From positions 453,790 to 517,789 of the forward strand of contig CAYRUS010000001.1 in NCBI GenBank assembly GCA_964427735.1: a DNA stretch of 64,000 bases. Direction: 5' to 3'. This DNA comes from an uncultured Gammaproteobacteria bacterium. Lineage in GTDB: Bacteria > Patescibacteriota > Microgenomatia > UBA8517. The position numbers and the translations under genes were made by a program. The notes beneath the pieces were generated by a model. That model saw nothing but the letters and a program-made list of their open reading frames with translations. It did not search any database and had not been told where the DNA came from. Positions 1 to 64,000 of this stretch are shown piece after piece. Within the stretch, counting starts at the first letter, position 1. Each line of letters begins with the position of its first letter.

Positions 1-1564
1 ATCTGAATGCGACTCTTTCATCAGTAATATAACCATCTTTGTCTATATTAATTCCTGAATGAGCGATGTGGTAATTCTCTTCTTCATCAGCAGCCATGTA
101 CACGATCTCTTCAGTTACACGCATTTTGGCATTTCCACCCTTTTCTGTTTTCTCCACCTTGCGGTACGGTGTTTCCAAAAATCCATACTCATTAACTCTA
201 GCGTATAACGCTAAATATGTAACAAGTCCAATATTAGGCCCTTCAGGAGTTCTAACTGGATCAATCCTTCCATATTGAGAAGAGTTAACGTCACGAATAG
301 AAAAAGATGCTCTTTCTCTGTTTATCCCTCCAGGTCCCATTACAGAAACTCTTCTTAAGTTGTCCAACTCAGATATAGGATTTGTATCATCAAGGATGGT
401 TGACAACTGATTTGAGCGGAAAAATTCATTTAATGAAGCAATTAAAGGTCGTGCGTTTATTAAATTTGAAGGTGTTGGCTTATCATCTGCACTTACAATA
501 CTCATCTTTTCCTTAGCTGACCTTTCCAGTCTAAGAAGTCCAATACGAAATGCGTTAACAGCTACTAATTCTCCAACTCTTCTTAGTCTGCGATTTGACA
601 AGTTATCAATGTCATCTACTCTACCCTCTCCATTCTGAAGACCAATAAGGTATTTTAATGTAGCAACAACATCATCCTGTGTAAGTACCCAATTATTTTT
701 CTCATTAGGAGTATTCAAACCCAATCTTCTGTTCATCTTAAATCTTCCAACTCGTCCAACACTGTACCTTCTTGGATTAAAGAACATTGTGTCAAATAGA
801 TTCTCAGCATTTTCTAACAATACAGGTTCTCCCGGCCTCATTCTCCTGTAGATTTCCAAAAGTGCTTCTTCTTGAGTGTGCGTTGGATCTTTCTCTAAAG
901 TGCTTTGAATATACGGATGATTTTTATCGGTATCAATATCCTTGAACAGGTTTCTTATATCATTATCGTTTTCAATTCCCATCGCACGAATAATTATGGT
1001 TGCAGGAATCTTTCTTCTTCTATCTATTCGAGCAGAAATTACATCGTTTCTAGAAACTTCAAACTCTAGCCATGATCCATGCAAAGGTCTCACTTCAGAT
1101 GAATAAAGCATCCTTCCACTGGAAGCATCCAAATCTCCAGAGAAATAAACCCCTGGACTTCTAACAATCTGGTTTATCACTGCTCTCTCAATACCATTAA
1201 CAATAAAAGTACCTCGTGAGGTCATTTGAGGAATTTCACCCATAAAAACCTCCTGAGTGATTTCTTTCTCTGTTTTCTTGTTAATTAAAGTGGCTGTAAT
1301 TGTCAAGGGTGAAGAGTAAGTTAGATCTTTTTCTTGAGCTTGACGTGGAGTAATCTTTGGCTCTCCAAGTCGAGGTTCACCTAAAATAAGTCTCCAGTTT
1401 TTGCCAGTAAAATCATCAATAGGAGAAACTTCTTCTATCTCCTCTTTAATTCCTTCTTCTAAGAACCACTTCCATGATTCTTTCTGGACACTTATTAGGT
1501 CTAGCTGGGGCAGATTGTTTTCTTTTCTTCCTAGGTTTCGTCGGTTGGGTTTTGGGACTGCCAT
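1..1564 (-). CDS. rpoB: DNA-directed RNA polymerase beta subunit (RpoB), N-terminal about 520 aa; 3' end runs off the left edge
   Basis: Reverse-strand translation gives an N-terminus MAVPKPNRRNLGRKENNLPQLDLISVQKESWKWFLEEGIKEEIEEVSPIDDFTGKNWRLILGEP and, further in, IRDVNSSQYGRIDPVRTPEGPNIGLVTYLALYARVNEYGFLETPYRKV (rifampicin-region motifs). It has no stop inside the window, so it is missing from the supplied ORF track. The start ATG maps to 1564. Confidence 0.9.
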   Translation of the reverse strand, partial: MAVPKPNRRNLGRKENNLPQLDLISVQKESWKWFLEEGIKEEIEEVSPIDDFTGKNWRLILGEPRLGEPKITPRQAQEKDLTYSSPLTITATLINKKTEKEITQEVFMGEIPQMTSRGTFIVNGIERAVINQIVRSPGVYFSGDLDASSGRMLYSSEVRPLHGSWLEFEVSRNDVISARIDRRRKIPATIIIRAMGIENDNDIRNLFKDIDTDKNHPYIQSTLEKDPTHTQEEALLEIYRRMRPGEPVLLENAENLFDTMFFNPRRYSVGRVGRFKMNRRLGLNTPNEKNNWVLTQDDVVATLKYLIGLQNGEGRVDDIDNLSNRRLRRVGELVAVNAFRIGLLRLERSAKEKMSIVSADDKPTPSNLINARPLIASLNEFFRSNQLSTILDDTNPISELDNLRRVSVMGPGGINRERASFSIRDVNSSQYGRIDPVRTPEGPNIGLVTYLALYARVNEYGFLETPYRKVEKTEKGGNAKMRVTEEIVYMAADEEENYHIAHSGINIDKDGYITDERVAFR

Positions 1565-1701
1565 CAGTAAATAATAATTATACGATAAAAGACCCAAGAA
1601 TTCTTGGGTCGCAAAATACAGACGTACTTTCGTACGCCTACAGTGGTATTTTTACCATAGGCTTAAGATAAAGTCAAGCCTCTATTCTGTTTTTTTAAAA
1701 A
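1565..1701 (-). promoter_or_regulatory. rpoB upstream region with a 20-bp perfect palindrome GACCCAAGAATTCTTGGGTC (1591-1610) next to a TATAAT box (minus strand, + coords 1577-1582), plus an upstream TTGACT-17-TAAAAA candidate promoter (+ coords 1649-1677)
   Basis: Read directly from the sequence. The palindrome overlaps the expected -35 position relative to the TATAAT box. A small hairpin CGTACgaaaGTACG sits at 1618-1631. Confidence 0.4.
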
Positions 1702-2685
1702 TTACCTCAAATATTTAGAAACATTTTGGTTGTGTTCCTCTATAGTACGTGCAAAATGAATATTACCTTCTTTGTCGTGAATGTAGTAATAAAACTCAGT
1801 TTCTGCAGGTTCTGTGGCTGCTTGAAGCGAAGAAAATCCAGGATTAGATATTGGAGCAACCGGTAAACCTGTAACTTTGTATGTGTTGTATTCGGACGGT
1901 GTTTCTAATTCTTGCCTTAGAGGAGGTACCCACCAGTTGCACTTACTGTCCCAGCTACAACGATCATTGGCAAGTGCATATTGTACTGTTGCATCAATTT
2001 GCAAAGGCATTCCATCCATTAGACGATTTTTTATTACACCTGCAATAATTGGTCTTTCCTCTATAGATTTTGCTTCTCGTTCAATTAGTGAAGCAATGAT
2101 TACTACTTCATTTAAGTCTTTAATCTTTAGTTCTTTAATTTTATTATCAAAAGTTTGTCGCATCATTTTTGCTGCAGAGTCACCTGTTAAGTCTTTTGGA
2201 ACTAAATAAGTATCTGGAAATAAATATCCTTCCATTCTCGCTGAAGCATCAATATAACTTTTTCTAAAATCAGTAGCCATTTGGTCATCAAGTCCAAGAG
2301 AAGAAATAAACCTATCAGGTATTTCTTCACGACGAAGTCCTTCTGGAATTGTCACCCAAACTAAATCTGGCCCTTTGGCCAATCTGTCTATCAATTCAAA
2401 TAAAGTCAGGTTTTTTGAAAGAGTAAATTCACCTGCTTTAATACTTGAAGATTTACCTGTTAATTGGACATAAAATTTAAAAGCTAAAGGGCTTTTTATT
2501 AGATTTTCGGCTTTTAGCTCATCTGCTATGCTTTGGGCACTACGACCTTTAGGAATCACAAATCTGACATTTTCTTCACTGGACATAGGAGCTTGAATAG
2601 CAGACCTCCACCACAAAAAACCTGTTACTGAAATGATACCCAGTAACAAGAAAAATCCCAAACTTATAATCAAACTTTTTTTCAT
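1702..2685 (-). CDS. mltG: Endolytic murein transglycosylase MltG (YceG-like)
   Basis: 327-aa ORF with an N-terminal TM segment and the YceG-family architecture. Conserved C-terminal region LIEREAK...YNTYKVTGLPVAPISNPG. Confidence 0.8.
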   Translation of the reverse strand: MKKSLIISLGFFLLLGIISVTGFLWWRSAIQAPMSSEENVRFVIPKGRSAQSIADELKAENLIKSPLAFKFYVQLTGKSSSIKAGEFTLSKNLTLFELIDRLAKGPDLVWVTIPEGLRREEIPDRFISSLGLDDQMATDFRKSYIDASARMEGYLFPDTYLVPKDLTGDSAAKMMRQTFDNKIKELKIKDLNEVVIIASLIEREAKSIEERPIIAGVIKNRLMDGMPLQIDATVQYALANDRCSWDSKCNWWVPPLRQELETPSEYNTYKVTGLPVAPISNPGFSSLQAATEPAETEFYYYIHDKEGNIHFARTIEEHNQNVSKYLR

Positions 2686-2711
2686 AGATTAATTAATATT
2701 CTTAATCAAAT

Positions 2712-2915
2712 TTATACTTCATCAAGAAGAGCTCTCCTGTATTTTTTTGTTTTGGGGTCTTTTATATATATCCTGCCACAGGAACATGTGTAAAGTTTAT
2801 CTTTTTTTCCTTGAGATTCTCCTGCTTTTGAAAGCTCACGTCCACAACCAACACATTTACCTTGGGAAAGTAACCAAGCTTGAAGTGGAGCTAGTAAATT
2901 TTTTATATTTGCCAC
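2712..2915 (-). CDS. Small zinc-ribbon protein (CxxC...CxC)
   Basis: 67-aa ORF with CVGCG and CSCG cysteine pairs. Confidence 0.45.
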   Translation of the reverse strand: MANIKNLLAPLQAWLLSQGKCVGCGRELSKAGESQGKKDKLYTCSCGRIYIKDPKTKKYRRALLDEV

Positions 2916-2962
2916 AGGTTAATTATAAACAAACCCACTCTTACAAACAAATTAAAAAATTG

Positions 2963-3571
2963 CTAATTGTTTTCCTGTCTTGCCTCGATATATTGTTCTA
3001 CTAAATCTAATAGCTCATTCATAGATTCTCTTGCAAATTTGCTGAAAGATCTATTTTCATTTACTATTTCTGTTTGGGCACGCAAGGCCTCTAATTCGTG
3101 TTCTTGAGCCAAGTATTCTAATGTACCGACATCTTGAGGCTCAGAATGATGCTTTATATTAAAATTAACTATATGATGGTATTCTTCAAATCCTTTCAAA
3201 CTAAATAGCTCAGTAACCTTACCTCTAAACACCACCACACCATCTTTTGCTGTAATTTCTGTAATATTTCCATCAAGTTGTCTTTTATAACTTTCTTCCA
3301 TCGTCATTAAATAATCAATAGAAACTCTAATTATCTTTCCTTTGTCTGTTTGGACAGAATCAAAGGCATGACTAGGATGCATTTTATCAAAATCTATTCT
3401 GGGCAAATCTTGAGATCTTTTTATAGGATATTTAGTTGATGCTAACCATACACCTAAACAAAAATGGTACATAAGTACAGCTGCTATTTTTGCTTCACCA
3501 GGGTAATTTTCATTCTCCAATTTTAATTGCCATGTTAAGGGATACGAATCAATACTTTCCTGAAACAACAT
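2963..3571 (-). CDS. Hypothetical protein
   Basis: 202-aa ORF with coding-like composition and no motif I recognise. Confidence 0.45.
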   Translation of the reverse strand: MLFQESIDSYPLTWQLKLENENYPGEAKIAAVLMYHFCLGVWLASTKYPIKRSQDLPRIDFDKMHPSHAFDSVQTDKGKIIRVSIDYLMTMEESYKRQLDGNITEITAKDGVVVFRGKVTELFSLKGFEEYHHIVNFNIKHHSEPQDVGTLEYLAQEHELEALRAQTEIVNENRSFSKFARESMNELLDLVEQYIEARQENN

Positions 3572-3842
3572 ACCATATTCAGTTTTAGCATCTACTTTAT
3601 CTTACATCTTTTATTTCTAAAAAAAAGAGTAACAATGATTAGTATATCTAAAATTATTAATTATCCCAGTCTAATTTATGATTCTTAACTTCTTTTAGTT
3701 TACCGCTTTCCCAATAAATATTTGTATATAAAATTCCCGGTTTATCTTTGAGAATATGGTCAAAGTAAAACTTAGCAGGCGGAAATATTTTATCCATTTC
3801 AAAAAGTTCTTCTATGATCAGATAACTGTTGCTTATCCATAT

Positions 3843-4217
3843 TTATTTTTCCCCCATTATTTGTACTATATTGCCATCTAGATCTTTAAGCGTTGCAAAA
3901 TAGGAATCAAAAGTGGGAGCTTTAAATGGCTTTGCAATAAACTCGACACCTTTTTTAACCAATTCATTATATGCATCTTCTACAGAATCAACTGAAATGT
4001 TAAACATAATTCTATAGGGATCTTTGCTTTTACCTTTGACTTCTGAATGCTTACCAATCCAAAGGTATGAATCTCCAACAGCTAGCCCAAACCCTGTATC
4101 CTCTGGATGGTTTAATTCCTCAATAGTATTTAACCCTAGTTTTTCTTTATACCATTTAGCCAAAGCTTTATAATCTTCTGACCAAATTAACACAGCCGAT
4201 ATATTCTTAACATTCAT
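3843..4217 (-). CDS. VOC-family (glyoxalase / bleomycin-resistance fold) protein
   Basis: 124 aa. Shows the VOC pattern LIWSEDY...GFGLAVGDSYLWIG...LDGNIVQIM. Confidence 0.7.
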   Translation of the reverse strand: MNVKNISAVLIWSEDYKALAKWYKEKLGLNTIEELNHPEDTGFGLAVGDSYLWIGKHSEVKGKSKDPYRIMFNISVDSVEDAYNELVKKGVEFIAKPFKAPTFDSYFATLKDLDGNIVQIMGEK

Positions 4218-4257
4218 AGTTTAATACCTTAATTTCTAACATCTCGATAACCATATT

Positions 4258-4650
4258 TTAAACATTATTATTTGATTTTAGATAATTCTCTAAAATCAAT
4301 GCTGCTGCAAAAGCGTCTTCTAATTTTTTTCTTCTTTTTTGACCTATCCCTGCTTCAATTGATAGCTCTTGAGCTTCCCTTGTTGTTAAAGTTTCATCAA
4401 AAAGTTTTACATCAATTTCTAATTTTTCTTTTAATGAATTTGCGAAATTTTTTGACTTTTCTGCCATTACTCCCTCAGATACTCCAACAATGACTTTTTC
4501 AACATCTTCTTCTTGAATTAACTTTTCCAATTTTTTGAATAATTCAGATGTGTCCTTATATCTAAGAACACCAAATGGTTCAGCAATAATACCAGAGGAT
4601 ATTGCTAAACCTACTTTTTTTAATCCAAAATCAATTGATAAGACTTGCAT
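4258..4650 (-). CDS. ruvX: Holliday-junction resolvase-like RuvX/YqgF
   Basis: MQVLSIDFGLKKVGLAISS N-terminus and a YqgF-like acidic core. The real start is probably the internal Met (4650) rather than the ORF-track start at 4686. Confidence 0.85.
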   Translation of the reverse strand: MQVLSIDFGLKKVGLAISSGIIAEPFGVLRYKDTSELFKKLEKLIQEEDVEKVIVGVSEGVMAEKSKNFANSLKEKLEIDVKLFDETLTTREAQELSIEAGIGQKRRKKLEDAFAAALILENYLKSNNNV

Positions 4651-5323
4651 TTGCTTGAGTATAGGGGACAATCTTTGCACGCACAACTAAACGCCTTGGT
4701 TTACGAGGATCTCCCGGAGGTGTGCAGGTAACCAAAGAAAGATAAGAACCATCAGTATCTTGTTCTAAAATCTCAATATCTGTTGGCAACACCTCGTATT
4801 TCGTTTCTACTTTGTATTTATAATCAACACCATCATAGTGAACAAAAATATCATCACCATTTTCTAACTTTGGAAGGGTAGAAAAAATGGTTAGATAATC
4901 TTTGGGATTAAAAAAGATAGGCAATACAGAATGCCCAAAAATAACCCCATTACCAATTTTCCCCGGAAGTGCTGTTCCAGGATATTGGATAAGGCTTTCG
5001 CTCAAATCATCTTTCCCAATAGCAACCGTAGCTTTGTTAATTTTTAATTTTGGAATAGTAATAGTAAAGTACTCTACCTTACTATTACTACTATCCTCAT
5101 TCTCTTTTTTACCAAACCAATTGCTTGCTTTAGTTAGATCAGTATTGTTTTGATTGTTTTGTATCTGAGTATTTATTTCAACTAAAGGATTTAATAATAC
5201 CGGATAACTACTCCTAGAAGTAAGTTCATAGCTTAACAAGTTAAATAAAACAACAGTTATCATTATTACTCCGGCAAAACCAGTAAAAAACGGAAATAGT
5301 CTAAAAAACGGCTTTTTACTCAT
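4631..5323 (-). CDS. Sortase-family transpeptidase
   Basis: N-terminal TM segment, GHSVLP His motif and the LVTCTPPG (TLxTC) catalytic-Cys motif. Probable start is the internal Met MSKKPFF. Confidence 0.8.
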   Translation of the reverse strand: MSKKPFFRLFPFFTGFAGVIMITVVLFNLLSYELTSRSSYPVLLNPLVEINTQIQNNQNNTDLTKASNWFGKKENEDSSNSKVEYFTITIPKLKINKATVAIGKDDLSESLIQYPGTALPGKIGNGVIFGHSVLPIFFNPKDYLTIFSTLPKLENGDDIFVHYDGVDYKYKVETKYEVLPTDIEILEQDTDGSYLSLVTCTPPGDPRKPRRLVVRAKIVPYTQANASLIN

Positions 5324-5330
5324 AGCAATA

Positions 5331-7532
5331 CTACCTCTCGGCTGCAACTTCAACAGAAATATTTTTCTTTTGGTAAGGAAGATTGCCTAACCTTCCTGGA
5401 AGTCTGGGTTCAATAATAATCTCAGCTCGAACAAATCCTGGTATCGAGTTCAAATACTCTCTTGCAATATGCGGATACTTACCTGATACTCGATCAGTAA
5501 TCTCATCTGGATTTAGTTCAGGAAGTAGATTGGCAATAATACTTGTCTCCATTTCATAAACTCCATCTTCCTCACCTACATACTTGAATTTAATTTCTAC
5601 TTGCTCATCTTTCAACACATAACCACTAGGCACCTGATTATCAAGGACCTCTCGTGCCAACTGAACTAGCAGATCTTTTTTTACAGATACTCCACTCACT
5701 TCTAATTCTAAATCAAGTTTTAATGAAGATGCCTCATCACCCACTTTGTTACTAAAACCGGTTTTTGTAACTTGTTGGGAAATTGAATCTTTCAAAAAGT
5801 CATTTCCGTCTTCTACTTTTTCTTCCAGTTCTTTAACTGCTTTTTGTGATAGTTCCTTCTCTAATTCCTCTTCTAAAGATTCTATATCACTTTCTGAGAC
5901 TGCGGCAACTTCACGACTTTCTCCTCCTGAAAAATCTTTTTTTGCAACAGCATCTACTTCTGCGGTTGGAAAGTTTCCTACAGAAAACTCTGTACCATTT
6001 GCTAAGTTATAGTCAGAACCAATATCAGTTGCTACTACTTCTACCTCTTGGGCACCTGGTTTTGTAGGTGATAGGGCAGCAGATACAGAGGCTGGTTCTA
6101 CTGTCTCGAATGTCAAGTTATTATCTGAAGTAAGTTTTGTCCCTACTGGTAAACGAATGCTTGAGCTTGTTCCATTACGAACCTCAACAGTTCCTTTGGC
6201 CTTTTCTCCGATTGTTCGTTTGCCTGTAGTCGACTTGGTACGATCCCCAGAAACAGTAGCGCTCATAACTCTACCAGGAATAACATTTTTTTCTATATCT
6301 AAATTACTCGCTTCTGGATCTATGTATACAGTTAATCTATCCTCTAAATTTTGAGGGGAAATAAAAATAGTCAAAGAAGCCTTTGGAATAAAGTACCAGT
6401 AAGCAACTACTGATCCAATTAGTAAAAGAAGTGCAATTATTACAATTGCTAATATTCTCCTCCCTGGGCCAGCAGGAGATTTTGGTTTTTTTACCTTTAC
6501 ACCAGAAAGTTTCGATTTTATAGCAGAAAAAAAAGGAGGAATTGTCAGTTTTCTCTTTTCATTTGTATCTTCTTTTGTAAATTCCTGATCCTCTAACTCA
6601 CCTTCAAGTTCTTCGACAGAGGCAATATTATCGGAATAGTATTTATTTTCATCAGGATTTTGGTCTTCCAAGGATTCATCTGTTATATCTTTACCCACCA
6701 CAAATCCCACATCTCCAACATCCCCTTTAGGGGAGTTTGGATTTCCAGCTACTTCTGTACCAGTATCTATTTTAGAAGTGTTTGCCATTTCAATACCTCC
6801 TGCTAAAGTTACTGCAAATATTTTTTGCTCTGGTTTAAACGTTTCTACTTTTGGCGTGTGCAAAAAAGAAATTTTTTCAGGAGTACTCCAATCAAATTTA
6901 ACCAACTCTTGTCGTGCATCTTCGAGTTCACTATCTTTTGCGTTATAAACTATAAACCTTGATGGGAAAACCTCACCAGAATAAAGTCTTGTCAATCCTT
7001 CTACAACGTCATCAACAAGAGAAACACTTCTTGATACATTTTCTATTCCCTTGTTTTCGCCATTTTTAAATAATGAAACCTCAAGATTGCCTTCTCTTAA
7101 GCCCAAAATTATCCCTGTAAAAGGTACACCATCCTCAGATTTTATGAAATTTGCAATAGCCTCCGGTAAAACTACATAACCTTGTGGATCCAAGGACAAC
7201 TCTTTACATACCTTCTCTAAATCTTTTAAATATTCTCCTTTTATATTTCCTTCAAGTATCCATTGAGAGGAAAGTCCGAAAACCGCTGCAGAAGGATCAT
7301 CTATATCCTCATCTAGATTCTGTACTGCAGAGGACAAGGCTGTATCAACAACACTTATTAGGTCTTCGTTTTCGTCTCGGCTTACAGGCTTGCCCACTGT
7401 TAATACTTTGGATTCTCCTTGATTTATACTCCATATCCCTGCTTGTACCCACGAAGGTTCTATGACAATCGACCAGTAATAGGAGCTTGTCTTTGACTTT
7501 GTCTTCGGCAGTAAAGATGAAAAGTCAACCAT
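5331..7532 (-). CDS. Large bitopic membrane protein. The N-terminal ~350 aa are cytoplasmic and look like a degenerate PilM/FtsA actin fold. A single TM helix follows, then a ~350 aa extracytoplasmic region
   Basis: The N-terminus FSSLLPKTKSK..SIVIEPSWVQAGIWSI aligns by pattern to PilM LSQLFRRKKAVGLDIGSSSVKAVEL, but the DIGSS phosphate loop is replaced. A second pattern GIILGLREGNLEVSLF resembles the actin adenosine motif. Acidic linker; TM helix ILAIVIIALLLLIGSVVAYWYF. Confidence 0.55.
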   Translation of the reverse strand: MVDFSSLLPKTKSKTSSYYWSIVIEPSWVQAGIWSINQGESKVLTVGKPVSRDENEDLISVVDTALSSAVQNLDEDIDDPSAAVFGLSSQWILEGNIKGEYLKDLEKVCKELSLDPQGYVVLPEAIANFIKSEDGVPFTGIILGLREGNLEVSLFKNGENKGIENVSRSVSLVDDVVEGLTRLYSGEVFPSRFIVYNAKDSELEDARQELVKFDWSTPEKISFLHTPKVETFKPEQKIFAVTLAGGIEMANTSKIDTGTEVAGNPNSPKGDVGDVGFVVGKDITDESLEDQNPDENKYYSDNIASVEELEGELEDQEFTKEDTNEKRKLTIPPFFSAIKSKLSGVKVKKPKSPAGPGRRILAIVIIALLLLIGSVVAYWYFIPKASLTIFISPQNLEDRLTVYIDPEASNLDIEKNVIPGRVMSATVSGDRTKSTTGKRTIGEKAKGTVEVRNGTSSSIRLPVGTKLTSDNNLTFETVEPASVSAALSPTKPGAQEVEVVATDIGSDYNLANGTEFSVGNFPTAEVDAVAKKDFSGGESREVAAVSESDIESLEEELEKELSQKAVKELEEKVEDGNDFLKDSISQQVTKTGFSNKVGDEASSLKLDLELEVSGVSVKKDLLVQLAREVLDNQVPSGYVLKDEQVEIKFKYVGEEDGVYEMETSIIANLLPELNPDEITDRVSGKYPHIAREYLNSIPGFVRAEIIIEPRLPGRLGNLPYQKKNISVEVAAER

Positions 7533-7534
7533 AG

Positions 7535-9400
7535 TTAATTTATCGTTGCATAAATACGTACAGTATTAGCACCTGTCTTCTCTTGTTTATCTATTGTAAC
7601 ATGCCCAATATTTCCTGTGTTTTGGACATGTGGTCCTCCACAAAATTCTTTACTGAAAGCATTTTCTAAATTCTCTCCAATAAAATAAACCTTAACAATA
7701 TCACCATATTTTTCGCCAAATAAATGGATAGCACCACTTTTTTCAGCTTGCTCCTTTGGTAGTTCAATAAATTGAACAGGTAATTTTTCTTGTACTTTCT
7801 GATTTATTTTCTCTTCCAGTTTTTTTATTTCCTCGTCCGTCAGTTTAGAGTTATAAGAAAAATCAAATCTCAACCTTTCTTCATTAATATTTTGCCCTTT
7901 TTGTACAACCCTCTCCCCAAGCAATTGTCTCAAGGCTGCTTGGAGAAGATGGGCTGTGGTGTGAAGCTTTTTAATTTGCTCGCTTGAACCAGCCAATCCA
8001 CCTTTGAATTTACCTGCTGAAGTTGTCCTTGATAAATTTTGGTGTTTTTCAAATTCTTTTTTAAATACCTCTCTATCTATTGACTGTCCTTTCTCCTCAA
8101 AAATCTCCTCTGTAATTTCAATAGGAAAACCATATGACTGATACAAATCAAATGCAGTTTTTGCATCAATTTTGTCTATTTTTTCGATTTCCTTTAGTCC
8201 TTTCTCTAAAGTATTTTTAAACTTTTCGACTTCACTATTGATAACATTTTTAATCTCATCTGAGTTGGAACTACTTAAATAAATCTCTTCATATGACTCA
8301 ATAACCCGATCAACAATCGTATCAAAATCACCCGGATTTACATTGTCTTTTAACGAACGCATTTTTACAGCAGATCTTCTTATCAGTCTTCTTAAAATAT
8401 ACCCATGCTCTTTGTTTGATGGTACAACTCCATCATTTGCTAGAAAAACTGAAGCTCGCATGTGGTCTGCAATGATTCTCATTGAAGGTTTATAATTATC
8501 TTGATATTTCTTGTTTGTTATATTTTCTATTTGATTAATAACTCCTGAAAAAACATCAATCTTGAAAACATCAGGATCACCATTAATAGCAGCTGCTATT
8601 CTTTCTAAACCACCTCCAAAATCCACATTTTTATTTGGAAGCTCCTCAAATGTATTGTCGTCTATTTTTTTATATTGCATAAAAACAGAGTTTGCTATCT
8701 CCACAAACCTACCACAATCACAATTAACATGACACGGCATGTGAGCAAACTCGGAACTTTCATGAATCTTCAGATCTTCACCAAAATCAAAAAATATTTC
8801 TGAATCCGGACCTCCAATATCTCCTACAGGCATATCTACTGGTTTACCACTCATAGACCACCAATTTTTATTATCCGGATAGGCAAATATTCTCTCACCT
8901 TCTTCTGCATTAACTCCTGATTTTTTAAATATATCTTTCCAAATATTTATTGATTCTGTGTCCTTACTTAATTTATTTAAAGAATTGTTTTCTTTTATAT
9001 TGAACTCTTCATTTCCGGCAAATACTGTCACATATAATCTATTAGCATTTATTCCTAATCCTTCCTCTTTGTCTGTGAGAAACTGAAAAATCCAATTAAG
9101 TTGCTCTTCTTTAAAATAATCACCAAGGGACCAGTTTCCTAGCATTTCAAAAAAGGTGGTATGCCTATTATTTCCAACTTCTTCTATGTCTTCTAAACGA
9201 ATTGAAGGCTGAGAATTAACAATTCTTTTTCCTTTGGGATGTTTTTTGCCTAATAAATAAGGTACCATTTGCTGCATACCAAAAGGGGTAAATAATGTGC
9301 CTGTATCAACGGTGGGAATTAAAGGGGAAGGTGCAATTTCCTGGTGACCTCTATTTTTGAAAAATTGCACATATTTTTGTCTAATCTGATGAACTGTCAT
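7535..9400 (-). CDS. alaS: Alanyl-tRNA synthetase, short form lacking the C-Ala domain
   Basis: MTVHQIRQKYVQFF...FFEMLGNWSLGDYFK class-II AlaRS motifs. The editing-domain end carries HxxxH and CGGPHV. About 620 aa. Confidence 0.9.
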   Translation of the reverse strand: MTVHQIRQKYVQFFKNRGHQEIAPSPLIPTVDTGTLFTPFGMQQMVPYLLGKKHPKGKRIVNSQPSIRLEDIEEVGNNRHTTFFEMLGNWSLGDYFKEEQLNWIFQFLTDKEEGLGINANRLYVTVFAGNEEFNIKENNSLNKLSKDTESINIWKDIFKKSGVNAEEGERIFAYPDNKNWWSMSGKPVDMPVGDIGGPDSEIFFDFGEDLKIHESSEFAHMPCHVNCDCGRFVEIANSVFMQYKKIDDNTFEELPNKNVDFGGGLERIAAAINGDPDVFKIDVFSGVINQIENITNKKYQDNYKPSMRIIADHMRASVFLANDGVVPSNKEHGYILRRLIRRSAVKMRSLKDNVNPGDFDTIVDRVIESYEEIYLSSSNSDEIKNVINSEVEKFKNTLEKGLKEIEKIDKIDAKTAFDLYQSYGFPIEITEEIFEEKGQSIDREVFKKEFEKHQNLSRTTSAGKFKGGLAGSSEQIKKLHTTAHLLQAALRQLLGERVVQKGQNINEERLRFDFSYNSKLTDEEIKKLEEKINQKVQEKLPVQFIELPKEQAEKSGAIHLFGEKYGDIVKVYFIGENLENAFSKEFCGGPHVQNTGNIGHVTIDKQEKTGANTVRIYATIN

Positions 9401-9455
9401 TGCTTTTGCAATTATACACATTCATGCCTAGGATATCTAGAAAATGAAGCTACCA

Positions 9456-9746
9456 CTATACTTGATCACTAATCTCATCTTTAATAGCGACAGTTTCTCC
9501 TTGGAAAGGTTCGCCCATACCCATTTTTTCTACTTCCTTTTGTCTTTTAAACATTCCAACTATGCTTGTTATTTTTTCTGGTTTAATTAATCCACCACCT
9601 AATATTGCATCTTCAAGAATTGAATTCATTCTTTTAACAGACCTTCTCAAATCCATTATCACCAAAATAACTTGGACTCCTACAATAAGCAGCAATACTG
9701 TTAAAACAGTTACAACTATAATTAATACTTTTTGTATTGGATCCAT
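9456..9746 (-). CDS. Small single-pass membrane protein
   Basis: 96-aa ORF with an N-terminal TM helix and a charged C-terminus. Confidence 0.45.
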   Translation of the reverse strand: MDPIQKVLIIVVTVLTVLLLIVGVQVILVIMDLRRSVKRMNSILEDAILGGGLIKPEKITSIVGMFKRQKEVEKMGMGEPFQGETVAIKDEISDQV

Positions 9747-10372
9747 TAGGTATTGTCTAATACTACATTTCTTTTAAGTATTGTTTCTTTTCCAGATCGT
9801 GAAACCGCCTTGACAACTATCTCCTGAGCCTCCCCAAGTTTGATATCTACCTCAAATCTCCCTTCTTCATTCAAAATAACCGGTTGGTTATTAACAATTA
9901 CAGTTGTATCTGGATCTGTTTTCCCACTAACCCGAGTTTCTTTTTTCACTGCTATACCTTCTAATGGTGTATACAACTCTAATTCCGGAGGGCTAGAAAA
10001 CTCTTTGTATTGTACCAATAAATATCCACCAACCAGTAAAGCAATACTTAATGTACCTGTCAAAAATGTAAGCTTGGGGCTCCAACTAAATTTTTGTCTT
10101 ATTTCAGGTGGTTTTTTTGGATTTAAAGGAATCTCCTTTGGCGGATAATCCCTACGTAATAAAGCAGTGGCTTTTTGAGTATCAACTCCCACAGAAGAGG
10201 CAATATTCTTAACAAATCCTGATACTACTGGAAACTCTGGTAAATCATTCCAGTCTTCTTTTTCTATAGCATTAAGAAATTCTTTTTTAATTTTTGTTTT
10301 TTCCTCAACATCTTCAAGCTTTAGACCTCTGCTTTCTCTTGCGTTTTTTAGTGTTTGTCCTACAGTAACCAT
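9746..10372 (-). CDS. rodZ: RodZ-like cytoskeleton protein (N-terminal HTH, TM helix, C-terminal domain)
   Basis: XRE-type HTH MVTVGQTLKNARESRGLKLEDVEEKTKIKKEFLNAIE, then a Pro/Lys linker, a TM helix and a beta-rich C-terminal domain. Confidence 0.6.
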   Translation of the reverse strand: MVTVGQTLKNARESRGLKLEDVEEKTKIKKEFLNAIEKEDWNDLPEFPVVSGFVKNIASSVGVDTQKATALLRRDYPPKEIPLNPKKPPEIRQKFSWSPKLTFLTGTLSIALLVGGYLLVQYKEFSSPPELELYTPLEGIAVKKETRVSGKTDPDTTVIVNNQPVILNEEGRFEVDIKLGEAQEIVVKAVSRSGKETILKRNVVLDNT

Positions 10373-10373
10373 A

Positions 10374-12554
10374 TTAATTCATTTGCGATACTACTACATC
10401 ATTAGATTGTGTTTCAGAGTTGCTTGCTAAAAAACCTTCTGCATCTTGTATTAACACATCTCTAGGCTTTGATCCATCAGCCGGTCCTACTACACCGGAT
10501 GATTCCAGCTGATCAAGAATCCTCGCTGCACGAGCATATCCAACAGAAAGCCTTCTTTGTAAAAGTGATGCAGATGCTTTTCCGAATTTGACTACAATTC
10601 TAACAGCATCAGCATACAACTCATCAAGGTCTTCTTCAACCCCACCAATTTTAGTTGTTCCTGGTTTAGGCATATTTGTAACTTCCTCAGTGAATTGAGG
10701 CTCAATTCCTTGATTTTTCAGGAAATCTACTAGCGCATTTATTTCCTTGTCTGAAACAAAAGCTCCTTGGATGCGCAAAGGTTTTGCCTTGTCTGGTGAT
10801 AAATAGAGCATGTCTCCTCTACCTAATAATTTTTCTGCTCCTTGACCATCTAAAATAACTCTTGAGTCAACCTGAGATGCAACAGCAAACGATATTCTAC
10901 TTGGAATATTAGCCTTTATGAGTCCTGTAATTACGTTAACAGACGGGCGTTGAGTTGATAAAACCATGTGTATTCCTGTAGCTCTGCTCATCTGAGCCAA
11001 TCGCGTAATTGCATCTTCAACTTCTGTTGGTGCAAAAAGCATAATATCAGCAAGCTCGTCTATAAATAAAACGATATAAGGTAAAGCCTGAAATCCTGAC
11101 ATTTCATTGTATGCCTCGATATTTCTAGCTCCTACTTTTGAAAACAATTTATATCGCCTGTCCATTTCTTCCATTAGCCATCTAAGTGCTGATATTACTT
11201 TTTCCGGCTCAACAATTACAGGGGAAAGCAAGTGAGGGATATTATTATAGCCAGTCATTTCAACTCGTTTAGGGTCAACAAGAATTAGCTTGACCTCACT
11301 AGGAGATGCTCTAAACAAAAGAGTTGCCAAAAAAGTATTAATACAGACAGATTTACCAGAACCAGTCTGACCAGCGATAAGAACATGGGGCATTTTTGCC
11401 AAGTTTGCTACGATAGGTTTTCCGGATACGTCCAATCCCAAAGAAACAGCCAACTTTGAATCCACTTTTTCCATAGAATCTGATTGAATCATTTTCCTCA
11501 AGGAAACAAACTCAGGATTTATATTTGGTAGTTCTATTCCCACAAGAGATCTTCCAGGAATTGGAGCTTCGATACGAATAGTTCCTGTAGGTGCTGCGAG
11601 TGCAAGAGCAAGATCTCGATCAAGATTAGTGATTTTAGATAACTTTGTTCCCAATGCTACTTCTATCGCATATTGAGTCACTGTTGGACCAAGATTTACC
11701 TCAACAACGCGTGCTGTAATCCCGAATGACTCCAATGTTTGCTCAATAATCCCAGCGTTAGCTTTAATGTCTCCTCTATCCGCTTTCCCTACATTCTCAT
11801 TTGATAAAATATCAATAGGTGGATACTTCCATACTCTTTTATCTTCAGGCACATTACTTACAAGCTTATCTTCTAACGATTGATCCTCATCAGGTTTTGG
11901 TTTTTGTATCTGACCGTTTCTTTGAATATTTGCCACCGGAGCTTTAGGTAATTCATCATCTCCACCTTTGACTGTAAATTCCTTTTTATCCATTGCAAAT
12001 TTTTTATCAAAACTAGCATGTCTTTTAACGTCAGAGGCAAATTGTTTATCACCAAAAATGTAGCGTTTTGAACTCGCGCCAAAAGCAGTCAGCAAAATCA
12101 AAACCTGATGCAAAGAAGTGTTAAAAAGGACAATCAACCCTGCTATTGCCATAGAGATAAGAAGTATTGCCGCACCTGCACCAGTTATCAGCATCGCTAA
12201 TCCTTCCCATGCCGAATAACCTACAGTTCCTGCACGACCTAGCGTTGCAATCGAAATTGCAAAGAGTAGTATCCCAACTAATACATTTGGTTGACTAAGC
12301 GGAGTTTTAAATTTTGAAATGAGCAATCCTGATGTTAGAAAAATAAAAGGCAAAAATAAAGAAGCCCAAGAAAGATTTTGAACTAGAAGATCGTTAATTT
12401 TAACCAAAATTAATCCTTGTCTAGCAAAAGATACTATGGTTAGTCCAGTTAAAGCAAAAAATAATATTTGAGAAATTGAATGTACGGTTGCTTTTTTTAG
12501 TTTTAATTTAAAAGCACGTTTTGGTTTAGCTCTTCTCTTTTTTTTCTTAGCCAT
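10374..12554 (-). CDS. ftsK: DNA translocase FtsK/SpoIIIE
   Basis: Basic N-terminus, four or five TM helices, Walker A AGQTGSGKS, and a C-terminal gamma (winged-helix) domain LLQRRLSVGYARAARILDQLE. Confidence 0.9.
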   Translation of the reverse strand: MAKKKKRRAKPKRAFKLKLKKATVHSISQILFFALTGLTIVSFARQGLILVKINDLLVQNLSWASLFLPFIFLTSGLLISKFKTPLSQPNVLVGILLFAISIATLGRAGTVGYSAWEGLAMLITGAGAAILLISMAIAGLIVLFNTSLHQVLILLTAFGASSKRYIFGDKQFASDVKRHASFDKKFAMDKKEFTVKGGDDELPKAPVANIQRNGQIQKPKPDEDQSLEDKLVSNVPEDKRVWKYPPIDILSNENVGKADRGDIKANAGIIEQTLESFGITARVVEVNLGPTVTQYAIEVALGTKLSKITNLDRDLALALAAPTGTIRIEAPIPGRSLVGIELPNINPEFVSLRKMIQSDSMEKVDSKLAVSLGLDVSGKPIVANLAKMPHVLIAGQTGSGKSVCINTFLATLLFRASPSEVKLILVDPKRVEMTGYNNIPHLLSPVIVEPEKVISALRWLMEEMDRRYKLFSKVGARNIEAYNEMSGFQALPYIVLFIDELADIMLFAPTEVEDAITRLAQMSRATGIHMVLSTQRPSVNVITGLIKANIPSRISFAVASQVDSRVILDGQGAEKLLGRGDMLYLSPDKAKPLRIQGAFVSDKEINALVDFLKNQGIEPQFTEEVTNMPKPGTTKIGGVEEDLDELYADAVRIVVKFGKASASLLQRRLSVGYARAARILDQLESSGVVGPADGSKPRDVLIQDAEGFLASNSETQSNDVVVSQMN

Positions 12555-12682
12555 GGCAGATGTTTAATTATTATACATACATTTGAAGCTAAATAAAATC
12601 ACCTACAAATAAGACTATGAAGATGATATTAATACTCTTAAAACATTTGGTTTAATTATCAATTTGTATTATATAAATATAT

Positions 12683-13525
12683 CTAAGCTTCCCTCTCATA
12701 GATAACATCATCATTCCAGGAATTATAATAAGCATTAAGCTTTTGTACTCCAGGAATATCAACTATCCCTATTGGCACTATCAAATGCTCTCTGTGGATT
12801 ATCGTTTCGTCATTATCCTCAGGCCATTCAACAAACAATTTAAACGGTCTATTGTTTTCAATTGCATTTTCGATATCTATCGGTTCTGTTTTATAAACTT
12901 CATGATTATATCTACCATAAAATGAAGATGCTAAATTTTTTACACTTATTTCTTTAGGGTAGAGATAAAATGTCATAGCTCTTAACTTATTTCTTTCCAC
13001 ACCTTCTCTAAATATCATATAATCCAATCTGAAATTAGCTACATCACCCAAACTACCCGATCTTTGATCTAAAGAAGGAAATGAAGTGTCGAATCTTATT
13101 TTTATACGTCTAACGTATTCTTTCGGAAACTTCATATCCCCGGCAGGAATCATAAAGTTAATATCATATTCATACAAAGATGTAAGCGGTTCTGATGAAT
13201 AATATTCACATCCTAATGTTGCACTTGCTCCTATGTAATCTATACCGTTAGGTAAGTCTTCATAACCTGGAGTAGTTTGCTCTGCAACAAGCAGAGGTTC
13301 CGGAATTTCGCTACTCTCAATACTGATATTTTCTTGAGAATTGAGAGTATATCCAGTTTTTTGCATAACATCTCGAAGCACGTAAAGAGCAAACAAGTCA
13401 TCATTTGACATGTAATGTCTTAGTTGGTTGTTTTCTGGTAAATGTTGGGCAAGAAACTCCGCCAATCTCCAAGTAGCTCTAGATACTGCTTCTTTTGATG
13501 ATATGTCTTTACCTCTTTCTGGCAT
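12683..13525 (-). CDS. Hypothetical protein
   Basis: 280-aa ORF with no motif I recognise. Confidence 0.45.
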   Translation of the reverse strand: MPERGKDISSKEAVSRATWRLAEFLAQHLPENNQLRHYMSNDDLFALYVLRDVMQKTGYTLNSQENISIESSEIPEPLLVAEQTTPGYEDLPNGIDYIGASATLGCEYYSSEPLTSLYEYDINFMIPAGDMKFPKEYVRRIKIRFDTSFPSLDQRSGSLGDVANFRLDYMIFREGVERNKLRAMTFYLYPKEISVKNLASSFYGRYNHEVYKTEPIDIENAIENNRPFKLFVEWPEDNDETIIHREHLIVPIGIVDIPGVQKLNAYYNSWNDDVIYEREA

Positions 13526-13649
13526 TTTAATTTTAGCAGGTTCATCTGGTATGTTTTAAATTGGAATAAAACCACGTTTACAATAATATTGTCCCATAAC
13601 TGTTCAGCATTCTCAATCTTACTTACGAAAAAAATAGAAGTACTTGTTC

Positions 13650-15299
13650 TTATACTTCAACAACAACCGGCAGTATCATTGGACGTCTTCCAGTTTCATC
13701 ATAAAAAAATCTTTCCAGATAATTAACAGTTGCAGTTTTAGCTGTTTGCCTGTCTATTCTGTCCTTTTTCTTAAGATCACCAAGCAATCCTTGTGAAGCT
13801 CTTTCTAAAATTTCTCCGTGCTTTTTTTCAAAAACAAAACCGCGGCTAACAACTTCTGGTATTGATGATATTTCTTTGTTTGAACTATCCAATTGCAATA
13901 TTGCTATAACAATTCCATCTGTTGATAAAACCTCTCTATCTCTCAAAACTACAGTTCCAACATCACCTACACCTAAGCCATCTACCAAAACAGGATGGGA
14001 TGGAACTTTTCCTGTGACACGCCCATTACCGTTTGTGTATTCGACAATTTCTCCTGGAGTCAGTTCAAATACATTGTCTTTCTTTGATCCCATTTGTTGA
14101 GCTATCTTCGCATAGGCTCTGTTATGACGAACAGTTCCACCAATTGGAATAAAATATTTAGGTTTAATAAGTCCAAACAACATCTTTATGTCCTCTTGGC
14201 TTCCATGCCCGGACACATGTAAATCTTCCTGCATATCGTAATAATGAACATCAATATTTCTTTCTATAAATCTATCCACTAGAGCATCAACATTATCTTT
14301 GGATCCTGGTGGTGCAGGATCAGAAGAAAAAATAATCACATCCCCTTCTTCAGCACTTAAATAATCATGTTCTTTTGTAGCTACTCTATAAAGCGCACTA
14401 CCTGGTTGACCATAACTCCCTGAAATAATGAAAACCACATCAGACGGTCTAAGATTAGCGGCTTTTTTTGCTTTAAGAAGCATTTTTTCAGGGTAATGCA
14501 AATATCCTAGTTCTTTTGCGATTGTAGCTTTAGATTCGATTGATCTACCTACAAAAGCAAACTTTCTTTTCATTTTTATCGCTACATTTATAGCTTGCTG
14601 AATTCTAGAAATATTGGAAGATATAGTCGTAAAAAATATTGCCCCTCTAGCTTCTTCTGCAATCTCTTCAATTCTTTGTTCTATTGAACGCTCACTTTCA
14701 GTATAACCTGGATTCGTAGACCCAATTGCATCTGAAGCCAATGCAAGAACCCCTTTAGAAGCAAGCTGGGCTGCCTTTGCAACATCAAAAGGTCTTGTAT
14801 CCACAGGTGTCCAATCAAACTTGTAATCTGCAACATGCATTACTCTACCCTCCGGAGAATCGATCGCATAACCTACGCTATCGGGAACAGAGTGAGAAAT
14901 TCTAAAAGGGGTAACAGTAAACTTCCCGACTTCAATCACATCTTTGTCAGGATCAAATACATTAAGTGGTGCCTTTTTCTTGTAGTCTGAAAATTTTTCA
15001 TCAATAAAACCAGCCACTAACTTTGTTGCATAGATTGGAGCATCTACTTCCTGAAGTAAAAATGGCAATGCACCAATATGGTCTTCATGTCCGTGGGTAA
15101 TAAAAATGGCTCTAAGTCTTTCTTTATTTTCTTTTATATAAGTAAAGTCCGGAATTACCAAATCTACCCCATACATATCCGGATCAGGAAAACCAACTCC
15201 ACAATCAATTACTATTAAATCAGTCTCATATTCATAGATATAAAAATTCTCTGTTACACCTGTTGTTCCTGAAACTGCTATAAATTTTAAACTCGCCAT
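13650..15299 (-). CDS. rnj: Ribonuclease J (metallo-beta-lactamase / beta-CASP)
   Basis: HGHEDHIGALPFLL motif. The length and layout match the RNase J family. Confidence 0.9.
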   Translation of the reverse strand: MASLKFIAVSGTTGVTENFYIYEYETDLIVIDCGVGFPDPDMYGVDLVIPDFTYIKENKERLRAIFITHGHEDHIGALPFLLQEVDAPIYATKLVAGFIDEKFSDYKKKAPLNVFDPDKDVIEVGKFTVTPFRISHSVPDSVGYAIDSPEGRVMHVADYKFDWTPVDTRPFDVAKAAQLASKGVLALASDAIGSTNPGYTESERSIEQRIEEIAEEARGAIFFTTISSNISRIQQAINVAIKMKRKFAFVGRSIESKATIAKELGYLHYPEKMLLKAKKAANLRPSDVVFIISGSYGQPGSALYRVATKEHDYLSAEEGDVIIFSSDPAPPGSKDNVDALVDRFIERNIDVHYYDMQEDLHVSGHGSQEDIKMLFGLIKPKYFIPIGGTVRHNRAYAKIAQQMGSKKDNVFELTPGEIVEYTNGNGRVTGKVPSHPVLVDGLGVGDVGTVVLRDREVLSTDGIVIAILQLDSSNKEISSIPEVVSRGFVFEKKHGEILERASQGLLGDLKKKDRIDRQTAKTATVNYLERFFYDETGRRPMILPVVVEV

Positions 15300-15301
15300 C
15301 T

Positions 15302-15883
15302 TTATTTAATTTTGTCTAGTATTTTTCTTAGATTTTTAAAATCTTCAAATGCCCTTTCTTTAATTGACCCGTTTCGCAAAGCTGCTGCGGGGTGGTACAT
15401 GGGTACAACCCATAATTTTTCTTTATTCCATTCTACTTGTCTAGGATTTCCGTGTACAGTGCTTATTGTAACACCTGGAATAAATTTTGCCATAGAAAAT
15501 CTACCTAATGATGAAATTACTTTAGGATGAACTATCTCTATCATCTTATCTAGATATTTTTGAAATGCTTCCATTTCTTTTGGCTCTGGGTCCCGATTGT
15601 TTGGAGGTCTATAGTGAACAACATTTGTTATAAAAACTTCAGATCTTTCCAGTTCAATTGACTGAAGTAGTTCATTCAAAAGTTGTCCGGCTCTTCCTAC
15701 AAAAGGCCTTCCTTTTTGATCTTCCCAATAGCCAGGACCTTCACCTATAAACATCACATCAGCATCTGCATTACCTTCTCCGAAAACCAGATTTAAATTC
15801 CCTTCCCGGAGTGGCAAACTCTTGTCTGCTTTCATTTTTGCCTTGAGTGCTATTAGTTTCTCCCGTTTCTCTTCTTTGGTCAT
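15302..15883 (-). CDS. udg: Uracil-DNA glycosylase, family 4
   Basis: GEGPG...GRPFVGRAGQLL motif of family-4 UDG. Confidence 0.85.
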   Translation of the reverse strand: MTKEEKREKLIALKAKMKADKSLPLREGNLNLVFGEGNADADVMFIGEGPGYWEDQKGRPFVGRAGQLLNELLQSIELERSEVFITNVVHYRPPNNRDPEPKEMEAFQKYLDKMIEIVHPKVISSLGRFSMAKFIPGVTISTVHGNPRQVEWNKEKLWVVPMYHPAAALRNGSIKERAFEDFKNLRKILDKIK

Positions 15884-15904
15884 TTCTTTAAGTATATCAA
15901 ACTA

Positions 15905-15933
15905 GAAGTTGGCAGTAAGAAGTTAGAAGTTAG
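15905..15933 (-). promoter_or_regulatory. Tandem AAGTTAG heptad repeats (gene-strand reading AACTTCTAACTTCT...) 22-50 nt upstream of the udg start codon
   Basis: + strand reads ctaGAAGTTggcagtaaGAAGTTAGAAGTTAGtaac. The same 12-mer AACTTCTAACTT recurs upstream of the lon-like gene at 20794-20828. Confidence 0.35.
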
Positions 15934-15936
15934 TAA

Positions 15937-16506
15937 CTATTCTCTAACATCCTTATACTTAATTGGTAGATTTTGCTCACAAAGCGGACAGGTATCTTTT
16001 TCATAAAACTCGAATGGAGGTTTTTCTAATAAACTAATTATATCAACTCCATTTATTTTACTTTCTTGTCTATTAATCCACACAGATACACCTATCAAAT
16101 CAAGACCTGCGTTTTTTATAAAATCAATATTTGATGAAACATCAGTTCCTGTGAATATTAAATCTTCAACTAACATCACTCTGCATGGCGGACTCGGCAC
16201 GTTCATTCTATGAAATTCAATGTTCTCTTTTTTACCTAAAGTTATAGTAAACTCTTTATCTAAGTGTTTAGCAACAAAACACGAAACAATTGCTCCGTTT
16301 ACAACAGGTCCAATAACTAAATCAATATCCGAAAAACCATCTGCTATTTGTTCTGCTTGAAACTTTGTAACTAAATCAAGTAATCGCGGCTTTTTGATTA
16401 TATTGCCTTTTTCAACCCACCCATTGCCATGATATCCATTTTTAAATTCAGTATGACCTTCAAGCCAACCACCTGATTCTCTAAGTATTTCTTCAAATCT
16501 ATTCAC
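15937..16506 (-). CDS. Phosphoribosyltransferase-domain protein (type I PRTase fold)
   Basis: PRPP-binding motif VMLVEDLIFTGTDV. C-terminal CPLCEQ. Confidence 0.7.
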   Translation of the reverse strand: MNRFEEILRESGGWLEGHTEFKNGYHGNGWVEKGNIIKKPRLLDLVTKFQAEQIADGFSDIDLVIGPVVNGAIVSCFVAKHLDKEFTITLGKKENIEFHRMNVPSPPCRVMLVEDLIFTGTDVSSNIDFIKNAGLDLIGVSVWINRQESKINGVDIISLLEKPPFEFYEKDTCPLCEQNLPIKYKDVRE

Positions 16507-16599
16507 TGTCTAAATTATATCTTATTCTTTTCCTTATTTTATTCCTCACCAAATTTCTAGATTTGAATGCAGTGAGAAAATACTTTTTAAAAAGTCGCA

Positions 16600-16730
16600 G
16601 ATGTTTGACAAGCGCTTGCCGTGCAGAAGTTCTGCAGACATAAATTTTCGAACGAAACACAAACCTAGAAAATTTAAGTGAGTGCCCTTCTTTGCCTCAT
16701 TTCTTGGGCAAGCAAGAAATGAATTATTAA
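16600..16730. promoter_or_regulatory. Intergenic segment upstream of tgt carrying three palindromes: CAAGCGCTTG, GCAGAAgTTCTGC, and TCATTTCTTG-ggcaag-CAAGAAATGA
   Basis: Read directly from the sequence. A TTGACA hexamer is at about 16606. Possible operator or small structured RNA. Confidence 0.3.
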
Positions 16731-16738
16731 ATTCTTAA

Positions 16739-16755
16739 TTGTTATAATATGCCTT
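16739..16755 (+). promoter_or_regulatory. Extended -10 promoter tTGtTATAAT ending 7 nt before the tgt ATG, implying a leaderless or near-leaderless mRNA
   Basis: TGnTATAAT at 16740-16748; ATG at 16756. Confidence 0.4.
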
Positions 16756-17823
16756 ATGCCTAAAAAGTATTTTCAAACAATCAACCAAAAAAAGTACAAA
16801 CTGCCGATTTTCTTCCCAGATGCAACTCGTGCTGTAGTTAAAACTCTAGATCTAACTGATGTTGAAAAGACAAAAACTCCTGGAGTGCTTGTTAATACTT
16901 TTCACCTATGGATTAATCCAGGAGAAACAATAGTCACAAATTTTAATGGTGTAAGAGAGTTTATGAATTGGGACAAGGCAGTAATATCAGACTCCGGTGG
17001 GTTTCAAGTAATGTCTTTAATCAAAAACAGTGGCGGGAAAGTAACAGATAAGGGTATAAAATTCCAGCCCAAAGACAAACCTCGAATGCTATTGACCCCC
17101 GAAGACTCAATAAGAATTCAATTTTCTTTAAAAACAGACTTAATGGTAGTTCTGGATGATTTTACACCACCTAATGCAACCAGAAAGCAAGCAGAAGAAA
17201 CAGTAAAAAGAACTTTAAAGTGGGCAGAAAGATGCAAGAAAGAATATGAAAAACAAAGTAAAAAAACAGGACTAAAGCCTTATTTAATAGGCGTGGCACA
17301 AGGTGGAAAATATCAAGATCTTCGAGAATACTGCACAAAAGAATTGGTTAAAATTGGTTTTGATGGAATTGGCTACGGCGGCTGGCCTATTAATGAAAAA
17401 GGGGAGTTTGACTACGAGTCGGCCCAGACTATTGCCGAAAGCGTTCCGGAGGACTATCTGCTTTATGGACTAGGGATTGGTATGCCGGAGGACATAGTGG
17501 GAATGCATAAATTAGGTTATTCAATTTTTGACTGTGTAATCCCAACAAGGGATGCTCGTCATGGGAGATTGTTTGTCTACACTGCCACTTCATTTGAGCA
17601 AATTGATGTAAACAAGAATAATTTCTATAAATTTCTATACCTGCCTAAAAAAAAGTATGAGAAGGAAAATGAACCAATTAGCAAAATCTGTGATTGTCAC
17701 ACTTGTAAAAACTACTCCTTAGGCTATCTAAACCACTTATTTAAGATTGGAGACATGACAGCAATGAGATTAGCAACAATCCACAACTTGAGGTTTTACT
17801 CTTTACTAATGGAGAAACTTTAA
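16756..17823 (+). CDS. tgt: Queuine tRNA-ribosyltransferase
   Basis: LPIFFPDAT, SDSGGFQV, DCVIPTR, and the zinc site CDCHTCKNYSLGYLNHL. Confidence 0.9.
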   Translation: MPKKYFQTINQKKYKLPIFFPDATRAVVKTLDLTDVEKTKTPGVLVNTFHLWINPGETIVTNFNGVREFMNWDKAVISDSGGFQVMSLIKNSGGKVTDKGIKFQPKDKPRMLLTPEDSIRIQFSLKTDLMVVLDDFTPPNATRKQAEETVKRTLKWAERCKKEYEKQSKKTGLKPYLIGVAQGGKYQDLREYCTKELVKIGFDGIGYGGWPINEKGEFDYESAQTIAESVPEDYLLYGLGIGMPEDIVGMHKLGYSIFDCVIPTRDARHGRLFVYTATSFEQIDVNKNNFYKFLYLPKKKYEKENEPISKICDCHTCKNYSLGYLNHLFKIGDMTAMRLATIHNLRFYSLLMEKL

Positions 17824-17881
17824 AAGATTTATGAAGATCTTTTAAAAAGATAATTAAGTGTATTAGTTATTGCTATATTTC

Positions 17882-18280
17882 TTACAACATCAGCTTTTGA
17901 AATTTGTTCAGAAATGATATTTTTTGTACGACCATACCAAAATGTGTCCCAGAAAGAGTTTTACTGGCAAGCTTCATTGCTGCCCATGTCCCAAAGTAAG
18001 GTACAAGTAAGTTTGCACTCATGCTTCCTTGCCTACACTCATTTACGACACCATTTACCTTATAATATATAACGGGATAGCTAATGCCTTCATTTAAGAT
18101 ATTTGTGGTTATACCTTTTTTAAATAGCCTACTCAAAAGTTCACCAACATTATAACTTTTTTGCCAGCGTACTCGTAAGTCAACATCGTTCGTTAACAAA
18201 ATATAAACGTGGTTTTGCTGAAGTGTGAACAGACTCACTTTTGGTGTGGATAATAGTCCAATTAGCACCACATTTTTCAA
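17882..18280 (-). CDS. Hypothetical protein
   Basis: 132-aa ORF with no motif I recognise. Confidence 0.4.
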   Translation of the reverse strand: MKNVVLIGLLSTPKVSLFTLQQNHVYILLTNDVDLRVRWQKSYNVGELLSRLFKKGITTNILNEGISYPVIYYKVNGVVNECRQGSMSANLLVPYFGTWAAMKLASKTLSGTHFGMVVQKISFLNKFQKLML

Positions 18281-18315
18281 GTTCTTGGAGATACTTTTTC
18301 ACCGGAAAATTAAAT

Positions 18316-19221
18316 TTATTTTTTTGTTAAATAAATTTCTGCCATCATACAACGAGCACTGCCACCACCATTATGCTCTATAGTTTGAATAGGAGCATGT
18401 ATAATCGGATCTAGTGCTTCTAATGTGGCTACTTGCTCCGGACTCAATGACTCATAAGCTTGAGAAGACATGACCAGAAAGGTTTTATCTGCCTTGTTTC
18501 TTACCTGAAGCATGTTTCCTGCAAAATGATTCATTTGGTTGAAAGTGATAGATACTAATTTTTTTCCGGAATTTTCAATGCTGTTTTTTAAATGTTCTTG
18601 CTCTTGCTTGTCATTAATACTTTCCATGCAAACTACTGTATATCGGTCAGCCACACACATCATTACGTTGGTATGGTAAATTTCTTTTCCGCTTTGATCA
18701 ACAGCGCGGAAATAAACCGGTTCGTAGTCCATATCCTCACAGAACTGAAGAAAAAGGTCTTTGTTGGTCCTAGGCGATAAGCATGCATAAGCTATTTTAC
18801 TAGATCTATCCAAAACAATGCTTCCAGTACCTTCTAAGAAAATGTTTTGATTTTCTTTGTCGGAGTAATCAATGGTATTTTTGACTTCATAGATGTTTTT
18901 AATTTCGTTTAACACCGTTGCTTTACGCTCTAACCTTCTATTTTTGGCAAACATAGGATAGAGAATAATAGTTCCACTCTTGTGTAAAGTGATCCAATTG
19001 TTTGGAAAGATGCTATCCGGAGTATGAGGGTTCGGTGTATCATTTATTACCAATACCTCAATATCATGGTTTTTTAATATAGTTACAAAATTATCAAATT
19101 CTACTAGTGCCTTCTCTTGAACTCCTTGCTGATCGCCAGCCACTTGAAACGCATTGTTTACCGCTGTTTCGGCATTATAGCCAAAATTAACCGGCCTAAT
19201 CATTAATAATGAATAGTTCAT
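18316..19221 (-). CDS. Amidinotransferase / arginine-deiminase-fold enzyme (DDAH or citrulline-utilisation hydrolase-like)
   Basis: C-terminal catalytic-Cys motif NGGGSARCM, typical of this fold. Confidence 0.7.
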   Translation of the reverse strand: MNYSLLMIRPVNFGYNAETAVNNAFQVAGDQQGVQEKALVEFDNFVTILKNHDIEVLVINDTPNPHTPDSIFPNNWITLHKSGTIILYPMFAKNRRLERKATVLNEIKNIYEVKNTIDYSDKENQNIFLEGTGSIVLDRSSKIAYACLSPRTNKDLFLQFCEDMDYEPVYFRAVDQSGKEIYHTNVMMCVADRYTVVCMESINDKQEQEHLKNSIENSGKKLVSITFNQMNHFAGNMLQVRNKADKTFLVMSSQAYESLSPEQVATLEALDPIIHAPIQTIEHNGGGSARCMMAEIYLTKK

Positions 19222-19326
19222 ATATTATTTAAAAAACTTGCTTATGAATATAAAATTAATCTCTTAATAAATACTTTCTTATACAGCAGAATCTGCCCCT
19301 TATTCTTGGCAATTTTGCTGACAACA

Positions 19327-19533
19327 TTAAGGTAATTGTACCACACTATAAGTTACAGCTGTACATATCTTTCTTATGTCATATGGGAATTCATCATTAC
19401 CAGAATGAATGATTCTAACATCTTTTTCTCTACAACCCAAATCCTTAGTACTGATATCAATCATCAAGTCGTCAAGACTTCCAAACATCTTGGTGGTGGT
19501 TGCATCTTTAATGTTAAATTGCATGATTTTCAA
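19327..19533 (-). pseudogene. Possible decayed remnant of a Lon protease-domain C-terminus
   Basis: The 68-aa ORF MFGSLDDLMIDISTKDLGCREKDVRIIHSGNDEF weakly parallels Lon [31 protein letters not shown]. The catalytic Ser region is absent and the surrounding 500 bp are non-coding. Confidence 0.2.
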
Positions 19534-19728
19534 TTTTTCATCTTTAGACCTTTGGACAGCTGCTCTTCTGCGTCTTAATATTCTTACTTTCTATATCTGA
19601 ATTGTGTATAAATCTGTTTCCTGTCCTTTGGACACGAATAGATTTTGGAGTATAAAAAATCATTCTTGTTGTTTATGCTTTTTTAAGCCATTTGTTGGCT
19701 AAGCTAAGTTTCACAATATTATTTTATA

Positions 19729-20775
19729 TCACTGAGGTAGGAATTCTTTGACGTTTTCTTTTGTGATAACAACTCTTTGTGCTTTTCCTTCAACCATAAG
19801 TCTGGCAGATTTTCTAACTGCAGCACCAATATTCCTTTGAAGAGTACGAATACCAGCATCAAATCCTAGTGGTCTTACAACCAGCGGCCAAACATCTTCT
19901 GCAATACTAAAGGAGTTTTCATCGATCCCAGATGACTTAAGAAGCTTTGGAAGCATGTAACGCTTACCAATTATAATTTTTTCTTGATCGGAATAACTTG
20001 GCATTGTTATTGGCTCTAACCTGTCCATGACTGCAGTAGCAATGTTATGAGTATTATTTGCAGTTGCTACAAACAAAACGTTAGAGAGATCAACAGGATA
20101 ATCAATATAATGGTCAACAAATGCAGCGTTTTGTTCTGGATCAAGAAGCTCAACTAAAACACCCATTATTGAAGACCTACCTTCTTCAGTTACTCTGTCA
20201 ATTTCGTCCAATAAAATAACAGGATTTTTTGCTTTGGAGGTCACTAATGCCTTAATTACTTTTCCAGGCTCTGCCTCTGGGTACATCTTACTTCTTCCTC
20301 GCAAATCCAAAGGATCACCCATACCTCCAAACGGGATACGGGCAAAACTTCTACCCATTGCCTCAGCTATTGATTTTGCAATTGTTGTCTTTCCTGTTCC
20401 AACAAGACCTACAAAACAAAGGATCGGAGCTCTCATAACCTCATTGCTTTCTCCTTTTTCCTGCTTAAGCTTCATTACAGCAAGATATTCAATTATCCTG
20501 TCTTTTATCTCATCAAGTCCATAATGGTAACTGTCTAAAACTTTTTTTGTATTAAGCAAGTCAAGGTTGTCTTGGGTACTTGCTTTCCAAGGGATTTGGA
20601 CTACCCAATCAATATATCTTCTTAATCGGTCAAATTCTGGTAAAAAGGTAGGGGAATCAGACATTCTAGAAAGCTGATCAATCCTTGTCACGACCTGTTC
20701 TGTAAGATCTTCTGGTACAGCTACAGAGGTAATCTTTTTTCTTAACTCTTCAAGGTCTTTTTGAATATCTGCCAT
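19729..20775 (-). CDS. Lon-like AAA+ ATPase module, with no N-terminal LAN domain and no S16 protease domain
   Basis: Starts at the Lon pre-AAA helix (LPEFDRLRRYIDWVVQIPW). Walker A GLVGTGKTT, Walker B ILLDEID, sensor regions. Ends at the ATPase alpha subdomain, 348 aa. Confidence 0.8.
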   Translation of the reverse strand: MADIQKDLEELRKKITSVAVPEDLTEQVVTRIDQLSRMSDSPTFLPEFDRLRRYIDWVVQIPWKASTQDNLDLLNTKKVLDSYHYGLDEIKDRIIEYLAVMKLKQEKGESNEVMRAPILCFVGLVGTGKTTIAKSIAEAMGRSFARIPFGGMGDPLDLRGRSKMYPEAEPGKVIKALVTSKAKNPVILLDEIDRVTEEGRSSIMGVLVELLDPEQNAAFVDHYIDYPVDLSNVLFVATANNTHNIATAVMDRLEPITMPSYSDQEKIIIGKRYMLPKLLKSSGIDENSFSIAEDVWPLVVRPLGFDAGIRTLQRNIGAAVRKSARLMVEGKAQRVVITKENVKEFLPQ

Positions 20776-20793
20776 ATATTTATCTTACATTAC

Positions 20794-20828
20794 TAAGTTA
20801 GAAGTTGAAAGTTAGAAGATAAGTTTAT
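20794..20828 (-). promoter_or_regulatory. Tandem AAGTTAG heptad repeats 20-55 nt upstream of the lon-like start codon
   Basis: + strand reads ctAAGTTAGAAGTTgaAAGTTAGAAGAtaAGTTta. It shares AACTTCTAACTT with the udg upstream region. Confidence 0.35.
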
Positions 20829-20836
20829 TTGCAATA

Positions 20837-21691
20837 TTAAGTTCTTAAAATTAATACTCCCAGAAATACAATTAGTGATCCTATAAACTTTTTAATTAAA
20901 TTTGATCTTTCTTTAAGTAGTATATAGGCAAATACCACAGTCAGAACTATTGATGACTGACTTATCGGAGCTATCTGTGAAGCTTCTCCACCTGTTTGAT
21001 ATGCCAAAAAAATAGTAACAGCGGATATTGCATAAAAAATACTAGCAGCTAACAGACTCACTAAGCTTTTTTTATTCTTATAAGAACCGAGATCTTTTAC
21101 TAATGATGGCTGAAAAATTAAAACCATTAAAGAGGGGAATATAAATGCTAAGACCATGTAGGAAGGAACATCGTCAAAATAATTCACCAAATATGCATCA
21201 TTTGTAAATGCTATACCGTAAAAGACAGCAGCTAAAATTGCATATAAATACCCTTTATTTATATTCCACACTTTTTTCTTCCAAGTAACTACGATCACAC
21301 CAAAAACCACTAGGAACGTACCGAAGAGACGGGACATAGTTATAACTTCACCCAAAAATAAGGCTGCAGTTAATACTGTCCAAATACTTTTAGTAGAGCT
21401 TATAACAGCAACCTCAGAAGCCTCTGACAGTTTAAGTGATTTAAACAATGATAAATTTCCAAGTGCATAAAGAAGACTCATTAAAATAAGGTGGGGCAAA
21501 ACAGGTAGAAGCGGTGGAATATTAAAACCGTAAATTAAAACATAAACTACAAAAAGAGACGATACAAAAAGTTGAAAAACAAAAGCATAAGCAACAGGAC
21601 TACTTTGTTCTTCCCTCAATAATGCTCTTTGTAATATGGATGTTAATGAGAAAGATACAGTACTTATTAATACTAAACTTAACCAATCCAT
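20837..21691 (-). CDS. EamA/DMT-family permease (10 TM)
   Basis: Two repeated five-TM halves. Composition typical of drug/metabolite transporters. Confidence 0.65.
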   Translation of the reverse strand: MDWLSLVLISTVSFSLTSILQRALLREEQSSPVAYAFVFQLFVSSLFVVYVLIYGFNIPPLLPVLPHLILMSLLYALGNLSLFKSLKLSEASEVAVISSTKSIWTVLTAALFLGEVITMSRLFGTFLVVFGVIVVTWKKKVWNINKGYLYAILAAVFYGIAFTNDAYLVNYFDDVPSYMVLAFIFPSLMVLIFQPSLVKDLGSYKNKKSLVSLLAASIFYAISAVTIFLAYQTGGEASQIAPISQSSIVLTVVFAYILLKERSNLIKKFIGSLIVFLGVLILRT

Positions 21692-21753
21692 TTAATAATT
21701 ATAAGTAATTTTAAAGTAAATTAGAAATATGCTCTGAAGATAACTAAAATAAC

Positions 21754-24033
21754 TTACTCCTCATCCATCAATCTACTCGTGGGGAAGTGAGGGCCTGAAG
21801 ATTGCCCGCCTCTATTACCACTTCTTCTGCCTCTGTCTCCTCCTCGACCGCCTCTTCTGTCACGTCCGCGTCCACCTCGTCCTCTATCACCGCCTCTTCT
21901 ATCGCGTCCACCACGATTACCTCCACCATCACCATCTCGAGATGGCTTTTTCTTATCGTATTCTGGATCCATTACCATCGAGAGGTTGATTCTTCCCATA
22001 GAGTCAATCTCTTTTACTCTTACTTGGACTTTGTCTCCAATGCTTACAACATCTTCAGGGTTTTTGACATACTCCTCGCTCATATCCGAAACATGGACAA
22101 GTCCATCTTTCCCCGGAAGTACCTCCACAAATGCTCCAAACGGTTGTATCCTTACTACTTCACCATCATAGATTTCTCCTGGTTCCACTTCCTTTGTAAT
22201 GTTTTCAACCGCTTGAATCGCAGCCTGCATCTCATCTTTATGAGCTGCAGAGATAAAGACAGTACCATCATCCTCAACATCAACATCTGCACCTGTGCTG
22301 GCGATTATACCTTTAATTGTTTTACCCCCTGGACCAATTAGCTCACCTATTTTTGCAGGGTCAATTTTGATGACTTTTATCTTTGGAGCATAAGCCGACA
22401 ACTCTTCTTTTGGTTGGTCAATTGCTTTTAGCATCACATCCAAAATTTCAAGCCTTGCTTTCTTTGCTTGATCCAGTGCAGCTTTAAGAATCTTTCTGGT
22501 TAATTTAAGAGTCTTAACATCTAATTGAATTGCTGTTACACCATCTTTCGTACCTGCGACTTTAAAGTCCATGTCCCCATTTCCATCCTCTAGCCCTACA
22601 ATATCTGTTAATACAACAAAATTATCCTCATCCTCAACTACAAGACCCATTGCTATACCAGACACAGGAGTCTTAATCGGAACACCAGCATCCATTAAGG
22701 ACAAGCTAGAACCACAAGTTGCTGCCATAGAGGTTGAACCGTTAGAAGACAGAATTTCTGTAACAACCCTAATCATATAAGGAAAATCGTCCTGGCTAGG
22801 GATTACCGGTTGTAATGCCCTTTCTGCTAAAGCTCCATGACCAATTTCTCGTCTACCTGGCCAACCTATTCTGCCTGTTTCTCCAACAGATGAAGGTGGA
22901 TGTGAATAATGATGTAAATATCGTTTTGTTTCCTCTCCTTCTGCTGATTCAATAGCTAGTTCCAAACTAGGTGCACCAAGCGTAGTGATAGTTAAAGCTT
23001 GGGTTAATCCTCTTTGAAAAATAGCTGAACCGTGTGTTCGTGGAAGTACTGAAACCTTTGCAGATAATTCTCTTAATTTATCGGATTTTCTACCATCAGG
23101 TCTTTTTCCTTTAAGAAGCATCTCTCTAACTTTCTGACTAAAGATTTTCTCTACTGTCTTTCCTGCTTCTGGTCGTTCTGCCTCATCAATAGTTTCAGCA
23201 ATTGCCTTCTTAAGATCTGCAAAATCCCCATAACCAGCTTCTTTGGTTGCCATTTTGCCAATCATGTCGTCTATTTGCTTTCCAAAATCCTTTTTGATTT
23301 GTTTCTCAAGATCTTTGTTTACTTCCTCTTTTGGCATTGGTTCTTTTTTGACCCCTGCTTCTTTTGCAAAGTCCTTTATAAAGGAGATTAAGTTTGCAAT
23401 TTCACCTTCTGCCACCTCGATTCCAGATAAAATATCTTCTTCAGACACTTCATTCGCACCTGCCTCAAGCATGACGATTGCATCTTTTATTCCTGAAACA
23501 ATTAAGTCCATATCTGAATTCTCTAAAGTTGATACAAGAGGGCTAACCTCATACTTGCCATCATTCCTTCCAACTCTCACAATCCCCACAGGTCCTTTCC
23601 ATGGAATTGGGGAAACCTCAATTGCAGCTGAAGCAGCTATCGCAGCGACCATATCCGGCGCATTTTCGCCATCAATAGAAAGAACAGTTAACACAACCTG
23701 AACTTCCTTTTTATAATTTTCTGGGAACAGAGGTCGAATTGATCTATCAATAACTCTAGCAGTTAAAATTTCATCATCAGAAGGTTTTCCTTCACGCTTT
23801 ACCCATCTACTTCCTTTAATTCTTCCTCCAGCGTAAAGCTTTTCTTGATATTCAACAGATAGAGGGAAATAACCTAAGTCTTGTGACAAGGGGCTTGCCA
23901 CAACCGTAGCCATCACAACAGTCTCTCCATAAGTTGCCATTACAGCTCCACTGGTTTGATATGCAATATGCCCTGTTTCGATAGTTAAGTTTCTTCCGTT
24001 TAACTCTATTGTCTTTTTTACGTTCTTTATCAT
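21754..24033 (-). CDS. pnp: Polynucleotide phosphorylase with a C-terminal RGG/RD-rich tail
   Basis: Two RNase PH domains, KH and S1 domains (GEIYDGEVVRIQPFGAFVEV). The last ~60 aa read GGGNRGGRDRRGGDRGRGGRGRDRRGGRGGDRGRR. Confidence 0.9.
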   Translation of the reverse strand: MIKNVKKTIELNGRNLTIETGHIAYQTSGAVMATYGETVVMATVVASPLSQDLGYFPLSVEYQEKLYAGGRIKGSRWVKREGKPSDDEILTARVIDRSIRPLFPENYKKEVQVVLTVLSIDGENAPDMVAAIAASAAIEVSPIPWKGPVGIVRVGRNDGKYEVSPLVSTLENSDMDLIVSGIKDAIVMLEAGANEVSEEDILSGIEVAEGEIANLISFIKDFAKEAGVKKEPMPKEEVNKDLEKQIKKDFGKQIDDMIGKMATKEAGYGDFADLKKAIAETIDEAERPEAGKTVEKIFSQKVREMLLKGKRPDGRKSDKLRELSAKVSVLPRTHGSAIFQRGLTQALTITTLGAPSLELAIESAEGEETKRYLHHYSHPPSSVGETGRIGWPGRREIGHGALAERALQPVIPSQDDFPYMIRVVTEILSSNGSTSMAATCGSSLSLMDAGVPIKTPVSGIAMGLVVEDEDNFVVLTDIVGLEDGNGDMDFKVAGTKDGVTAIQLDVKTLKLTRKILKAALDQAKKARLEILDVMLKAIDQPKEELSAYAPKIKVIKIDPAKIGELIGPGGKTIKGIIASTGADVDVEDDGTVFISAAHKDEMQAAIQAVENITKEVEPGEIYDGEVVRIQPFGAFVEVLPGKDGLVHVSDMSEEYVKNPEDVVSIGDKVQVRVKEIDSMGRINLSMVMDPEYDKKKPSRDGDGGGNRGGRDRRGGDRGRGGRGRDRRGGRGGDRGRRSGNRGGQSSGPHFPTSRLMDEE

Positions 24034-24036
24034 GTA

Positions 24037-24306
24037 TTATTTTTTCAATCCTAGAGATTCAATGAGGTTTTTATACCTATCCTCTGCCTGCCTTTGGAGG
24101 TAAGCTAGAAGTCTTCTCCTTTTTGCCACCATACTTAAAAGTCCACGTTTAGAATGAATATCCTTTGAGTGTTCCTTGAGGTGCGATGTTAATTTATTTA
24201 TCTGTGCAGTTAAAAGTGCAATTTGTACTTCAGGAGAACCTGTGTCTCCTTTTCCCTGCGCATATTTTTTAATAATTTGTTGTTTCTCGTCCTTTGATAA
24301 TGCCAT
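24037..24306 (-). CDS. rpsO: 30S ribosomal protein S15
   Basis: [15 protein letters not shown]...[35 protein letters not shown]. Confidence 0.9.
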
Positions 24307-24403
24307 AATATTGTCATGCGTTTCCTAGTTTACGGTCGGACATTCAGCAAACCAAGATAGCACCGAATTGGTATTTTAACACTGTTGCTTACAAAACTCA
24401 ACT

Positions 24404-24895
24404 TTATTCTATTCTTGAGTAACCTTCAATCCCCAACTCTCTCATATTGGAAAAATGTTTAAGGATGACTTGTCCACGGATGACTTGTAATAATGAATCA
24501 ATAGTCTCTTCCGAGCGAAACTTGAAAATAGGATCTCTATTTCCCATATACGTTTCTTCTACTAATGCCATCAGAAAACTAATTCTTTTTACGAAGCCAT
24601 CTCCACCTCTAGAGCTGTAAAAACTCTGAAATTCTTTAATGATTTGATTCCTTTTTTCTCTATAATTTTCATCTATTATTAGATTTTGATCATAATCCCC
24701 CATTTGCTTTTTCATTAAATTACAAACATCTTGTATCTTTTCAGCCAAATCAGAACTTAAAGAGTCCGTTACCACTAATTGAGTACCCAAATCACCTAAA
24801 ACATCTAATATTTGATAAGGCGATAGTTCATGGAGAATCTCTACAACATATTCGTATGCGACATCTTCTGCAGATTTATTTCTTTCTTCAATCAT
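24404..24895 (-). CDS. Hypothetical protein (occupies the rbfA/truB position of the nusA-infB...rpsO-pnp operon)
   Basis: 163-aa ORF with no RbfA or TruB motif. Confidence 0.45.
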   Translation of the reverse strand: MIEERNKSAEDVAYEYVVEILHELSPYQILDVLGDLGTQLVVTDSLSSDLAEKIQDVCNLMKKQMGDYDQNLIIDENYREKRNQIIKEFQSFYSSRGGDGFVKRISFLMALVEETYMGNRDPIFKFRSEETIDSLLQVIRGQVILKHFSNMRELGIEGYSRIE

Positions 24896-24968
24896 ATTTC
24901 TGCTGTTTAGGCAATTTTAAAATAATTGGTTTTAAAAATAAAGAGCAGATTTTACAGAAGATAATACT

Positions 24969-25820
24969 TTAACTAACAGTAGTACCTTTATAAATCTTTG
25001 GTCCTGACCAATCTTTTGGAGGTTTTTCTTCTTCTATATTCTCTCCTGGGATTGATCCCGGAGGATAATTTTCTCTGCTTGGCATTTGTGGAGCAGGTAG
25101 TCTTCTTCCACCTACCTGCATCAAATTTGCCATAGCAGAAAAAGTTTCAGCAGTAACATTTTCTGTATTGAAATTATTGCTTCCTTCTTCAATTCCTGCA
25201 ATTAAATTTGTTGCTATGTCTTCATTTAAATTTAAGTTGTTAGTTTTAATATAACGAGCAACGAGTTCAGATACTGACGAAGCTGGACTTGCCAAAGAAA
25301 TTATATTTTGTTTAGCTTGATCAAGCGCATTAATCCCGATATGAACTAAACGCAGATTAGCAAACTCCTTTTTCTGTAAGTCTGGGAAACTATCCATTGA
25401 GCTACCTCCAATTAAAATAATAGTATCTGCAGAGACACCAGAGTATTTAATCTCTACTTGTTCACGTTTCGGAGCTTGAGCCGAATTCACAGGAGCAATT
25501 GTAAGATAGATCTCACCATTTTCAATATCATAACTGACTCTATCAATATCCTCGGGTCTATAATTATTTAATTTAATAACTAAGTTTTTATTACCTGTTT
25601 CTTCTTGAACTTTGTTAACTCCAACAAGTCGATTGTACTCAACAAGCATTGGAGAAGGAGAGGATATTGAAATATTTTTATTATCCTGTAATGCAAGATA
25701 CAACGAAAGTCCTGCAGCAACTTGATCCAAAGATGGTTCCTTCGGAAGAAGCACCAAGACTGACTTGCTTTCTTCTAGTACTGAGTTTAGAGAATTGTCC
25801 ATAGTTATGTTTAAGGGCAA
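24969..25820 (-). CDS. Hypothetical protein, possibly a degenerate DHH/NrnA-like phosphoesterase
   Basis: N-terminus VLVLLPKEPSLDQVAAGLSLYLAL resembles the DHH-family N-terminal pattern, but no DHH triad is visible. Confidence 0.4.
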   Translation of the reverse strand: MPLNITMDNSLNSVLEESKSVLVLLPKEPSLDQVAAGLSLYLALQDNKNISISSPSPMLVEYNRLVGVNKVQEETGNKNLVIKLNNYRPEDIDRVSYDIENGEIYLTIAPVNSAQAPKREQVEIKYSGVSADTIILIGGSSMDSFPDLQKKEFANLRLVHIGINALDQAKQNIISLASPASSVSELVARYIKTNNLNLNEDIATNLIAGIEEGSNNFNTENVTAETFSAMANLMQVGGRRLPAPQMPSRENYPPGSIPGENIEEEKPPKDWSGPKIYKGTTVS

Positions 25821-25822
25821 GT

Positions 25823-27217
25823 TTACTTTTCGACCGATAGTATCATACTACCGGCATCAAAATCAAGTTGAGGATCAAAAATCACTCCAAATTCTTCGCC
25901 TTGTTTAGCCACACGAATTTCTTCTTTGCCTCTTCTTAGTGATGTAACTTTTGCTTCTCCCAACTCCTCACCTTCGCTACTAAATATTACTATTTTATCC
26001 CCAGAGGATATTTGTCCTTGCACAACCTTACCTCCTGCAACTATTTTGTTATTATAGGGAAATGTATCTAAAACTTCTGCTCTTCCAATAATTTTTGTTT
26101 GACCCTCTTCGTAAATCTTTTTTAATTCTTCAAAAAGCTCATAAATAATTTTATGTTTTTTTATCTCAACACCTTCATTGTCAGCTGCTTTTTCTATCTG
26201 CTTGGAAACCTTAACATCTAGTGCAAAAACACTAGCATTTGAGGTTTTTGCAAGTAAAATATCTGTTTCAGTCACATCTCCAACACCTGAATGTATTACA
26301 ACAGCAAACTCAGGCAAACCAGCAACAGCCGCTTCTACAAAACCAGTGTTTGAAGCCTTTATGATCACTGGCAGTTTATTTTCTTCTATTTCACCTTTAA
26401 AACCTAAATTTTTTTTGTCTTTATTCTCATAAGGTTTTTGGGTAACCAATGCACCAACATCTGGAAGTTCTCTAAAACCCAAAACTTTTGCAGCAAATCC
26501 TGGCTTAACTTCTTTAATTTGCTTTTGCATTTCATCATAGATTGCTCTTACTCTAGCCATTTCTTTCCCTGCATAAACTTCTTGTCCTGCTTTTAGAACT
26601 CCATTTCTTACCACTAGGTTTACAGTAGGTCCACCTTTTTCCATAGCTGTTTCAATTACTACGGCTTCTAAATCTCCTTTTAGATCACCTTTAATTTCAT
26701 TTACTTCTGAGACTAAACTTATCATTTCCAGTAAGTTTTCTACCCCTTCGCCTGTTTTAGCAGATACTTCAACAAAAGGTGTATCTCCTCCTCTTCCTTC
26801 GAAAAGAACTTCTTCTTTTTCAAGATCACCTAGAACAGCCTGGACATTTGACTCTGGTAAATCTATCTTTGTAACTGCAACTATAAAAGGAATTTCTGCT
26901 TTTTTAATATGTTTTAGTGCTTCTATTGTCTGCGGTTTTGCACCTTCATTTGCCGCTACTACTAAAACCGCAATATCAGCTACTTTTGCTCCTCTTGAAC
27001 GCATTGATTCAAAAGCCGCATGCCCTGGAGTATCTATAAAAGTTATTTTTTCACCTTCTTTTGTTTTTATTGTTGAAGCACCAATTCCTTGAGTTATTCC
27101 TCCTGCTTCCCTTTCTTGGACTTTGGTTTTGCGAATATAATCAAGAAGTGTAGTCTTCCCATGATCTACATGTCCAAGTATAGTTACGATTGGTGGTCTT
27201 TTTTCTAGGTTTGCCAT
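25823..27217 (-). CDS. infB: Translation initiation factor IF-2, minimal form (G domain to C2, no N-terminal extension)
   Basis: Starts directly at the G1 motif ILGHVDHGKTTLLD. DTPGHAAF. 464 aa. Confidence 0.85.
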   Translation of the reverse strand: MANLEKRPPIVTILGHVDHGKTTLLDYIRKTKVQEREAGGITQGIGASTIKTKEGEKITFIDTPGHAAFESMRSRGAKVADIAVLVVAANEGAKPQTIEALKHIKKAEIPFIVAVTKIDLPESNVQAVLGDLEKEEVLFEGRGGDTPFVEVSAKTGEGVENLLEMISLVSEVNEIKGDLKGDLEAVVIETAMEKGGPTVNLVVRNGVLKAGQEVYAGKEMARVRAIYDEMQKQIKEVKPGFAAKVLGFRELPDVGALVTQKPYENKDKKNLGFKGEIEENKLPVIIKASNTGFVEAAVAGLPEFAVVIHSGVGDVTETDILLAKTSNASVFALDVKVSKQIEKAADNEGVEIKKHKIIYELFEELKKIYEEGQTKIIGRAEVLDTFPYNNKIVAGGKVVQGQISSGDKIVIFSSEGEELGEAKVTSLRRGKEEIRVAKQGEEFGVIFDPQLDFDAGSMILSVEK

Positions 27218-27276
27218 GATTAAAATAAAATTTATCTTTCATCTGACTGTCATTTATATGATACATGATATATAAA

Positions 27277-28443
27277 TCAAGTCTCATCAACCGATTGATT
27301 AAGAGCAGCCTGATCCTCACCTGTTGATTCTTTGCTTTCTTTAACTTCCTTCTTTTCTTCTGTTTCTATCATTGATTCAACTTTTTTGATGTCGTCATCT
27401 GGCTGTGCCTCTGTTTCTTCGTTTTCTGCTTCGACTTCTTTATCTTCAACCTTTTCGCTGTCAATACTTTCTACCTCAATTCTCCAACCCGTAAGACTTG
27501 CAGCTAATCTTGCATTTTGTCCATCCTTACCAATTGCTAAAGAAAGCTGATCTTCTGTTGTTTTTACTGTTGCTGTTTTTGTTTCTTCATCCAATGAAAC
27601 TGTTACACCTTGAGCAGGAGCAAGAGAAGCTTTTATAAGCTCTGTTATTTCTTCATTCCATGGAATAATATCTACTCTTTCTCCTCCTAATTCGTTTGTC
27701 ACAGCTTGTACTCGCACTCCTTTTTGTCCTACACAAGATCCAACAGGATCAACTCCAGACTGATCTGAATAAACTGCTACTTTGGTACGTACTCCAGGAT
27801 CTCTGGCAATTGCCTGTATTTTTACAGCTCCTGAACCAATTTCTGGAACCTCCCTTGCAAAGAGTTGAGCTACAAATTCTTTGTCTGCACGAGATAATAT
27901 GATTTCTTTACCTCTTGGAGTTTCTTCTATTTCTTTGAAAAGAAAGGTTAATCTCTGATTTGGAGCAAGATGCTCATTTGGAATTCTTTCCTCAACAGGC
28001 ATTATTCCTTCAGCTTTGCCAAGATCAACTCGAACATTAGGACCATCAAATCTTAAAACTGTCCCTGAAATTAACCCTCCAACTCTTTGGCTATATTCAT
28101 CCATAACAGAAGCTTTCTCTGCTTCGCGAATTTTCTGGTGAATAACCTGCTTGGCAGTTTGAGCTGCAATGCGGCCAAACCCCGGAGGGGTAACGTCTTC
28201 TGGTTCTCCTTCTTGGCCTTCATCAGGAAGCTGGTAAACTCTTGCTTCACCAGTTACCTCATCTAACTCTACGTCAAATTCAACTTCTTCTACGTCTTCA
28301 CCGCGGTCTCTTGCATCTCTTTTGTAAGCAGCAATTATTGCTTGCTTTATGGTGTCTACAATCACGTCAGCATCTAAGCCACGCTCTGTTGCAATGGCTT
28401 TTAATGCTTGTGAAAATTCTGTTCTTGCTGTTTTTCCTGCCAT
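27277..28443 (-). CDS. nusA: Transcription termination/antitermination factor NusA
   Basis: N-terminal domain, S1 domain and two KH domains, with an acidic C-terminal tail. Confidence 0.9.
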   Translation of the reverse strand: MAGKTARTEFSQALKAIATERGLDADVIVDTIKQAIIAAYKRDARDRGEDVEEVEFDVELDEVTGEARVYQLPDEGQEGEPEDVTPPGFGRIAAQTAKQVIHQKIREAEKASVMDEYSQRVGGLISGTVLRFDGPNVRVDLGKAEGIMPVEERIPNEHLAPNQRLTFLFKEIEETPRGKEIILSRADKEFVAQLFAREVPEIGSGAVKIQAIARDPGVRTKVAVYSDQSGVDPVGSCVGQKGVRVQAVTNELGGERVDIIPWNEEITELIKASLAPAQGVTVSLDEETKTATVKTTEDQLSLAIGKDGQNARLAASLTGWRIEVESIDSEKVEDKEVEAENEETEAQPDDDIKKVESMIETEEKKEVKESKESTGEDQAALNQSVDET

Positions 28444-28547
28444 GATTTAATAAAAAAGGCGGACTTATCGCCCACCTCACAATCAAATTACCTTTAATAT
28501 TTTACTTCAAAGCTGTTTTTAAGTCAAACTTGTATTAAAATTAAATC

Positions 28548-30689
28548 ATGTCAGAAAAAAGAGGAGGAGAAAACAAACTAAATCTAAATGAGAGATTTGT
28601 CGAAACCCACAATAAAAATAAAAAAAACTACCAGAAAGAGATGGAGTTAAGAGATGATGCAAGTCAAATTGTGGCACGGCTTTTAAAAGACAAACCATTA
28701 ACTGTCAAAAAAATAGCCTTTAATCCTGATGAACCCACGTACCCTGTTAGCTTCGGTCGTGAAGACGATGTTGAAATTAAAACCGAAGTACTTGAAAACA
28801 ATGTTGTTAGATGGTTTATTCGAAATGAAACTATTGTATCAAAAGAAAAGAAGGAGGAATTTCCAGGAGAATTAAGAGAAATGACTAAAGATGAGTTGGA
28901 AGAATTTATTAAAAGTATAGATCCCAGGAAAATCTCTTTAAGTGAACTTCATCATGTTTTGTCAGAATTCGATAATCTTCCTCGTTATAGAAAAGTTTAT
29001 GGTTATTTTGACGAAATGGATAGTCCTATTGCATTTGCTTATTTGGGGGAGGAGTCAGAGAGTGTCGCTGGAATTACATCTTTAATTGTTAATCCAGACT
29101 TTCACTCAAATGGTATTGGAAGAGCTTTATTAAATGAGCTTAAAAATAAATATAAAGCATTAAGCGTAAATATAGTTGCAAAAAGTATTGACTTAGATTC
29201 GGGTACAGCAAACCAAAAACTTCATAAGTTTTATAAAGAAAATGGGTTTGTCGCAGGTGAGTGGAGTCGAAACCAAATCAGCTTAGATGACATAAATACT
29301 GCAGGAAGTTGGCAAGAGATTACATCAAGAACATTTAACATAGGTGTAGGGCAACACCTTGTTAGTACTGAGCATGTTAAACGAGTAGTGTTTAGTACTA
29401 TATTAGAATCTCCAGCTCTACTAGACGATCTCTCAGATGAAGAAATTAAAAAATTACGAGAATGGGAGGAGGTGGATTTTAAGAGAGTTTATCTTGAACG
29501 CGAACTAGAAAAAATTAAAGAAATGATAAAAGTAGAAAGAAAAAGATCAAAAGGACCAATAGTTGGACATAGAACAATTTTTGACACTCAGAATCAAATT
29601 AATGATGACAAAGCACCAAAACGAGATAATGAACTAGGAGACAAAAAAGAAATTACGATTGGAGAACCGCTACCGCAAGAGTACGAGGAGGTGCTTAATC
29701 AAATACGGGATGATGCACCGGATGGATTTAAAAAAAGAGCAAGAGAAGCTGCTTATTTGTTTTGGGCTTTGGAAAACAATGCAAAATTATTTGATGAAGG
29801 TGGAGAAAGTTTACAAGAATTAAAAGACAATTTAGCTAAAAAATTAAGACGGAGTGGTTTTGTTGGAGGAGTATTTATAAGAGCTCAGTTCAAACTTTTC
29901 GGTGAAGACAAATATGACATTAATGAAGCATTACCGCATTGGATAACCAATATATCCTTCAAAAAGTCAGGTGAACCATTTAACGAAAGAGATGAGCAAG
30001 TTATCGAAAACTTTTATCAAGAATACACACAAGAATTTGCTACTCCTTACAAGTCTTCTGATCGTCAAACTTACCACAGATACAACACGGGGACAGTAAG
30101 TGAAAAAAAACAAACATACCCACCTGTTTCTTTTAAAATGTACATTGAAAGTAGAATGCTAAGAAATACCACACTTATAAAAAAAGCAATGCTGCAACTA
30201 ACAGAGAGAGGGTTGCATCCAGATACAACTAAACTATTTGAAGGTAACAGATTAGTATTATACTGGGAGTTACCTCTACACGAAGATTTAGCTCAAGGAA
30301 TATTAGAAGTGTTTGAAAGATATGACATCGAATATAGAGGGCCTGCACAAGACCCTAAGGAGTTGAAAATAGAAAAAAATGGAGTGATTGTTATAGACAA
30401 TCGAGCCGGCTCAAACGATGCAAGTTTAGGTGAAGCTGGAAGGAACCCGTTTACATGGGAAGAAAAAGTTTATGATCCAATAGCGTTTTTCAAAAAATAT
30501 TTGCAGTTAGTTTTCTTCGGTGCCAAGGACCCTATAGATCCTTATAGAATTAATTTTATCCCTCTTGTCGATAATTCGGATGGAAAGTATCCGGAAAGAC
30601 TAGAGTTGCTCAATAGAAAGGTTAGAGAATCAGGATTCGAAGTCTTTGCAACAAATCGTCCGTATTTTGATCTGTTTTATAATAAGTAA
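28548..30689 (+). CDS. Large (713 aa) protein with an internal GNAT acetyltransferase-like domain and a ~450 aa C-terminal region of unknown function
   Basis: GNAT-like core AFAYLGEESESVAGITSLIVNPDFHSNGIGRALLNEL...FYKENGF. The rest has no match I recognise. Confidence 0.6.
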   Translation: MSEKRGGENKLNLNERFVETHNKNKKNYQKEMELRDDASQIVARLLKDKPLTVKKIAFNPDEPTYPVSFGREDDVEIKTEVLENNVVRWFIRNETIVSKEKKEEFPGELREMTKDELEEFIKSIDPRKISLSELHHVLSEFDNLPRYRKVYGYFDEMDSPIAFAYLGEESESVAGITSLIVNPDFHSNGIGRALLNELKNKYKALSVNIVAKSIDLDSGTANQKLHKFYKENGFVAGEWSRNQISLDDINTAGSWQEITSRTFNIGVGQHLVSTEHVKRVVFSTILESPALLDDLSDEEIKKLREWEEVDFKRVYLERELEKIKEMIKVERKRSKGPIVGHRTIFDTQNQINDDKAPKRDNELGDKKEITIGEPLPQEYEEVLNQIRDDAPDGFKKRAREAAYLFWALENNAKLFDEGGESLQELKDNLAKKLRRSGFVGGVFIRAQFKLFGEDKYDINEALPHWITNISFKKSGEPFNERDEQVIENFYQEYTQEFATPYKSSDRQTYHRYNTGTVSEKKQTYPPVSFKMYIESRMLRNTTLIKKAMLQLTERGLHPDTTKLFEGNRLVLYWELPLHEDLAQGILEVFERYDIEYRGPAQDPKELKIEKNGVIVIDNRAGSNDASLGEAGRNPFTWEEKVYDPIAFFKKYLQLVFFGAKDPIDPYRINFIPLVDNSDGKYPERLELLNRKVRESGFEVFATNRPYFDLFYNK

Positions 30690-30690
30690 A

Positions 30691-30720
30691 TTATAACCCC
30701 AACTTCTTCATCTCCTCAAT
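30691..30720 (-). repeat. Copy 1 of a ~26-bp direct repeat (TTATAACCCCAACTTCTTCATCTCCTCAAT) that mimics the dnaJ 3' end; it encodes ...IEEMKKLGL* with no start codon
   Basis: The 17-bp core CTTCTTCATCTCCTCAA is identical to 31958-31974 (dnaJ codons EEMKKK). Confidence 0.5.
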
Positions 30721-30925
30721 TTGACTAAGTATGTATTTATGGAACAATTCCACCTGAACACCAAACTTAGCAAACAAAGTAACAAGAAGCAAAAGTATAG
30801 AAGTTTTTATCACAAAAGATCCAGAGTTCGATTTATTCAAAAACTAAGTCGCGTGTCTCTGTTTGTTGTGCTAATTCCAAACCTATTTTGAAGTCAAACT
30901 TCTAAACTTACTTTTATCTTATTGA

Positions 30926-31156
30926 TTATTGACGTTGATTAAGTATTGATTTTGAATGAAGTATAAAATCTTCAATTGTCGGAAATGGTACTCTTGGATC
31001 ATTCAATAGATCTTCATAATCTCGAGGAAAAGCTCTACGTGCATTCTCTTTATCCATTGAAAACATAGTTAATCTTAATGGCTGTACATTTCTTATAACA
31101 CCAAAGGTAAATGTAAAAAATCCCACAACAACAGTTGATACTTTTTCATTGAACAT
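30926..31156 (-). CDS. Hypothetical small protein
   Basis: 76-aa ORF with weak evidence. Confidence 0.3.
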   Translation of the reverse strand: MFNEKVSTVVVGFFTFTFGVIRNVQPLRLTMFSMDKENARRAFPRDYEDLLNDPRVPFPTIEDFILHSKSILNQRQ

Positions 31157-31206
31157 TTTTAATGAAAATTAAATACAGATATACCTTTCAGAATTTACTT
31201 TATATT

Positions 31207-31938
31207 TTAAAACCTGTCCTCTGGATCTTGTGGTACAAGAAAAGAACGAGTAGCCACTTCTTTAGGATCGTCATCAGTATCCCCAGTTAATGCATTAATT
31301 ACCTCTTCTCTCCTTTTTTCTATAATTTTAACCATATTTGCTCTCGATTCGTCAGTCCAAGGCTCACCTACCTCAGTTTGAAATCTGGCTACTAAAACCT
31401 GCCACAAAACGCTTTTCCCAACGTCTTCAGAAGTCCGAAGGTTATCATCAAAATATCCTGTTACAACTTCTTTCGCCTCCGGATCTGATATGGCATACAG
31501 GCTTAATGCTTTTAAGTTTTCCGGAGGTCTAATAGGTGGTTCTTTTGAACCAGTTGTAAAATTAACAATCTTAAATTTCCACCCTGGTGGAATTAATTCA
31601 TTAAGATCCAAAAATCTGTTTACACCTTGCTCGCCATATTTTAGGTTAAAATTCTTGATATCAAAATACAATACCTGTTCACCCAAGAGCCTTTGAAAAA
31701 CAGGTTCATCTGGTAGTAACACTTGGGTTAATTTATCAACCTCTGGAGGCGTCATAGATACACCTCTTACGTCAACAGACCAGTAGCCTCCAGTTTGATT
31801 TATATCTATATCTTTGGGTAGTTCTTCGTAGCTAGTACTTTCGACAGCGTATATTTGCCGGGGAGTCAAATAGTTTAAACTTTCTTCTGAGCCTATTGAC
31901 ATGACTTTAAGTATAAAATACCGATTTAAATAACTCAA
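31207..31938 (-). CDS. Hypothetical protein, immediately downstream of dnaJ
   Basis: 243-aa ORF, 8 bp after the dnaJ stop. Confidence 0.5.
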   Translation of the reverse strand: MSYLNRYFILKVMSIGSEESLNYLTPRQIYAVESTSYEELPKDIDINQTGGYWSVDVRGVSMTPPEVDKLTQVLLPDEPVFQRLLGEQVLYFDIKNFNLKYGEQGVNRFLDLNELIPPGWKFKIVNFTTGSKEPPIRPPENLKALSLYAISDPEAKEVVTGYFDDNLRTSEDVGKSVLWQVLVARFQTEVGEPWTDESRANMVKIIEKRREEVINALTGDTDDDPKEVATRSFLVPQDPEDRF

Positions 31939-31945
31939 ACCTGAG

Positions 31946-32830
31946 CTACAACCCCTTCTTCTTCATCTCCTCAACCAATTTCTTTTGATCACGAGTAATT
32001 CTTCGGGGAACTGAAACAATTAGCTTCACATACTGGTCTCCTTTACCCGACCCTCGAAGGTGAGGAGCACCTTTACCTCTTAAACGCATCATAGTGCCGG
32101 ACTGAGTACCTTTCCTGACCTTTAGCTTAACAGGCTTATCAACTGTAGGTACTTCCACCTGTCCACCTAAAACTGCCATGGAGTAGGGGATTTCAACGGT
32201 CACAAAAACATCTGCACCATCACGTTCAAAAATATCGTGTGGTTTTATGTTTACCGTTAAAACAAAGTCATCAAATCGGATACTGGATCCCTCATCAACA
32301 CCTGCGGGAATTTTGATTGTTCTTTTTTTACCATTCATCTCTACTTCTTTAGTTACTCCTTTTACAGCTTCCATAAAATCAATTGTGATACTGTAGCGCG
32401 GCATCTGTTGTGCCCGTCTGCCAAAGGGGGAGGCACCGCCGAAAAATTGCTCAAAAATATCAAACGGATCACCAAAGTCAAAACCTTCAAAAGGAGAATC
32501 CCCACCACGCGAGGTGTAGGTATAAGTAAACGGTCCCCAACGTCCTGCCTGCCCTTGATTACCTCCAAATGGTGAGCCACCATATCCAGCACCGCCTGGA
32601 GAAAAAGCTGCATGACCAAATTGATCATAGGCTTTTCTTTTTTGTGGATCTGATAAAATTTGGTAAGCCTCGTTTATTTCTTTAAAGCGTTTTTCTGCTG
32701 CTTCTTTATTATCCTGATGTTTATCAGGATGCCATTCCACAGCCTGCTTTCGATAGGCTTTTTTAATCTCTTCTGCAGAGGCGCTTTTTGAGACACCTAA
32801 AATATCATAATAATCGGATTTTGCTGCCAT
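31946..32830 (-). CDS. dnaJ: DnaJ-family co-chaperone lacking the zinc-finger domain (CbpA / class B-like)
   Basis: J domain YYDILGV...HPDK, a Gly/Phe-rich region, two C-terminal beta domains, and no CxxCxGxG repeats. Confidence 0.8.
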
Positions 32831-32952
32831 AGTTTATAAATACATAATTCATATTACATAATAAACATTCTCGTTAAAACGGAAGTTTTTATGCACTATG
32901 CATTTTGTTTTATGCTTTAGTTTGGCATTTTACCAATTAATCTTGGTTTTGT

Positions 32953-32979
32953 TAAGCAGTCGATAAAAAGGAGTGCTAA
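32953..32979. promoter_or_regulatory. CIRCE-like HrcA operator (TaAGCAgTC-N9-GAGTGCTAA) about 125 bp upstream of dnaJ
   Basis: One arm is perfect, the other matches 7 of 9, with the 9-nt spacer of the CIRCE consensus TTAGCACTC-N9-GAGTGCTAA. Confidence 0.45.
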
Positions 32980-33245
32980 TCGTTGGCAATTAAATACTCA
33001 CCATCATCACCCGAGTTAGCGATTTGATTGATAAATTTCCATAATTTTTCAGTTAGTGATTTAATATCAGGTTCATTTTCTAATTCTTTTCTTAGTCTGA
33101 ACATAGCTACAGGGTCTTTTGGATCAATTTCACACATTATTTCCCACATGCATTCAAAATTTTTTAGGTCTTGTTTGCTTAAAAACCCTATTGCTACCAA
33201 TAAAGCCTGATCGTATCTCTTTTCATTTTCTCTTTCCTCTTTCAT
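32976..33245 (-). CDS. Small acidic helical protein (paralog of the next ORF)
   Basis: 89 aa, starting MKEERENEKRY. It sits between dnaK and dnaJ. Confidence 0.4.
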   Translation of the reverse strand: MKEERENEKRYDQALLVAIGFLSKQDLKNFECMWEIMCEIDPKDPVAMFRLRKELENEPDIKSLTEKLWKFINQIANSGDDGEYLIAND

Positions 33246-33260
33246 TTAATTCATTTAACT

Positions 33261-33548
33261 TTAACTATTTGGGCTTAGTCTAACCAATTCTAAACAATCG
33301 GCGATCCTATCTGAAATTCGTGCACCTTCAGGTTCGATGCTACGCACCATTTCATTTAGTTTATCTTCAGCATCTGGTGTTAAACTACCGTTTTCTTTCA
33401 ATCTCTTTAATCCCTCACTCCAAAGTGTATTAAAATTATCAAGTGAAGCAGCCTGCTCCGGGGTAAGGTTAAACAAATCAAGAACAACTCTACCAGCAAA
33501 TATAAATTTTTCCAATCCGTTTTTGTTATGTTTTCTCTCTTCTGTCAT
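33261..33548 (-). CDS. Small acidic helical protein (paralog of the previous ORF)
   Basis: 95 aa, starting MTEERKHNKNG. It shows the same N-terminal pattern as the 89-aa neighbour. Confidence 0.4.
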   Translation of the reverse strand: MTEERKHNKNGLEKFIFAGRVVLDLFNLTPEQAASLDNFNTLWSEGLKRLKENGSLTPDAEDKLNEMVRSIEPEGARISDRIADCLELVRLSPNS

Positions 33549-33689
33549 TTCTTCTTTAATGATGATATGTACCAGATTTAATTGTATTTTACAAGAATAA
33601 TTGATTCGGTATCAAATCTCCAGAGACTGTTCTTTACCTTTACTTGTACCAAAAATTAAAGCCTGATATACTCCAACTCAACGAAACAA

Positions 33690-34118
33690 ATGGGTAAGGA
33701 AAACCATAATAGACCATCTCTCGAAGAACAATTTGAAAGTTTAATATCTGAAAGCAGATACGAAGCTCATCTGAAATCGGAAAAAATGGGTGATCTAACT
33801 TTACGCAAGATACTTCAAAAATTCGAGACACCAGAACAGAAAGTTTCTTTAATGGTTTTAATAAATCGACAAGAAGAACCGTGGCTAAATAGGTTCTACG
33901 GCGGTATTAGAATCCTACCAGCTCAAGTAATTGAAGGTCGAAAGCTTGGAGAACATAACGAAACTGTACAGAATGTGTTAGGTGATTGGGAAGCTACTAA
34001 AAAACTTGTTAATGTATTAACACGCATTACCTTTACAGGTAGATTAGGAAAAATCGGTGCATCAGGAGACTTATCTGCGCATGAAGAAGATCCTGAAGCA
34101 AGGTATGGGTACAATTAA
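33690..34118 (+). CDS. Hypothetical protein
   Basis: 142-aa ORF on the opposite strand, inside the chaperone locus. Confidence 0.4.
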   Translation: MGKENHNRPSLEEQFESLISESRYEAHLKSEKMGDLTLRKILQKFETPEQKVSLMVLINRQEEPWLNRFYGGIRILPAQVIEGRKLGEHNETVQNVLGDWEATKKLVNVLTRITFTGRLGKIGASGDLSAHEEDPEARYGYN

Positions 34119-34125
34119 GTTAAAA

Positions 34126-36048
34126 TTACTCCTCAATAACTTCTCCTTCTTCTACAGAACCTTCATCTTTTGAGGATTTTTTATCTTTCCCCTCTTCTTT
34201 TTGACCTTTGCTTTCTGAATTTTGTTCTTCAGCTTGTTGCGATTCTGTAGCGCCATACATTGCTTGACCGATTTTTTGAAGTTCAGTTGAAAGTTCTTCA
34301 ATTGCCTTATCTAGAGATTCTTTGTCTATGTCTTCTTTTCCAGATAGATCCTTTACTTTTTCTATCTTTTCTTCGATTGGCTTCTTTATATCATCGCCGA
34401 CTTTGTCACCTGCATCTTTGAGTGCTTTCTCTGCTGCAGAAACTATCTGATCTGCACGATTTTTAGCTTCCACTTTTTCAGCTTTCTTCTTGTCTTCTTC
34501 TTTGTGTGTTTCTGCTTCTTTTTGCATTCTCTCAACTTCATCATCAGAAAGACCAACAGCACCTGTAATTGTTATGTCCTGACTTTTACCTGTAGCCTTG
34601 TCTTTAGCATTGACTTTTAATATTCCAGAGGCATCAATATCAAAAGTGACCTCAATTTGTGGAACTCCTCTTGGAGCCGGAGGAATACCATCAAGTATAA
34701 ATCTACCTAAACTCTTATTGTCTGCAGCCATTGGACGTTCTCCTTGAACCACATGTACTTCCACCTGAGTTTGATTATCAGCGGCAGTAGAGAAAACCTC
34801 TGTTTTACTTGTAGGAATAGTTGTATTTCTTGGAATCATAGGAGTTGCAACTGACCCCATTGTTTCAATTGCAAGGGTAAGAGGAGTAACATCCAAAAGA
34901 AGAATGTCTTTAACTTCTCCACCTAAAACTCCTGCCTGAACAGCTGCCCCTATGGCCACAACCTCATCAGGATTTACTGATTTATTTGGATCTTTGCCAA
35001 AATATTCTTTAACCGTCTGGACTACTTTTGGCATTCTGGTCATACCACCAACTAAAATCACTTCATCTATATCGTGAGGATCTAGGTTTGCATCTTTAAG
35101 TGCAGCTTCAACAGGCTTCATTGTTCGTTCAATCAAATCACTGACTAAACTTTCAAGTTTTGCTCTTGTCAGTGTCATTGTTAAGTGAAGTGGCTGACCA
35201 TCTTTTTGAGTAATGTATGGTTGATTAACTTCTGTTTCATTAGATGCTGATAACTCAATTTTTGCTTTTTCCGCAGCATCTCTTAACCTTTGCAAGGCTT
35301 GCTTATCTTCCCTTAAATCAACTGCGTATTCTTTCTTGAATTCATCTGCAATGTAATTAACAATCTTCTCATCAAAATCATCTCCTCCTAAATGAGTATC
35401 ACCGCTTGTGGATTTTACTTCAAACACTCCATCACCTAATTCAAGAATAGAAATATCAAAAGTTCCTCCACCCAAATCATATACGGCAATTTTTTCTGCT
35501 TTTTTCTTGTCTAAACCATACGCAAGAGCTGCAGCTGTTGGTTCATTTACAATACGTTCTACCTTAAGTCCTGCAATTTTCCCGGCTTGCTTAGTAGCTT
35601 GTCTTTGAGAGTCATCAAAATAAGCAGGCACAGTAATTACAGCAGAATCAACTTCTTCACCTAAATAATCTTCGGCATCTTTCTTTAACTTCATGAGTAC
35701 ACGTGCAGAAATTTCTTGAGGAGTATATTTTTTACCTTCAACTTCAACAACAGCCATATCTTCTTTACCAGAAACAATTTCATAAGAGACCATCTTTTTG
35801 GTTCTTTCAACTTCCTCGTCATCAATTCTTCTTCCCATCAGGCGTTTAACTGAATGAATTGTTTTATTAGGATTTAAAATCATTTGCCTCTTTGCAACAT
35901 CACCTACTAAATTTTTAACAGGCTCTACTACTGAAGGGGTAATATTGCGTCCAGTATCAGAAGCAGGAATAACTTTTGGTCTTCCTCCTTCCATCACGGC
36001 CACAACTGAATTAGTGGTTCCTAAATCTATACCTATTGTTTTTGCCAT
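34126..36048 (-). CDS. dnaK: Chaperone DnaK (Hsp70)
   Basis: [18 protein letters not shown]...DLGGGTFD...EEVD-like acidic C-terminus. Probable start is the internal Met. Confidence 0.95.
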
Positions 36049-36095
36049 ATTATCGCTTATATTATTACTACTTTGGCACTCAGTTGTCAAGAGTG

Positions 36096-36536
36096 CTAGC
36101 TATAAACTTTTACTTTTACAGGACGAATCATCAAATCATCTATTTCCCATCCACTATTTATTATCTCTGCTACTGTTCCGGCTTCTTTTTCATTTCTTCC
36201 CTTGATGGTATCAATAGCTTCATGCTTGTTTTCGTCAAACCTGTCACCAACTTTAACTTTAATTTCATAAAGACCTTCCCTCTCAAGAGATTTTCTAAAT
36301 TCGGATACTACAATAGCCAGACCTGGGTCCTCTAAATGTCCCTGAACCTCTTCCATCATGTCTAAAACAGGCAACAGCCTTTCTAATAAACGAGCATTTG
36401 CAATTTTTCCAATTAATTCTTTTTCTTTCTCAGTCCTTTTGCGCAAATTATCATAATCAGCTAAAGCCCGAGCTAACTGATTTTTTAAATCTTCTATATC
36501 CAACTGACTTTTGTCTGTTTTACTTTTCTTTTTCAT
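36096..36536 (-). CDS. grpE: Nucleotide exchange factor GrpE
   Basis: Coiled-coil N-terminus and C-terminal beta domain; the sequence pattern matches the GrpE family. Confidence 0.9.
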
Positions 36537-37273
36537 CTGCTAATTTCTCTCAGTAAGTTTCCAAAATATCTGACAATGGGAACAACTGTAGGGCTAAGTC
36601 GAGCTGGTCCAACCACTCCTATTGCTGCATTTTTCCCTTTTACCTGTACACGAGCTACAGAAACTCCAACAGGTCCTAATGTATTCCACCCCAACTCTTC
36701 ACCAAAAACAATGCCAATATTTGAAATTTCGTTTACTCTTTCAAACAAAATTTCACGCAGGCGAGATGTTTGTTCTATTAATGAAAATAAATCTGCACAT
36801 ACCTCAAGATCAGAAAATTCAGGACTTTCAAAGATATTTGCATACCCTGCATGCCAGACTTTTGAATTCTCTTCGACATACCCTACTGCTAAATTTCTGG
36901 TTCTTTGTGCCAAAGAAACCACTGCTTCGTGCATAAGAGAATCTATATCATCCCTTACATCCCAAACTTCTTCTTTTGCACGCACTTCATCTGCAAGAGA
37001 CATATGCCTTTCTTCCATTAATTGGTCAATATAAAAACGCATTGCTAGAGGAGTAGGCATCCGTCCTGCGGAAGTATGAGGTTGTTTAAGATATCCAATC
37101 TTAGTTAAGGTTGCCATTTCATTTCTGATTGTAGCTGAAGAAACCCCTAAGTTATATTTTTTCTCCAAAATCTCTGACCCAACAGGAACAGCTGACTCTA
37201 CATACTCATCTATTAGAGCTTTTAGAATTTGTGTTTGCCTTGCTGTTAACCCTTGTGGCTTATCCATATCCAT
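36533..37273 (-). CDS. hrcA: Heat-inducible transcription repressor HrcA
   Basis: N-terminal winged helix LTARQTQILKALIDEYVESAVPVGSE. Confidence 0.9.
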   Translation of the reverse strand: MDMDKPQGLTARQTQILKALIDEYVESAVPVGSEILEKKYNLGVSSATIRNEMATLTKIGYLKQPHTSAGRMPTPLAMRFYIDQLMEERHMSLADEVRAKEEVWDVRDDIDSLMHEAVVSLAQRTRNLAVGYVEENSKVWHAGYANIFESPEFSDLEVCADLFSLIEQTSRLREILFERVNEISNIGIVFGEELGWNTLGPVGVSVARVQVKGKNAAIGVVGPARLSPTVVPIVRYFGNLLREISR

Positions 37274-37288
37274 AATAGTACCCTTATT

Positions 37289-37315
37289 TTAGCAGAATGC
37301 TATCATGAGTGCTAA
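37289..37315. promoter_or_regulatory. CIRCE operator (gene-strand reading TTAGCACTC-N9-TTCTGCTAA) overlapping a TTGACA-17-TAGCAT promoter upstream of hrcA-grpE-dnaK
   Basis: The + strand reads TTAGCAgaa-tgctatcat-GAGTGCTAA. A -35 TTGACA is found on the minus strand 17 nt upstream of TAGCAT. Confidence 0.7.
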
Positions 37316-37336
37316 GCAGTGTCAAGAGAAATAATG

Positions 37337-39058
37337 CTATATAGAGTCCGTAGTGACGGGAGAAAGAGGCTCTTTTTCGTCCTGTGGTATAGGGGAGAGT
37401 TTGTGTTTAACCAAAACTCTCTTTACTAGTCTAATCATCACCCATAATTCATTTAATTTAAACAAATAAGCTATAAAAAGATAAATAGAAAGTCCTACCA
37501 AAGATACAAAAATAGTTAACAGCAGAAGGTTTACAGTGTAACGAGTATCTAGTACAAATCTTTCAAACTGCAAATTTCTAGTTATCTCTGTTCCTGTAAC
37601 AAATGAAAGGCTTTTGACCCAAACAGACAAATCTAGAAATTTAAGAAGAACAAACATTACCAAACCAGAGATACTTGCAGCAATAAAAGCCTTCAATTCA
37701 GGAAGTAAATATTTAAATGAAAAATCTCCAATTTTTTTATTTATTAACACCAAAAGCATTAATGCCTGAAAAAAACTACCGATTGAAAACGCAGCCGCAA
37801 GTCCCCAAACCGGAAGATTTAACTCATAAATGAAAAGAAAATCAAAAAAAACAATGAGCACCATACTAATAATAGAAACAGCTACAGGTGTTTTTGTATC
37901 CTGTAAGGCGTAAAAACTCCTAGCTAGAAGTGCTGAAGCTGCCTGAAAAACAATACCAAACGCAAATGCAGACAAAACCATCCCGGTTTGCACAGTGTCT
38001 TCCCATTCAAAAAGTTCTCTTCCGTAAACGATTCTTACTATCGGAATTCTAAGAACAATAAGTACAGTTGCAATTGGCAAGATCAAAAACACCATTTGAT
38101 GCAGACCATTCCACATTGTTTTTTTAAACTTATTTAAATCATCACTTTGGCTTGATAAAGTAGGCAGTGCTGCCTTAGCAATTGAAGTACCGAACAATGT
38201 TACAGGCATCAACTGTAAACTATTTGCCAAAGTAAAATATGCATACGAAGCTGTCGTAAGCAAAGAAGCTAGGAATAACTCAACCATTTTTGTCACCTGC
38301 AAAAAAGTAACTTCAACCATTCTAGGCGCAGCAAGTTCTCCAATTTTTTTAACTTCGCTCGTTATTTTTATTCTAGGATGAAACCTAAATCCTAACTTAA
38401 CTGCCAAGGGAAGTTGAACAAAAAAATGAGCCATAGCACCAAGCAAAACACCTAGTGCAGGTCCTACAAGACCAAACCTATCAGAGAATGTAATTGTCCC
38501 AACAATTATCCCTACATTGTAAAAAAGGGGGGCCAAAGCTGGTACTAGAAATCTTTTCAAAGACTCCAAAACACCTGTTAGTACATAACTTATAACAAAA
38601 AATATCTGAGCTGAGAGTAACACCCTTGTAATCATAGTAATTTGCTTTATTTGTGCAGCTGAATAACCAGGAGTAAAAATCGTATAAATATGTTCAGCAA
38701 ACACACCAAAAAAGAGAGAAAAGACAAGAAAGATAATTAAGCCAATATTGGCTACGCTTCCTGCAATTTGCCATGCATTGTCTATACTTTTGTTCGCCGC
38801 TTTAGCAAAAACAGGGATAAAAGCGGAAGAAAACGTACCAAAAACAAGAATTTCAAAGATAGTGTCAGGGAGACGAAAAGCAGCAAAAAATATTGAAACA
38901 TCTTCTGTTGTGAAGAATTTAATTAAGATTATCTTGCTCAAAAGGCCAAGTACTTTCGCCGCTGCAATCGCTATCATTATTATTGTTGCTGCGGACATAA
39001 CACTGTCTTGAGGTCCTGTTAATAATTTTCTACCCTCGTTAAATAGTTTTTTGACCAT
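37337..39058 (-). CDS. murJ: Lipid II flippase MurJ/MviN
   Basis: 14-TM MOP-superfamily pattern with a MurJ-like N-terminus. Confidence 0.85.
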   Translation of the reverse strand: MVKKLFNEGRKLLTGPQDSVMSAATIIMIAIAAAKVLGLLSKIILIKFFTTEDVSIFFAAFRLPDTIFEILVFGTFSSAFIPVFAKAANKSIDNAWQIAGSVANIGLIIFLVFSLFFGVFAEHIYTIFTPGYSAAQIKQITMITRVLLSAQIFFVISYVLTGVLESLKRFLVPALAPLFYNVGIIVGTITFSDRFGLVGPALGVLLGAMAHFFVQLPLAVKLGFRFHPRIKITSEVKKIGELAAPRMVEVTFLQVTKMVELFLASLLTTASYAYFTLANSLQLMPVTLFGTSIAKAALPTLSSQSDDLNKFKKTMWNGLHQMVFLILPIATVLIVLRIPIVRIVYGRELFEWEDTVQTGMVLSAFAFGIVFQAASALLARSFYALQDTKTPVAVSIISMVLIVFFDFLFIYELNLPVWGLAAAFSIGSFFQALMLLVLINKKIGDFSFKYLLPELKAFIAASISGLVMFVLLKFLDLSVWVKSLSFVTGTEITRNLQFERFVLDTRYTVNLLLLTIFVSLVGLSIYLFIAYLFKLNELWVMIRLVKRVLVKHKLSPIPQDEKEPLSPVTTDSI

Positions 39059-39181
39059 GATTGATATTTATAGTATTTTGAATTATACTCTCACCTGTTG
39101 TAGATATTTCTGGTTAAAAACCTGAAAAACTGCTATTATATTAACTTAAGATAGCCAGGACGTCATCATCAAAATAAATTT

Positions 39182-39433
39182 ATGCCAGTTACAAAAACAG
39201 CAAAAAGAGCATTAAGATCGTCAAAAAGAAAAGAAACAGTTAACAGGAAAACTGTTAAAGAACTTGAAATAGCTCTCAGAAATGCCGAAAAGAGTCGTTC
39301 TGAGAAGGCTGTTAGAGAAGCTGTTTCAAAAACCCATAGAGCAGCAAAAAAGGGTATCATTCATTCAAACAAAGCAGCCAGAATAGTCAACAGACTGTAT
39401 TCTTCAATTTCTCCAAAAGGTAAGAAAAATTAA
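39182..39433 (+). CDS. rpsT: 30S ribosomal protein S20
   Basis: MPVTKTAKRALRSSKRKETVNRK... basic helical protein of 83 aa. Confidence 0.9.
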   Translation: MPVTKTAKRALRSSKRKETVNRKTVKELEIALRNAEKSRSEKAVREAVSKTHRAAKKGIIHSNKAARIVNRLYSSISPKGKKN

Positions 39434-39454
39434 GTTTTATAATCTTTGAAGTCA

Positions 39455-39500
39455 AAGGGTCTTTGGCAAATTTTACCCTTCAAAAGTCTTTCTTTACTTT
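39455..39500 (+). terminator. Possible weak intrinsic terminator after rpsT (AAGGGT/ACCCTT stem, 14-nt loop, then a U-rich tract)
   Basis: Stem at 39455-39460 / 39475-39480, followed by caaaagtctttctttacttt. Confidence 0.25.
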
Positions 39501-39562
39501 AGCTGTCTGTGATATATTTAGTAAAGAAATCAACAAGCTATTATGCTTGTTTTTAAATAAAG

Positions 39563-40120
39563 ATGGCTGCCCAAAAATCAAAACAAATCAACTTACTTCC
39601 CAAGAGTAGCTTTGACGATTCCCCTTTTGGTAGAGTTTTAGTTTGGCTCACTACAACCTTCAGAGTAATGGTCATTATAACCGAGCTAATTGTACTAGCT
39701 GCGTTTCTATCTCGTTTTTGGCTTGATGCAAGAAATTCTGATCTAAATACTGAAATCAAACAAAAACAGGCACAAATACTTGCTTCTGCAAATTTTGAAA
39801 ATGAATTCAGACAAACCCAAAAAAAATTAGATATTTATTCTCAATTAATCAAAAACGAAGGTCTATTACAAGAAACAATAACAGCAATCCAAAATTCTCT
39901 GGTACCAGAGACATACTTAACACGAATTGCTTTTAGTGAAAATAACACATTAACAATAGAAGGAATTTCTGCTACCGAGTTGGGAATTGCTCAATTTGCT
40001 ACTAACCTTAAAGCAAAAAGTGGTATAAAAAACGCATATATTAAAGAGGCTAATTCAAATAGCGATAGTGGATTATCAACAGAATTTGTACTGGAAGCCC
40101 TACTAGAGAAAGAAAATTAG
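39563..40120 (+). CDS. pilN: PilN-like type IV pilus alignment protein
   Basis: Diagnostic N-terminal INLLP motif (KQINLLPKSSF), a single TM helix, and a coiled-coil plus periplasmic-type domain. 185 aa. Confidence 0.7.
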   Translation: MAAQKSKQINLLPKSSFDDSPFGRVLVWLTTTFRVMVIITELIVLAAFLSRFWLDARNSDLNTEIKQKQAQILASANFENEFRQTQKKLDIYSQLIKNEGLLQETITAIQNSLVPETYLTRIAFSENNTLTIEGISATELGIAQFATNLKAKSGIKNAYIKEANSNSDSGLSTEFVLEALLEKEN

Positions 40121-40124
40121 CATC

Positions 40125-40817
40125 ATGCAAGTAAGCTGGAAAAAAGACTACAATCGATATAGAAATTATTTTCTTGACGTTTATACGAAATACAGAAAGA
40201 AAAAAGATATTATGATCTTTTTGGAAATTCTGTTATCTTTGTTTACAGTCTCTATTTTGGCAATGTTTGCCTTAAAACCGACTGTTATTACTATTATTGA
40301 ACTAGTAAAGGAAATTCGAACAAAAGAAGAGCTTGTAGAAAAAATGGATCTTAAAATCAGAAATTTATCCACAGCCCAGTCACTTTACTCAAGAGAGTCT
40401 CGAAGAATCGACCTATTAAATCAATCTCTCCCTAACCAACCCAATGCAGATACTTTTCAAAAACAGTTAAGCGCGGTTTTTGCAAGAAACTCTGTTACTT
40501 TATCGACCACAACATGGGATCAATTTAACCTTCTTGGAAACAGAGTAAACACAAACACTCAAAATAATACAATTGATGAAACAGCAACTGCAATCACTTT
40601 AACAGTAACCGGCCAAGGGGACTACTCATCCGTTAGGAATCTTATGTCAGATCTTGAAAAGCTTAGACGACCAGTAATTATAGACACACTAGTAACCACT
40701 CCCGAAACAAGCGAAGAAAGCCAAACTATACTTGTTAATATCGGTGGAAAAGTACTTTATATTGACCCTCAAAAGGATATTCAAAACCCTGTTCAGACGG
40801 AAGAGACAGAATTATGA
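40125..40817 (+). CDS. PilO-like protein (TM helix, coiled coil, C-terminal domain)
   Basis: Its position after pilN, its size and its topology fit PilO. Direct sequence similarity is weak. Confidence 0.5.
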   Translation: MQVSWKKDYNRYRNYFLDVYTKYRKKKDIMIFLEILLSLFTVSILAMFALKPTVITIIELVKEIRTKEELVEKMDLKIRNLSTAQSLYSRESRRIDLLNQSLPNQPNADTFQKQLSAVFARNSVTLSTTTWDQFNLLGNRVNTNTQNNTIDETATAITLTVTGQGDYSSVRNLMSDLEKLRRPVIIDTLVTTPETSEESQTILVNIGGKVLYIDPQKDIQNPVQTEETEL

Positions 40818-41203
40818 AAAAAGACGCACCAAATATTGTAACTATCGCCATCATGTCTTTAATTACAGTGTTTTTATGGGTTGGATTTAGTATTTATAGA
40901 ACAATAACAAAGGAGGCTGCTCCTATTGTTGAAGAAACAGTGTTAAGAGACATTGATCCAAATCTTAACATTCAAGTACTATCCCAGATGGAGCAGAGGC
41001 TTCACATTGAAGAACCAGAGTTGTCAAACTTAGTTCAAAGTATTGAGTCACAATTACCTATAGACACCCAAATAGATGGAGAGACCCAAGATAGTACTCC
41101 ATCAGCAGAATTAAACCAAACTCCAGAATCAACAGTTGATGATGATAACGAAGATGAAATAATAGATGAAGAACAAGACCTACTTGAGGAAGAAAATGAA
41201 TAA
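40814..41203 (+). CDS. Small single-pass membrane protein with a strongly acidic C-terminal tail
   Basis: TM helix IVTIAIMSLITVFLWVGF, ending DDDNEDEIIDEEQDLLEEENE. Confidence 0.45.
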   Translation: MKKDAPNIVTIAIMSLITVFLWVGFSIYRTITKEAAPIVEETVLRDIDPNLNIQVLSQMEQRLHIEEPELSNLVQSIESQLPIDTQIDGETQDSTPSAELNQTPESTVDDDNEDEIIDEEQDLLEEENE

Positions 41204-42611
41204 CACCCAAGAAAACCCACCATCACCAAAAGAGGAGAAGGTTAATATACTTAACTCTGATATACCTACTCCCAAGCCACTAATGTTAAAAAGGCAAAAG
41301 ATGCCTACGGTATTTGGTGTTGCTGTATTGTTAATAGGTCTCGTCACAGGAATTGTGCTAGTACAAAGAGAACAGAACCTTGGCACAGAGGCAACAGATG
41401 AAGGTCAACCAGCTGATGTCAGAGTGACAAATATAACTGACTCATCATTTACAGTAAACTGGACTACCCAAACAGAAACACCAGAGTATGTTCTTTGGGG
41501 TAAAGACAACGATTTAACCAGCACAGGAAGCGACAACATAACTTCCAACGGAACTGTACACTCTGCAAACATCACAGGGTTATCCGCACAAACCACATAT
41601 AGTTTTAAAATTGGATCAGGAGATAAAGTTTTTGACAACAATGGACAACCCTGGGAAGTTACAACAGGACCTGTACTGCAAAACTCTTCAGTCGTATCAC
41701 CTATTTCTGGAACAATTACCTTGGCAAATGGACAACCGGCAAGTAATGCAATTGTTTACATAAATATAGGTGGTGCTTCACCAGTGTCCACAATTACTAC
41801 AAGTAATGGTAATTGGATATTGCCATTAACCACAATTCGATCTAGAGATTTAAATTCATACTTGTCCATTGATGATCAAAATACTGTTATGGAAATATTC
41901 GTTCAAGCAGGTCGACATGGTATCGCTACAGCAACAAGTTACCCATGGACATCAAGACCTTTACCAACCTTATCATTAGGAAGCAATGAAGATTTTAGAA
42001 ATTCCAGTAATACTGACTCCTCAACTCCATCATCTGAAATTAATTTACCTGAAGAAACAAACACAAATTCAAGATTTAATCTAGAAAGTACAAACTCAAA
42101 TGAAGATAACACTGTAACATTAGAAAGCATTGATGAAGGTGAAGTCTTTTCCACAACACAACCTCAATTTTTTGGAGAAGGATCCCCAGGTACCACACTC
42201 ACTATTACAGTCGAATCCACACCTATGACTGACAACATATCCGTGGGAACAAACGGAACTTGGAATTGGTCATTACCAAACCAACTAGAAGAAGGCAGTC
42301 ACAAGGTAATAATTTCTTGGAGAGATGGAAGCGGCATATTAAGAACAATTACCAGATCATTCACAGTTGAGGTTTCTGGAAGCACAGCTTTATTAGCAGC
42401 GACACCAACCCCAACAATAAAACCCACTTCAACACCTAAGCCTACCCCCACACTGACCTCCACACCAAAACCCACTCCTGATGTCCTTGCATCTTCATCA
42501 CCATTACCCGATGCAGGAATTTCAGTATATACTTTAAATCTTGCCTTAACTGGTTTAGTATTGTTATTGATGAGTAGCTTTGCTATTGTAGTTATAAGGA
42601 ATAAAAAATAA
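41166..42611 (+). CDS. Surface protein: N-terminal signal-anchor, a fibronectin type III domain, Ig-like region, Pro/Thr linker, and a C-terminal sortase sorting signal (LPDAG, hydrophobic stretch, then RNKK)
   Basis: FN3 pattern DVRVTNITDSSFTVNWTT...YSFKI. C-terminus LPDAGISVYTLNLALTGLVLLLMSSFAIVVIRNKK. Confidence 0.7.
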   Translation: MKNKTYLRKKMNNTQENPPSPKEEKVNILNSDIPTPKPLMLKRQKMPTVFGVAVLLIGLVTGIVLVQREQNLGTEATDEGQPADVRVTNITDSSFTVNWTTQTETPEYVLWGKDNDLTSTGSDNITSNGTVHSANITGLSAQTTYSFKIGSGDKVFDNNGQPWEVTTGPVLQNSSVVSPISGTITLANGQPASNAIVYINIGGASPVSTITTSNGNWILPLTTIRSRDLNSYLSIDDQNTVMEIFVQAGRHGIATATSYPWTSRPLPTLSLGSNEDFRNSSNTDSSTPSSEINLPEETNTNSRFNLESTNSNEDNTVTLESIDEGEVFSTTQPQFFGEGSPGTTLTITVESTPMTDNISVGTNGTWNWSLPNQLEEGSHKVIISWRDGSGILRTITRSFTVEVSGSTALLAATPTPTIKPTSTPKPTPTLTSTPKPTPDVLASSSPLPDAGISVYTLNLALTGLVLLLMSSFAIVVIRNKK

Positions 42612-42613
42612 CC

Positions 42614-43957
42614 ATGCCCAATCAAGATGACAATCAAAATCCACCTGTTTCTGATGAAATGAAACCGCCTGTTCCTCCAATCGTTGACGAGGAAAAAAAC
42701 ACTAATACTCCTAATACATCAAAACCTGAAAGTAGTACAAAAGATAATGCTCCACCACCACCTCCAGTATTTTCGGTAGGAAACCAGCCATTAGATAGCA
42801 ATACATCTGATATTCCCAACCCCCCACCTGCTGCCTCTGATGTGGTAGGAACTCCCAGCTCTGGTTCCCCAACAAAGAACTTTTTTACAAAAAAAGTTGT
42901 AGCAACATTCTTGGGAATACTCTTATTGGTAGGGGGAGTAATATCCGGGATAATCTTAGTACAAAGACAACAGGACATTAGAAAACAAGCCGGATCAATT
43001 GGAGGCTTAGCCTGTACTTCTCCTAAAGGCATCATTGTCACAAGCAAATCTCAACCTGGCTTACCAGGTGACCTTGGTTATAAGCCAATACCTCAAACAT
43101 ATAATGTTGGTGAAACTGTAAATTTTCAGGTACAAGTCAAAAATGAATCAAATAATCGTGTTTCAGATCATTATCATTTTTTTGCTCAAAAAGTGGTTGA
43201 AGCACCTCGAGGGCAAACTCCAAATCCTAACCTAACAGAACCTGAAATGTATAGTATCCACAATGATCCAAGCAGGGGAACATCTCAAGTCACCAAATTC
43301 AACAGTGGCAATCAACCATTTACTCTTGAACCAGGGGCAACTCAATACCTTAAGTATTCGTGGAAACCAACTGAATGCGGTTTTTATCAGATCGATATGG
43401 GTATTGAGGACTTTTTCTATGTAAACCGCGATAATTCTAGCCAAACCTGTCAAATTACTCAAACACCAGACCGAGATGCAGTAGCTGCCGCCGGATTTAT
43501 AAAAGTAGTTGGTTGTGATGTTAATCCAACAGCTACACCAACAATAAGACCGACCTCTACACCACAACCAACGCCTACACCAACAACAAGACCAGGCGTG
43601 ACGCCAACACCTACAGCCACACCAGCAAAAACCACACCACCATCTGCACCACAAGGCGGAGCATGTTTTAATATTAGAACTTATGACCTAGAAGATAATG
43701 AACTAAGTATCCAAGATCTTTCAAACTTACAGCCAGGAGATCGTATAAAATTTGTTGTAGCAGGAGTAGCAACGCCTAATGGAACTTATGATCGTGCAAG
43801 ATTTAGAGTAACCACAGGTGATATTATTCCAAGCTGGAATGAAGTAACAACTTCAGATGAAGATTCGACATTTTATTACATATATACAATTCCTGATGAT
43901 GCTGAAACTTTCAAAGTAGAAGCACAAATTCACCACAGTGTTAGTGGTTGGTTATAA
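42614..43957 (+). CDS. Secreted or surface protein with a Pro-rich N-terminus, signal-anchor and Pro/Thr linker
   Basis: Its anchor ...GGVISGIILVQRQQ resembles the anchor of the preceding protein. No C-terminal sorting signal. Confidence 0.55.
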   Translation: MPNQDDNQNPPVSDEMKPPVPPIVDEEKNTNTPNTSKPESSTKDNAPPPPPVFSVGNQPLDSNTSDIPNPPPAASDVVGTPSSGSPTKNFFTKKVVATFLGILLLVGGVISGIILVQRQQDIRKQAGSIGGLACTSPKGIIVTSKSQPGLPGDLGYKPIPQTYNVGETVNFQVQVKNESNNRVSDHYHFFAQKVVEAPRGQTPNPNLTEPEMYSIHNDPSRGTSQVTKFNSGNQPFTLEPGATQYLKYSWKPTECGFYQIDMGIEDFFYVNRDNSSQTCQITQTPDRDAVAAAGFIKVVGCDVNPTATPTIRPTSTPQPTPTPTTRPGVTPTPTATPAKTTPPSAPQGGACFNIRTYDLEDNELSIQDLSNLQPGDRIKFVVAGVATPNGTYDRARFRVTTGDIIPSWNEVTTSDEDSTFYYIYTIPDDAETFKVEAQIHHSVSGWL

Positions 43958-44661
43958 AAACTATGAAAATGAATATTAAAACAATAATAATTGGACTTTC
44001 GACCGTAGTCCTTGGTGGAGTAGCAATCTTTACTGCTGTTAGACTATATCAGCTAAGAAGTGAACCCATCGCTCCCAACGCCCCGCAAAGTCAGCCACTG
44101 GCACAGCAAGGAGGTCTTTGTGGAGGAATAACTCAAATATCATGTGCAAGTGGTTTTACCTGTATCTATGAAAACGGTAGCACTATTGCTCCTCATCCTG
44201 ATGCTACCGGAACTTGTCAACCTCAAAACCAAGGGGCAAATGAAGGAGAAATGTGTGGAGGCATTGCAGGAATTGACTGTGCAAAAGGTCTCGTTTGTGA
44301 TTATGGCTCAGGTAACCTATCAGCACCCAACCCTGATGCTACTGGGGTATGTGTATCTGAAACAAACAAATCTGCCTGTGAGGCAATTACTTTTACTATC
44401 ACCAAAGCTACTCCTACACCCACAGCAACTGCTAATGTAACTAGCACGCCAACGCCTACACCTACAGATACCCCTGCTGGTGAGGATCCAACACCTACAG
44501 CAGCATCAACATTGAAACCAACATCTACACCAAGTCAGCCATTGGCTGAAACTCCAACTCCAGCTCCTAGCCTGCCAACAGCTGGTGTAGGATCACCTAC
44601 AATTATCGGACTAGGCGCTGGAATGTTAATCTTGCTCTTCTCACTTATTCTTGCATTGTAA
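43948..44661 (+). CDS. Surface protein with two Cys-rich ~40-aa repeats, a Pro/Thr linker and a C-terminal LPTAG sorting signal
   Basis: Repeats CGGITQISCASGFTCIYENGSTIAPHPDATGTC and CGGIAGIDCAKGLVCDYGSGNLSAPNPDATGVC. C-terminus SLPTAGVGSPTIIGLGAGMLILLFSLILAL. Confidence 0.65.
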   Translation: MVIKTMKMNIKTIIIGLSTVVLGGVAIFTAVRLYQLRSEPIAPNAPQSQPLAQQGGLCGGITQISCASGFTCIYENGSTIAPHPDATGTCQPQNQGANEGEMCGGIAGIDCAKGLVCDYGSGNLSAPNPDATGVCVSETNKSACEAITFTITKATPTPTATANVTSTPTPTPTDTPAGEDPTPTAASTLKPTSTPSQPLAETPTPAPSLPTAGVGSPTIIGLGAGMLILLFSLILAL

Positions 44662-44847
44662 TTCTCAAAAAAAGCATTAATCAATATTAACATTAGGGGA
44701 TAAAGTGTTATATACTTTAAGGATGTGGTTTGTTTATACAATTGTTCATACATTTTTATTGGCTTTAGTAAACTACTCCGACGAATGGCTAGCAATCAAT
44801 AACAAACTCCCACAAAATCCAATATACACACCAAAGTAGGAAGCGTT

Positions 44848-45618
44848 TTGTTAATTTCTACTCTAATGAGCTTTCTTGGAGCTTTGTTTCTTTGGGTAAT
44901 AACAAAGGATATATCCCTACCCTCTGAATCCCGGACGATAGCAATTATCTCATCTATTCCTATGGTGGCTATGTACGCATCATATTTTTATCTGTTACAA
45001 ACATATCCTGTTCACCAAGTTGCTCCACTTTTTCAAATCAGCACTATATGGCTATTATTGTTTGAGTTACTGTCTGGAAACAGTATTACATTAATTAGCT
45101 TATTAGGAATTACAATTTTAATGTACGGAGCCTATGTATTAGACGCTGGAACATTTAAATGGAAAATACCTACCCAACTGTTATTCATAGCCATACCAGC
45201 AACTTCAACTTGGTCAATATCTTTATATCTATCCCGTCTTGCTTCGCAAACCAGCTCTCCTGTACTTGTTGCTTTTTGGCAACTGTTGGCAATTGGGCTT
45301 GTAGGAGTAGTCTTATTTATTTTTGTCAAAAGGTACAGAGAAGGATTCTTGTACAGAATTAAAAATCAAGGAAAAGCATTTTTAGGCTTAAGTATGATAA
45401 ATGAAACTTTAGCTGAGGTCGGATATGTCTTCAGCAACTTGGCAGTTGCTACTGCTCCTATTGCAACTTTTGTATCAGCATTGAGTGGAGTTCAAAGTAT
45501 ATTTGTCTTGTTGTTATTCTTTTTGTTCCCTATGGGAAAAAGAGCAAAAGTAACAAAAATTCAATGGACGGCAGTCATCTTAATAACAATTGGCGTTTTC
45601 ATTATTGAACAACAATAG
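44848..45618 (+). CDS. Polytopic membrane protein (DMT/EamA-like)
   Basis: 256 aa with about eight TM helices. Confidence 0.5.
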   Translation: MLISTLMSFLGALFLWVITKDISLPSESRTIAIISSIPMVAMYASYFYLLQTYPVHQVAPLFQISTIWLLLFELLSGNSITLISLLGITILMYGAYVLDAGTFKWKIPTQLLFIAIPATSTWSISLYLSRLASQTSSPVLVAFWQLLAIGLVGVVLFIFVKRYREGFLYRIKNQGKAFLGLSMINETLAEVGYVFSNLAVATAPIATFVSALSGVQSIFVLLLFFLFPMGKRAKVTKIQWTAVILITIGVFIIEQQ

Positions 45619-45674
45619 TTATATGATACAAAAATACACACTATCTTGGTTGTAGAGTATGTTACAAAATAACC

Positions 45675-47117
45675 TTATAACTGTTTCTTGCTTTTATTTT
45701 CTATCAGTTTAAATCTAATAATAGCCTCTAGTAATTTACGATAATCTTCGTCGGATAGTCCTTCATCATGATATAACCGTAAATTGCGGCTAATATGTGA
45801 CTCGAGTAACGTAATAATATTGGTAAGATCTCCGGTGAATGAGGTTAGTCTAGATAGATCATCTAAACTTAACGAAAAATCTATGTTAAAGTACAACACC
45901 ACTTCAGGCTGGTTATAAATATCAATACCTTCTTTAAGCAATTTTCTAGCTGCCCAAGACCAGCTTTGCCAAATCTCTAAATTACTCATGTTTATTGCTC
46001 TCTGATTGTTTTGATTCTCTTTCCCAACCATTTGTTGGTCCAACCACTCTTCTTGAATTTGACGGGCTTTGGGTAAGTTGTCAGTTTTAACGCAATGATA
46101 AATAATGCCAGAAAAGGCATGATAAAAACTGGGCTCGGGTAAATAATGAATTTCTTCACAAGCTCTGTCAAAATCGCCAATTTCCAATAATAAATCAATG
46201 AAAATTTCATTGATTAGCCTATTTCTATGGAAATTGACTTCGCGATCAATTTTATTAGTTAATGATACTTTCCTTCCATGAGACACATCGCTTCGCAGAT
46301 AATACCGAATGAGCCTATATACTGAAAACTCATCAACATTATTCATATCGATAGTTTCGACAGTTCTAAGAAGGTAGTTATGATGTGGTTCAACAAGATC
46401 AGCATGTCCTAATTTTCTAGCTATGCTACAAACATTGCTTAAATCGTCATAATAGCCACTTAACTTATATGTATCTTCATCTCGTTCTGTATCCCCGAAC
46501 TTTTGGTTAGAGGATTTTCTAGCAGGTAGAAGGTCTGACAATAATGTAACTGGCAATTCGGGGACATTTTGTAAAGCTTTTTCTAAACGCTTTCTTGTGT
46601 CTTCTGGTTTTATACAATTGACAAATTCCGCCATCTTTGATGCATATGCCGTTTCAGCCAATTGATATATAGATGCTTCCCAACGTTCTACAATTTTATC
46701 TTTTTCAATAGAAGGATGTTGTGTATCATACCACCAACGATAAATGTCAATCCATACTGGATCGGGATCTAATGCTAACAATCGCTCCTGACTCTTAATC
46801 ACATCTTGATACCAAACTAAATCTGTTTCTATGGCAAACTTGCTAATTATATATTCATTGAAAAAAGACCACCACATACTGGTTCGTACTACATTTGCTA
46901 GCTGCTCGATTTTATCTTCCGGATTGAGGGCATTCTCTTCTTTGGTATATCTATCGGGTATTCCTATTAGTACTTCTGTCGGCATCCATCCAGATTCTAA
47001 CAATGGTAATGCATTAATCCAACTACCCCATTCTACATCAGTAGCGACTCCTGGTTTAGACAGACTAAGCCACTTGTCCAAAAGTTCTGCTGTGTTCATT
47101 TCAAGTTCTGGATACAT
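45675..47117 (-). CDS. Hypothetical cytoplasmic Trp-rich helical protein
   Basis: 480-aa ORF with no motif I recognise. Confidence 0.5.
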   Translation of the reverse strand: MYPELEMNTAELLDKWLSLSKPGVATDVEWGSWINALPLLESGWMPTEVLIGIPDRYTKEENALNPEDKIEQLANVVRTSMWWSFFNEYIISKFAIETDLVWYQDVIKSQERLLALDPDPVWIDIYRWWYDTQHPSIEKDKIVERWEASIYQLAETAYASKMAEFVNCIKPEDTRKRLEKALQNVPELPVTLLSDLLPARKSSNQKFGDTERDEDTYKLSGYYDDLSNVCSIARKLGHADLVEPHHNYLLRTVETIDMNNVDEFSVYRLIRYYLRSDVSHGRKVSLTNKIDREVNFHRNRLINEIFIDLLLEIGDFDRACEEIHYLPEPSFYHAFSGIIYHCVKTDNLPKARQIQEEWLDQQMVGKENQNNQRAINMSNLEIWQSWSWAARKLLKEGIDIYNQPEVVLYFNIDFSLSLDDLSRLTSFTGDLTNIITLLESHISRNLRLYHDEGLSDEDYRKLLEAIIRFKLIENKSKKQL

Positions 47118-47224
47118 AAATACTATAATATAAACCTTTCTAGATGGAAGAAATTATATCACGAAGGAAATATATCATAGACTTCGGTCAAATAAAGTGG
47201 GGAGCCTTAACAACCATAGAATCA

Positions 47225-49681
47225 TTACCAGGTTTTAAACCAATGATAGCTTTCATCAAGCCAAACTGGTACTGTTATGCCTGTGTAGCGAGGTAAAAAG
47301 TATATAAAAGCAACCATAGCTAAACTAAAAAACCACAGTCTCACTTTTTTATATTTTGCAAGAATAAATCCTAACAAAATTGCTAAAAAGGGAATGGACG
47401 GCAAGTAATGGTACAAAAACATAATTCTAGGCGAGGCTGCCCAAGGAACAAAAAATATTGCATACGAAAAAACTATTAGAGCAATCTTTTTAGCCCACTC
47501 ATTCTTTAAAGAAAAGTTTTTAATAACCAAATATACACATACCAATACCGCTATCAATCCTCCCCAAAAAACTATTGGATTCCCCATTATGTAAATATTG
47601 GAAACAACATTGTCAACAACTCCACCGGCATAAACCCAAATTGGTCTTAATAAAATTGGCCAACTCCACCATGGTGAAGTAAAAGGATGCTCTGCCTCCA
47701 AACGTGTGTGATACCACCACATTTGCTTTTGAACTCCAATAAATATGTCAAAACCGTGACCACTAGTGAACATTGGGATATAACTTGCCAAATAAACAAG
47801 AGGAGGTAACAAAATAAACCATATATAATTTAGTCTAAACTTTTTCCCTAGCAACAAAAATGCAATAGGAAAAATCGGCAATGCCCACAAAGCACTCCAT
47901 TTGGAAGCAAGAGCTAAACCATAAGCTATTGCTGAAAAAGCATATTTATCTTTAATAAATAGATAAAAAGACAATAAAACAAAAAATAATAAATAAGCAT
48001 CATTCATTCCAATTCTGCTTAGCCCTAGAGGCAAACCATCAAGAGCAAATACCGCAGAGGAGAAAATACCAACGTCTCTATTAAAAAGTTCCTTAGCGAT
48101 TAAATAAACCAATAAAACACTTCCTGTACCTAAAATTGCAGCGGGGAAACGCCAAGCAAAGGCCTGTTCTCCAAATATAGCCATTGAGAACCACATACCT
48201 TCTTTTGCAAGTGGAGGGTGAGTCCATTCATAGGCAAAACCTTCGGGATGGGGATTCCACCATTCCCAAGCCATTGGATTCCCTTGAAGCATTTGTCTTG
48301 CTGTAAAAGCATGATAAACCTCATCAAAGTACTCGTTCTTTGGTTCACTTAAACTTACTAATCTGACAAACAAAGATCCCAATAATACAAGCACTAAGAG
48401 AATTTTAATTTGCTTGTCTGTAAACACTTCATTAACAACTAGCTTTTCTGATTTTTTTGTCCCTGGATCTAAATTAAAAGAAAGAGAAAAAAGCTTACTG
48501 GTAGTGATTTTCACTTTTGAAGCATAAACCAAAATAGCCAATCCTAATACATTAATAATAGAAAATGCTTTCGATACAAAGACAGGAAAGACTTCTTTGA
48601 AATTGTTAGTTATCCAAACATAAGCGTAATATAGGTTTGCTAAATAACCTACAGATAAAGCAAGATAAACAAAAGCTGCTACTTCATAAAATGCAGATAC
48701 AATAGCCAGTGGGGCAAGAGCTGGAAGCAAATGTCTTTCATGAAGACGAGTAAAAAATACAAAGTTTGCCAAAAACAATACGGAAAGCAAAAAGTAGCTG
48801 GATTTTTCTTCTTTTTTTAATTTTATGGCCGTCAATATAAAAATAAATACTGTCATTAAATAACCAAAAAACTTATAAACAGGATTGTCGGGTCGCCAAA
48901 AGCCAAATATGCCCCAGAAATTAAAAGCATTTACACTGGTATATGGGTACTGATTTAAAGTTGTGTTAATTCTTTGAACTATAAACTCCATCAGTGATCC
49001 ATTATTCCAAAAAGGAACAAAGGCAAGAGCAAAAATAACTCCAGATAATAAAATATAAGTGGCAACATTAACTAATCTTGTCTTTCTTGTATACATTAAA
49101 TAAAGTACGACAAGTGCTACTAAAGCAGCTTGTGGCTTGACTAGTGTGCCAATAGCAAGGAAAAAAGCTGATAAGTACAAATTACTACCAAAAGAAAATA
49201 TAGTAAGTAAAGAAAAAAGTGCAGTTAAAGAGTCCACTTGTCCCCACAATGCCGAGTTTGCAAAAACTGCCGGGTTAAATAACCACATTCCACTAGCTAC
49301 TAATGCCTTTTTAGAAGAGGTATACTTTTTAACTACTAGGTAAACAAGATATCCGATCAAGACATCAGAAAAAATTGCGGGCAATTTATACAGTATGACT
49401 TCTGGTATTAAAATGGCTTGATTTATTTTCCCCAATAACCACAAAACATAAAGGTATCCTGGCAAATAATCAGACCAATTACTATAAAAATTCCTAAACC
49501 CATTTTCTGCAAGGTTATTACTCCAACTCAGAAAAGTGTTAAAATCAAGCTCAAGAGTACCAAAAGGAGACATAAAAATCCTTAAGGCCAGCGCTGCCAA
49601 GAGCAAAACCAAAATATTTTTATCAAATTTTATATCTCTAAAAAACCTCATAAATTTTAACTTCTTCATTAGTATACACAT
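47225..49681 (-). CDS. Large polytopic membrane glycosyltransferase: a GT-C-like N-terminal half fused to a PMT/ArnT-like (PMT_2) C-terminal half
   Basis: The second half carries YFDEVYHAFTARQM, matching the DE loop motif of PMT/ArnT-type GT-C enzymes. About 20 TM helices; 818 aa. Confidence 0.65.
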   Translation of the reverse strand: MCILMKKLKFMRFFRDIKFDKNILVLLLAALALRIFMSPFGTLELDFNTFLSWSNNLAENGFRNFYSNWSDYLPGYLYVLWLLGKINQAILIPEVILYKLPAIFSDVLIGYLVYLVVKKYTSSKKALVASGMWLFNPAVFANSALWGQVDSLTALFSLLTIFSFGSNLYLSAFFLAIGTLVKPQAALVALVVLYLMYTRKTRLVNVATYILLSGVIFALAFVPFWNNGSLMEFIVQRINTTLNQYPYTSVNAFNFWGIFGFWRPDNPVYKFFGYLMTVFIFILTAIKLKKEEKSSYFLLSVLFLANFVFFTRLHERHLLPALAPLAIVSAFYEVAAFVYLALSVGYLANLYYAYVWITNNFKEVFPVFVSKAFSIINVLGLAILVYASKVKITTSKLFSLSFNLDPGTKKSEKLVVNEVFTDKQIKILLVLVLLGSLFVRLVSLSEPKNEYFDEVYHAFTARQMLQGNPMAWEWWNPHPEGFAYEWTHPPLAKEGMWFSMAIFGEQAFAWRFPAAILGTGSVLLVYLIAKELFNRDVGIFSSAVFALDGLPLGLSRIGMNDAYLLFFVLLSFYLFIKDKYAFSAIAYGLALASKWSALWALPIFPIAFLLLGKKFRLNYIWFILLPPLVYLASYIPMFTSGHGFDIFIGVQKQMWWYHTRLEAEHPFTSPWWSWPILLRPIWVYAGGVVDNVVSNIYIMGNPIVFWGGLIAVLVCVYLVIKNFSLKNEWAKKIALIVFSYAIFFVPWAASPRIMFLYHYLPSIPFLAILLGFILAKYKKVRLWFFSLAMVAFIYFLPRYTGITVPVWLDESYHWFKTW

Positions 49682-51572
49682 TTCTCATATATGGTGAGTT
49701 ATCAAAATTAGCCTCTGCTTCCGGATATTCTCTCTTTTCAGCATTTCCATAATAAATATAATCAAATGAATATTTTGATTTTAATAGATCAAGATAAGCT
49801 TTATTATCTGGATTCGAATAGAACTTTTCGATTTCTTCAGATCTGACAAACACGTTATCTTCACCAGAGTTATATCCGTGGCTATGTGGCCAATTTATAT
49901 AAGAAAGAATTCTTAAACGTCCTGCAACTTGTGTGATTGGAGAATGAACAGTCGGTAATCCAACATAAACTGATTTTTGCGGTGTTTGCTGCCTCATCCA
50001 AATTCCTGCTTCATATTCTGGCAAAGTGTACGCCTGATTTTTATTTATAACACTCCAAAGCACAACCAAGAATGAACTCGAAATAGTAGTTAAAATCACC
50101 ACTATAGAAACAGCTTGTCCAAGAATCCTTTTTTGCTTAACTAAATCTGATAATACCCACCCTGTAATAACTGCAACCGGAATTATCATAAAGTAAAAAA
50201 ACTTAAACATATCTTTTTCATAGATAGTAAAAGTCACACTGTAAGGGATTATAAACAAGATTAAACCGAAGAAAAATAAATACCAAAAGTGTTTATTTTT
50301 AAAATCTTTTGCTAAAACTACCTTGACAGGTGCAATTAAAAATATCACAAAAGGTAAGCCAAAATTATTTAATATAAAACTAAGATGCCAATGGAAGCTT
50401 CTATCACTATTCCAATTTCCAAAACGAAAAGTTTCTTCCACCAAGTTAATCAATGAATTCCCATTAGTTTTAGTACCTAAAAACATTGGAGAAATAATTA
50501 AAATAGGAAGTATAAAAACAATAAGTAGTTCTATATTCTTTCTCAAACCTTTTATCGAAAAAAACAACAAATTAACCAAGCCAAACAATATAAAGCCAAC
50601 AATAAATGCAAAAAACTGGAATTTACTTACTAAGGCTGTTACAACTCCTGCAAGTAAAACTCTCTTATAATCCTTTTTTTCATACCCCGTGGACAAAACA
50701 TACGCAATAATTGCAACTGAAGGTAAACCAACCATCATGGGCCGGTTTTGTAAAAAATAATCAACCATTGGAGCCATCTGATACAAACCATTTGACTCTA
50801 TGCTGTAACCTCTATAAAGCAAGTCAATTATTGCAATAAAAATCGGTCTCTGACCAAGCTGAGCATTAACATCGGTTATAAATTTTATATAAATCCAATT
50901 GCTAAAAAATGCACCGATAACCGAAGAAATGATTGCTGCAACTTTATCTTTAAAAAGCAAATACGAAAAAGAATATATGCTAAAAGCAAAAGTAAAAATA
51001 AAAATAGGATTTGTATAAACTAAAACACGAGGAAAAAATTCAGACTTTAAAACATTAATTATTGCAGAGTGAAAATCTGAAAAATAATAATAAGTCATGA
51101 GCTTACCTGCATAGTATGGAGCTTGAGGAGGGAAATTACCTTCGGCAATACTTTCTATAATCCCAATGTGCATTGCTGTATCTTGCCAGTTAACAGCAGA
51201 TAAAACCACATAGTTATTATAAACAGTAAAAATTGCTGGATACAAAGCAAAAAACACTATGCCTAAACTTAAAATGGACACCACCCAAATAAATGTATGC
51301 TCTTTAAAAAAAGTAAGTTTAGGCTTTTTTATGTCAATTAAAAAAACCAGTGGTAAAAATATGGACATAGCAAATAAAACATAAAACCTGTTTAGTTTAA
51401 AAAGGGAAGCTACAAAATAGACTACATATGTTGAAAATAATACACTTAAAATAATGTATAAAGGAATTTTCTCAAGTGGCTCAAGTTTTTTGAAAAAAGC
51501 CTCTATAATAAGAACACCAGGTATAAAAAAAATAAACAAAAAACCTACAACAGCTAATAAATGATTAACCAT
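49638..51572 (-). CDS. Polytopic membrane protein, probably a GT-C-type glycosyltransferase
   Basis: 644 aa with many TM helices and the loop NWQDTAMHIGIIESIAEGNFPPQAPYYAG. This is a family-level guess only. Confidence 0.5.
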   Translation of the reverse strand: MVNHLLAVVGFLFIFFIPGVLIIEAFFKKLEPLEKIPLYIILSVLFSTYVVYFVASLFKLNRFYVLFAMSIFLPLVFLIDIKKPKLTFFKEHTFIWVVSILSLGIVFFALYPAIFTVYNNYVVLSAVNWQDTAMHIGIIESIAEGNFPPQAPYYAGKLMTYYYFSDFHSAIINVLKSEFFPRVLVYTNPIFIFTFAFSIYSFSYLLFKDKVAAIISSVIGAFFSNWIYIKFITDVNAQLGQRPIFIAIIDLLYRGYSIESNGLYQMAPMVDYFLQNRPMMVGLPSVAIIAYVLSTGYEKKDYKRVLLAGVVTALVSKFQFFAFIVGFILFGLVNLLFFSIKGLRKNIELLIVFILPILIISPMFLGTKTNGNSLINLVEETFRFGNWNSDRSFHWHLSFILNNFGLPFVIFLIAPVKVVLAKDFKNKHFWYLFFFGLILFIIPYSVTFTIYEKDMFKFFYFMIIPVAVITGWVLSDLVKQKRILGQAVSIVVILTTISSSFLVVLWSVINKNQAYTLPEYEAGIWMRQQTPQKSVYVGLPTVHSPITQVAGRLRILSYINWPHSHGYNSGEDNVFVRSEEIEKFYSNPDNKAYLDLLKSKYSFDYIYYGNAEKREYPEAEANFDNSPYMRNVYTNEEVKIYEVF

Positions 51573-52730
51573 ATTAAAAAGTTTATATCAAAAGAAAAAT
51601 TACTGTTAATTTTATTATTTTCAATTTCTCTTTTTATATACTACTTAACTTCAGCAGGAAATACTCCCTATGACTACTTTACCAGATTAGCATCTGCTTT
51701 TTTACAAGGAATGTATTGGATTGAAAACCCACCCCAATGGCTAAACGAGGTTATTCCTTATCATGGAAAATATTATGTTGTTTACCCTCCTATGCCTGCC
51801 ATTGTTCTTATTCCATTTGTATATTTATTTGGAGAAAGTTTTCCTCAACAACTATTAGCACACTTAATGGGTGCCGGGATTGTTGTATTTTCTTATAATG
51901 CGGTACTTTCTTTGACTAAAGTAAAAAAGATCGCACTCTGGTCAGCATTACTTATTGGCTTGGGTAGTATTGTCTGGTATTTATCAGCTACGGGATCTGT
52001 TTGGTATCTTGGTCAAGTTTCCGCTGCATTCTTTATGACTGCAGCTTTGTATTTTGTTTTAGAAAAAAAATTTTTTTTGAGCGGCTTGTTTCTCGGAGCA
52101 TCCTATCTTTCAAGAGTACACACTATCGCTGCTATTCCTGTTTTTTTGTATTTGTCTTATAAACACAAAAAAAAATCAATTCTTTCATTTGTAACAGGTG
52201 TACTGCCGTTTTTGATTTTCAATGCTTTATATAATTATGTGAGATTTGGAGTTCCTTGGGATATTGGCTATAAGCTCATTCCCGGAGTATTAGAAGAACC
52301 ATGGTATCAAAAAGGTCTGGTGCATCCTAGCTATATATTGTCTCATTTAAAAATAATGTTTTTAGCCTTACCTAAATTACTAAATGAATTTCCATATATC
52401 CAACCATCTTGGGCAGGATTAGCAATCTGGATAACTACTCCAGCTTTTGTATTTTGTTTGTTTGCTCCATTAAAACAAAATATTACAAAATTTTTATGGT
52501 TGTCTTTATTATTGGTTTCAATACCTGTTTTAATGCACGGTGGAACAGGCTTTACGCAGTTTGGATATAGGTATGCTGTTGATTTTTATCCACTTCTTTT
52601 ACTTTTAACTGCTTTAGGTGTCAAAAAAACAGGCCTAAAAAAATACCACTGGGTTTTATTAATTATTGGAGTAATCGTTAATCTGTGGGGAGTACTATGG
52701 ATTAATAAATTTGGTTGGATAAGTTATTAA
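51561..52730 (+). CDS. PMT_2/ArnT-like GT-C membrane glycosyltransferase
   Basis: 389 aa polytopic. N-terminal loop GNTPYDYFTRLASAFLQGMYW...YHGKYYVVYPPMPAI, typical of the PMT_2 family. Confidence 0.55.
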   Translation: MINHIKKFISKEKLLLILLFSISLFIYYLTSAGNTPYDYFTRLASAFLQGMYWIENPPQWLNEVIPYHGKYYVVYPPMPAIVLIPFVYLFGESFPQQLLAHLMGAGIVVFSYNAVLSLTKVKKIALWSALLIGLGSIVWYLSATGSVWYLGQVSAAFFMTAALYFVLEKKFFLSGLFLGASYLSRVHTIAAIPVFLYLSYKHKKKSILSFVTGVLPFLIFNALYNYVRFGVPWDIGYKLIPGVLEEPWYQKGLVHPSYILSHLKIMFLALPKLLNEFPYIQPSWAGLAIWITTPAFVFCLFAPLKQNITKFLWLSLLLVSIPVLMHGGTGFTQFGYRYAVDFYPLLLLLTALGVKKTGLKKYHWVLLIIGVIVNLWGVLWINKFGWISY

Positions 52731-52788
52731 AAAACTTAATTTATTCAAAAATATATATTTAATCTTTCTTTTGCAAATCTGCTATCAA

Positions 52789-53874
52789 TTAATTATTAAG
52801 TAAATTAGACACCCAATCATGAATCTCGCTCCAGTCACCAGATCTAGGAACAAATACATACAAATTATCATAATCTTCACTTGGCTCTGGATTTTCTAAA
52901 AGCGTCTCATCTATCACTTCTGAATGAATATTTTCTTTTGCTACATATGCAAATCTAGCCACTGCTGCAGCCTCTTCTTGAGAGAAATCTGTTTCTACAT
53001 TGTTCTCTGCAATACCAATAAGCTCTTTTATCTTTACTGGAGAAGCAACAACCTCTGCACTAATCAATTTATCCCTCAGTGCCATGATTACTTTTTGTTG
53101 CCTGCGACTTCTAGCTGTGTCTGTACCTTCTTCACCTTCAGCATGCCTGGATCTTACAAATTTAAGAGATGTTTCTCCATCCATATGCGTCAATCCTGGT
53201 TCAAAAGTTATTGTTTCATATCGACATCTTAATTGAATATCTCCTTCACAATTATCATTTTCTCTGCCCGGAATAGGGTACATATGATCGGTAAAACCAT
53301 TGTCAATAACTACATCAATACCTCCAACAACATCAATTGCACCTTTAAAAGCCTCAAAATCAACTACAACACCATAATGAACCGGCAGACCTACGATTTC
53401 TTCAACTGTTGCTTTAGCAAGCAATAGACCTCCATTTTCTTGCTTTTGATTTCCCCAATAATAAATACTGTTGAGTTTTGCTCTAAGTTCAGAAATCCAA
53501 ATATCACGAGGGAGAGAAATAATAACAATATCTCCACCATCATCTGGTACAGATACAAACATTATTGTATCTGTCAGGTCAGGTGCTTCGTGTCCCGTGC
53601 CTCCTTTCCCTAAAACTAAAATATTGGTCCTGCCTTCAAATGATTTGACTTCACCACTTCTTGCAAATACAAACTCATACAAAGCGTTTGTATATTTTGT
53701 TACTCCTGCTTCCTTTAGATAATTTTTAGCCAAAAAGGCAGTAATCAATATAAATAACACTAGACCTCCTGCAACAAAAAGCCGTATAGCCTTGTTGTGA
53801 ACTAAAATCCTTCGTTTTAGTTTTGATAATTTGATATAAAGTTTTCCTTTTTTGGTATTTGTTTTGTTGTCCAT
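52789..53874 (-). CDS. LCP (LytR-CpsA-Psr) family phosphotransferase
   Basis: TNILVLGKGG...DTIMFVSV...IISLPRD core motifs of the LCP domain, after an N-terminal TM helix. Confidence 0.85.
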   Translation of the reverse strand: MDNKTNTKKGKLYIKLSKLKRRILVHNKAIRLFVAGGLVLFILITAFLAKNYLKEAGVTKYTNALYEFVFARSGEVKSFEGRTNILVLGKGGTGHEAPDLTDTIMFVSVPDDGGDIVIISLPRDIWISELRAKLNSIYYWGNQKQENGGLLLAKATVEEIVGLPVHYGVVVDFEAFKGAIDVVGGIDVVIDNGFTDHMYPIPGRENDNCEGDIQLRCRYETITFEPGLTHMDGETSLKFVRSRHAEGEEGTDTARSRRQQKVIMALRDKLISAEVVASPVKIKELIGIAENNVETDFSQEEAAAVARFAYVAKENIHSEVIDETLLENPEPSEDYDNLYVFVPRSGDWSEIHDWVSNLLNN

Positions 53875-53880
53875 GATAGA

Positions 53881-55767
53881 ATGAAGCCTAAACCCGCTAT
53901 TAATTGTACTATATACATGACTGACAACCTACTAGACAAATTAAATAAAGAACAGCTTAAAGCCGTTACCTATGAAAACGGCCCATTACTTGTTTTAGCT
54001 GGTGCAGGCAGCGGCAAAACAAGGGTCCTCACTTATAGAGTAGCCTGGTTTATTAATGAGAAAAAATATAAACCAGAAAATCTTTTGTTACTAACTTTCA
54101 CAAATAAAGCTGCTTTTGAAATGAAAGAAAGAGTAACCACCTTAACCAAGTATACACCTGCCTTTGCAGGCACATTCCATTCTTTTTGTGTAAAGGTTCT
54201 TCGTATTAGTGGAGAAAGTATAAGTGTTCCAAAAAATTTTGTAATCTTTGATACAACTGATGCAAAAGACGCAATAAAAGATATTATTGAAAGACTTGAT
54301 TTACCAGAAGAAAACTACAAACCATCCAGTATTGCATATGCAATATCGGATGCAAAAAACCAAATGATCTCTCCTATCCAATATGCTGAAATCGTACAAA
54401 CTGAATTCCAGGAAGTTGTCTTTAAGGTATACGCGGAATACGACAAGCTCCTTAAGGAAATAGGCGCACTTGATTTTGATGATTTGTTGCTAAAAACCGT
54501 TAAGTTACTAAAAGAAAATCCGCATGTCAGAAAGGAGTGGCAGGAAAGACTAGCTTACACTTTGGTTGATGAGTGGCAGGACACAAACAAAGTACAATAT
54601 GAATTAACTAAACTAATAGTTGGGGGATCAGGAAATATCACAGTAGTTGGTGATGCATCACAAAGTATTTACTCTTGGAGAGGCGCAGATTACAGAAATA
54701 TAAACTACTTAAAACGTGACTATCCAGACATTGAAGTGATCAATTTGGAACAAAATTATCGTTCAACAGCAACTATTTTAGAAGCAGCCAATAACGTAAT
54801 ATCAAAAAACTCATCTCACACGGTTTTGACTTTATGGACAGAAAACAACGATGGCGAAAAAATTAAAACATACAGAGCTAAAAGCGGATTGGATGAAGCT
54901 TCTTTTGTAGCCCACGAAATCCAAAATCTTTTATTAGAAGGTTATAAATACAAAGATATATCAGTTCTTTACCGAACAAACGCACAATCTCGTGTAATTG
55001 AGGAGGCATTGCTTCATTCTGGTATACCTTATACTTTGTATGGAGGTGTTAAGTTTTATTCTAGAAAAGAGATTAAAGACATTGTTTCTTACCTTAGGCT
55101 TTTAGTAAATCCAAAAGACAGTATTTCAGAAAAGAGAGCCACAAAACTTGGCAAACGCAGGTTTGAAAAATTTGAGGAATTTAGATCCTCAATAGAAGAC
55201 TTAGATAAACACACAACTCTTGAACTGCTGGATTCTGTAATTAAAGCTACTTATTATCTTGATAAGTATAAAAGGGAAACTGAAGAAAACTTACAAAGAC
55301 TAGAAAATATAAAAGAGCTTCGTTCTGTTGCTACAAAATTCTCCAATATTTTTGAATTTTTAGAAAATGTTACTTTAGTTGAAGCAGAACAAGAGAGCAC
55401 AGGAGAGATAAGAGTAATATATAATATTAATGAAGGTACGGTGTCTTTGATGACCTTACATGCCGCAAAAGGACTAGAATTCCCTGTTGTTTTTGTTATA
55501 GGGATGGAAGAAGGACTTTTCCCACATTCTAGAAGTCTTTTTGATATTCAGCAATTAGAAGAGGAGAGAAGACTTGCTTATGTGGGTATAACTAGAGCAA
55601 TGAAAAAACTTTATTTAACATTTGCAGATAGAAGGCTATATTTTGGTCAACGCACAAGCAATCCTCCTTCAAGATTTATTGTCGACATCCCGGAACACTT
55701 GATTGATAATATTAATGGAGGATATGACAACTTCAACAGTTATGAAGATGATTATTATGACTATTAA
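53881..55767 (+). CDS. UvrD/PcrA-family ATP-dependent DNA helicase (short, 628 aa)
   Basis: Walker A AGAGSGKT, DEWQDTN, QNYRST, and the remaining helicase motifs through VGITRA. Confidence 0.85.
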   Translation: MKPKPAINCTIYMTDNLLDKLNKEQLKAVTYENGPLLVLAGAGSGKTRVLTYRVAWFINEKKYKPENLLLLTFTNKAAFEMKERVTTLTKYTPAFAGTFHSFCVKVLRISGESISVPKNFVIFDTTDAKDAIKDIIERLDLPEENYKPSSIAYAISDAKNQMISPIQYAEIVQTEFQEVVFKVYAEYDKLLKEIGALDFDDLLLKTVKLLKENPHVRKEWQERLAYTLVDEWQDTNKVQYELTKLIVGGSGNITVVGDASQSIYSWRGADYRNINYLKRDYPDIEVINLEQNYRSTATILEAANNVISKNSSHTVLTLWTENNDGEKIKTYRAKSGLDEASFVAHEIQNLLLEGYKYKDISVLYRTNAQSRVIEEALLHSGIPYTLYGGVKFYSRKEIKDIVSYLRLLVNPKDSISEKRATKLGKRRFEKFEEFRSSIEDLDKHTTLELLDSVIKATYYLDKYKRETEENLQRLENIKELRSVATKFSNIFEFLENVTLVEAEQESTGEIRVIYNINEGTVSLMTLHAAKGLEFPVVFVIGMEEGLFPHSRSLFDIQQLEEERRLAYVGITRAMKKLYLTFADRRLYFGQRTSNPPSRFIVDIPEHLIDNINGGYDNFNSYEDDYYDY

Positions 55768-55788
55768 ATAAAGATCGCCTTTACTTTA

Positions 55789-56601
55789 ATGATTACAACC
55801 CCATCTGATAAAAAACTCGCAAAACTGCTTCTAACACATAAACAAATGGCTCAGGTCTATAGAAATGGAACAGAGGAAGATTTCAGTCCCTACTTCTTCA
55901 AAATATCCAGCGATAATCAATATCTTTATTTTGTAGGTGCTAGACATACAAACGATCCATCTGATTATCAAATTCCAAAAATACTAAATCTATGGAAAGA
56001 GTTTCTAAACAAAACCACTAAACAAAATAGTATCGTTTTGGTAGAAGGAGGAGGTGCCCCGGTAGAAATGTCAGTGGAAGATGCTATTAAAAAATACAAT
56101 GGCAGCGGTCTACCTGTCTATTTAGCAAATCTAGAAAAGATTAAATATTACTCGCCAGAACCAGACGAAAAAATGGAAATCCAATATCTTCTCAATTTTT
56201 TTACGAGAGAAGAAATTCTTAATAGCAGATTTGCATCTTTAATCTACCAATGGCATCGGTTTTTAGAAAAACCTGACTTCGAAAAATACATGTATAAATA
56301 TTTGAATCGATATCAGAAAATGGCATTATGGAACGACATAGAGTTTACTATTAACTACGTCAAAGAGGTGCATAACCATATGCATAATCATCCGTTTGAT
56401 CTAGAAAATATAGAATGTTTTATAAAAGATTCAAATCCCTCAGAAAATCAAGTGTCAAGTTTATCGAATATATTCCGTGACATTTATATTGTCAAAGAAA
56501 TAATAAGACAATGGAATGAAGGTAAAAGTATTTTTATAGTTTACGGATCGGGACATGCAATTGTCCAAGAGCCAGCTTTAAAAAAACTACTGAAAATTTA
56601 A
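55789..56601 (+). CDS. Hypothetical protein, possibly TraB/GumN/Tiki-like
   Basis: N-terminal YLYFVGARHT and C-terminal VYGSGHA resemble the GTxH ... GxGH pair of the TraB/GumN family. Confidence 0.4.
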   Translation: MITTPSDKKLAKLLLTHKQMAQVYRNGTEEDFSPYFFKISSDNQYLYFVGARHTNDPSDYQIPKILNLWKEFLNKTTKQNSIVLVEGGGAPVEMSVEDAIKKYNGSGLPVYLANLEKIKYYSPEPDEKMEIQYLLNFFTREEILNSRFASLIYQWHRFLEKPDFEKYMYKYLNRYQKMALWNDIEFTINYVKEVHNHMHNHPFDLENIECFIKDSNPSENQVSSLSNIFRDIYIVKEIIRQWNEGKSIFIVYGSGHAIVQEPALKKLLKI

Positions 56602-56690
56602 GTTGAAACATGAAAGTGCAAAATAATTCAAATAAGTTTGAACTTTTTGTACTGGAATATTTGAGACAATTGATTTTTTGTGGTCTTAGC

Positions 56691-57086
56691 TTATATTGAT
56701 AATGTATAACCTTCTAAGCTCTTCAAAATATTCATATCCGCCATACAAACCATCCAGGAATTGTAATTTCCATTATTAAATGCAAAATTAGCTAATCTGT
56801 TCAATTCTACAATTCTCTCTTTTATATATTCATTAGCTTCACGGCTGTCTCCGTGTTGAAGACCGATGATAGCCAACCTTAAATGCTTTACTCTCTCGAC
56901 TACAACTTGAACTTTTTCTTCAATTGTTAATAGTCCTGTCCCATTGTCTACCAGTGTGTCAACAATTGCATCTAGTTCTTGCGTATTGACTTGGGTAACA
57001 AGCTCATAAGATTGCCACTGATAATCAATATAGTCCTTTATGCGAGTAATATCTTCTGGAATAGTAGGCCTAATCTCCCTTTCCAC
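56691..57086 (-). CDS. Hypothetical protein
   Basis: 131-aa ORF. Confidence 0.4.
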   Translation of the reverse strand: MEREIRPTIPEDITRIKDYIDYQWQSYELVTQVNTQELDAIVDTLVDNGTGLLTIEEKVQVVVERVKHLRLAIIGLQHGDSREANEYIKERIVELNRLANFAFNNGNYNSWMVCMADMNILKSLEGYTLSI

Positions 57087-57129
57087 ATCTATATTATATC
57101 CTACTCATATTTAATGCTAAAATTGCCTA

Positions 57130-58224
57130 ATGGATACCAATAGAATAAGTAGTTCTGAAAAAAACATCTTCAACAAATATGCAGTTCATCCACTTCAGTC
57201 TTGGGAGTGGGGCGAATTTCGCAAAAAATGGGGGAACGAGATTATTAGACTTGGAAATTACTCAGAAAAAAATCTTCAAGATTCTATTCAAGTAGTATTC
57301 AGTAAAATCCCTAGATCTAAATATAAGATTGGAACAGTTTTAAGAGGATCAAAACCTAACAAGAAAACATTACAAAAACTCAAAGAAATTGCTAAAGAGA
57401 AAAATGCTGTTTTTATTAAACTTGAGCCAAACGCACTCCTAAATATATCACCTGTAATCAAAAATACTGATTTTGATAAAACAAATGTGTTAAAAAAAGT
57501 CCCAAATAATCTAAAAGCTTCTAAAAAAGATTTACAAATTTTAGAAAAAGAAACAATACCAGGAAAAACACTTTTTACTCCTACTTCTTTCTGGATTGAC
57601 CTTAGCAAAGATGAAGATACCTTAATGAAAAACATGCACCCTAAAACCAGATACAACGTTCGTTATGCAGAAAAAAAAGGAGTTGTAATTATTGAAGATA
57701 ATTCAGACAAAGCTTTTGAAAAGTATATAAAATTAACCAGAGAAACAGTCGAAAGACAAGGTTTTTATGCTCATACTGAAAACTATCATAGGTTAATGTG
57801 GCAAACCCTCCATAAAGAGATGGTTGAAAGGAAAGATAAACCTATTGCACGATTACTTACTGCTCGATTCAGAAAAGAAATTCTAACTACCTGGATTGTG
57901 TTTGCCTGGAATGATTTTTTGTATTACCCATATGGAGCATCAAGTAATAGACGTAGAAACCTTCAACACAGCAGTGCAATGATGTGGGGTGCAATTTTAT
58001 ATGGCAAGAAATTGGGTTTAAAATGGTTTGATTTATGGGGGAGAGAAGAGGGACAAGGATTTACTCGATTTAAAGAAGGCTTTAACCCTTATGTTGTGGA
58101 GTTTATGAAAACTTGGGACTTGCCTACTACCAAACTTTATTGGCCATATCGCTTAGCAGAGGAGGGACGCTGGCTTTATTTACGAACAAAAGCAAAAACT
58201 GGTTTGATTAAGCACAGATTTTGA
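57130..58224 (+). CDS. FemAB-family aminoacyl-tRNA-dependent peptidyltransferase (FemX-like)
   Basis: QSWEWGEFRKKWG and KTRYNVRYAEKKGV match the FemABX K-x-RYNIR-x-A-x-K-x-GV motif. C-terminal GFTRFKEGF. Confidence 0.75.
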   Translation: MDTNRISSSEKNIFNKYAVHPLQSWEWGEFRKKWGNEIIRLGNYSEKNLQDSIQVVFSKIPRSKYKIGTVLRGSKPNKKTLQKLKEIAKEKNAVFIKLEPNALLNISPVIKNTDFDKTNVLKKVPNNLKASKKDLQILEKETIPGKTLFTPTSFWIDLSKDEDTLMKNMHPKTRYNVRYAEKKGVVIIEDNSDKAFEKYIKLTRETVERQGFYAHTENYHRLMWQTLHKEMVERKDKPIARLLTARFRKEILTTWIVFAWNDFLYYPYGASSNRRRNLQHSSAMMWGAILYGKKLGLKWFDLWGREEGQGFTRFKEGFNPYVVEFMKTWDLPTTKLYWPYRLAEEGRWLYLRTKAKTGLIKHRF

Positions 58225-58228
58225 AATT

Positions 58229-58948
58229 TTATATTTTGGAGTCAATCCATTTCATAAATTCTTTTATGTAATCCCTTTTAATTTTAACTTCTTTTTTAGT
58301 TCTTGCTGGATACATTCTGTAGACGTCATAATATGAAGTAAAATCAATAATAACCGGAAGCTTAGTTTTTTGCTCAATAATTACATTTCTGAAATTAAAC
58401 CCGTCATCAAGCTTTTTAATATCAAAATCAGGCAGCCATTCGAGTTCTTCTATCATAGAAAGTGAAGAGGCCAAGAAGTTGTATATGTTTTTTAAAACCT
58501 TATTATCTCTTAGCGAAGCCGCAATCTTGAAACTGTCATCACCTTCAACAAAAGTTTGATACATAAAATTAGTATTATCCTTCCTTTTAAATTCTGTTTT
58601 AGCAACAAAACTTTCAGGAAAGTAGTTTAAAAGTTTATTATAAGCAGTCTCAGTATTTTCAAGATACTTTAAATCGTTTACTTCAGGGAAAATTCCTGCA
58701 GCTATTTTTATAACTTTATCTTCTTTAAGAAATACAGACCATTCCCAACCCGCACCTATATTTTTATAATCTTTATATTTTCTCAAAGCATTACTCGATT
58801 CAGCTTTGTTATAAATAAAATTCCAAAGGCTTGTCTCAATTCTTTCTAATTCTTTTTCTGATTTATCTAAAAAATCTTTTAGTCTATAGTCATCCTTATC
58901 AGAAGTTCCCCAAGATTTTGGATAGTTACTGTCAGTAAAATTAATCAC
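58229..58948 (-). CDS. Hypothetical protein with a faint protein-kinase-like signature
   Basis: DDGFNFRNVII (D..N catalytic-loop-like) followed by PVIIDFTSY (DFG-like). 239 aa. Very tentative. Confidence 0.35.
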   Translation of the reverse strand: MINFTDSNYPKSWGTSDKDDYRLKDFLDKSEKELERIETSLWNFIYNKAESSNALRKYKDYKNIGAGWEWSVFLKEDKVIKIAAGIFPEVNDLKYLENTETAYNKLLNYFPESFVAKTEFKRKDNTNFMYQTFVEGDDSFKIAASLRDNKVLKNIYNFLASSLSMIEELEWLPDFDIKKLDDGFNFRNVIIEQKTKLPVIIDFTSYYDVYRMYPARTKKEVKIKRDYIKEFMKWIDSKI

Positions 58949-59049
58949 AATTTCTTATAAAAGATAACATATATAAACCAAAACACGAAAGTTTATAGCA
59001 AAAACAATAACTATACACATCAATTTTAGTTAATTGTTATAATAAGTTT

Positions 59050-59787
59050 ATGGGAAACCACTATAAGATAAGTGTGATGGAGACATATGATGCTTGGTAT
59101 GCAAACAACATACCCAAAATAAGAAACGGAGAATGGAATTTAGTAGATCAAGAGATTCTTCAAAATCCTGAAAACGATCGATTGCGTGGTTTAAATATTA
59201 TTGCATATGTACCAGAAATAATTAATCAAGCAATTAATTCCAAAATTATAGCTTCCTTAGGAGCGGTAATAGGAGACGTTAGATGGATAATTCCAGAACA
59301 GGGAAGACATTTTACAATTTTAGATATTATTCCACACAATAGTGGTATCTCGTTTAAGGAACAAAAAGAACAGTTACCTAATTATTTGAATGTTATAAAA
59401 AATGCAGTTGATGACTTTAGCGGGAAAGTTCAAATTACTCTGGAAGGAGTATTTGCCAGCCCAGATGGTGTAACTATTCAAGGATATCCTTCAAATGACG
59501 GTTTGCACAATTTAAGACAATTACTCAGAAACAATTTAAACAGCGCAAGACTCACGAACCTAGAACACAAAAAGTACGTAATAGAAACAGCTCATGTTGC
59601 ACTAGTTAAATTCATACAACCTGCGGATGGAGAGAAACTCCTGGCAACTGTAGACAAATTAAGACATATTGATATCGGAATTTTTGAAGTAAATGAAATA
59701 GTTTTAAACTTTAGTCCTCGTTACGACAAACATGAAACAATAGAGGTTGTAGAGCGTTTTGCAGTTAAACAATATTCTCCCCTATAG
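59050..59787 (+). CDS. Hypothetical protein, possibly a 2H (LigT-like) phosphoesterase
   Basis: Two H-x-T/A-x motifs about 100 aa apart (RHFTIL and TAHVAL) flanked by hydrophobics, as in the 2H superfamily. The second motif is imperfect. Confidence 0.4.
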   Translation: MGNHYKISVMETYDAWYANNIPKIRNGEWNLVDQEILQNPENDRLRGLNIIAYVPEIINQAINSKIIASLGAVIGDVRWIIPEQGRHFTILDIIPHNSGISFKEQKEQLPNYLNVIKNAVDDFSGKVQITLEGVFASPDGVTIQGYPSNDGLHNLRQLLRNNLNSARLTNLEHKKYVIETAHVALVKFIQPADGEKLLATVDKLRHIDIGIFEVNEIVLNFSPRYDKHETIEVVERFAVKQYSPL

Positions 59788-60640
59788 TAATATGATTGAC
59801 ATTAGGCAAACTAAACCATACGCGGAATACATTAAAAGAAACGGTTGGATAGTGGAAGGAGGGGAGGGGGAGTATATTTTTATCAGGAAGTTTCCCTTAA
59901 TAGGAAGTTTTATAAAAGTTCAACGACCAGAAAAAATAAATAAAGTATTTTTACAAAAAATAGAAAATACTGCTAAAAAATTTCGATCAGTCCAAATTGT
60001 TATTGAACCAAAAAGTAAGAAAGATAAAAAACTGCTTTTAAATTATGGGTACAAGCAAAGTAAGAACCCATACTTGCCAAGCAAAACATTAGAACTAGAC
60101 TTAACTATATCAAACCAAAAACTTTTCTCCGCACTTCATAAAAACGCTAAGCACTCTCTTCATATTACTGAAAATTTAATTCTTTCACGAAATCCCGATG
60201 TGAAAAGCTTTCAACAGGCATGGAAAAACTCTATCGGATACAGACGTTATGTGCCTAGTAAGCACAAATTAGAATATATTATGGGGTGTTTTGCCTCCTC
60301 TGCACTCTTCTTGGCGTCGCACAATAATAATTTGATTTCAAAAAATACAGTTACAGCAGGTGCAATTTTTCTAATTGCAGACAAAAAAGCATATTATTGG
60401 CAGGCCTTTGCAAACAAAGAAGGTCGTGGTCAGCTAGCCCCCTATCGCCTTCTCTGGGAAGGCATATTGTGGTCGAAAGCAATGGGAGCAAAAGCCTTTG
60501 ATTTTGAAGGTATTTACGACAACCGCTTTCCTAATAAATCGTGGTTGGGTTTTTCCTATTTTAAGGGGAAATTTGGTGGTCATAAGGTTGTTTATCCAGG
60601 AGCATATACAAAAACTACACTCACTAATATGCTAAGATAG
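59759..60640 (+). CDS. FemAB-like (Acetyltransf_6 / BioF2-like) transferase
   Basis: C-terminal LGFSYFKGKFGG matches the FemAB-family GxxxFKxxFG motif. GNAT-like fold pattern; 293 aa. Confidence 0.55.
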   Translation: MQLNNILPYSNMIDIRQTKPYAEYIKRNGWIVEGGEGEYIFIRKFPLIGSFIKVQRPEKINKVFLQKIENTAKKFRSVQIVIEPKSKKDKKLLLNYGYKQSKNPYLPSKTLELDLTISNQKLFSALHKNAKHSLHITENLILSRNPDVKSFQQAWKNSIGYRRYVPSKHKLEYIMGCFASSALFLASHNNNLISKNTVTAGAIFLIADKKAYYWQAFANKEGRGQLAPYRLLWEGILWSKAMGAKAFDFEGIYDNRFPNKSWLGFSYFKGKFGGHKVVYPGAYTKTTLTNMLR

Positions 60641-60644
60641 CTTC

Positions 60645-61079
60645 ATGGTCTTAAAAATTTTTATAATTGTATTCGCTGCTATGATCGCAACTTCATTTTG
60701 GGAAGCCTATGTAGAAGGAAGAAATGCTTGGGATAAGGGTAAATATGGGTGGAAAATAAATTTCGCTAAAAATTTTAAATTAACTGGCTATCATTTTTTC
60801 TTGTTTGGGGTTACGTTTCCGCTGCTACTGCTTTTGCCATTAGTTGTTTCAGGATGGGATACAAAACTGTTTGGTGTCCTTTTTAGCGCTTACACCGCAG
60901 GTCTTGTTATAGAAGACTTATTTTGGTACATAGTAAACCCAGTTGTAAAATTTAAAGAACACAATCCTAATTTTGCAAACTACTACCCATGGTTGAAACT
61001 AGGAAGAATTAACATTCCCCTTTTGTATCTACTAGCTCTTGGTTTGAGTTTAGCTTCCTGGTACTTTCTTTGGAGGTAA
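60645..61079 (+). CDS. Small polytopic membrane protein
   Basis: 144 aa with four TM helices. Confidence 0.45.
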   Translation: MVLKIFIIVFAAMIATSFWEAYVEGRNAWDKGKYGWKINFAKNFKLTGYHFFLFGVTFPLLLLLPLVVSGWDTKLFGVLFSAYTAGLVIEDLFWYIVNPVVKFKEHNPNFANYYPWLKLGRINIPLLYLLALGLSLASWYFLWR

Positions 61080-61119
61080 AAATAGAAATCTAACCTCTTA
61101 CTTATTAAAATAATTAATA

Positions 61120-62124
61120 ATGAAAGATCTCCTAAACAAACACGTTTCACTATTTATCAGAAACTTAGAGGCAATCGATTATCTGGAAAACTTTCTAGTT
61201 TCAGCAGTGGCAGCAATACTAGCAATAAGAGTTTTTTTAACGCTAACCGGCTTTCCTCAAATTGCAGGAGCGGGTCTTCATATCGCACACGTTCTGTGGG
61301 GAGGTGTGTTTATGGCAATAGCTTTGTTTTTTTCATTATTTTTTTTAAACAAAGAAGCAAGACACATCTCTGCCGTACTTGGTGGTGCTGGGTTTGGAAC
61401 TTTCATAGATGAACTTGGGAAATTTATTACTGCTGATAACAACTACTTCTTTCAACCAACAATTGCATTAATATATTTGATCTTTGTCATTTTGTTTTTA
61501 CTTATTAGAACATTGGAAAAAAACATTCAGCCGACTCAAAAAGAATATGCACTTAATGCACTTGAACATGTAAAAGAAGCCGTTTTTAATGACTTAGATA
61601 AAATTGAAAAAGAAAAAGTTGAACTGTATCTAAAAAAGATGGACCCTAAGGACTCAATCACTAAAGCCATAATACAAATACTTGAGTCAGAAAAGCTAAA
61701 AAACAGCGAAGATGTATATATATTGTCTCGTCTAAAAAATTACTTGCGAACTAAATACACACAAACTGTTAGAAGAAAACGATTTGCAAATTACATCATG
61801 TGGTTTTTTGTAATTATAGCTTTTGCAAATTTAGTTAATGCATTTCTGGATACAACTCAGGTACTAAACTTTTGGGACGTTGGACTTGTACTTTCTTCTC
61901 TTTTATCTGTAGTTTATATACTGTGCGGGGTCTATTTCTATTACAAAAGTCATCACTTGAAATCATATCAGTCTTATAAAATGTCTGTTATCGTCTCAAT
62001 TTTATTGGTACAATTTTTTAAGTTTTATCACAACCAATTATCAGCATTAATTGGACTTCTCGTTTACACAACAGTGTTGGCCGCACTTGATTTTTTAATT
62101 TCAGAACTAGAGCCTGCGAAATAA
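61120..62124 (+). CDS. Polytopic membrane protein
   Basis: 334 aa with TM helices at both ends and a central soluble region. Confidence 0.45.
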   Translation: MKDLLNKHVSLFIRNLEAIDYLENFLVSAVAAILAIRVFLTLTGFPQIAGAGLHIAHVLWGGVFMAIALFFSLFFLNKEARHISAVLGGAGFGTFIDELGKFITADNNYFFQPTIALIYLIFVILFLLIRTLEKNIQPTQKEYALNALEHVKEAVFNDLDKIEKEKVELYLKKMDPKDSITKAIIQILESEKLKNSEDVYILSRLKNYLRTKYTQTVRRKRFANYIMWFFVIIAFANLVNAFLDTTQVLNFWDVGLVLSSLLSVVYILCGVYFYYKSHHLKSYQSYKMSVIVSILLVQFFKFYHNQLSALIGLLVYTTVLAALDFLISELEPAK

Positions 62125-63203
62125 GACTCATTTTTGTTAGAAAATCTAAAAAAATCCGGGAAATATTTAGGTTTTTGCAGTATTCCTCTTTCTATTAGAT
62201 TTTTTATTTCCGGTGAAAATTTGCTATTTACCTTCCCTACATAAAGCAAACTCAAATCTCCGCCCTCTCTAATATAATCTTCAATTTCATAGAGACCTTG
62301 TAAGTAAACATGATCCTTTATGAAACCTCCACCACGATGTGCTCTTAATGATAATTGCCAAGCCTGTTCATTATTTAACCTGTAAGATTTTAATCTCTCG
62401 AAAGTCTGTTTAAAATTCTCACCTTTAATAACGCAGTCAACAGCAATAACTCTTCCAGCATAATCTTTTAGGCAATTGTTATTAAGCGTATCTGTTACTT
62501 TTTCTGCATATACTGCAAGACCTTCTTCTGTTACTAAATAATCCTCACTAAATTCTCCCCAAATTCTAGAGTCCTGAGATCTACCATTTTCATATCTATA
62601 AATATGTACTTTAACCTCGTGATTAACAAGCCTTTTAATATCATTTTGGCTGTATTTTCTCTTCTTGTTAATAAAAATTGTTTGAAGAGCGTTATTTACA
62701 AATGCTCCATGTTTGTCATGATATTTTACTTTCCACCCACTTATATTTTTAAGTGATTCCTTGATTTTCTCTACTACTTCATTTGAAGAAAGTGTTTTTT
62801 CTTCGTCTGAATTTTCTAATTCATTTAGCAGATTCTCCGCCTTATAAATTAATTTTTCCGAAGGTCTATGAAACAAAAAAAGACTTAGTTCTCTAACTTC
62901 CCTGCTACCTCTTATCTCAACTATTTTATTTTTAATTTGTAGCTTATGTATTTTTCTTTTATAATGTGAAGTGCTCTCACATTCTGGTATTTTCAAGTTT
63001 TCAAGAAATTTAGATACTTCGTTATAGTCATAATCTGGCTCTGCATAAGAAAATTTAGGAGTTTTTATTTTTCCTTTAAGAAACTCTCTTTTTTGTTCTA
63101 GAGAGTTGGTCGGTTCAATGTAGTGAATTATCTTTAACTTCTTGGAGATTTTCTCAAGGGTTTTATCTATTTCTACTAAGCTTCTTGCGGCAGGATCTTT
63201 CAC
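62064..63203 (-). CDS. DUF1704-family (QEGLA motif; MATCAP-like putative metallopeptidase) protein
   Basis: HEVKVHIYRYENG (HExxxH), TEEGLAVYAE (QEGLA-type motif), and AHRGGGFIKDHVYLQG. Confidence 0.6.
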   Translation of the reverse strand: MKDPAARSLVEIDKTLEKISKKLKIIHYIEPTNSLEQKREFLKGKIKTPKFSYAEPDYDYNEVSKFLENLKIPECESTSHYKRKIHKLQIKNKIVEIRGSREVRELSLFLFHRPSEKLIYKAENLLNELENSDEEKTLSSNEVVEKIKESLKNISGWKVKYHDKHGAFVNNALQTIFINKKRKYSQNDIKRLVNHEVKVHIYRYENGRSQDSRIWGEFSEDYLVTEEGLAVYAEKVTDTLNNNCLKDYAGRVIAVDCVIKGENFKQTFERLKSYRLNNEQAWQLSLRAHRGGGFIKDHVYLQGLYEIEDYIREGGDLSLLYVGKVNSKFSPEIKNLIERGILQKPKYFPDFFRFSNKNESYFAGSSSEIKKSSAANTVV

Positions 63204-63259
63204 AGGCTATATACTAACTTAGGCACAGGTTTTATTCAATACCTAAATTTTCACAGATT

Positions 63260-64000
63260 TTACTTTGATGAAGTATCTAAAAAATTAGGTAAATACTTTG
63301 GTGGCTGTAATATGCCTTCATTTAATAATCTTTCTACCATGTCTAAGTGATGTAAGCCAATTTTACCTACATAAAGTATTTTTGCGTCTCCCCCTTTTTC
63401 TATGTAATCTTTAACTTTAAAATATCCGTCTAAATAAACATAATCCTTTGTAAATCCACCGCCTCTGTATGCCCTTAGAGTCAAATCCCATGCCATTCCA
63501 TTCTCTATGTCAAAATCTTTAAGTCTTGCGAAGGCTTCTCTAAAACTTAGATTATTCAAGACTGAGTCAACCGAAACAACTCTCCCGGCATAACTTCTCA
63601 ACACACCTGGATTACTATTACCTGTAACTTCCTCGTTATATGTTGCTAACCCCTCTTCTGTCATCATGTAACCAGGAAGCCCTTTTGCAAAAAGCTTCCA
63701 AGGTTGAAGAGAACCATTTATACCTCTATAGATATGGGTCTCAACTTCATGGACCAAAAGTCTTGCCGCCTCACTTTTACCAAACATTCTCTCTTTATTC
63801 AAATAAAGAGTACGACGAGGTCGATCAAGAAAAACACCATATTTGGAATGATACTCTACTGTCCATCTGATTTTGTACTGATTAAAATAATCTTCAAAAT
63901 GCTTCTTTATTTCCGAAGCTGGCAATTCTTTACTTTCTTCTTCTACTTTTTCGTCTCTGAGAATCTCTTCTGCTTTAGTTAATAATGCTTTATCTGGTTT
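63260..64000 (-). CDS. Second DUF1704-family paralog; its N-terminus runs off the right edge
   Basis: HEVETHIYRGINGS, TEEGLATYNE and AYRGGGFTKDYVYLDG align with the neighbouring paralog. The reading frame stays open upstream of the annotated Met through position 64000. Confidence 0.6.
   Translation of the reverse strand, partial: KPDKALLTKAEEILRDEKVEEESKELPASEIKKHFEDYFNQYKIRWTVEYHSKYGVFLDRPRRTLYLNKERMFGKSEAARLLVHEVETHIYRGINGSLQPWKLFAKGLPGYMMTEEGLATYNEEVTGNSNPGVLRSYAGRVVSVDSVLNNLSFREAFARLKDFDIENGMAWDLTLRAYRGGGFTKDYVYLDGYFKVKDYIEKGGDAKILYVGKIGLHHLDMVERLLNEGILQPPKYLPNFLDTSSK

Follow-up and report, generated by a model that had tools for sequence, protein, structure and literature searches.

The stretch of DNA analyzed here (the window, 64 kb) contains six open reading frames between positions 39563 and 44661, closely packed on the plus strand and located as a preliminary description had placed them. 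They encode PilN, a PilO-like protein, and four envelope proteins termed p3 through p6 (Table 1). In most related loci, p6 is followed by an oppositely oriented gene for a PMT-family enzyme; an LCP gene also is found in the neighborhood. About 34 kb from the six genes lies a sortase gene, adjacent to that for a membrane protein termed A733.

Table 1. Features of the window discussed in the text
Feature	Coordinates	Strand	Description
pilN	39563..40120	+	185 aa; Pfam PF05137 match, alignment with 35 relatives, 3jc8_Na profile match
pilO-like	40125..40817	+	230 aa; TM, coiled coil, PilO/GspM-type domain
p3	40814..41203	+	129 aa; bitopic; after pilO in 76 loci
p4	41166..42611	+	surface protein; Pfam domains; LPDAG sorting signal, nt 42504-42518
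p5	42614..43957	+	447 aa; TM, Pro-rich N-terminal tail, beta-rich C-terminal domain
p6	43948..44661	+	237 aa; LPTAG sorting signal, nt 44572-44586
sortase	4631..5353	-	Pfam Sortase 82.3 bits; candidate enzyme for p4 and p6
A733	5331..7532	-	sortase-linked membrane protein, 733 aa; actin-like N-domain, TM, ectodomain
PMT	47225..49681	-	PMT-family protein O-mannosyltransferase; Pfam PMT_4TMC, PMT_2, PMT; convergent with the cassette

PilN exceeds the Pfam PF05137 cut-off (31.8 bits versus 22.8), and its family profile matches Myxococcus xanthus PilN (3jc8_Na, E 4.7e-6). The protein has four recognizable parts: the INLLP peptide (residues 9-13, nt 39587-39601) in the cytoplasmic N-terminus; one transmembrane segment (TM); an invariant FLSRFWLD just outside the membrane; and the PilN domain. 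Residues N10, L11, and P13 are invariant in an alignment with 35 relatives. Binding of PilM to PilN is established (structures 2ych and 5eou), so the invariance of INLLP implies a partner of the PilM type. Relatives number 276 representatives at E<=1e-30; among the 150 listed, all are standalone proteins of about 180 aa. The PilO-like protein of the window scores slightly below the Pfam PilO cut-off (21.2 bits versus 22), with 19 bits for T2SSM_b (Pfam) and 19.8 bits for GspM (NCBIfam). Sequence comparison confirms its identity at the level of the family: 30 of 42 orthologs are recognized by PF04350 (best 1.9e-11), and a search with the family profile recovers PilO 3jc8_Oa (E 3.2e-8). Both pil genes named in the preliminary description thus are upheld, pilO as a family.

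The gene order rpsT-pilN-pilO-p3-p4-p5-p6 recurs in about 80 species of Woesebacteria (GTDB order GWA2-44-7), and is kept in essentially all of the 80 species-level loci long enough to reveal it. Of 63 loci that extend 5.2 kb or more beyond pilN, 52 have the complete six-gene set; p4 is missing from seven loci, and the p5-p6 pair is duplicated in some. Complete Woesebacteria genomes with the cassette include CP011214.1, CP066686.1, and OY970314.1. Median gaps at the five junctions from pilN to p6 are 2, -4, -4, 6, and 4 nt, and start and stop codons often overlap. (In the window, pilO starts 4 nt after pilN, and p3 shares its first 4 nt with the end of pilO, matching the median for 76 loci.) Identity of PilN between species is only 37-49%; gaps and overlaps of a few nucleotides, maintained at such divergence, indicate co-translation. 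The six genes form a single operon, which is a feature of the whole Woesebacteria lineage. Conserved order alone is weak evidence of shared function, however, since the neighboring genes (MurJ, HrcA-GrpE-DnaK, rpsT, and PMT) are equally syntenic.

The four downstream proteins resemble no known pilus component in Pfam and NCBIfam searches, and the p5 profile found nothing significant among PDB sequences. Protein p3, for which neither collection yielded a family, has in the window the N-terminal TM and acidic tail expected of the small acidic membrane protein first described. Its family conserves the TM and juxtamembrane segment (..VP.EIL.PI.P.LD...L..I..R.FF), joined to a variable tail that is either acidic or Pro/Thr-rich. 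Protein p5 begins with a conserved MPNQD, followed by a Pro-rich tail of about 90 aa, basic residues, and the TM; beyond these are a LVQQQQDIREKA-type motif, a variable Cys-containing middle, a PT linker, and a conserved beta-rich domain that closes with IHHxxxGW. It has no sorting signal and no consistent Pfam family (CARDB in 4 of 42). The Pro-rich stretch and basic residues precede the TM, so p5 probably is a type II membrane protein with its Pro-rich tail in the cytoplasm. Hence p5 is Pro-rich, as had been proposed, but not simply secreted. The best-conserved parts of p3 through p6 are the TM and juxtamembrane segments, which fits specific contacts inside the membrane; the p5 and p6 ectodomains differ strongly between species.

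Proteins p4 and p6 carry the sorting signals. Judging from orthologs, the true starts probably lie near 41283 (MLKRQKMPTVFG) for p4 and near 43963 for p6. The features by which both were originally described are all present. In p4, domains detected by Pfam (FN3/Pur_ac_phosph_N-like, CarboxypepD_reg-like, and Big_13) accompany a PT-rich stalk and a C-terminus of LPDAG, a hydrophobic TM stretch, and RNKK; this end (residues 447-481) scores 14.5 bits with the NCBIfam LPXTG_anchor model (cut-off 15.9). In p6, a TM and RLYQLR motif precede two Cys-rich repeats, a PT-rich stalk, and LPTAG with a hydrophobic tail lacking a basic end. The p4 signal, [LVTI]P[EVDQ][TSA]G-[SDN]LTPT with TM and basic tail, is found in 57 of 66 orthologs, and the p6 signal, LPx[AS]G-[TIV]xWPT with hydrophobic tail, in 64 of 65. 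Together they yield a family consensus, [LIVT]Px[TSA]G-xxx-PT, in which the xxxPT extension is common to both proteins. The two LPxAG signals noted previously therefore are genuine and conserved, LPxAG itself being the variant of this consensus found in the present genome. Across all Woesebacteria DNA retrieved, C-terminal signals of this kind are essentially confined to reading frames of the p4 and p6 families and fragments of these. By sequence, these signals are far from chance.

The distant sortase likewise is genuine: it exceeds the TIGR01076 cut-off (55 bits versus 39.35), and contains an N-terminal TM and the catalytic His (FGHS), Cys (LVTCTP), and Arg (RRLVVRA). As the candidate enzyme for p4 and p6, it would parallel housekeeping sortases, which share the His/Cys/Arg residues and the tripartite C-terminal signals of LPXTG substrates. 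Differences include the [LIVT]Px[TSA]G motif with its xxxPT extension, the missing basic tail of p6, and the fit of the sortase to no defined class; all class models score under their cut-offs, the best being class C (61.9 versus 160). A sortase-coupled membrane partner also is known, namely SafA of Actinomyces (PMC9282373), but the SafA type is a small TM peptide whereas A733 is an ASKHA/baseplate-J-like protein of 733 aa.

A733 had been viewed as a fusion containing a PilM-like part. Its N-terminal domain is a minimal, degenerate actin-like (ASKHA) fold, whose best structural matches include FtsA and PilM, with Hsp70 and PPX/GppA about equal to PilM. The phosphate-2 motif is degenerate (LGVGxEN versus DIGGGT), and sequence methods applied to 44 family members and their profile detected no PilM, FtsA, or GspL signal. 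The PilN-binding groove of PilM is formed by subdomain 1C, for which the A733 fold has no room. An acidic linker and TM follow the cytoplasmic domain, and the ectodomain is baseplate-J-like and SIMPL-like rather than PilN-like. The PilM-like fusion thus is not supported. GspL of type II secretion unites a PilM-like cytoplasmic domain, a TM, and a PilN-like periplasmic domain. A733 shares this overall layout (an actin-like cytoplasmic domain with degenerate nucleotide site, one TM, and an external domain), but its external part lacks the ferredoxin-like PilN/GspL domain and A733 gives no T2SSL Pfam signal, which places it outside the GspL family.

As the preliminary description stated, genes for pilB, pilC, pilT, and pilin are absent from the window. 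Reading frames of at least 110 aa gave no Pfam match to T2SSE, T2SSF, PilM, prepilin peptidase, or pilin, and a prepilin-motif scan in all six frames found nothing. Nor were pilB, pilC, pilT, pilD, pilM, or pilin genes seen in the 10 kb past the right end or in the 10-kb flanks of about 160 loci related to one or the other of the two. Type IV pilus (T4P) genes, including those for PilM, PilN, and PilO, are widespread in the CPR, however, and nearly all Microgenomates possess a sortase (PMC6744442). In one complete Microgenomates genome, a single T4P locus encodes PilA/D/B/T/C/M, with PilN and PilO not listed there (PMC7143001), and most Patescibacteria phyla have pilB/T/M/C homologs (PMC12206443). 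These published loci favor a split T4P system over a display machine independent of T4P.

Known T4P systems offer two comparisons. The pilMNOPQ-encoded alignment subcomplex of T4aP (Pseudomonas aeruginosa and M. xanthus; 3jc8, 2ych, 5eou) contains homologs of the INLLP-bearing PilN and the PilO described here, and its order pilN-pilO-pilP-pilQ is mirrored here by pilN-pilO, the gene for a small protein, and genes for larger envelope proteins. Here, however, the upstream gene in all 80 loci is rpsT, not pilM; PilP and PilQ homologs are absent; the locus has no motor or pilin genes; and the downstream genes encode proteins suited to a monoderm envelope, either bitopic or with sortase signals. 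Monoderm T4P (Clostridium perfringens, Streptococcus sanguinis, and Saccharibacteria TM7x) also have PilN and PilO without secretin, but their pilM, pilN, and pilO lie beside pilB, pilC, and pilD, with no sortase substrates co-transcribed with pilNO. In C. perfringens, PilM/N/O contribute to the export of a matrix protein encoded in an operon next to a sortase gene, a loose precedent for cooperation between T4P parts and wall-associated proteins; the strain 13 matrix proteins lack LPXTG (PMC11580942, PMC12206443).

We tentatively favor a model in which the operon specifies that half of a T4P-type machine which lies in the membrane and envelope, with sortase-anchored, lineage-specific components. 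PilN and PilO would pair in the cytoplasmic membrane as their usual heterodimer of bitopic proteins, and the INLLP peptide would recruit a PilM-type actin-like protein, thereby linking the complex to a PilB/PilC motor with its genes presumably elsewhere in the genome.

Alternatively, pilNO might serve an ordinary T4P with genes elsewhere, p3 through p6 being unrelated wall-anchored surface glycoproteins or adhesins that share a promoter region in a small, syntenic genome. We consider this less likely. Equally conserved housekeeping neighbors, with ribosomal gene rpsT immediately upstream, are compatible with it, as are the lack of matches to pilus families, the loss or duplication of genes, the adhesin-like variability of the p5 and p6 ectodomains, and PMT and LCP neighbors that suit a general envelope-glycoprotein locus. 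Against these stand the overlaps and 2-6 nt gaps kept at all five junctions despite deep divergence; the unusually conserved TM segments; and the presence of p3 beside pilN-pilO throughout 80 species, never with pilM or another pil gene.

The composite system originally envisaged, in which PilN/PilO, A733, and sortase constitute a T4P-independent platform that places and anchors p4 and p6, appears improbable. Sortase directly follows the A733 gene in 62 of 64 loci, an almost obligate pair; p4 and p6 are the sole sortase-type substrates in all of the sequence retrieved; T4P core genes are absent from every fetched region; and the A733 fold recalls FtsA and PilM. However, the same domain matches other ASKHA proteins about as well and carries no sequence signal for a pilus or secretion family, its ectodomain points elsewhere, and T4P genes accompanied by a sequence-recognizable PilM reportedly are common in CPR and Microgenomates (PMC6744442, PMC7143001). 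Moreover, the two loci are never neighbors: in 80 genome loci, the 10 kb on each side of pilN contain no sortase or A733 match, and in 80 metagenome loci, the 10 kb on each side of the A733 gene contain no match to pilN, pilO, or p3-p6. Linkage across relatives, which the preliminary description proposed to test and whose lack it counted toward refutation, thus holds for pilN-pilO and the sortase substrates, at translational-coupling distances in about 80 species, but not for adjacency to sortase and A733. A733 is a putative member of the system, and the composite a minority possibility.

A fiber other than T4P, either sortase-polymerized or built by donor-strand exchange with PilNO reused as membrane base, is most improbable: the Ig-like and FN3 modules, the class C (pilus-polymerizing) best score, the faint similarity of the p5 profile to archaeal bundling-pilus AbpX, and the CPR-specific Pam pili of Microgenomatia, with Ig/FnIII-type modules and an FnIII membrane anchor (bioRxiv 10.64898/2026.03.03.709456), all recall such structures, but that score is well under its cut-off, the AbpX match is not significant (E 0.4), p4 when read by eye reveals neither YPKN pilin motif nor E-box, a shaft subunit would be expected to vary less than the p5 and p6 domains do, and the operon lacks chaperone-like genes, whereas pam operons are described as encoding membrane-anchored chaperones and donor-strand pilins, with PilN, PilO, and sortase signals not reported.

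An operon in which pilN and pilO are joined by genes for four envelope proteins, of which two have wall-anchoring signals, has not been described previously. Diderm operons continue with pilP and pilQ. In the split T4P model favored here, their place in monoderm cells would be taken by four co-translated, lineage-specific proteins: the bitopic p3 and p5, and the exported stalk proteins p4 and p6. The single conserved sortase would cleave p4 and p6 at their [LIVT]Px[TSA]G signals, linking both covalently to peptidoglycan, and their Pro/Thr-rich stalks may carry glycans added by the adjoining PMT enzyme, a possible and peripheral participant. In this way, a collar, guide, or adhesive structure would be fixed to the wall above the PilNO platform.

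All six open reading frames that the preliminary description placed on the + strand at 39563-44661 are present (see table). PilN scores 31.8 bits against Pfam PF05137 (cut-off 22.8), and a family profile of 35 relatives, run against all PDB sequences, finds Myxococcus xanthus PilN (3jc8_Na, E 4.7e-6) over positions 9-148. The expected INLLP peptide is there, as QINLLPK at residues 8-14, followed by a single transmembrane (TM) segment. N10, L11, and P13 do not vary among the 35 sequences, and conservation of I9 and L12 reaches at least 90%; FLSRFWLD, just outside the membrane, also is invariant. The PilO-like protein of the window is marginal when taken alone, with 21.2 bits against Pfam PilO (PF04350, cut-off 22), 19 bits against T2SSM_b, and 19.8 bits against GspM. 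At family level, 30 of the 42 orthologs have a Pfam PilO match (best 1.9e-11), and the family profile retrieves M. xanthus PilO (3jc8_Oa, E 3.2e-8), along with two further PilO entries at non-significant values (E 0.047 and 0.11). Judged from these matches, PilN and PilO are genuine. In a HMMER search for Rosetta-stone fusions, with the PilN profile against 1.84 billion representatives, each of the top 150 listed matches was a standalone protein some 180 aa long.

Genes of the pilN cassette and of the sortase locus in the window
Feature	Position	Strand	Remarks
pilN	39563-40120	+	Pfam PF05137
pilO-like	40125-40817	+	PilO profile, family level
p3	40814-41203	+	small bitopic acidic protein
p4	41166-42611	+	multi-domain surface protein; C-terminus LPDAG, hydrophobic stretch, RNKK
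p5	42614-43957	+	Pro-rich protein
p6	43948-44661	+	Cys-repeat protein; C-terminus LPTAG + hydrophobic tail
sortase	4631-5353	-	Pfam Sortase (PF04203), TIGR01076
A733	5331-7532	-	directly upstream of sortase

Three PilN relatives, looked up first, share the same neighbourhood. A survey in which the PilN alignment was scanned against one genome per species, with annotation by phmmer, gave 80 loci (L-numbers denote fetched loci). The order rpsT-pilN-pilO-p3, then p4, p5, and p6, recurs in every sufficiently long locus. Where at least 5.2 kb follows pilN, 52 of 63 loci have the complete six-gene set; PilN identity between the surveyed species is only 37-49%. Seven loci, each from a different species, are missing p4 (L034, L039, L040, L064, L072, L081, and L086), and p5 or p6 is duplicated in a few. 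Tandem p5-p6 duplications or extra p5/p6-like genes occur in L004 / L028 (OY970314.1, 13001-16512) and also in L021 and L050. The five junctions have median gaps of 2, -4, -4, 6, and 4 nt, and start/stop overlaps are numerous; this is strong evidence that the cassette genes are co-transcribed and translationally coupled. A weak hairpin (AACAAGC-TATTAT-GCTTGTT, then TTTT, at 39532-39555) lies between rpsT and pilN, 8 nt ahead of the pilN start codon, and could act as a weak terminator or an attenuator that parts rpsT from the cassette. A promoter scan was not over background, with 21 found against 17 expected.

Sequence affinity places the window DNA (GC about 35%, low) with the Woesebacteria in the Candidate Phyla Radiation (CPR): its proteins have their nearest relatives in Woesebacteria and Microgenomates assemblies, and the same cassette is present in four Hainich groundwater MAGs, classified c__Microgenomatia; o__GWA2-44-7; f__UBA8517. 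Many cassette-bearing public MAGs (L012-L086) have record titles reading 'uncultured Gammaproteobacteria bacterium' or else 'Alphaproteobacteria bacterium', and look like mislabelled records. In the window, rpsT lies upstream of pilN on the same strand, with MurJ and HrcA-GrpE-DnaK-DnaJ genes farther upstream on the opposite strand. In most loci, a gene for a PMT-family protein O-mannosyltransferase converges on p6; plausible targets for O-glycosylation are the Pro/Thr/Ser-rich stalks of p3-p6. Beyond the PMT gene are two multi-TM frames with no Pfam match, possibly glycosyltransferases, and then an LCP (LytR_cpsA_psr) gene, the whole group lying at 47225-53874 in the window. Two FemAB-family genes (57130-60640, +) lie near the LCP and PMT genes; as peptidoglycan interpeptide-bridge transferases, they bear on what a sortase would join its substrates to. 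Farther afield are two adjoining MATCAP-family genes (PF08014, microtubule-associated tyrosine carboxypeptidase / DUF1704-type; 62064-63925, -; E 5e-60 and 3e-49) and a 301-aa protein (18316-19221, -) with a full-length match to the 'eukaryotic' dimethylarginine dimethylaminohydrolase model PF19420 (E 6e-103).

The sorting signals reported for p4 and p6 stand. In p4, LPDAG is followed by 26 hydrophobic residues and RNKK, as in LPXTG-type signals, with 14.5 bits against NCBIfam LPXTG_anchor (slightly below 15.9); in p6, LPTAG precedes a hydrophobic tail, a signal only partly canonical because that tail contains no basic residues. In 57 of 66 orthologs, p4 ends in [LVTI]-P-[EVDQ]-[TSA]-G-[SDN]-L-T-P-T, a hydrophobic segment, and a basic tail; in p6, 64 of the 65 orthologs have L-P-x-[AS]-G-[TIV]-x-W-P-T, after which comes a hydrophobic segment closing with ..LLLAL, again with no basic tail. 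The LPDAG and LPTAG of the window thus are local variants of a shared, longer element: a predicted extended sorting motif, [LIVT]Px[TSA]G-xxx-PT, is common to p4 and p6. These are the only two frames with a sorting signal in the 64-kb window, and over all frames of the fetched loci the sole credible carriers are p4/p6 family members or their fragments. The view of p4 as a classical sortase pilin was rejected, since reading of its sequence gave no YPKN or E-box and the sortase falls far short of the class C cut-off; prepilin-like processing of p4-p6 was likewise rejected, reading of their N-termini having given no G|F/M-T-L-I-E motif.

Type IV pili (T4P) are thought central to the way in which CPR/Patescibacteria attach themselves to host cells and feed on them. 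The window lacks T4P core genes (pilB, pilC, pilT, pilD, pilM, and pilins), as the preliminary description had it for pilB, pilC, pilT, and pilins, and none was found in the 10 kb past its right end or in about 160 related loci. Nor is pilM next to pilN: the upstream gene is rpsT in 80 of 80 loci. The proposed co-occurrence of scaffold, substrates, and sortase holds in part. Linkage of pilN-pilO to p3-p6 is kept across loci; within 10 kb of pilN in the 80 loci there is no match to a T2SSE ATPase motif, a prepilin motif, the sortase, or A733, the 733-residue product encoded beside the sortase some 34 kb from the cassette. In PilM, subdomains 1C and 1A form the groove that binds the PilN N-terminus (structures 2ych and 5eou). 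That the INLLP peptide is invariant argues for the existence of a groove-bearing PilM partner. In published work, PilB/T/C/M/N/O families are reported to be enriched in CPR, where they often co-localise, and sortase to be present almost throughout Microgenomates (PMC6744442); the one T4P locus of a complete Microgenomates genome comprises PilA, minor pilins, and PilD/B/T/C/M, and PilN and PilO are not listed (PMC7143001); and most Patescibacteria phyla have pilB/T/M/C homologs (PMC12206443). Together with the invariant INLLP, these reports favour a T4P gene set that has been split, pilN-pilO having moved into the envelope operon.

The likeliest model, to which we give somewhat less than an even chance, is that the operon encodes a module on the envelope side of a T4P-type machine. 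The partners of PilN and PilO would be p3-p6, four envelope proteins specific to the lineage, two of which would be fixed to peptidoglycan by sortase. In diderm T4P operons, by comparison, pilP and pilQ hold the position taken here by the p3-p6 genes.

Gene order alone tells little about function, since the housekeeping flanks are equally syntenic in the lineage, and the pilus scaffold genes might merely be co-located with unrelated wall-anchored adhesins. We regard this second explanation as less likely than the first, and the sequences of p3-p6 bear on it. Their best-conserved parts are the N-terminal TM and juxtamembrane segments (window 41283-41400, 42890-43000, 43963-44080, and 40814-40900; orthologs L004-L090), with juxtamembrane motifs such as LVQQQQDIREKA in p5, RLYQLRQ in p6, and QIFRLGA in p4; in p3, the TM and juxtamembrane segment are conserved and the tail is variable. 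Such conservation is unusual for plain signal peptides and suggests that p3-p6 make specific contacts within the membrane. In p5, the start (MPNQD/MPDQN) is conserved and leads into a Pro-rich tail, about 90 residues long, a basic cluster ahead of the TM, and a highly conserved TM segment (KKKFGGGKxIATILGxLLLVGGxGAGVxLVQQQQDIREKA); a variable Cys-containing middle and a conserved C-terminal domain ending IHHxxLGW follow. By the positive-inside rule, the Pro-rich tail should be cytoplasmic. No Pfam family fits p5 consistently and no PDB sequence matches it significantly; a homolog search gave 11 proteins only, a small yield that reflects swamping of the word filter by Pro/Thr regions of low complexity. 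One weaker match (P0248) is located in an unrelated polysaccharide locus.

The sortase itself is secure (Pfam PF04203, 82.3 bits vs 26.6; TIGR01076, 55 bits vs 39.35), and the catalytic residues are in the sequence: His (FGHS), Cys (LVTCTP, TLxTC-like), and Arg (RRLVVRA). Every class-specific model for classes A-F scores below its cut-off, the best being class C (61.9 bits vs 160), followed by class E (49.2) and class D (37.1-44.1). In a metagenome scan for A733 (80 loci, L091-L170), a full-length family of more than 300 members, the sortase directly follows A733 in 62 of the 64 loci that are long enough to show it. The genes run in the fixed order RNase J-FtsK-HTH_25-AlaRS-A733-sortase-RuvX-YceG; the pair is inserted in a conserved alaS-ruvX-yceG(mltG) cluster, beside FtsK and an HTH_25 gene that is possibly RodZ-like.

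A733 had been described as a PilM-like fusion, and here only the general fold survives. Its cytoplasmic N-terminal domain (260 residues, confident model, pLDDT 90.6) has the two-lobe actin-like (ASKHA) fold, and Foldseek ranks PPX/GppA, PilM, FtsA, and EutJ together. The model is a bare core that leaves no room for subdomain 1C, and the phosphate-2 motif reads LGVGxEN vs DIGGGT. For the window protein and 44 family members there is no Pfam or NCBIfam match to PilM (PF11104) or FtsA; the family profile has no PDB match; hhalign against Escherichia coli HofM and FtsA gives probabilities below 1%; and no sequence or profile method ties the family to GspL, nor does a ferredoxin-like PilN/GspL domain follow the TM. 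A PilM label therefore is not justified. On these grounds A733 is a novel membrane protein linked to the sortase: inside the cell it has a minimal actin-like domain with a degenerate nucleotide site, then one TM and, outside, a phage-baseplate-J-like plus SIMPL/BP26-like ectodomain.

The constancy of the A733-sortase pair, and its separation from the cassette, both bear on a third explanation: that in Woesebacteria PilN and PilO have been removed from the pilus to serve a T4P-independent platform that, with sortase and A733, assembles p4 and p6 and anchors them covalently to the wall. This we consider improbable; if true, ultra-small episymbiotic bacteria would have a new type of apparatus for display or attachment, coupled to sortase. 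A non-T4P fibre is very improbable indeed, and the operon contains no extra gene that could serve as a chaperone of the type used by Pam pili, the donor-strand pili of CPR, which have two-domain pilins and membrane-anchored PapD-like chaperones. A literature search found no description of the operon, the extended sorting motif, or the A733/sortase pair; what comes nearest in print is the CPR Pam pili and, in Clostridium perfringens, export assisted by T4P.

As a proposed envelope-side T4P module, the operon couples a PilN/PilO scaffold to proteins predicted to be covalently fixed to peptidoglycan, an arrangement conserved throughout one order of bacteria, all uncultured. It offers a concrete candidate for the missing T4P part that would span the wall, or be anchored in it, in an unusual monoderm envelope: a functional stand-in for PilP/PilQ. 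An extended sorting motif is defined as well, and likely substrates are proposed for the sortase that is so widespread in Microgenomates, an enzyme whose undescribed and almost obligate partner combines an actin-like domain inside the cell with a phage-baseplate-like domain outside.

Follow-up and report, generated by a model that had tools for sequence, protein, structure and literature searches.

Three adjacent surface proteins in the 64 kb window (the whole stretch of DNA that was analysed), here called A, B and C, carry an N-terminal membrane helix embedded in a module of about 35 residues, in which a basic cluster is followed by a 21-residue, Gly-rich transmembrane (TM) helix and then by L-V-Q-x-x-Q-[DE]-I-R-x-x-A. 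The module looks like a docking or sorting tag that has not been described before. Our tentative reading, which we put somewhat short of an even chance, is that in Microgenomates it may act as a dedicated type II (N-in, C-out) signal-anchor that docks its carriers to a platform of PilN-like, PilO-like and X proteins.

Composition and limits of the module

The three anchor strings on which the initial annotation was built are indeed present: LLIGLVTGIVLVQREQ in A (aa 55-70, nt 41328-41375), LLLVGGVISGIILVQRQQ in B (aa 103-120, nt 42920-42973) and AIFTAVRLYQLRS in C (aa 26-38, nt 44023-44061). A and B, whose anchor ends had been reported as nearly identical, share a longer block than had been noticed, both modules ending Q-x-x-Q-[DN]-[IL]-x-x-x-A, whereas C has in common with them only L-Y-Q-x-R-[SQ]-E, scores just 7-10 bits against the A/B profile and is a looser relative with a conserved family consensus of its own. 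Likewise, the proposed pattern VQR[EQ]Q is real in A and B but too narrow as a definition, LVQR-Q being only the outer end of a larger unit whose conserved core, L-[VY]-Q-x-x-Q-[DE]-[IL]-R-x-x-A, comes together with the Gly-rich helix and the basic cluster.

Among 141 aligned sequences, column identity is 91% at T12, 92% at I13, 92% at G15, 96% at L19 and 96% at G26 and, in the outer part, 100% at L29, 100% at Q34, 94% at R37 and 100% at A40; beyond this invariant Ala the columns are noise, conservation thus ending abruptly. Lys or Arg occupies profile columns 1-3 and 7-8 in 70-90% of sequences (the KKK..KK of the n-region KKKFGGKK, on the N side of the helix), columns 10-30 form the uncharged stretch, and the helix contains the small-xxx-small pairs A11xxxG15, G21xxxA25 and G22xxxG26. 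An 11-residue Gln/Arg-rich extension continues the TM helix as far as the invariant Ala, and the AF2 model of B predicts a single unbroken helix (aa 93-126) that stops exactly there, preceded by a disordered cytoplasmic tail. Conservation along the module showed no significant helical periodicity (p = 0.13-0.18).

Orthologues of A share the consensus MKKNKIPTILGILLL.GxAAGxLLVQNxQIF[KR]LGA[SA]P and end in LPETG, IPDSG or PESG, followed by LTPT, a TM segment and K/R. In these orthologues the start, MKKNK, immediately precedes the helix. The one assigned to A at 41166 is therefore probably too far upstream, and one of the in-frame ATGs at 41196, 41283 and 41301 is probably the true start; C probably starts at the ATG at 43963. 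B orthologues possess a conserved cytoplasmic tail (median 75 aa, up to 177 aa) that begins MPD[QDE]. The ectodomain of B is hypervariable, with a conserved C-terminal beta-sandwich (aa 351-447), and the protein has no C-terminal anchor.

That the likeness of A and B might be due to chance or to a recent tandem duplication of these two genes, which are after all adjacent, is refuted for practical purposes. In the six frames of the window VQR[EQ]Q occurs just twice, each time directly behind the TM helix of A or B, while shuffled proteins contain a mean of 0.0065 occurrences and 0 of 2000 shuffles reach two. Similarity is moreover confined to the module, within the 60 N-terminal residues (32% at the amino acid level), the DNA encoding it is only 55% identical between the two genes, and the A, B and C families each retain their own variant across many genomes.

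Table 1. Features of the window relevant to the module (positions refer to the whole 64 kb stretch)
Feature	Coordinates	Strand	Characteristics
Sortase	4631..5353	-	Pfam Sortase 3.1e-23; TIGR01076 55 bits, cutoff 39.35
PilN-like bitopic protein	39563..40120	+	Pfam PilN PF05137 31.8 bits, cutoff 22.8; syntenic in >20 loci
PilO/GspM-like bitopic protein	40125..40817	+	Pfam PilO 21.2 bits, just under cutoff 22; NCBIfam GspM weak
X, small bitopic protein	40814..41203	+	N-terminal TM helix, acidic tail; gene invariably sits between pilO and A
Surface protein A	41166..42611	+	N-terminal module, fn3/PAP_N, CarboxypepD_reg, Big_13, C-terminal LPDAG + TM + RNKK
A module	41289..41393	+	K42-A76; KRQK-MPTVFGVAVLLIGLVTGIVLV-QREQNLGTEA
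A C-terminal sortase-type sorting signal	42504..42608	+	LPDAG, TM, basic tail; TIGR01167 14.5 bits, cutoff 15.9
Surface protein B	42614..43957	+	Pro-rich cytoplasmic tail aa 1-92, module, Cys-containing ectodomain, PT linker, beta-sandwich
B module	42890..42991	+	K93-A126; KK-VVATFLGILLLVGGVISGIILV-QRQQDIRKQA; profile match 74.6 bits
Surface protein C	43948..44661	+	Module-like N-terminus, Cys-rich repeats, PT linker, C-terminal LPTAG + TM ending LILAL
C module	43966..44073	+	KMNIKTIIIGLSTVVLGGVAIFTAVRLYQLRSEPIA; distant variant
C C-terminal sorting signal	44572..44658	+	LPTAG-VGSPT-TM-LILAL; without basic tail
PMT-family protein O-mannosyltransferase-like gene	47225..49681	-	PMT_4TMC, PMT_2 and PMT matches; syntenic with operon
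LytR-CpsA-Psr (LCP) protein	52789..53874	-	Syntenic; N-terminal TM anchor used as conservation control

Distribution, gene neighbourhood and conservation

The profile search that the initial annotation had suggested carries the motif far beyond the A/B pair: among 1.84 billion representatives the module matches 1,169 protein clusters at E<=1e-3 and 153 at E<=1e-10, whose named sources are without exception "hypothetical proteins" of Microgenomates/Patescibacteria; neither Pfam nor NCBIfam has a model for it. The ectodomains of carriers are unrelated to one another (fn3/Big_13, the B type, cohesin, dockerin, SdrD_B and small Cys-rich proteins), and parts of the C and B types have recombined with each other, for example in protein P0007. 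Many carriers begin with a short classical n-region (MKK...). A sortase-type C-terminus is found by regular expression in 36 of the 81 C-terminally complete carriers and by eye in 5 more, that is in about half, and one of these proteins (L030:3226-4050, LPETG) reaches the TIGR01167 cutoff at 15.9 bits. In known systems proteins with a sortase signal or a dockerin lose their N-terminal signal, an observation that speaks against docking. An LPXTG/sortase substrate is expected to combine an LPXTG-like pentapeptide, a hydrophobic helix and a basic tail; A scores slightly below the TIGR01167 cutoff, and in C-type signals (LPxAG...LAL) the basic tail is missing. The sortase encoded in the window, which matches no class model at its cutoff, is the one likely to act on the C-termini of A and C.

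Most motif genes lie directly downstream of pilN-pilO-X, two to five in succession: 54 of the 62 that could be evaluated belong to a single syntenic operon with the order S20-pilN-pilO-X-A-B-C, behind which come PMT and LCP genes, a figure that is biased in that the loci were retrieved via the motif itself. The PMT gene adjoins the operon in L001, L002, L010 and L012 also. The remaining eight (three in L007 and one each in L022, L031, L033, L038 and L046) have no pilN/pilO within 8-10 kb, and any partner of the module must therefore act genome-wide; such stand-alone carriers include cohesin, dockerin or LPXTG-type proteins. Both platform proteins show the features expected of their families, namely a Pfam match (just below cutoff for PilO in the window, although its orthologue in L010 has an unmarked PilO call) and a bitopic topology; the PilN-like protein also has the PilM-binding type of INLLP N-terminus, which reads KQINLLP, and a conserved Glu in its TM helix. 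X found no family match in Pfam or NCBIfam, and a custom HMM recovers it in nearly all operons. The parts listed for the single type IV pilus locus of a closed Microgenomates genome include PilM and not PilN/PilO (PMC7143001), which fits with pilN and pilO residing in the operon described here. The Pam pili of CPR have been described as comprising an N-terminal beta-sandwich, a donor strand, a truncated Ig C-terminal domain and PapD-like chaperones, encoded in an operon beside ATP synthase genes (bioRxiv 10.64898/2026.03.03.709456); compared by description, the present operon is flanked instead by dnaK/murJ/rpsT with no chaperone-like gene there, and a Foldseek search of the B model against the PDB returned generic beta-sandwich matches only.

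That the module exceeds a generic signal peptide in conservation had been stated at the outset, and comparison within the same genomes bears this out. Identity among orthologues (8-10 genomes) is 52% for the A module, 66% for B and 68% for C (10 orthologues), as opposed to 20% for the TM anchor of the LCP protein, the single protein that serves as control for a generic TM anchor, whose catalytic part is 54% identical. The B ectodomain adjoining the module drops to 18%, and the C-terminal TM segment of A, at 39%, also lies below its module. The neighbouring platform proteins behave alike, with 69% in the TM region of PilN vs 38% in its periplasmic part (10 genomes) and 60% vs 40% for PilO (8-10 genomes), X reaching 46% in its TM helix; modules and PilN/PilO TM helices are thus more conserved than their own outer domains (18-50%). 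Of the link to a PilN/O-like scaffold that had been suspected, gene adjacency and this matching conservation of TM helices stand.

Signal class and competing readings

Several established signal classes were rejected. The n-region lacks the RR consensus of Tat signals ([ST]RRxFLK); there is no Cys in profile columns 1-41, Cys being found only in the variable part, contrary to a lipoprotein (signal peptidase II) signal; and the YSIRK/GXXS motif is absent from every module, the link to sortase substrates being all that is shared. A class III (type IV prepilin) signal, which the initial annotation had rightly set aside, would require Gly at -1 and Glu at +5, while here KK precedes the helix and +5 is Leu or Ile. 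A divergent pilin-like nature of A, B and C, with the type IV pilus machinery treating their helix as a class III signal, is hence very unlikely and largely refuted: the genes do lie near pilus platform genes and the hydrophobic N-terminal helix resembles that of pilins in length and loosely in its polar continuation (QQDIREKA; pilins have YQDYTARA), but none of the three proteins matches N_methyl (PF07963) at E<=0.1, no pilin fold was detected, and long cytoplasmic tails and C-terminal sortase signals are present.

The main rival, which we regard as possible though on balance doubtful, takes the module for a specialised class of cleavable Sec signal peptide, YSIRK/GXXS-like in function, whose conserved residues would direct precursors towards one particular site or rate of secretion and whose helix would be cut near the invariant Ala and degraded, pilN/pilO adjacency then being conserved synteny only. 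It accords with the positively charged and often short classical n-region, with the sharp end of conservation at a small residue, with the sortase-type ends, including the one that reaches the TIGR01167 cutoff, and with the dockerins of some carriers, which should bind wall-anchored cohesins; A-type boundaries (F[KR]LGA/SP, LKA/SP) also fit signal peptidase I and make up most of the 21 of 76 sites in the loci set that obey the -3/-1 rule, which asks for a small or aliphatic residue at -3, a small one at -1 and no Pro at +1. However, the hydrophobic stretch of 21 residues (within a 34-residue AF2 helix) exceeds the 7-15 or so of a normal h-region, the c-region is helical over 10 residues, and relative to the invariant Ala 131 of the 142 B-type modules have Glu or Lys at -3, with only 4 of the 142 complying with the rule. 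Compliant sites near that Ala are no commoner than in a control segment 30-40 residues downstream, Pro follows the Ala directly in C, no peptidase gene is encoded in the operon, and one organism can have classical signal peptides alongside the module (SSNSYA/QV in L007). B orthologues keep conserved tails of 75-177 aa and have no other anchor, and a tail of this kind cannot be reconciled with an ordinary signal peptide. In serine-rich-repeat adhesins, the accessory-Sec signal peptides carry KxYKxGKxW, a Gly-rich h-region and a long N-terminal region, and their cargo is glycosylated and wall-anchored. The module may resemble them in the unusually long region before the hydrophobic core, the conserved glycines within it and a presumably glycosylated, wall-anchored cargo, but it lacks KxYKxGKxW, its tail is Pro-rich and acidic, and neither SecA2 nor SecY2 was seen in the loci. 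A precedent, YSIRK/GXXS of staphylococcal and streptococcal LPXTG proteins, is a conserved motif in the export signal of a subset of surface proteins that coexists with ordinary signal peptides (PMC5962339); many carriers are sortase-anchored in both cases, yet the module motif is unrelated in sequence, follows the hydrophobic helix rather than marking the n/h border, and belongs to a helix long enough to span the membrane.

Two further readings appear improbable to a similar degree. The order of basic cluster, TM helix and outer-face signature is the reverse of that in LPXTG/sortase, PEP-CTERM/exosortase and GlyGly-CTERM/rhombosortase, and the module could by analogy be a mirror-image sorting signal cut at or near the invariant Ala by a dedicated putative membrane peptidase or transpeptidase. 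The tripartite layout, the invariant residues just outside the membrane, the sharp boundary, the poor fit to signal peptidase I and the lineage-restricted occurrence on many unrelated ectodomains would all suit such a signal, but it would be N-terminal, we know of no cognate enzyme, and no candidate is encoded in or beside the operons or stand-alone loci examined. Alternatively, a conserved anchor with no external partner might serve homo-oligomerisation or membrane spacing and have spread by domain shuffling within one lineage, as the small-xxx-small pairs, the recombination of modules with different ectodomains and the best PDB sequence match of the helix (the self-dimerising ErbB2 TM helix, E = 0.002, a chance likeness of type) would allow; this leaves unexplained the strict placement behind pilN-pilO-X and the conservation of the PilN/PilO TM helices.

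Proposed docking to PilN, PilO and X, and a possible platform

Docking to the PilN/PilO/X platform, our tentatively preferred reading, is modelled on GspC, which docks to GspL/GspM via a single TM segment. The module helix would guide the protein to the Sec translocon, insert into the membrane and then keep the protein, at least temporarily, in a specific intramembrane helix bundle, the partners most likely being the three bitopic proteins encoded just upstream. B would stay tethered by this helix, whereas A, C and the many other carriers with a C-terminal [LIV]Px[TSA]G would be handed to sortase, with the N-terminal helix later removed or not. TM segments of GspC, GspL and GspM do interact with one another (PMC3815138), and the PilO TM helix can dock other membrane proteins by a small-xxx-small motif (10.1101/2020.10.17.343988). 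Like GspC/PilP-type connectors on GspL/GspM (= PilM-N/PilO), the carriers are N-in bitopic proteins encoded with a PilN/PilO-type pair, their outer domains pointing outward. Unlike them, they have no sequence or domain homology to these connectors (no HR/PDZ of GspC, no PilP match), the host is monoderm-like without a secretin, and several carriers are sortase substrates. Points that weigh against docking are the eight motif genes remote from pilN/pilO, the sortase signals and dockerins of many carriers, the fit of A-type boundaries to signal peptidase I and the absence of significant helical periodicity.

Taken further, and as an avowedly speculative and rather unlikely proposal, pilN-pilO-X-A-B-C might supply the outer half that the type IV pilus platform otherwise lacks in these wall-bearing, secretin-less CPR bacteria, with the module as the plug by which A, B and C dock into the PilN/PilO/X bundle and with sortase fixing A and C to peptidoglycan; in a variant of this proposal, the plug would be a true N-terminal sorting signal with a putative processing enzyme of its own. 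If it held, this link between membrane platform and wall would take over the role of PilP/PilQ, and further adhesins (cohesin, dockerin and Cys-rich proteins) would have acquired copies of the plug that allow their display at the platform site.

The N-terminal block of A, B and C and its gene neighborhood

The strings quoted in the initial annotation, in which a hydrophobic helix ends in LVQR-Q, were located in the three surface proteins of the window at aa 55-70 (A), 103-120 (B) and 26-38 (C). Across all six frames of the window VQR[EQ]Q has just two occurrences, each right behind the hydrophobic helix of A or B; in shuffled proteins the mean is 0.0065, and out of 2000 shuffles not one gave two. 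A and B resemble each other over the first ~60 residues (32% identity, E = 9e-7) and, by protein comparison, nowhere else. Because of this N-terminal confinement, and because the DNA of the common block is 55% identical, the recent tandem duplication (or gene conversion) that the annotation had named as a competing explanation is excluded, and chance or recent duplication as the source of the resemblance can be regarded as refuted. The LVQR-Q ending itself is real, yet it forms just the start of an 11-residue polar segment behind a Gly-rich helix and a basic cluster. We refer to the whole, namely basic cluster, 21-residue Gly-rich TM helix and Gln/Arg-rich segment up to an invariant Ala (A40 in profile numbering), as the module.

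Orthologues of A begin with MKKNK just ahead of the helix, right behind the stop of X, the small bitopic acidic protein encoded between pilO and A, and the true start of A is more likely an in-frame ATG at 41196, 41283 or 41301 than 41166; a start at 41196 would give A a short Pro-rich tail resembling that of B. The helix of the HTH_25 protein listed below likewise ends in ..GGYLLVQYKE (2.3 bits), and this protein is probably unrelated to the module.

Features of the window (nucleotide positions)
Feature	Position	Strand	Remarks
Sortase	4631-5353		
733-aa protein	5331-7532	-	overlaps sortase gene; weak Baseplate_J-like match (25 bits); internal TM helix
HTH_25 protein	9746-10372	-	one TM helix
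dnaJ, dnaK, grpE, hrcA, murJ		-	
rpsT, then PilN-like, PilO/GspM-like, X, A, B, C, EamA-family gene		+	
PilN-like	39563-40120	+	Pfam 31.8 bits (cutoff 22.8); INLLP N-terminus; TM helix at aa ~38-52
A	41166-42611	+	longest ORF
Start region of A	41166-41301	+	longest ORF overlaps X by 38 nt
A-type C-terminal signal	42504-42608	+	
B	42614-43957	+	ORF
B middle region	42992-43663	+	aa 127-350
C	43948-44661	+	ORF
C-type C-terminal signal	44572-44658	+	
PMT-family O-mannosyltransferase-like	47225-49681	-	syntenic with operon
Multi-pass protein	49638-51572	-	644 aa; syntenic with operon; ORF without Pfam match
LCP (LytR-CpsA-Psr) gene	52789-53874	-	syntenic with operon
UvrD and FemAB genes	past LCP gene	+	

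Every locus with enough sequence shows the same gene order: L001, L002, L010 and L012, many metagenome contigs, and seven genomes that represent species and bear the labels Microgenomates, Woesebacteria or Patescibacteria. A scan of 48 sequences with purpose-built HMMs of PilN, PilO, X and the module gave 98 motif ORFs (91 unique), of which 62 were evaluable, the operon being visible or the upstream sequence reaching 6 kb or more. The link to a PilN/O-like scaffold suspected in the annotation is borne out as gene adjacency, pilN-pilO-X lying directly ahead of 54 of these 62, with two to five motif ORFs in a row, a proportion that is over-sampled since the loci were retrieved through the motif itself. 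Within 8-10 kb of the other eight (L007 with three; L022, L031, L033, L038 and L046 with one each) pilN/pilO are absent. Among them, L033 has a small Cys-rich protein with a PIPxTG terminus beside cysS, and L007 an SdrD_B/CarboxypepD_reg protein cluster adjoining cohesin proteins. Unselected flanks of about 390 kb are roughly estimated to hold about 5 distinct motif genes outside the operon.

Several features of the neighborhood may be recorded here. The PMT-like/multi-pass/LCP synteny extends to L001, L002, L010 and L012, with a DUF2298 protein at the multi-pass position in L010 and L012. Together with the Pro/Thr-rich linkers in A, B and C, the syntenic PMT-like gene suggests that these could be O-glycosylated surface proteins. 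In L002 (7526-8362) a PilO of 278 aa has an X-like acidic tail and no separate X gene was called, reflecting either a PilO-X fusion or an assembly frameshift. GC skew is negative in 28/32 2-kb bins of the window (1-64000) whichever strand codes (cumulative -3.87); continuous G/C strand disparity is known for some Microgenomates of the order UBA1400 (PMC7143001). The label "uncultured Gammaproteobacteria" in the TPA records of L004, L007 and L008, contigs that have motif genes or an operon of the Microgenomates type, is probably a taxonomic error.

Profile, spread and variants of the module

Among B homologues the middle regions are unrelated and the N-terminal block is almost invariant. A 44-column profile of this block, searched exhaustively against 1.84 billion cluster representatives, matched 1,169 proteins with E<=1e-3, of which 153 reached E<=1e-10. 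In this search, of the kind proposed in the annotation, the motif extends well beyond the gene pair. Given that B orthologues dominate the top matches (130 of the 153 bear the B-type C-terminal domain), the 1,169 mainly reflects many genomes, not many families per genome. The exhaustive search was needed: a word-indexed homologue search with the same profile returned 551 candidates and 1 match, and a genome scan with full-length B confirmed no relatives because the ectodomain is too variable. No Pfam or NCBIfam model covers the block, and named members are each a "hypothetical protein" of Patescibacteria, the Microgenomates group or Shapirobacteria. Weak NCBIfam matches to FliL N-termini were set aside as compositional only. 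A PDB sequence search matched best (E = 0.002) the TM/juxtamembrane helix of ErbB2, which has the opposite topology, and this likeness too was attributed to coincidence of composition.

The consensus of 141 ungapped matches reads KKK-F-G-G-K-K-[VI]-I-A-T-I-L-G-I-L-L-L-V-G-G-V-G-A-G-V-I-L-V-Q-Q-Q-Q-D-I-R-E-K-A, with L29, Q34 and A40 at 100%, G26 and L19 at 96% and R37 at 94%; right behind A40 the columns turn to noise in which Cys, Gly, Ser and Thr abound. It contains the small-xxx-small pairs A11xxxG15, G21xxxA25 and G22xxxG26, and its charge distribution predicts an N-in, C-out orientation. Most B-type proteins carry a Pro-rich, acidic tail ahead of the helix (median 75 aa, maximum 177 aa), usually starting MPD[QDE] and with a DIPPV[IV]T[TS] box just upstream of the lysines. 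In an AlphaFold2 model of B (101 orthologues) this tail is disordered and a continuous helix (93-126, core pLDDT 81-84) ends exactly at the invariant Ala, followed by a low-confidence middle region and a confident C-terminal beta-sandwich. By Foldseek the latter is Ig-like and of generic type, its matches to glycan-binding domains of Wzt being weak, a result without bearing on the motif.

Every operon position keeps its own form of the module: MKKNKIPTILGILLL.GxAAGxLLVQNxQIF[KR]LGA[SA]P at the A position, the profile consensus (KKK-F-G-G-K-K...D-I-R-E-K-A) at the B position, and KKKIVTxLIVIATVxLAGVAIFTAxRLYQLRQExVAPTAP at the C position; a second clade has ..SIP[LV]AVLLV[QK]QRQEIRKEAA. Since modules occur with differing ectodomains and C-termini, as in protein P0007, which joins a C-type N-terminus to a B-type C-terminal domain, the module behaves as a portable cassette.

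A C-terminal [LIV]Px[TSA]G, ..PT.. and TM end was found by regex in 36/81 C-terminally complete carriers and by eye in 5 more, that is in about half; one of these reaches the TIGR01167 cutoff, and some have Dockerin_1, or Cohesin plus LPETG. Two kinds of such signals, also seen in L001 (12252-12494), P0010 and P0047, occur in the window, which has just one sortase gene: the A type is [LIV]P[DE][ST]G-xLTPT-TM (conserved SIMGIG) with a basic tail, and the C type LPxAG-[VT]SxPT-xxG-TM, ending ...LALAL, without one. Sortase is near-ubiquitous in Microgenomates (PMC6744442). Motif-bearing Cohesin+LPETG and fn3+Dockerin_1 proteins form pairs (L030, 1180-2652 and 3226-4050; P0144 in L011), and in L007 (9468-14507) dockerin-like ends without a Pfam Dockerin match alternate with small TM-anchored cohesin proteins without the motif. 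In a CPR bacterium, such sets would amount to cellulosome-like display.

Conservation of the membrane helices

Mean pairwise identity in the same 8-10 syntenic genomes (scale: DnaK 79%, MurJ 60%)
Protein	Membrane segment	Other parts
B	module 66%	variable ectodomain 18%; C-terminal domain 50%
A	module 52%; C-terminal sorting-signal helix 39%	fn3 region 49%
C	module 68%	rest 42%
PilN	TM region 69%	periplasmic part 38%
PilO	TM 60%	periplasmic part 40%
X	TM 46%	
LCP (control)	N-terminal TM anchor 20%	catalytic domain 54%

These figures show that the membrane helices are the best-conserved parts of all bitopic proteins of the operon. The annotation had held the block to be more conserved than a generic signal would be, and this stands, modules being at 52-68% against 20% for the generic-anchor control, which is one protein only. 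Unlike that of merely hydrophobic helices, the pattern is as would be expected for helices packing on specific partners. The conserved columns 12, 15, 19, 22, 26, 29, 33, 36 and 40 have a mean information of 3.78 versus 2.99 bits; a helical stripe of such columns was dropped as evidence, the power at 100-103 degrees being not significant (p = 0.13-0.18). The PilN-like TM helix and its orthologues have a conserved Glu (..IITELIV.., ..VTEVVV.., ..LVEMIV..), and its membrane-buried position suggests that it may pair with a polar or basic residue of another helix. The exposed middle of B differs among orthologues in length and Cys pattern and looks like a domain that may be under diversifying selection.

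Candidate roles of the module

As the annotation had stated, the module is not a class III prepilin signal, lacking Gly at -1, Glu at +5 and any N_methyl match, and that these are divergent pilins is highly improbable. Neither twin arginine nor lipobox, nor a YSIRK motif, was found in the module. A specialized cleavable signal peptide, YSIRK-like in function, is a possibility we consider somewhat unlikely. The n-region does fit an ordinary signal-peptidase substrate, but the uncharged stretch of 21 residues does not. The carriers with sortase-type or dockerin ends speak for cleavage, since such proteins normally lose their signal peptide. At the invariant Ala, the -3/-1 rule is obeyed by only 4/142 B-type sequences, 131 of which have Glu or Lys at -3; A-type boundaries such as F[KR]LGA|SP do obey it (21/76 in a mixed set), and in C a Pro comes right after the Ala. 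Rule-compliant sites up to 8 residues from the Ala are no commoner than those 30-40 residues further on, in a downstream control window. Against cleavage stands B, whose conserved cytoplasmic tail and want of any other anchor make its helix most simply a permanent signal anchor, and these features and the sortase-type ends of about half of the carriers pull opposite ways. Since classical signal peptides, for example SSNSYA|QV in L007, coexist in the same organisms, the module would represent a second, distinct class of N-terminal signal.

What all carriers share is a helix selected for more than hydrophobicity, and for this reason we tentatively favor a dedicated recognition helix, a reading we hold short of even confidence. 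From a conserved helix encoded near pilN/pilO we infer that it would insert N-in/C-out and dock in the membrane, most probably onto PilN/PilO/X; these partners are suggested by the adjacency in 54/62 cases, the equally conserved PilN and PilO helices, the small-xxx-small pairs and the precedent of GspC, GspL and GspM, whose single TM segments interact mutually (PMC3815138). For the single T4P locus of a closed Microgenomates genome, PilM is listed as a component and PilN/PilO are not (PMC7143001), which fits pilN/pilO residing in the present operon. Two further explanations are distinctly improbable, and equally so: a self-associating anchor without a partner, and a mirror-image sorting signal with a dedicated enzyme. 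In layout the module mirrors C-terminal tripartite sorting signals. Its nearest functional analogues are the GspC-type connectors, bitopic proteins of the GspL/M (PilN/O) platform, and the YSIRK/GXXS signal peptides; the module belongs to none of these three systems, as their defining features are lacking. The Pam pili of CPR differ from this operon in gene context, and neither context comparison nor Foldseek of B gave a supporting match. Full-text literature searches gave no description of motif or operon. We regard the module as an N-terminal export/anchor signal that is specific to one lineage and marked by a conserved motif; it could prove categorically new should it have a dedicated pathway.

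The lifestyle of CPR/Patescibacteria is one of attachment to other cells, and to our knowledge little is known of how they place and hold host-contact proteins. The module defines an easily searchable set of Microgenomates surface proteins, more than 1000 clusters, all annotated hypothetical and linked to pilN/pilO genes, and the hypervariable B ectodomain between two conserved ends suggests diversifying pressure at the host interface. Should the module serve as a tag for docking or sorting, it would help to inventory the surface proteomes of uncultured lineages, point to a non-pilin role of the PilN/PilO platform, and possibly reveal a new N-terminal sorting pathway or the wall-spanning part of the pilus machine in secretin-less bacteria.

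What the first reader, a model, noticed from the sequence alone, without database searches (positions are those of the whole stretch)
47225..53874. Three adjacent GT-C-type membrane glycosyltransferases plus an LCP enzyme
Two PMT_2/ArnT-like proteins are present, one of them an 818-aa fusion of two GT-C-like halves carrying a FDEVYHA motif. A 644-aa polytopic relative sits between them. They flank a LytR-CpsA-Psr phosphotransferase. This looks like a polyprenyl-phosphate-sugar-dependent glycosylation and attachment module for a secondary wall polymer or protein O-glycosylation. The Pro/Thr-rich surface proteins nearby would be plausible O-glycosylation targets.
Basis: partly seen in the sequence, partly recalled or inferred. 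Interest (0 to 1): 0.55.

Follow-up and report, generated by a model that had tools for sequence, protein, structure and literature searches.

The report
Double glycosyltransferase fusion beside Pro/Thr-rich proteins
A Woesebacteria-type (candidate phyla radiation) genome carries a conserved membrane enzyme that joins a protein O-mannosyltransferase-like module to a glycan-extending module; it lies next to two more lipid-sugar-dependent transferases and three Pro/Thr-rich surface proteins, so it most likely sugar-coats those proteins, a known kind of system in a new arrangement.

Summary
The four ORFs exist exactly as listed. The order is 818 aa(-), 644 aa(-), 389 aa(+), LCP(-), so the LCP gene ends the row and is not flanked.

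- **818-aa protein.** It is a true two-module GT-C fusion.
  - Residues 423-818 are a minimal GT39/PMT core. It has PMT plus PMT_4TMC and all four catalytic residues shown essential in M. tuberculosis PMT: D453 within FDEVYHA, D561, and R752/F755.
  - Residues 1-392 fold like ALG6, PimE and PIG-M.
- **644-aa protein.** A DUF2298/"YYY" GT-C with oligosaccharyltransferase-like architecture but no WWDYG motif.
- **389-aa protein.** Only weakly PMT_2-like.
- **Distribution.** The fusion occurs in at least 179 species-level Woesebacteria/Microgenomates genomes.
- **Variable slot.** Between the fusion and LCP, 0-4 genes are drawn almost only from about eight GT-C families.
- **Candidate acceptors.** The only three Pro/Thr-rich ORFs in the 64-kb window lie just upstream, and two end in LPxAG sortase signals.
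- **Independent context.** In one differently arranged relative, the fusion and the 644-type gene sit beside a giant (PT)n protein, a small GT2 and a sugar epimerase.

Best reading (confidence 0.5): polyprenyl-phosphate-sugar-dependent protein O-glycosylation with initiator and elongator fused. The LCP link is unproven. No activity was tested. Novelty: new variant of a known kind.

The parts
47225..49681 (-). 818-aa two-module GT-C fusion protein. The true start may be M5 or M11.
   Evidence: ORF. More than 120 homologues of about 800 aa at 50-55% identity and 95-100% coverage. Found in 179 species-level genomes.
48506..49681 (-). N-module, residues 1-392: GT-C of the ALG6/PimE/PIG-M structural type. 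Candidate glycan-elongating transferase.
   Evidence: AlphaFold pLDDT 88.8, pTM 0.88. Foldseek PDB hits: ALG6 3e-6, PimE 3e-4, Gpi14, ALG3, ALG9. Family profile vs PDB hits GPI mannosyltransferase 1 at E 1e-4. hhalign to the C-half 96.9%.
49454..49477 (-). [quoted passage not shown] Invariant except L73, which is at least 90% conserved.
   Evidence: Alignments A1 and A2. Coordinates.
48416..48505 (-). Lys-rich linker between the two modules, residues 393-422. Low-confidence in the model and presumed cytoplasmic.
   Evidence: pLDDT below 50 from residue 403. Hydropathy and charge profile.
47228..48415 (-). C-module, residues 423-818: minimal GT39/PMT core without a MIR domain. Candidate initiating protein O-glycosyltransferase.
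   Evidence: PMT_4TMC 80.9 bits, PMT_2 57.1 bits, PMT 42.0 bits, all above cut-off. The only PDB sequence hits in this half are fungal Pmt4, Pmt1 and Pmt4.
48308..48328 (-). FDEVYHA, residues 452-458. D453-E454 is the catalytic DE motif of PMT external loop 1.
   Evidence: Aligned to yeast Pmt1 FDEVHFG (D77-E78). Invariant in the family. The corresponding residue D74 is essential in MtPMT (PMC12331936).
47993..48016 (-). RIGMNDAY, residues 556-563. D561 is the second catalytic Asp, on external loop 2.
   Evidence: Aligned to ScPmt1 D189, which equals MtPMT D176 (PMC12331936). Invariant.
47417..47428 (-). R752-I-M-F755: the Rx2[Y/F] motif of external loop 5.
   Evidence: Aligned to ScPmt1 R649..F652, which equals MtPMT R441..Y444. 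Invariant.
49638..51572 (-). 644-aa DUF2298/'YYY' GT-C with a C-terminal extracytoplasmic domain. Overlaps the fusion gene by 44 nt, so it is probably co-translated with it.
   Evidence: AlphaFold pLDDT 91.4. Foldseek hits AglB, PglB, STT3 at 6e-9 to 1e-6, then DPY19, AftA, ArnT. PF10060 appears in most homologues. TIGR03662 E 2e-10, below cut-off. Invariant D131, D166, H168, R277. No WWDYG in 0 of 120 members.
51561..52730 (+). 389-aa polytopic membrane protein, a probable small GT-C. It is the commonest partner of the fusion, present in 47 of 65 loci.
   Evidence: hhalign 95.3% to the PMT module. NCBIfam LA_3751/2 E 4e-8, below cut-off. PMT_2 in 2 of 32 relatives. E63, R185 and D341 invariant. 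Synteny.
52789..53874 (-). LytR-CpsA-Psr (LCP) phosphotransferase with an N-terminal membrane anchor. Its link to the GT-C genes is unproven.
   Evidence: PF03816 E 8e-29. TIGR00350 90.4 bits vs a 62.3 cut-off. PDB relatives TagV, TagU, TagT, Cps2A, MsrR. Adjacent in 65 loci but absent from L064.
41166..42611 (+). 481-aa surface protein with fn3, Big_13 and a PT linker. It ends in LPDAG, a TM segment and RNKK. Candidate acceptor.
   Evidence: Pfam domains. Sequence. One of only 3 PT-rich ORFs in the window.
42614..43957 (+). 447-aa membrane-anchored protein with a PT-rich linker, residues about 305-345. Candidate acceptor.
43948..44661 (+). 237-aa protein with a long PT linker, ending in LPTAG plus a TM segment. 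In almost all relatives it is the direct neighbour of the fusion gene. Candidate acceptor.
   Evidence: Across the related loci 88% of orthologues are PT-rich and 68 of 76 have [LIVM]Px[TASG]G in the last 50 aa.
4631..5353 (-). Sortase, the enzyme that would process the LPxAG-type signals.
   Evidence: PF04203 E 3e-23.

Best explanation
The cluster encodes the extracytoplasmic part of a polyprenyl-phosphate-sugar-dependent protein O-glycosylation system.

Proposed steps, all inferred unless marked otherwise:
1. A cytoplasmic GT2, not encoded in this window, loads a hexose onto polyprenyl phosphate, and the lipid-sugar is flipped outward.
2. The C-module of the 818-aa protein is a GT39/PMT core. 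It transfers the first sugar to Thr/Ser in the Pro/Thr-rich linkers of secreted, sortase-anchored proteins. The likeliest acceptors are the three encoded just upstream.
3. The fused N-module is a PimE/PIG-M/ALG6-type GT-C. It extends that sugar, as free-standing PimE does after PMT in mycobacteria.
4. The 644-aa DUF2298 enzyme and the 389-aa enzyme add further residues. They belong to a variable set of accessory GT-Cs that differs between lineages and diversifies the glycan.
5. The LCP enzyme most likely has its usual role of ligating a polymer to peptidoglycan. It may be only a syntenic neighbour.

Shown: folds, family assignments, conserved catalytic residues, gene order and its conservation.
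Inferred: donor, acceptor, order of action and any activity.
For: (1) The C-module has the PMT plus PMT_4TMC pair. It also has all four residues that are essential in MtPMT: D453, D561, R752 and F755. They are aligned, invariant, and their function is described in PMC12331936.

(2) The N-module has a GT-C fold closest to ALG6, PimE, Gpi14/PIG-M and ALG3/9. Its acidic and HERH motifs are invariant. In actinobacteria, PMT initiates and the GT87 enzyme PimE elongates O-mannose chains (PMC12757957).

(3) The same two modules are fused in about 41 of the best 150 cluster representatives of the N-module family. These include 990-1290-aa proteins, of which the two that carry a source name are from Clostridia/Clostridiales MAGs. 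About 80 of the 150 are free-standing. This is a Rosetta-stone type of link.

(4) The only 3 PT-rich ORFs in the 64-kb window are the 3 genes upstream. Two carry LPxAG sorting signals. Outside these families only about 1% of ORFs in the related loci are PT-rich.

(5) L064 has a different genomic context. There the order is: giant (PT)n protein, fusion, 644-type, PIG-V/PMT_2-like GT-C, 243-aa GT2, then an epimerase/dehydratase on the opposite strand, then another PMT_2 GT-C. The GT2 shows full-length, sub-threshold similarity to dolichyl-P-hexose transferase, AglJ, ArnC and PgfS.

(6) In 65 non-redundant loci the fusion-to-LCP interval holds 0-4 genes. They are drawn almost only from GT-C families: 389-type 47 loci, DUF2298 18, PIG-V-like 12, PMT_2-like 6, TMEM260-like 3, PMT-like 2, YfhO 1, GT87/ALG6-like 1.

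(7) There is precedent in streptococci. The Pgf and GtrB/PgtC2 systems use a GT2 plus GT-C enzymes to O-glycosylate Ser/Thr-rich regions of LPXTG adhesins that are encoded in the same cluster (PMC12041528).
Against: - No biochemical data exist for any member.
- No GT2, flippase or nucleotide-sugar gene is in the window, and the rest of the genome could not be searched.
- Adjacency to the PT-rich genes and to LCP is confounded by near-perfect synteny of the whole 25-kb region across the lineage. Only L064 gives an independent context.
- In the one Clostridia context examined (P0499) the fusion has no PT-rich neighbour.
- The N-module's structural relatives all act on lipid-linked glycans, and PIG-U, a non-catalytic GT-C-fold subunit, is among the top hits.
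- The C-module scores far below NCBIfam's equivalog cut-off for actinobacterial Pmt (58 vs 800 bits).
- The 389-aa protein's GT-C assignment is weak.
Confidence: 0.5

Rival explanations
1. The GT-C enzymes build or decorate a non-protein envelope glycopolymer, either a lipoglycan or a polyprenyl-PP-linked wall polysaccharide, on the outer face of the membrane. The adjacent LCP enzyme then ligates it to peptidoglycan. This follows the logic of mycobacterial LM/LAM/arabinogalactan synthesis or of teichoic-acid glycosylation.
For: LCP is adjacent in 65 loci. The structural relatives of the N-module (ALG6, PimE, PIG-M, ALG3/9) and of the 644-aa protein (AftA, ArnT) act on lipid-linked glycans or lipids. 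The accessory slot contains YfhO, PIG-V-like and GT87-like genes, whose families include lipoglycan and teichoic-acid glycosyltransferases. MurJ and FemAB wall genes lie nearby.
Against: The GT39 module carries the PMT_4TMC domain and all four PMT catalytic residues, and to my knowledge every characterised GT39 enzyme modifies proteins. The fusion's immediate neighbours are PT-linker proteins in two independent contexts. LCP is missing from the L064 cluster, which does carry the GT2 and the epimerase. YfhO-type enzymes are now also known to glycosylate proteins.
Confidence: 0.25
2. The genes are neighbours only because gene order is frozen in these small genomes. Each GT-C works in a separate pathway, and neither the LCP nor the PT-rich proteins have a functional tie to them.
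For: The entire stretch from MurJ to FemAB, including pcrA and hrcA-grpE-dnaK, is collinear in nearly all 80 loci. The four genes are on three transcription units with mixed orientation. The promoter and terminator scans were uninformative.
Against: The variable slot is filled almost exclusively with GT-C genes from about eight families, which random insertion would not give. The 644-type gene stays directly beside the fusion in the rearranged L064 locus, together with two more GT-Cs, a GT2 and an epimerase. The 644 and 818 genes overlap by 44 nt on the same strand.
Confidence: 0.15
3. The N-module is not a second catalyst. It is a substrate-binding or dimer-mimicking scaffold, like PIG-U in GPI transamidase or the partner subunit in eukaryotic Pmt1-Pmt2 dimers, that supports the PMT module.
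For: PIG-U chains rank 2-4 and 6 among the structural hits. Eukaryotic PMTs work as dimers (PMC12757957). The window's N-half narrowly misses the PMT_2 cut-off and reaches no other Pfam threshold.
Against: In the N-module D71, D106, D150, K182 and the H314-E-R-H317 motif are invariant, and D46 is at least 90% conserved. These are positions typical of active GT-C enzymes. About 80 of the best 150 relatives are free-standing proteins of 330-500 aa, as expected for an autonomous enzyme.
Confidence: 0.1

Closest known systems
Actinobacterial protein O-mannosylation pathway: Ppm1 (GT2), PMT (GT39, Rv1002c) and PimE (GT87)
   Same: The C-module has the same domain pair (PMT plus PMT_4TMC). It has the same four catalytic residues and lacks a MIR domain, as bacterial PMTs do. 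The acceptors proposed here are Pro/Thr-rich unstructured segments of secreted proteins, matching MtPMT's preference. A PimE-like GT-C is present to elongate.
   Different: Initiator and elongator are fused in one polypeptide, N-module first. The organism is a candidate-phyla-radiation bacterium, not an actinobacterium. The C-module is shorter (about 395 aa) and is not an equivalog (58 vs 800 bits). Extra variable GT-C genes accompany it. The sugar is unknown, and no Ppm1-type gene is nearby in this window.
Streptococcal Pgf (PgfS/PgfE/PgfM1/PgfM2) and GtrB/PgtC2 systems
   Same: A GT2 makes an undecaprenyl-P-sugar, and GT-C enzymes transfer it outside the cell to Ser/Thr-rich disordered regions. 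The acceptors include LPXTG-anchored adhesins encoded in the same cluster. The related locus L064 has the same parts list: GT2, epimerase and several GT-Cs.
   Different: The streptococcal GT-Cs are YfhO-family enzymes, not GT39. There is no fusion. YfhO appears here only as one of the interchangeable accessory genes in a relative (L001).
Oligosaccharyltransferases AglB/PglB/STT3 (compared with the 644-aa protein)
   Same: Overall architecture of a multi-helix GT-C core plus a C-terminal extracytoplasmic domain. These are the best Foldseek matches (E 6e-9 to 1e-6), and the AglB C-terminal domain is matched separately.
   Different: No WWDYG motif in any of 120 family members. TM-scores are only 0.35-0.46. 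The sequence family is DUF2298/Chlor_Arch_YYY, which to my knowledge has no characterised member.
Actinomyces oris LcpA-GspA-SrtA pathway
   Same: An LCP enzyme, a sortase and a sortase-anchored glycoprotein occur together. In A. oris the LCP itself transfers the glycan to the protein (PMC6381275).
   Different: There is no evidence here that the LCP touches the PT-rich proteins. This comparison is a lead only.

Membership tests
GT39 / PMT (C-module, residues 423-818) | The Pfam PMT (PF02366) plus PMT_4TMC (PF16192) module pair | tested here: met
   42.0 bits (cut-off 22.7) and 80.9 bits (cut-off 32.4). The pair is named as the prototypical PMT core in PMC12331936.
GT39 / PMT (C-module) | Catalytic Asp of the DE motif in external loop 1 | tested here: met
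   D453-E454 aligned to ScPmt1 D77-E78. Invariant in 31 sequences.
GT39 / PMT (C-module) | Second Asp on external loop 2 (MtPMT D176, ScPmt1 D189) and the Rx2[Y/F] motif on loop 5 | tested here: met
   D561 aligns with ScPmt1 D189. R752..F755 aligns with R649..F652 (residue count by hand). All are invariant.
GT39 / PMT (C-module) | Orthology to actinobacterial Pmt (NCBIfam equivalog NF058602) | tested here: not met
   58.4 bits against a cut-off of 800. It is a family member, not an equivalog.
GT39 / PMT (C-module) | Transfer of mannose from polyprenyl-P-mannose to protein Ser/Thr | not testable with these tools
   Requires an enzyme assay or glycoproteomics.
ALG6/PimE/PIG-M-type GT-C (N-module, residues 1-392) | GT-C fold closest to this structural group | tested here: met
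   Foldseek: ALG6 3e-6 (TM 0.66), PimE 3e-4 (TM 0.57-0.64), Gpi14 TM 0.64, ALG3 TM 0.59. PMT and ArnT score lower. The group label (often called GT-C_B) is from my own knowledge of the literature.
GT87 (PimE family) | Pfam PF09594 hit above threshold | tested here: not met
   The window's N-half gives only PMT_2 at 25.8 bits against a 26.1 cut-off. PF09594 is precomputed for 4 of 120 homologues.
GT87 (PimE family) | Catalytic Asp in the first external loop equivalent to PimE's | tested here: inconclusive
   D46 (at least 90% conserved) and D71 (invariant) lie in the first external loop. No residue-level superposition was available.
DUF2298 / Chlor_Arch_YYY (644 aa) | PF10060 or TIGR03662 above cut-off | tested here: not met
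   PF10060 E 0.051 (13 bits vs 27.8). TIGR03662 39.9 bits vs 300. Most homologues do carry PF10060, and the YYY motif is present (Y161-Y163). It is a divergent relative.
Oligosaccharyltransferase (STT3/AglB/PglB) | WWDYG motif in the C-terminal domain | tested here: not met
   0 of 120 family members have it. They have an invariant S-Y-x-x-W-P-x-S-H-G instead.
PMT_2 / ArnT-like GT-C (389 aa) | Pfam PMT_2 or a curated GT-C family hit | tested here: inconclusive
   No Pfam hit for the window protein, and PMT_2 in 2 of 32 relatives. NCBIfam LA_3751/2 32.5 bits vs 200. hhalign 95.3% to the PMT module. No PDB hit.
LCP (LytR-CpsA-Psr) | LCP catalytic domain above curated cut-offs | tested here: met
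   PF03816 101 bits vs 24.6. TIGR00350 90.4 bits vs 62.3. PDB relatives TagT, TagU, TagV and Cps2A.
Three-component polyprenyl-P-sugar glycosylation system (GT2 + flippase + GT-C) | GT2 polyprenyl-phosphate glycosyltransferase and a GtrA-type flippase encoded with the GT-C | tested here: not met
   None in the 64-kb window. A 243-aa GT2 is present in the related locus L064. The rest of the source genome could not be searched.

The most novel reading that the evidence does not exclude
Woesebacteria, and with a longer linker some Clostridia, use a single-polypeptide 'initiate-and-extend' O-glycosyltransferase, a PimE/PIG-M-type module fused to a GT39 module. Beside it lies a fast-evolving cassette of interchangeable GT-C enzymes. 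Together they give pilus-operon-associated, sortase-anchored Pro/Thr-linker proteins a lineage-specific glycan coat. This would be a surface-diversity system for host or phage interactions in candidate-phyla-radiation bacteria, and the first functional assignment for DUF2298.
Probability: 0.3. Interest if true: 0.6.

Novelty: new variant of a known kind. Interest (0 to 1): 0.45.

Why it matters
GT39-type protein O-mannosylation in bacteria has been studied almost only in actinobacteria. If the best reading holds:

- The pathway extends to the candidate phyla radiation, whose envelopes are largely uncharacterised.
- The fusion gives a natural argument that PMT and a PimE-like elongator work together.
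- Three concrete candidate acceptor proteins are identified.
- There is a first functional context for DUF2298 and for the 389-aa family.
- The variable GT-C slot would be a marker of surface-glycan diversity in these mostly uncultured bacteria.

None of this changes basic concepts. Public databases already label the protein 'glycosyltransferase family 39'.

Tried and rejected
- tRNA and Rfam scans of the window found nothing.
- The promoter and terminator scan of 44.5-54.2 kb gave fewer promoter-like sites than shuffles. It could not define transcription units.
- I tried to recover the source contig through exact-protein look-ups. The 644-aa and LCP products are in the protein collection (a 759,860-bp NCBI contig), but no gene positions are on record. 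The rest of the genome therefore could not be searched for GT2 or flippase genes.
- Profile search of the 389-aa family against PDB found nothing.
- Sequence-only profile comparison failed to link the 644-aa family to the other GT-Cs (probabilities 2-38%). Only the structure did.
All confident structural hits are GT-C enzymes. MurJ, MFS and other transporters appear only at probability 0.16 or lower.
- An N-oligosaccharyltransferase identity for the 644-aa protein is rejected because it has no WWDYG motif.
- The one Clostridia fusion context examined (P0499) gave no PT-rich neighbour.
- Literature searches for Woesebacteria or Patescibacteria glycosyltransferases and O-mannosylation returned nothing relevant.

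Full report
**Observation.** The finding's coordinates match four ORFs exactly.

| Coordinates | Strand | Length | Identity |
|---|---|---|---|
| 47225-49681 | - | 818 aa | two-module GT-C fusion |
| 49638-51572 | - | 644 aa | DUF2298-type GT-C |
| 51561-52730 | + | 389 aa | probable small GT-C |
| 52789-53874 | - | 361 aa | LCP |

- The 644 and 818 genes are co-directional and overlap by 44 nt.
- The 389-aa gene is divergent from the 644-aa gene. The LCP gene converges on the 389-aa gene and lies next to pcrA.
- The LCP is therefore at the end of the row, not flanked by the GT-C genes.
- The window has about 35% G+C. It contains MurJ, PilN/PilO, sortase, two FemAB genes, hrcA-grpE-dnaK-dnaJ and housekeeping genes.
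- The homologues that carry a source name are from Candidatus Woesebacteria, Microgenomates or the Patescibacteria group, with a best identity of 55% for the 818-aa protein. For the other two genes the best identity outside the source genome's own entries is 61% and 47%.

**The 818-aa protein is a genuine two-module fusion.**

*C-module (residues 428-818)*
- It passes Pfam cut-offs for PMT_4TMC (80.9 bits), PMT_2 (57.1) and PMT (42.0).
- A family profile searched against PDB sequences hits only fungal PMTs in this half: Pmt4 at 3e-16, Pmt1 at 4e-13 and Pmt4 at 4e-7.
- In those alignments FDEVYHA (residues 452-458, nt 48308-48328) sits on yeast Pmt1 FDEVHFG (D77-E78).
- D561 sits on ScPmt1 D189. 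R752-I-M-F755 sits on R649-Q-M-F652.
- These are the counterparts of MtPMT D74, D176, R441 and Y444, all shown essential by mutagenesis (PMC12331936).
- All are invariant in 31 aligned family members.
- There is no MIR domain, as in bacterial PMTs.
- The NCBIfam equivalog for actinobacterial Pmt is far from met (58 vs 800 bits). This is a GT39-family core, not an orthologue.

*N-module (residues 1-392)*
- It just misses PMT_2 (25.8 vs 26.1 bits).
- Profile-profile comparison ties it to the C-half (96.9%, E 1.4e-10 over 239 columns).
- AlphaFold gives a compact model (pLDDT 88.8, pTM 0.88).
- Its best PDB matches are ALG6, PIG-U, PimE, Gpi14/PIG-M, ALG3 and ALG9 (TM 0.57-0.66). PMTs, ArnT and the oligosaccharyltransferases score lower, and transporters appear only at noise level.
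- The family profile also weakly hits GPI mannosyltransferase 1 by sequence (E 1e-4).
- Conserved residues include D46 (at least 90%), the W69-S-D71-Y-L-P-G-Y76 motif, D106, D150, K182 and H314-E-R-H317. All but D46 and L73 are invariant. This argues for an active enzyme.

**The other two membrane proteins.**
- The 644-aa protein has no Pfam hit of its own. Most of its homologues carry DUF2298 (PF10060), and NCBIfam Chlor_Arch_YYY matches below cut-off.
- Its model (pLDDT 91.4) matches AglB, PglB and STT3 (6e-9 to 1e-6), then DPY19, AftA and ArnT. Its C-terminal domain matches the AglB globular domain.
- None of 120 family members has a WWDYG motif. They share an invariant S-Y-x-x-W-P-x-S-H-G, together with D131, D166, H168 and R277.
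- It is therefore a GT-C with oligosaccharyltransferase-like architecture but not an oligosaccharyltransferase.
- The 389-aa protein is the weakest assignment: hhalign 95.3% to the PMT module, NCBIfam LA_3751/2 E 4e-8, PMT_2 in 2 of 32 relatives, and no PDB hit.
- E63, R185 and D341 of the 389-aa protein are invariant.
- The LCP is unambiguous.

**Distribution and synteny.**
- A scan of one genome per species found 179 genomes encoding the fusion. The 80 loci fetched are Woesebacteria/Microgenomates by title or by gene content, though many are mislabelled.
- Their order is almost fixed: MurJ | PilN, PilO, small protein, fn3/Big_13 protein, 447-type, 237-type | fusion | variable slot | LCP | pcrA | two FemAB.
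- In 65 non-redundant loci the slot holds 0-4 genes:

| Gene family in the slot | Loci |
|---|---|
| 389-type | 47 |
| DUF2298 | 18 |
| PIG-V-like | 12 |
| PMT_2-like | 6 |
| TMEM260-like | 3 |
| PMT-like | 2 |
| YfhO | 1 |
| GT87/ALG6-like | 1 |

- A few slot genes remain unassigned. Clearly non-GT-C genes occur in only two loci.
- The window's combination (389 plus 644) is the commonest, found in 14 loci.
- An EamA gene and a 480-aa ORF (44848-47117) are inserted only in this window.

**Candidate acceptors.**
- Only three ORFs in the 64-kb window have a stretch of at least 50% Pro+Thr over 30 residues. They are the three consecutive genes at 41166-44661.
- The 481-aa protein ends in LPDAG, a TM segment and RNKK. 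The 237-aa protein ends in LPTAG and a TM segment. A sortase gene lies at 4631-5353.
- Across the related loci, 88% of 237-type proteins are PT-rich, and 68 of 76 have an [LIVM]Px[TASG]G motif near the C-terminus.
- Outside these three families only about 1% of ORFs of at least 150 aa are PT-rich.
- Because the region is syntenic everywhere, this adjacency alone is weak evidence.

**An independent context.** L064 has a fusion 43% identical to the window's but different flanks.
- The order there is: a (PT)n- and Cys-rich protein of at least 1450 aa, then the fusion, then a 644-type gene, then a PIG-V/PMT_2-like GT-C, then a 243-aa GT2.
- An NAD-dependent sugar epimerase/dehydratase follows on the opposite strand, then another PMT_2 GT-C and a methyltransferase.
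- The GT2 has full-length, sub-threshold similarity to dolichyl-P-hexose transferase, AglJ, ArnC and PgfS.
- There is no LCP in that locus.
- This supports a polyprenyl-phosphate-sugar pathway tied to PT-linker proteins. It weakens the case that LCP belongs to the module.

**The fusion as a recurring architecture.**
- An exhaustive HMMER search with the N-module found 4064 cluster representatives at E no greater than 1e-3.
- Of the best 150, about 80 are free-standing proteins of 330-500 aa.
- About 41 carry a PMT-like module downstream. Fifteen of these are 967-1288 aa, and the two that carry a source name are from Clostridia/Clostridiales MAGs.
- The one Clostridia context examined (P0499) has no PT-rich neighbour.

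**Mechanism.**
- In actinobacteria Ppm1 makes polyprenyl-P-mannose. PMT (GT39) then mannosylates Ser/Thr in Pro-rich segments of secreted proteins, and the GT87 enzyme PimE extends the chain (PMC12757957; PMC12331936).
- In streptococci a GT2 plus YfhO-type GT-Cs glycosylate Ser/Thr-rich regions, including LPXTG adhesins encoded in the same cluster (PMC12041528).
- The window's cluster fits this logic. The C-module would initiate, the fused N-module would elongate, and the accessory GT-Cs would diversify the glycan. The upstream sortase substrates would be the acceptors.
- I give this reading 0.5.
- The main rival is extracytoplasmic assembly or decoration of a wall or lipid-linked glycan that LCP then attaches (0.25).
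- Pure synteny without a functional link gets 0.15.
- A non-catalytic N-module gets 0.1.
- No activity, donor or acceptor has been shown.

**Verdict.**
The errors are the LCP position and the overstated PMT_2 call for the 389-aa gene.
- This is a new variant of a known kind of system. It is widespread in its lineage, already labelled GT39 in databases, and of moderate interest (0.45).

Noticed in passing
window 39563-44661: A PilN/PilO-containing operon continues into three membrane-anchored Pro/Thr-linker proteins, two of which have LPxAG-type sortase signals. This may be a wall-spanning accessory of the pilus machinery in a bacterium with a Gram-positive-type envelope.
   Followed up: partly
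window 44848-47117: An EamA/DMT-family membrane protein (256 aa) and a 480-aa soluble ORF with no family hit lie between the PT-rich genes and the fusion. They occur only in this window and in none of 80 related loci. DMT-superfamily proteins include lipid-sugar flippases (from memory), so the EamA protein is a speculative flippase candidate.
   Followed up: partly
window 49638-49681; 51561-51572; 53874-53881: Gene packing is very tight. The 644 and 818 genes overlap by 44 nt. The divergent 644 and 389 start codons overlap by 12 nt. The divergent LCP and pcrA starts are 6 nt apart, so promoters must lie inside coding sequence.
   Followed up: no
window 51561-52730 and 47225-49681: The public gene call for the 389-aa gene is 50 residues shorter (339 aa, P0121), although homologues support the long form. 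The exact 818-aa product is absent from the protein collection, although its neighbours from the same 759,860-bp NCBI contig are present.
   Followed up: partly
window 62064-63203 and 63260-63925: Two tandem ORFs of the MATCAP (microtubule-associated tyrosine carboxypeptidase, formerly DUF1704) family, with E 5e-60 and 3e-49.
   Followed up: no
window 18316-19221: A very strong hit (E 6e-103) to the 'eukaryotic' dimethylarginine dimethylaminohydrolase family.
   Followed up: no
window 4631-7532: The sortase gene overlaps a 733-aa ORF that has a weak Baseplate_J-like hit (E 1e-5).
   Followed up: no
loci L005-L084: Many contigs with Woesebacteria-type gene content and synteny are titled 'uncultured Gammaproteobacteria'. 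Others are titled 'Methanosarcinales archaeon', 'Alphaproteobacteria' or 'Pseudomonadales'. These titles look like taxonomic mislabels in the public records.
   Followed up: no
L085 10001-13456 (P0499) and P0446: N-module::GT39 fusions of 1042-1151 aa, with a linker longer by 150-250 residues, occur in Clostridia/Clostridiales MAGs. The architecture is therefore not confined to the candidate phyla radiation. In the one context examined (P0499) no PT-rich neighbour is present.
   Followed up: partly
L081 7502-9950: Two free-standing N-module-like genes (416 and 401 aa, with GT87 and ALG6/8-like hits) sit directly upstream of the fusion. This looks like tandem duplication of the elongator-type module.
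   Followed up: no
L059 6535-8817: This is one of only two loci (with L053) whose variable slot holds clearly non-GT-C genes: a short-chain dehydrogenase, an alpha/beta hydrolase and a small 155-aa ORF.
   Followed up: no
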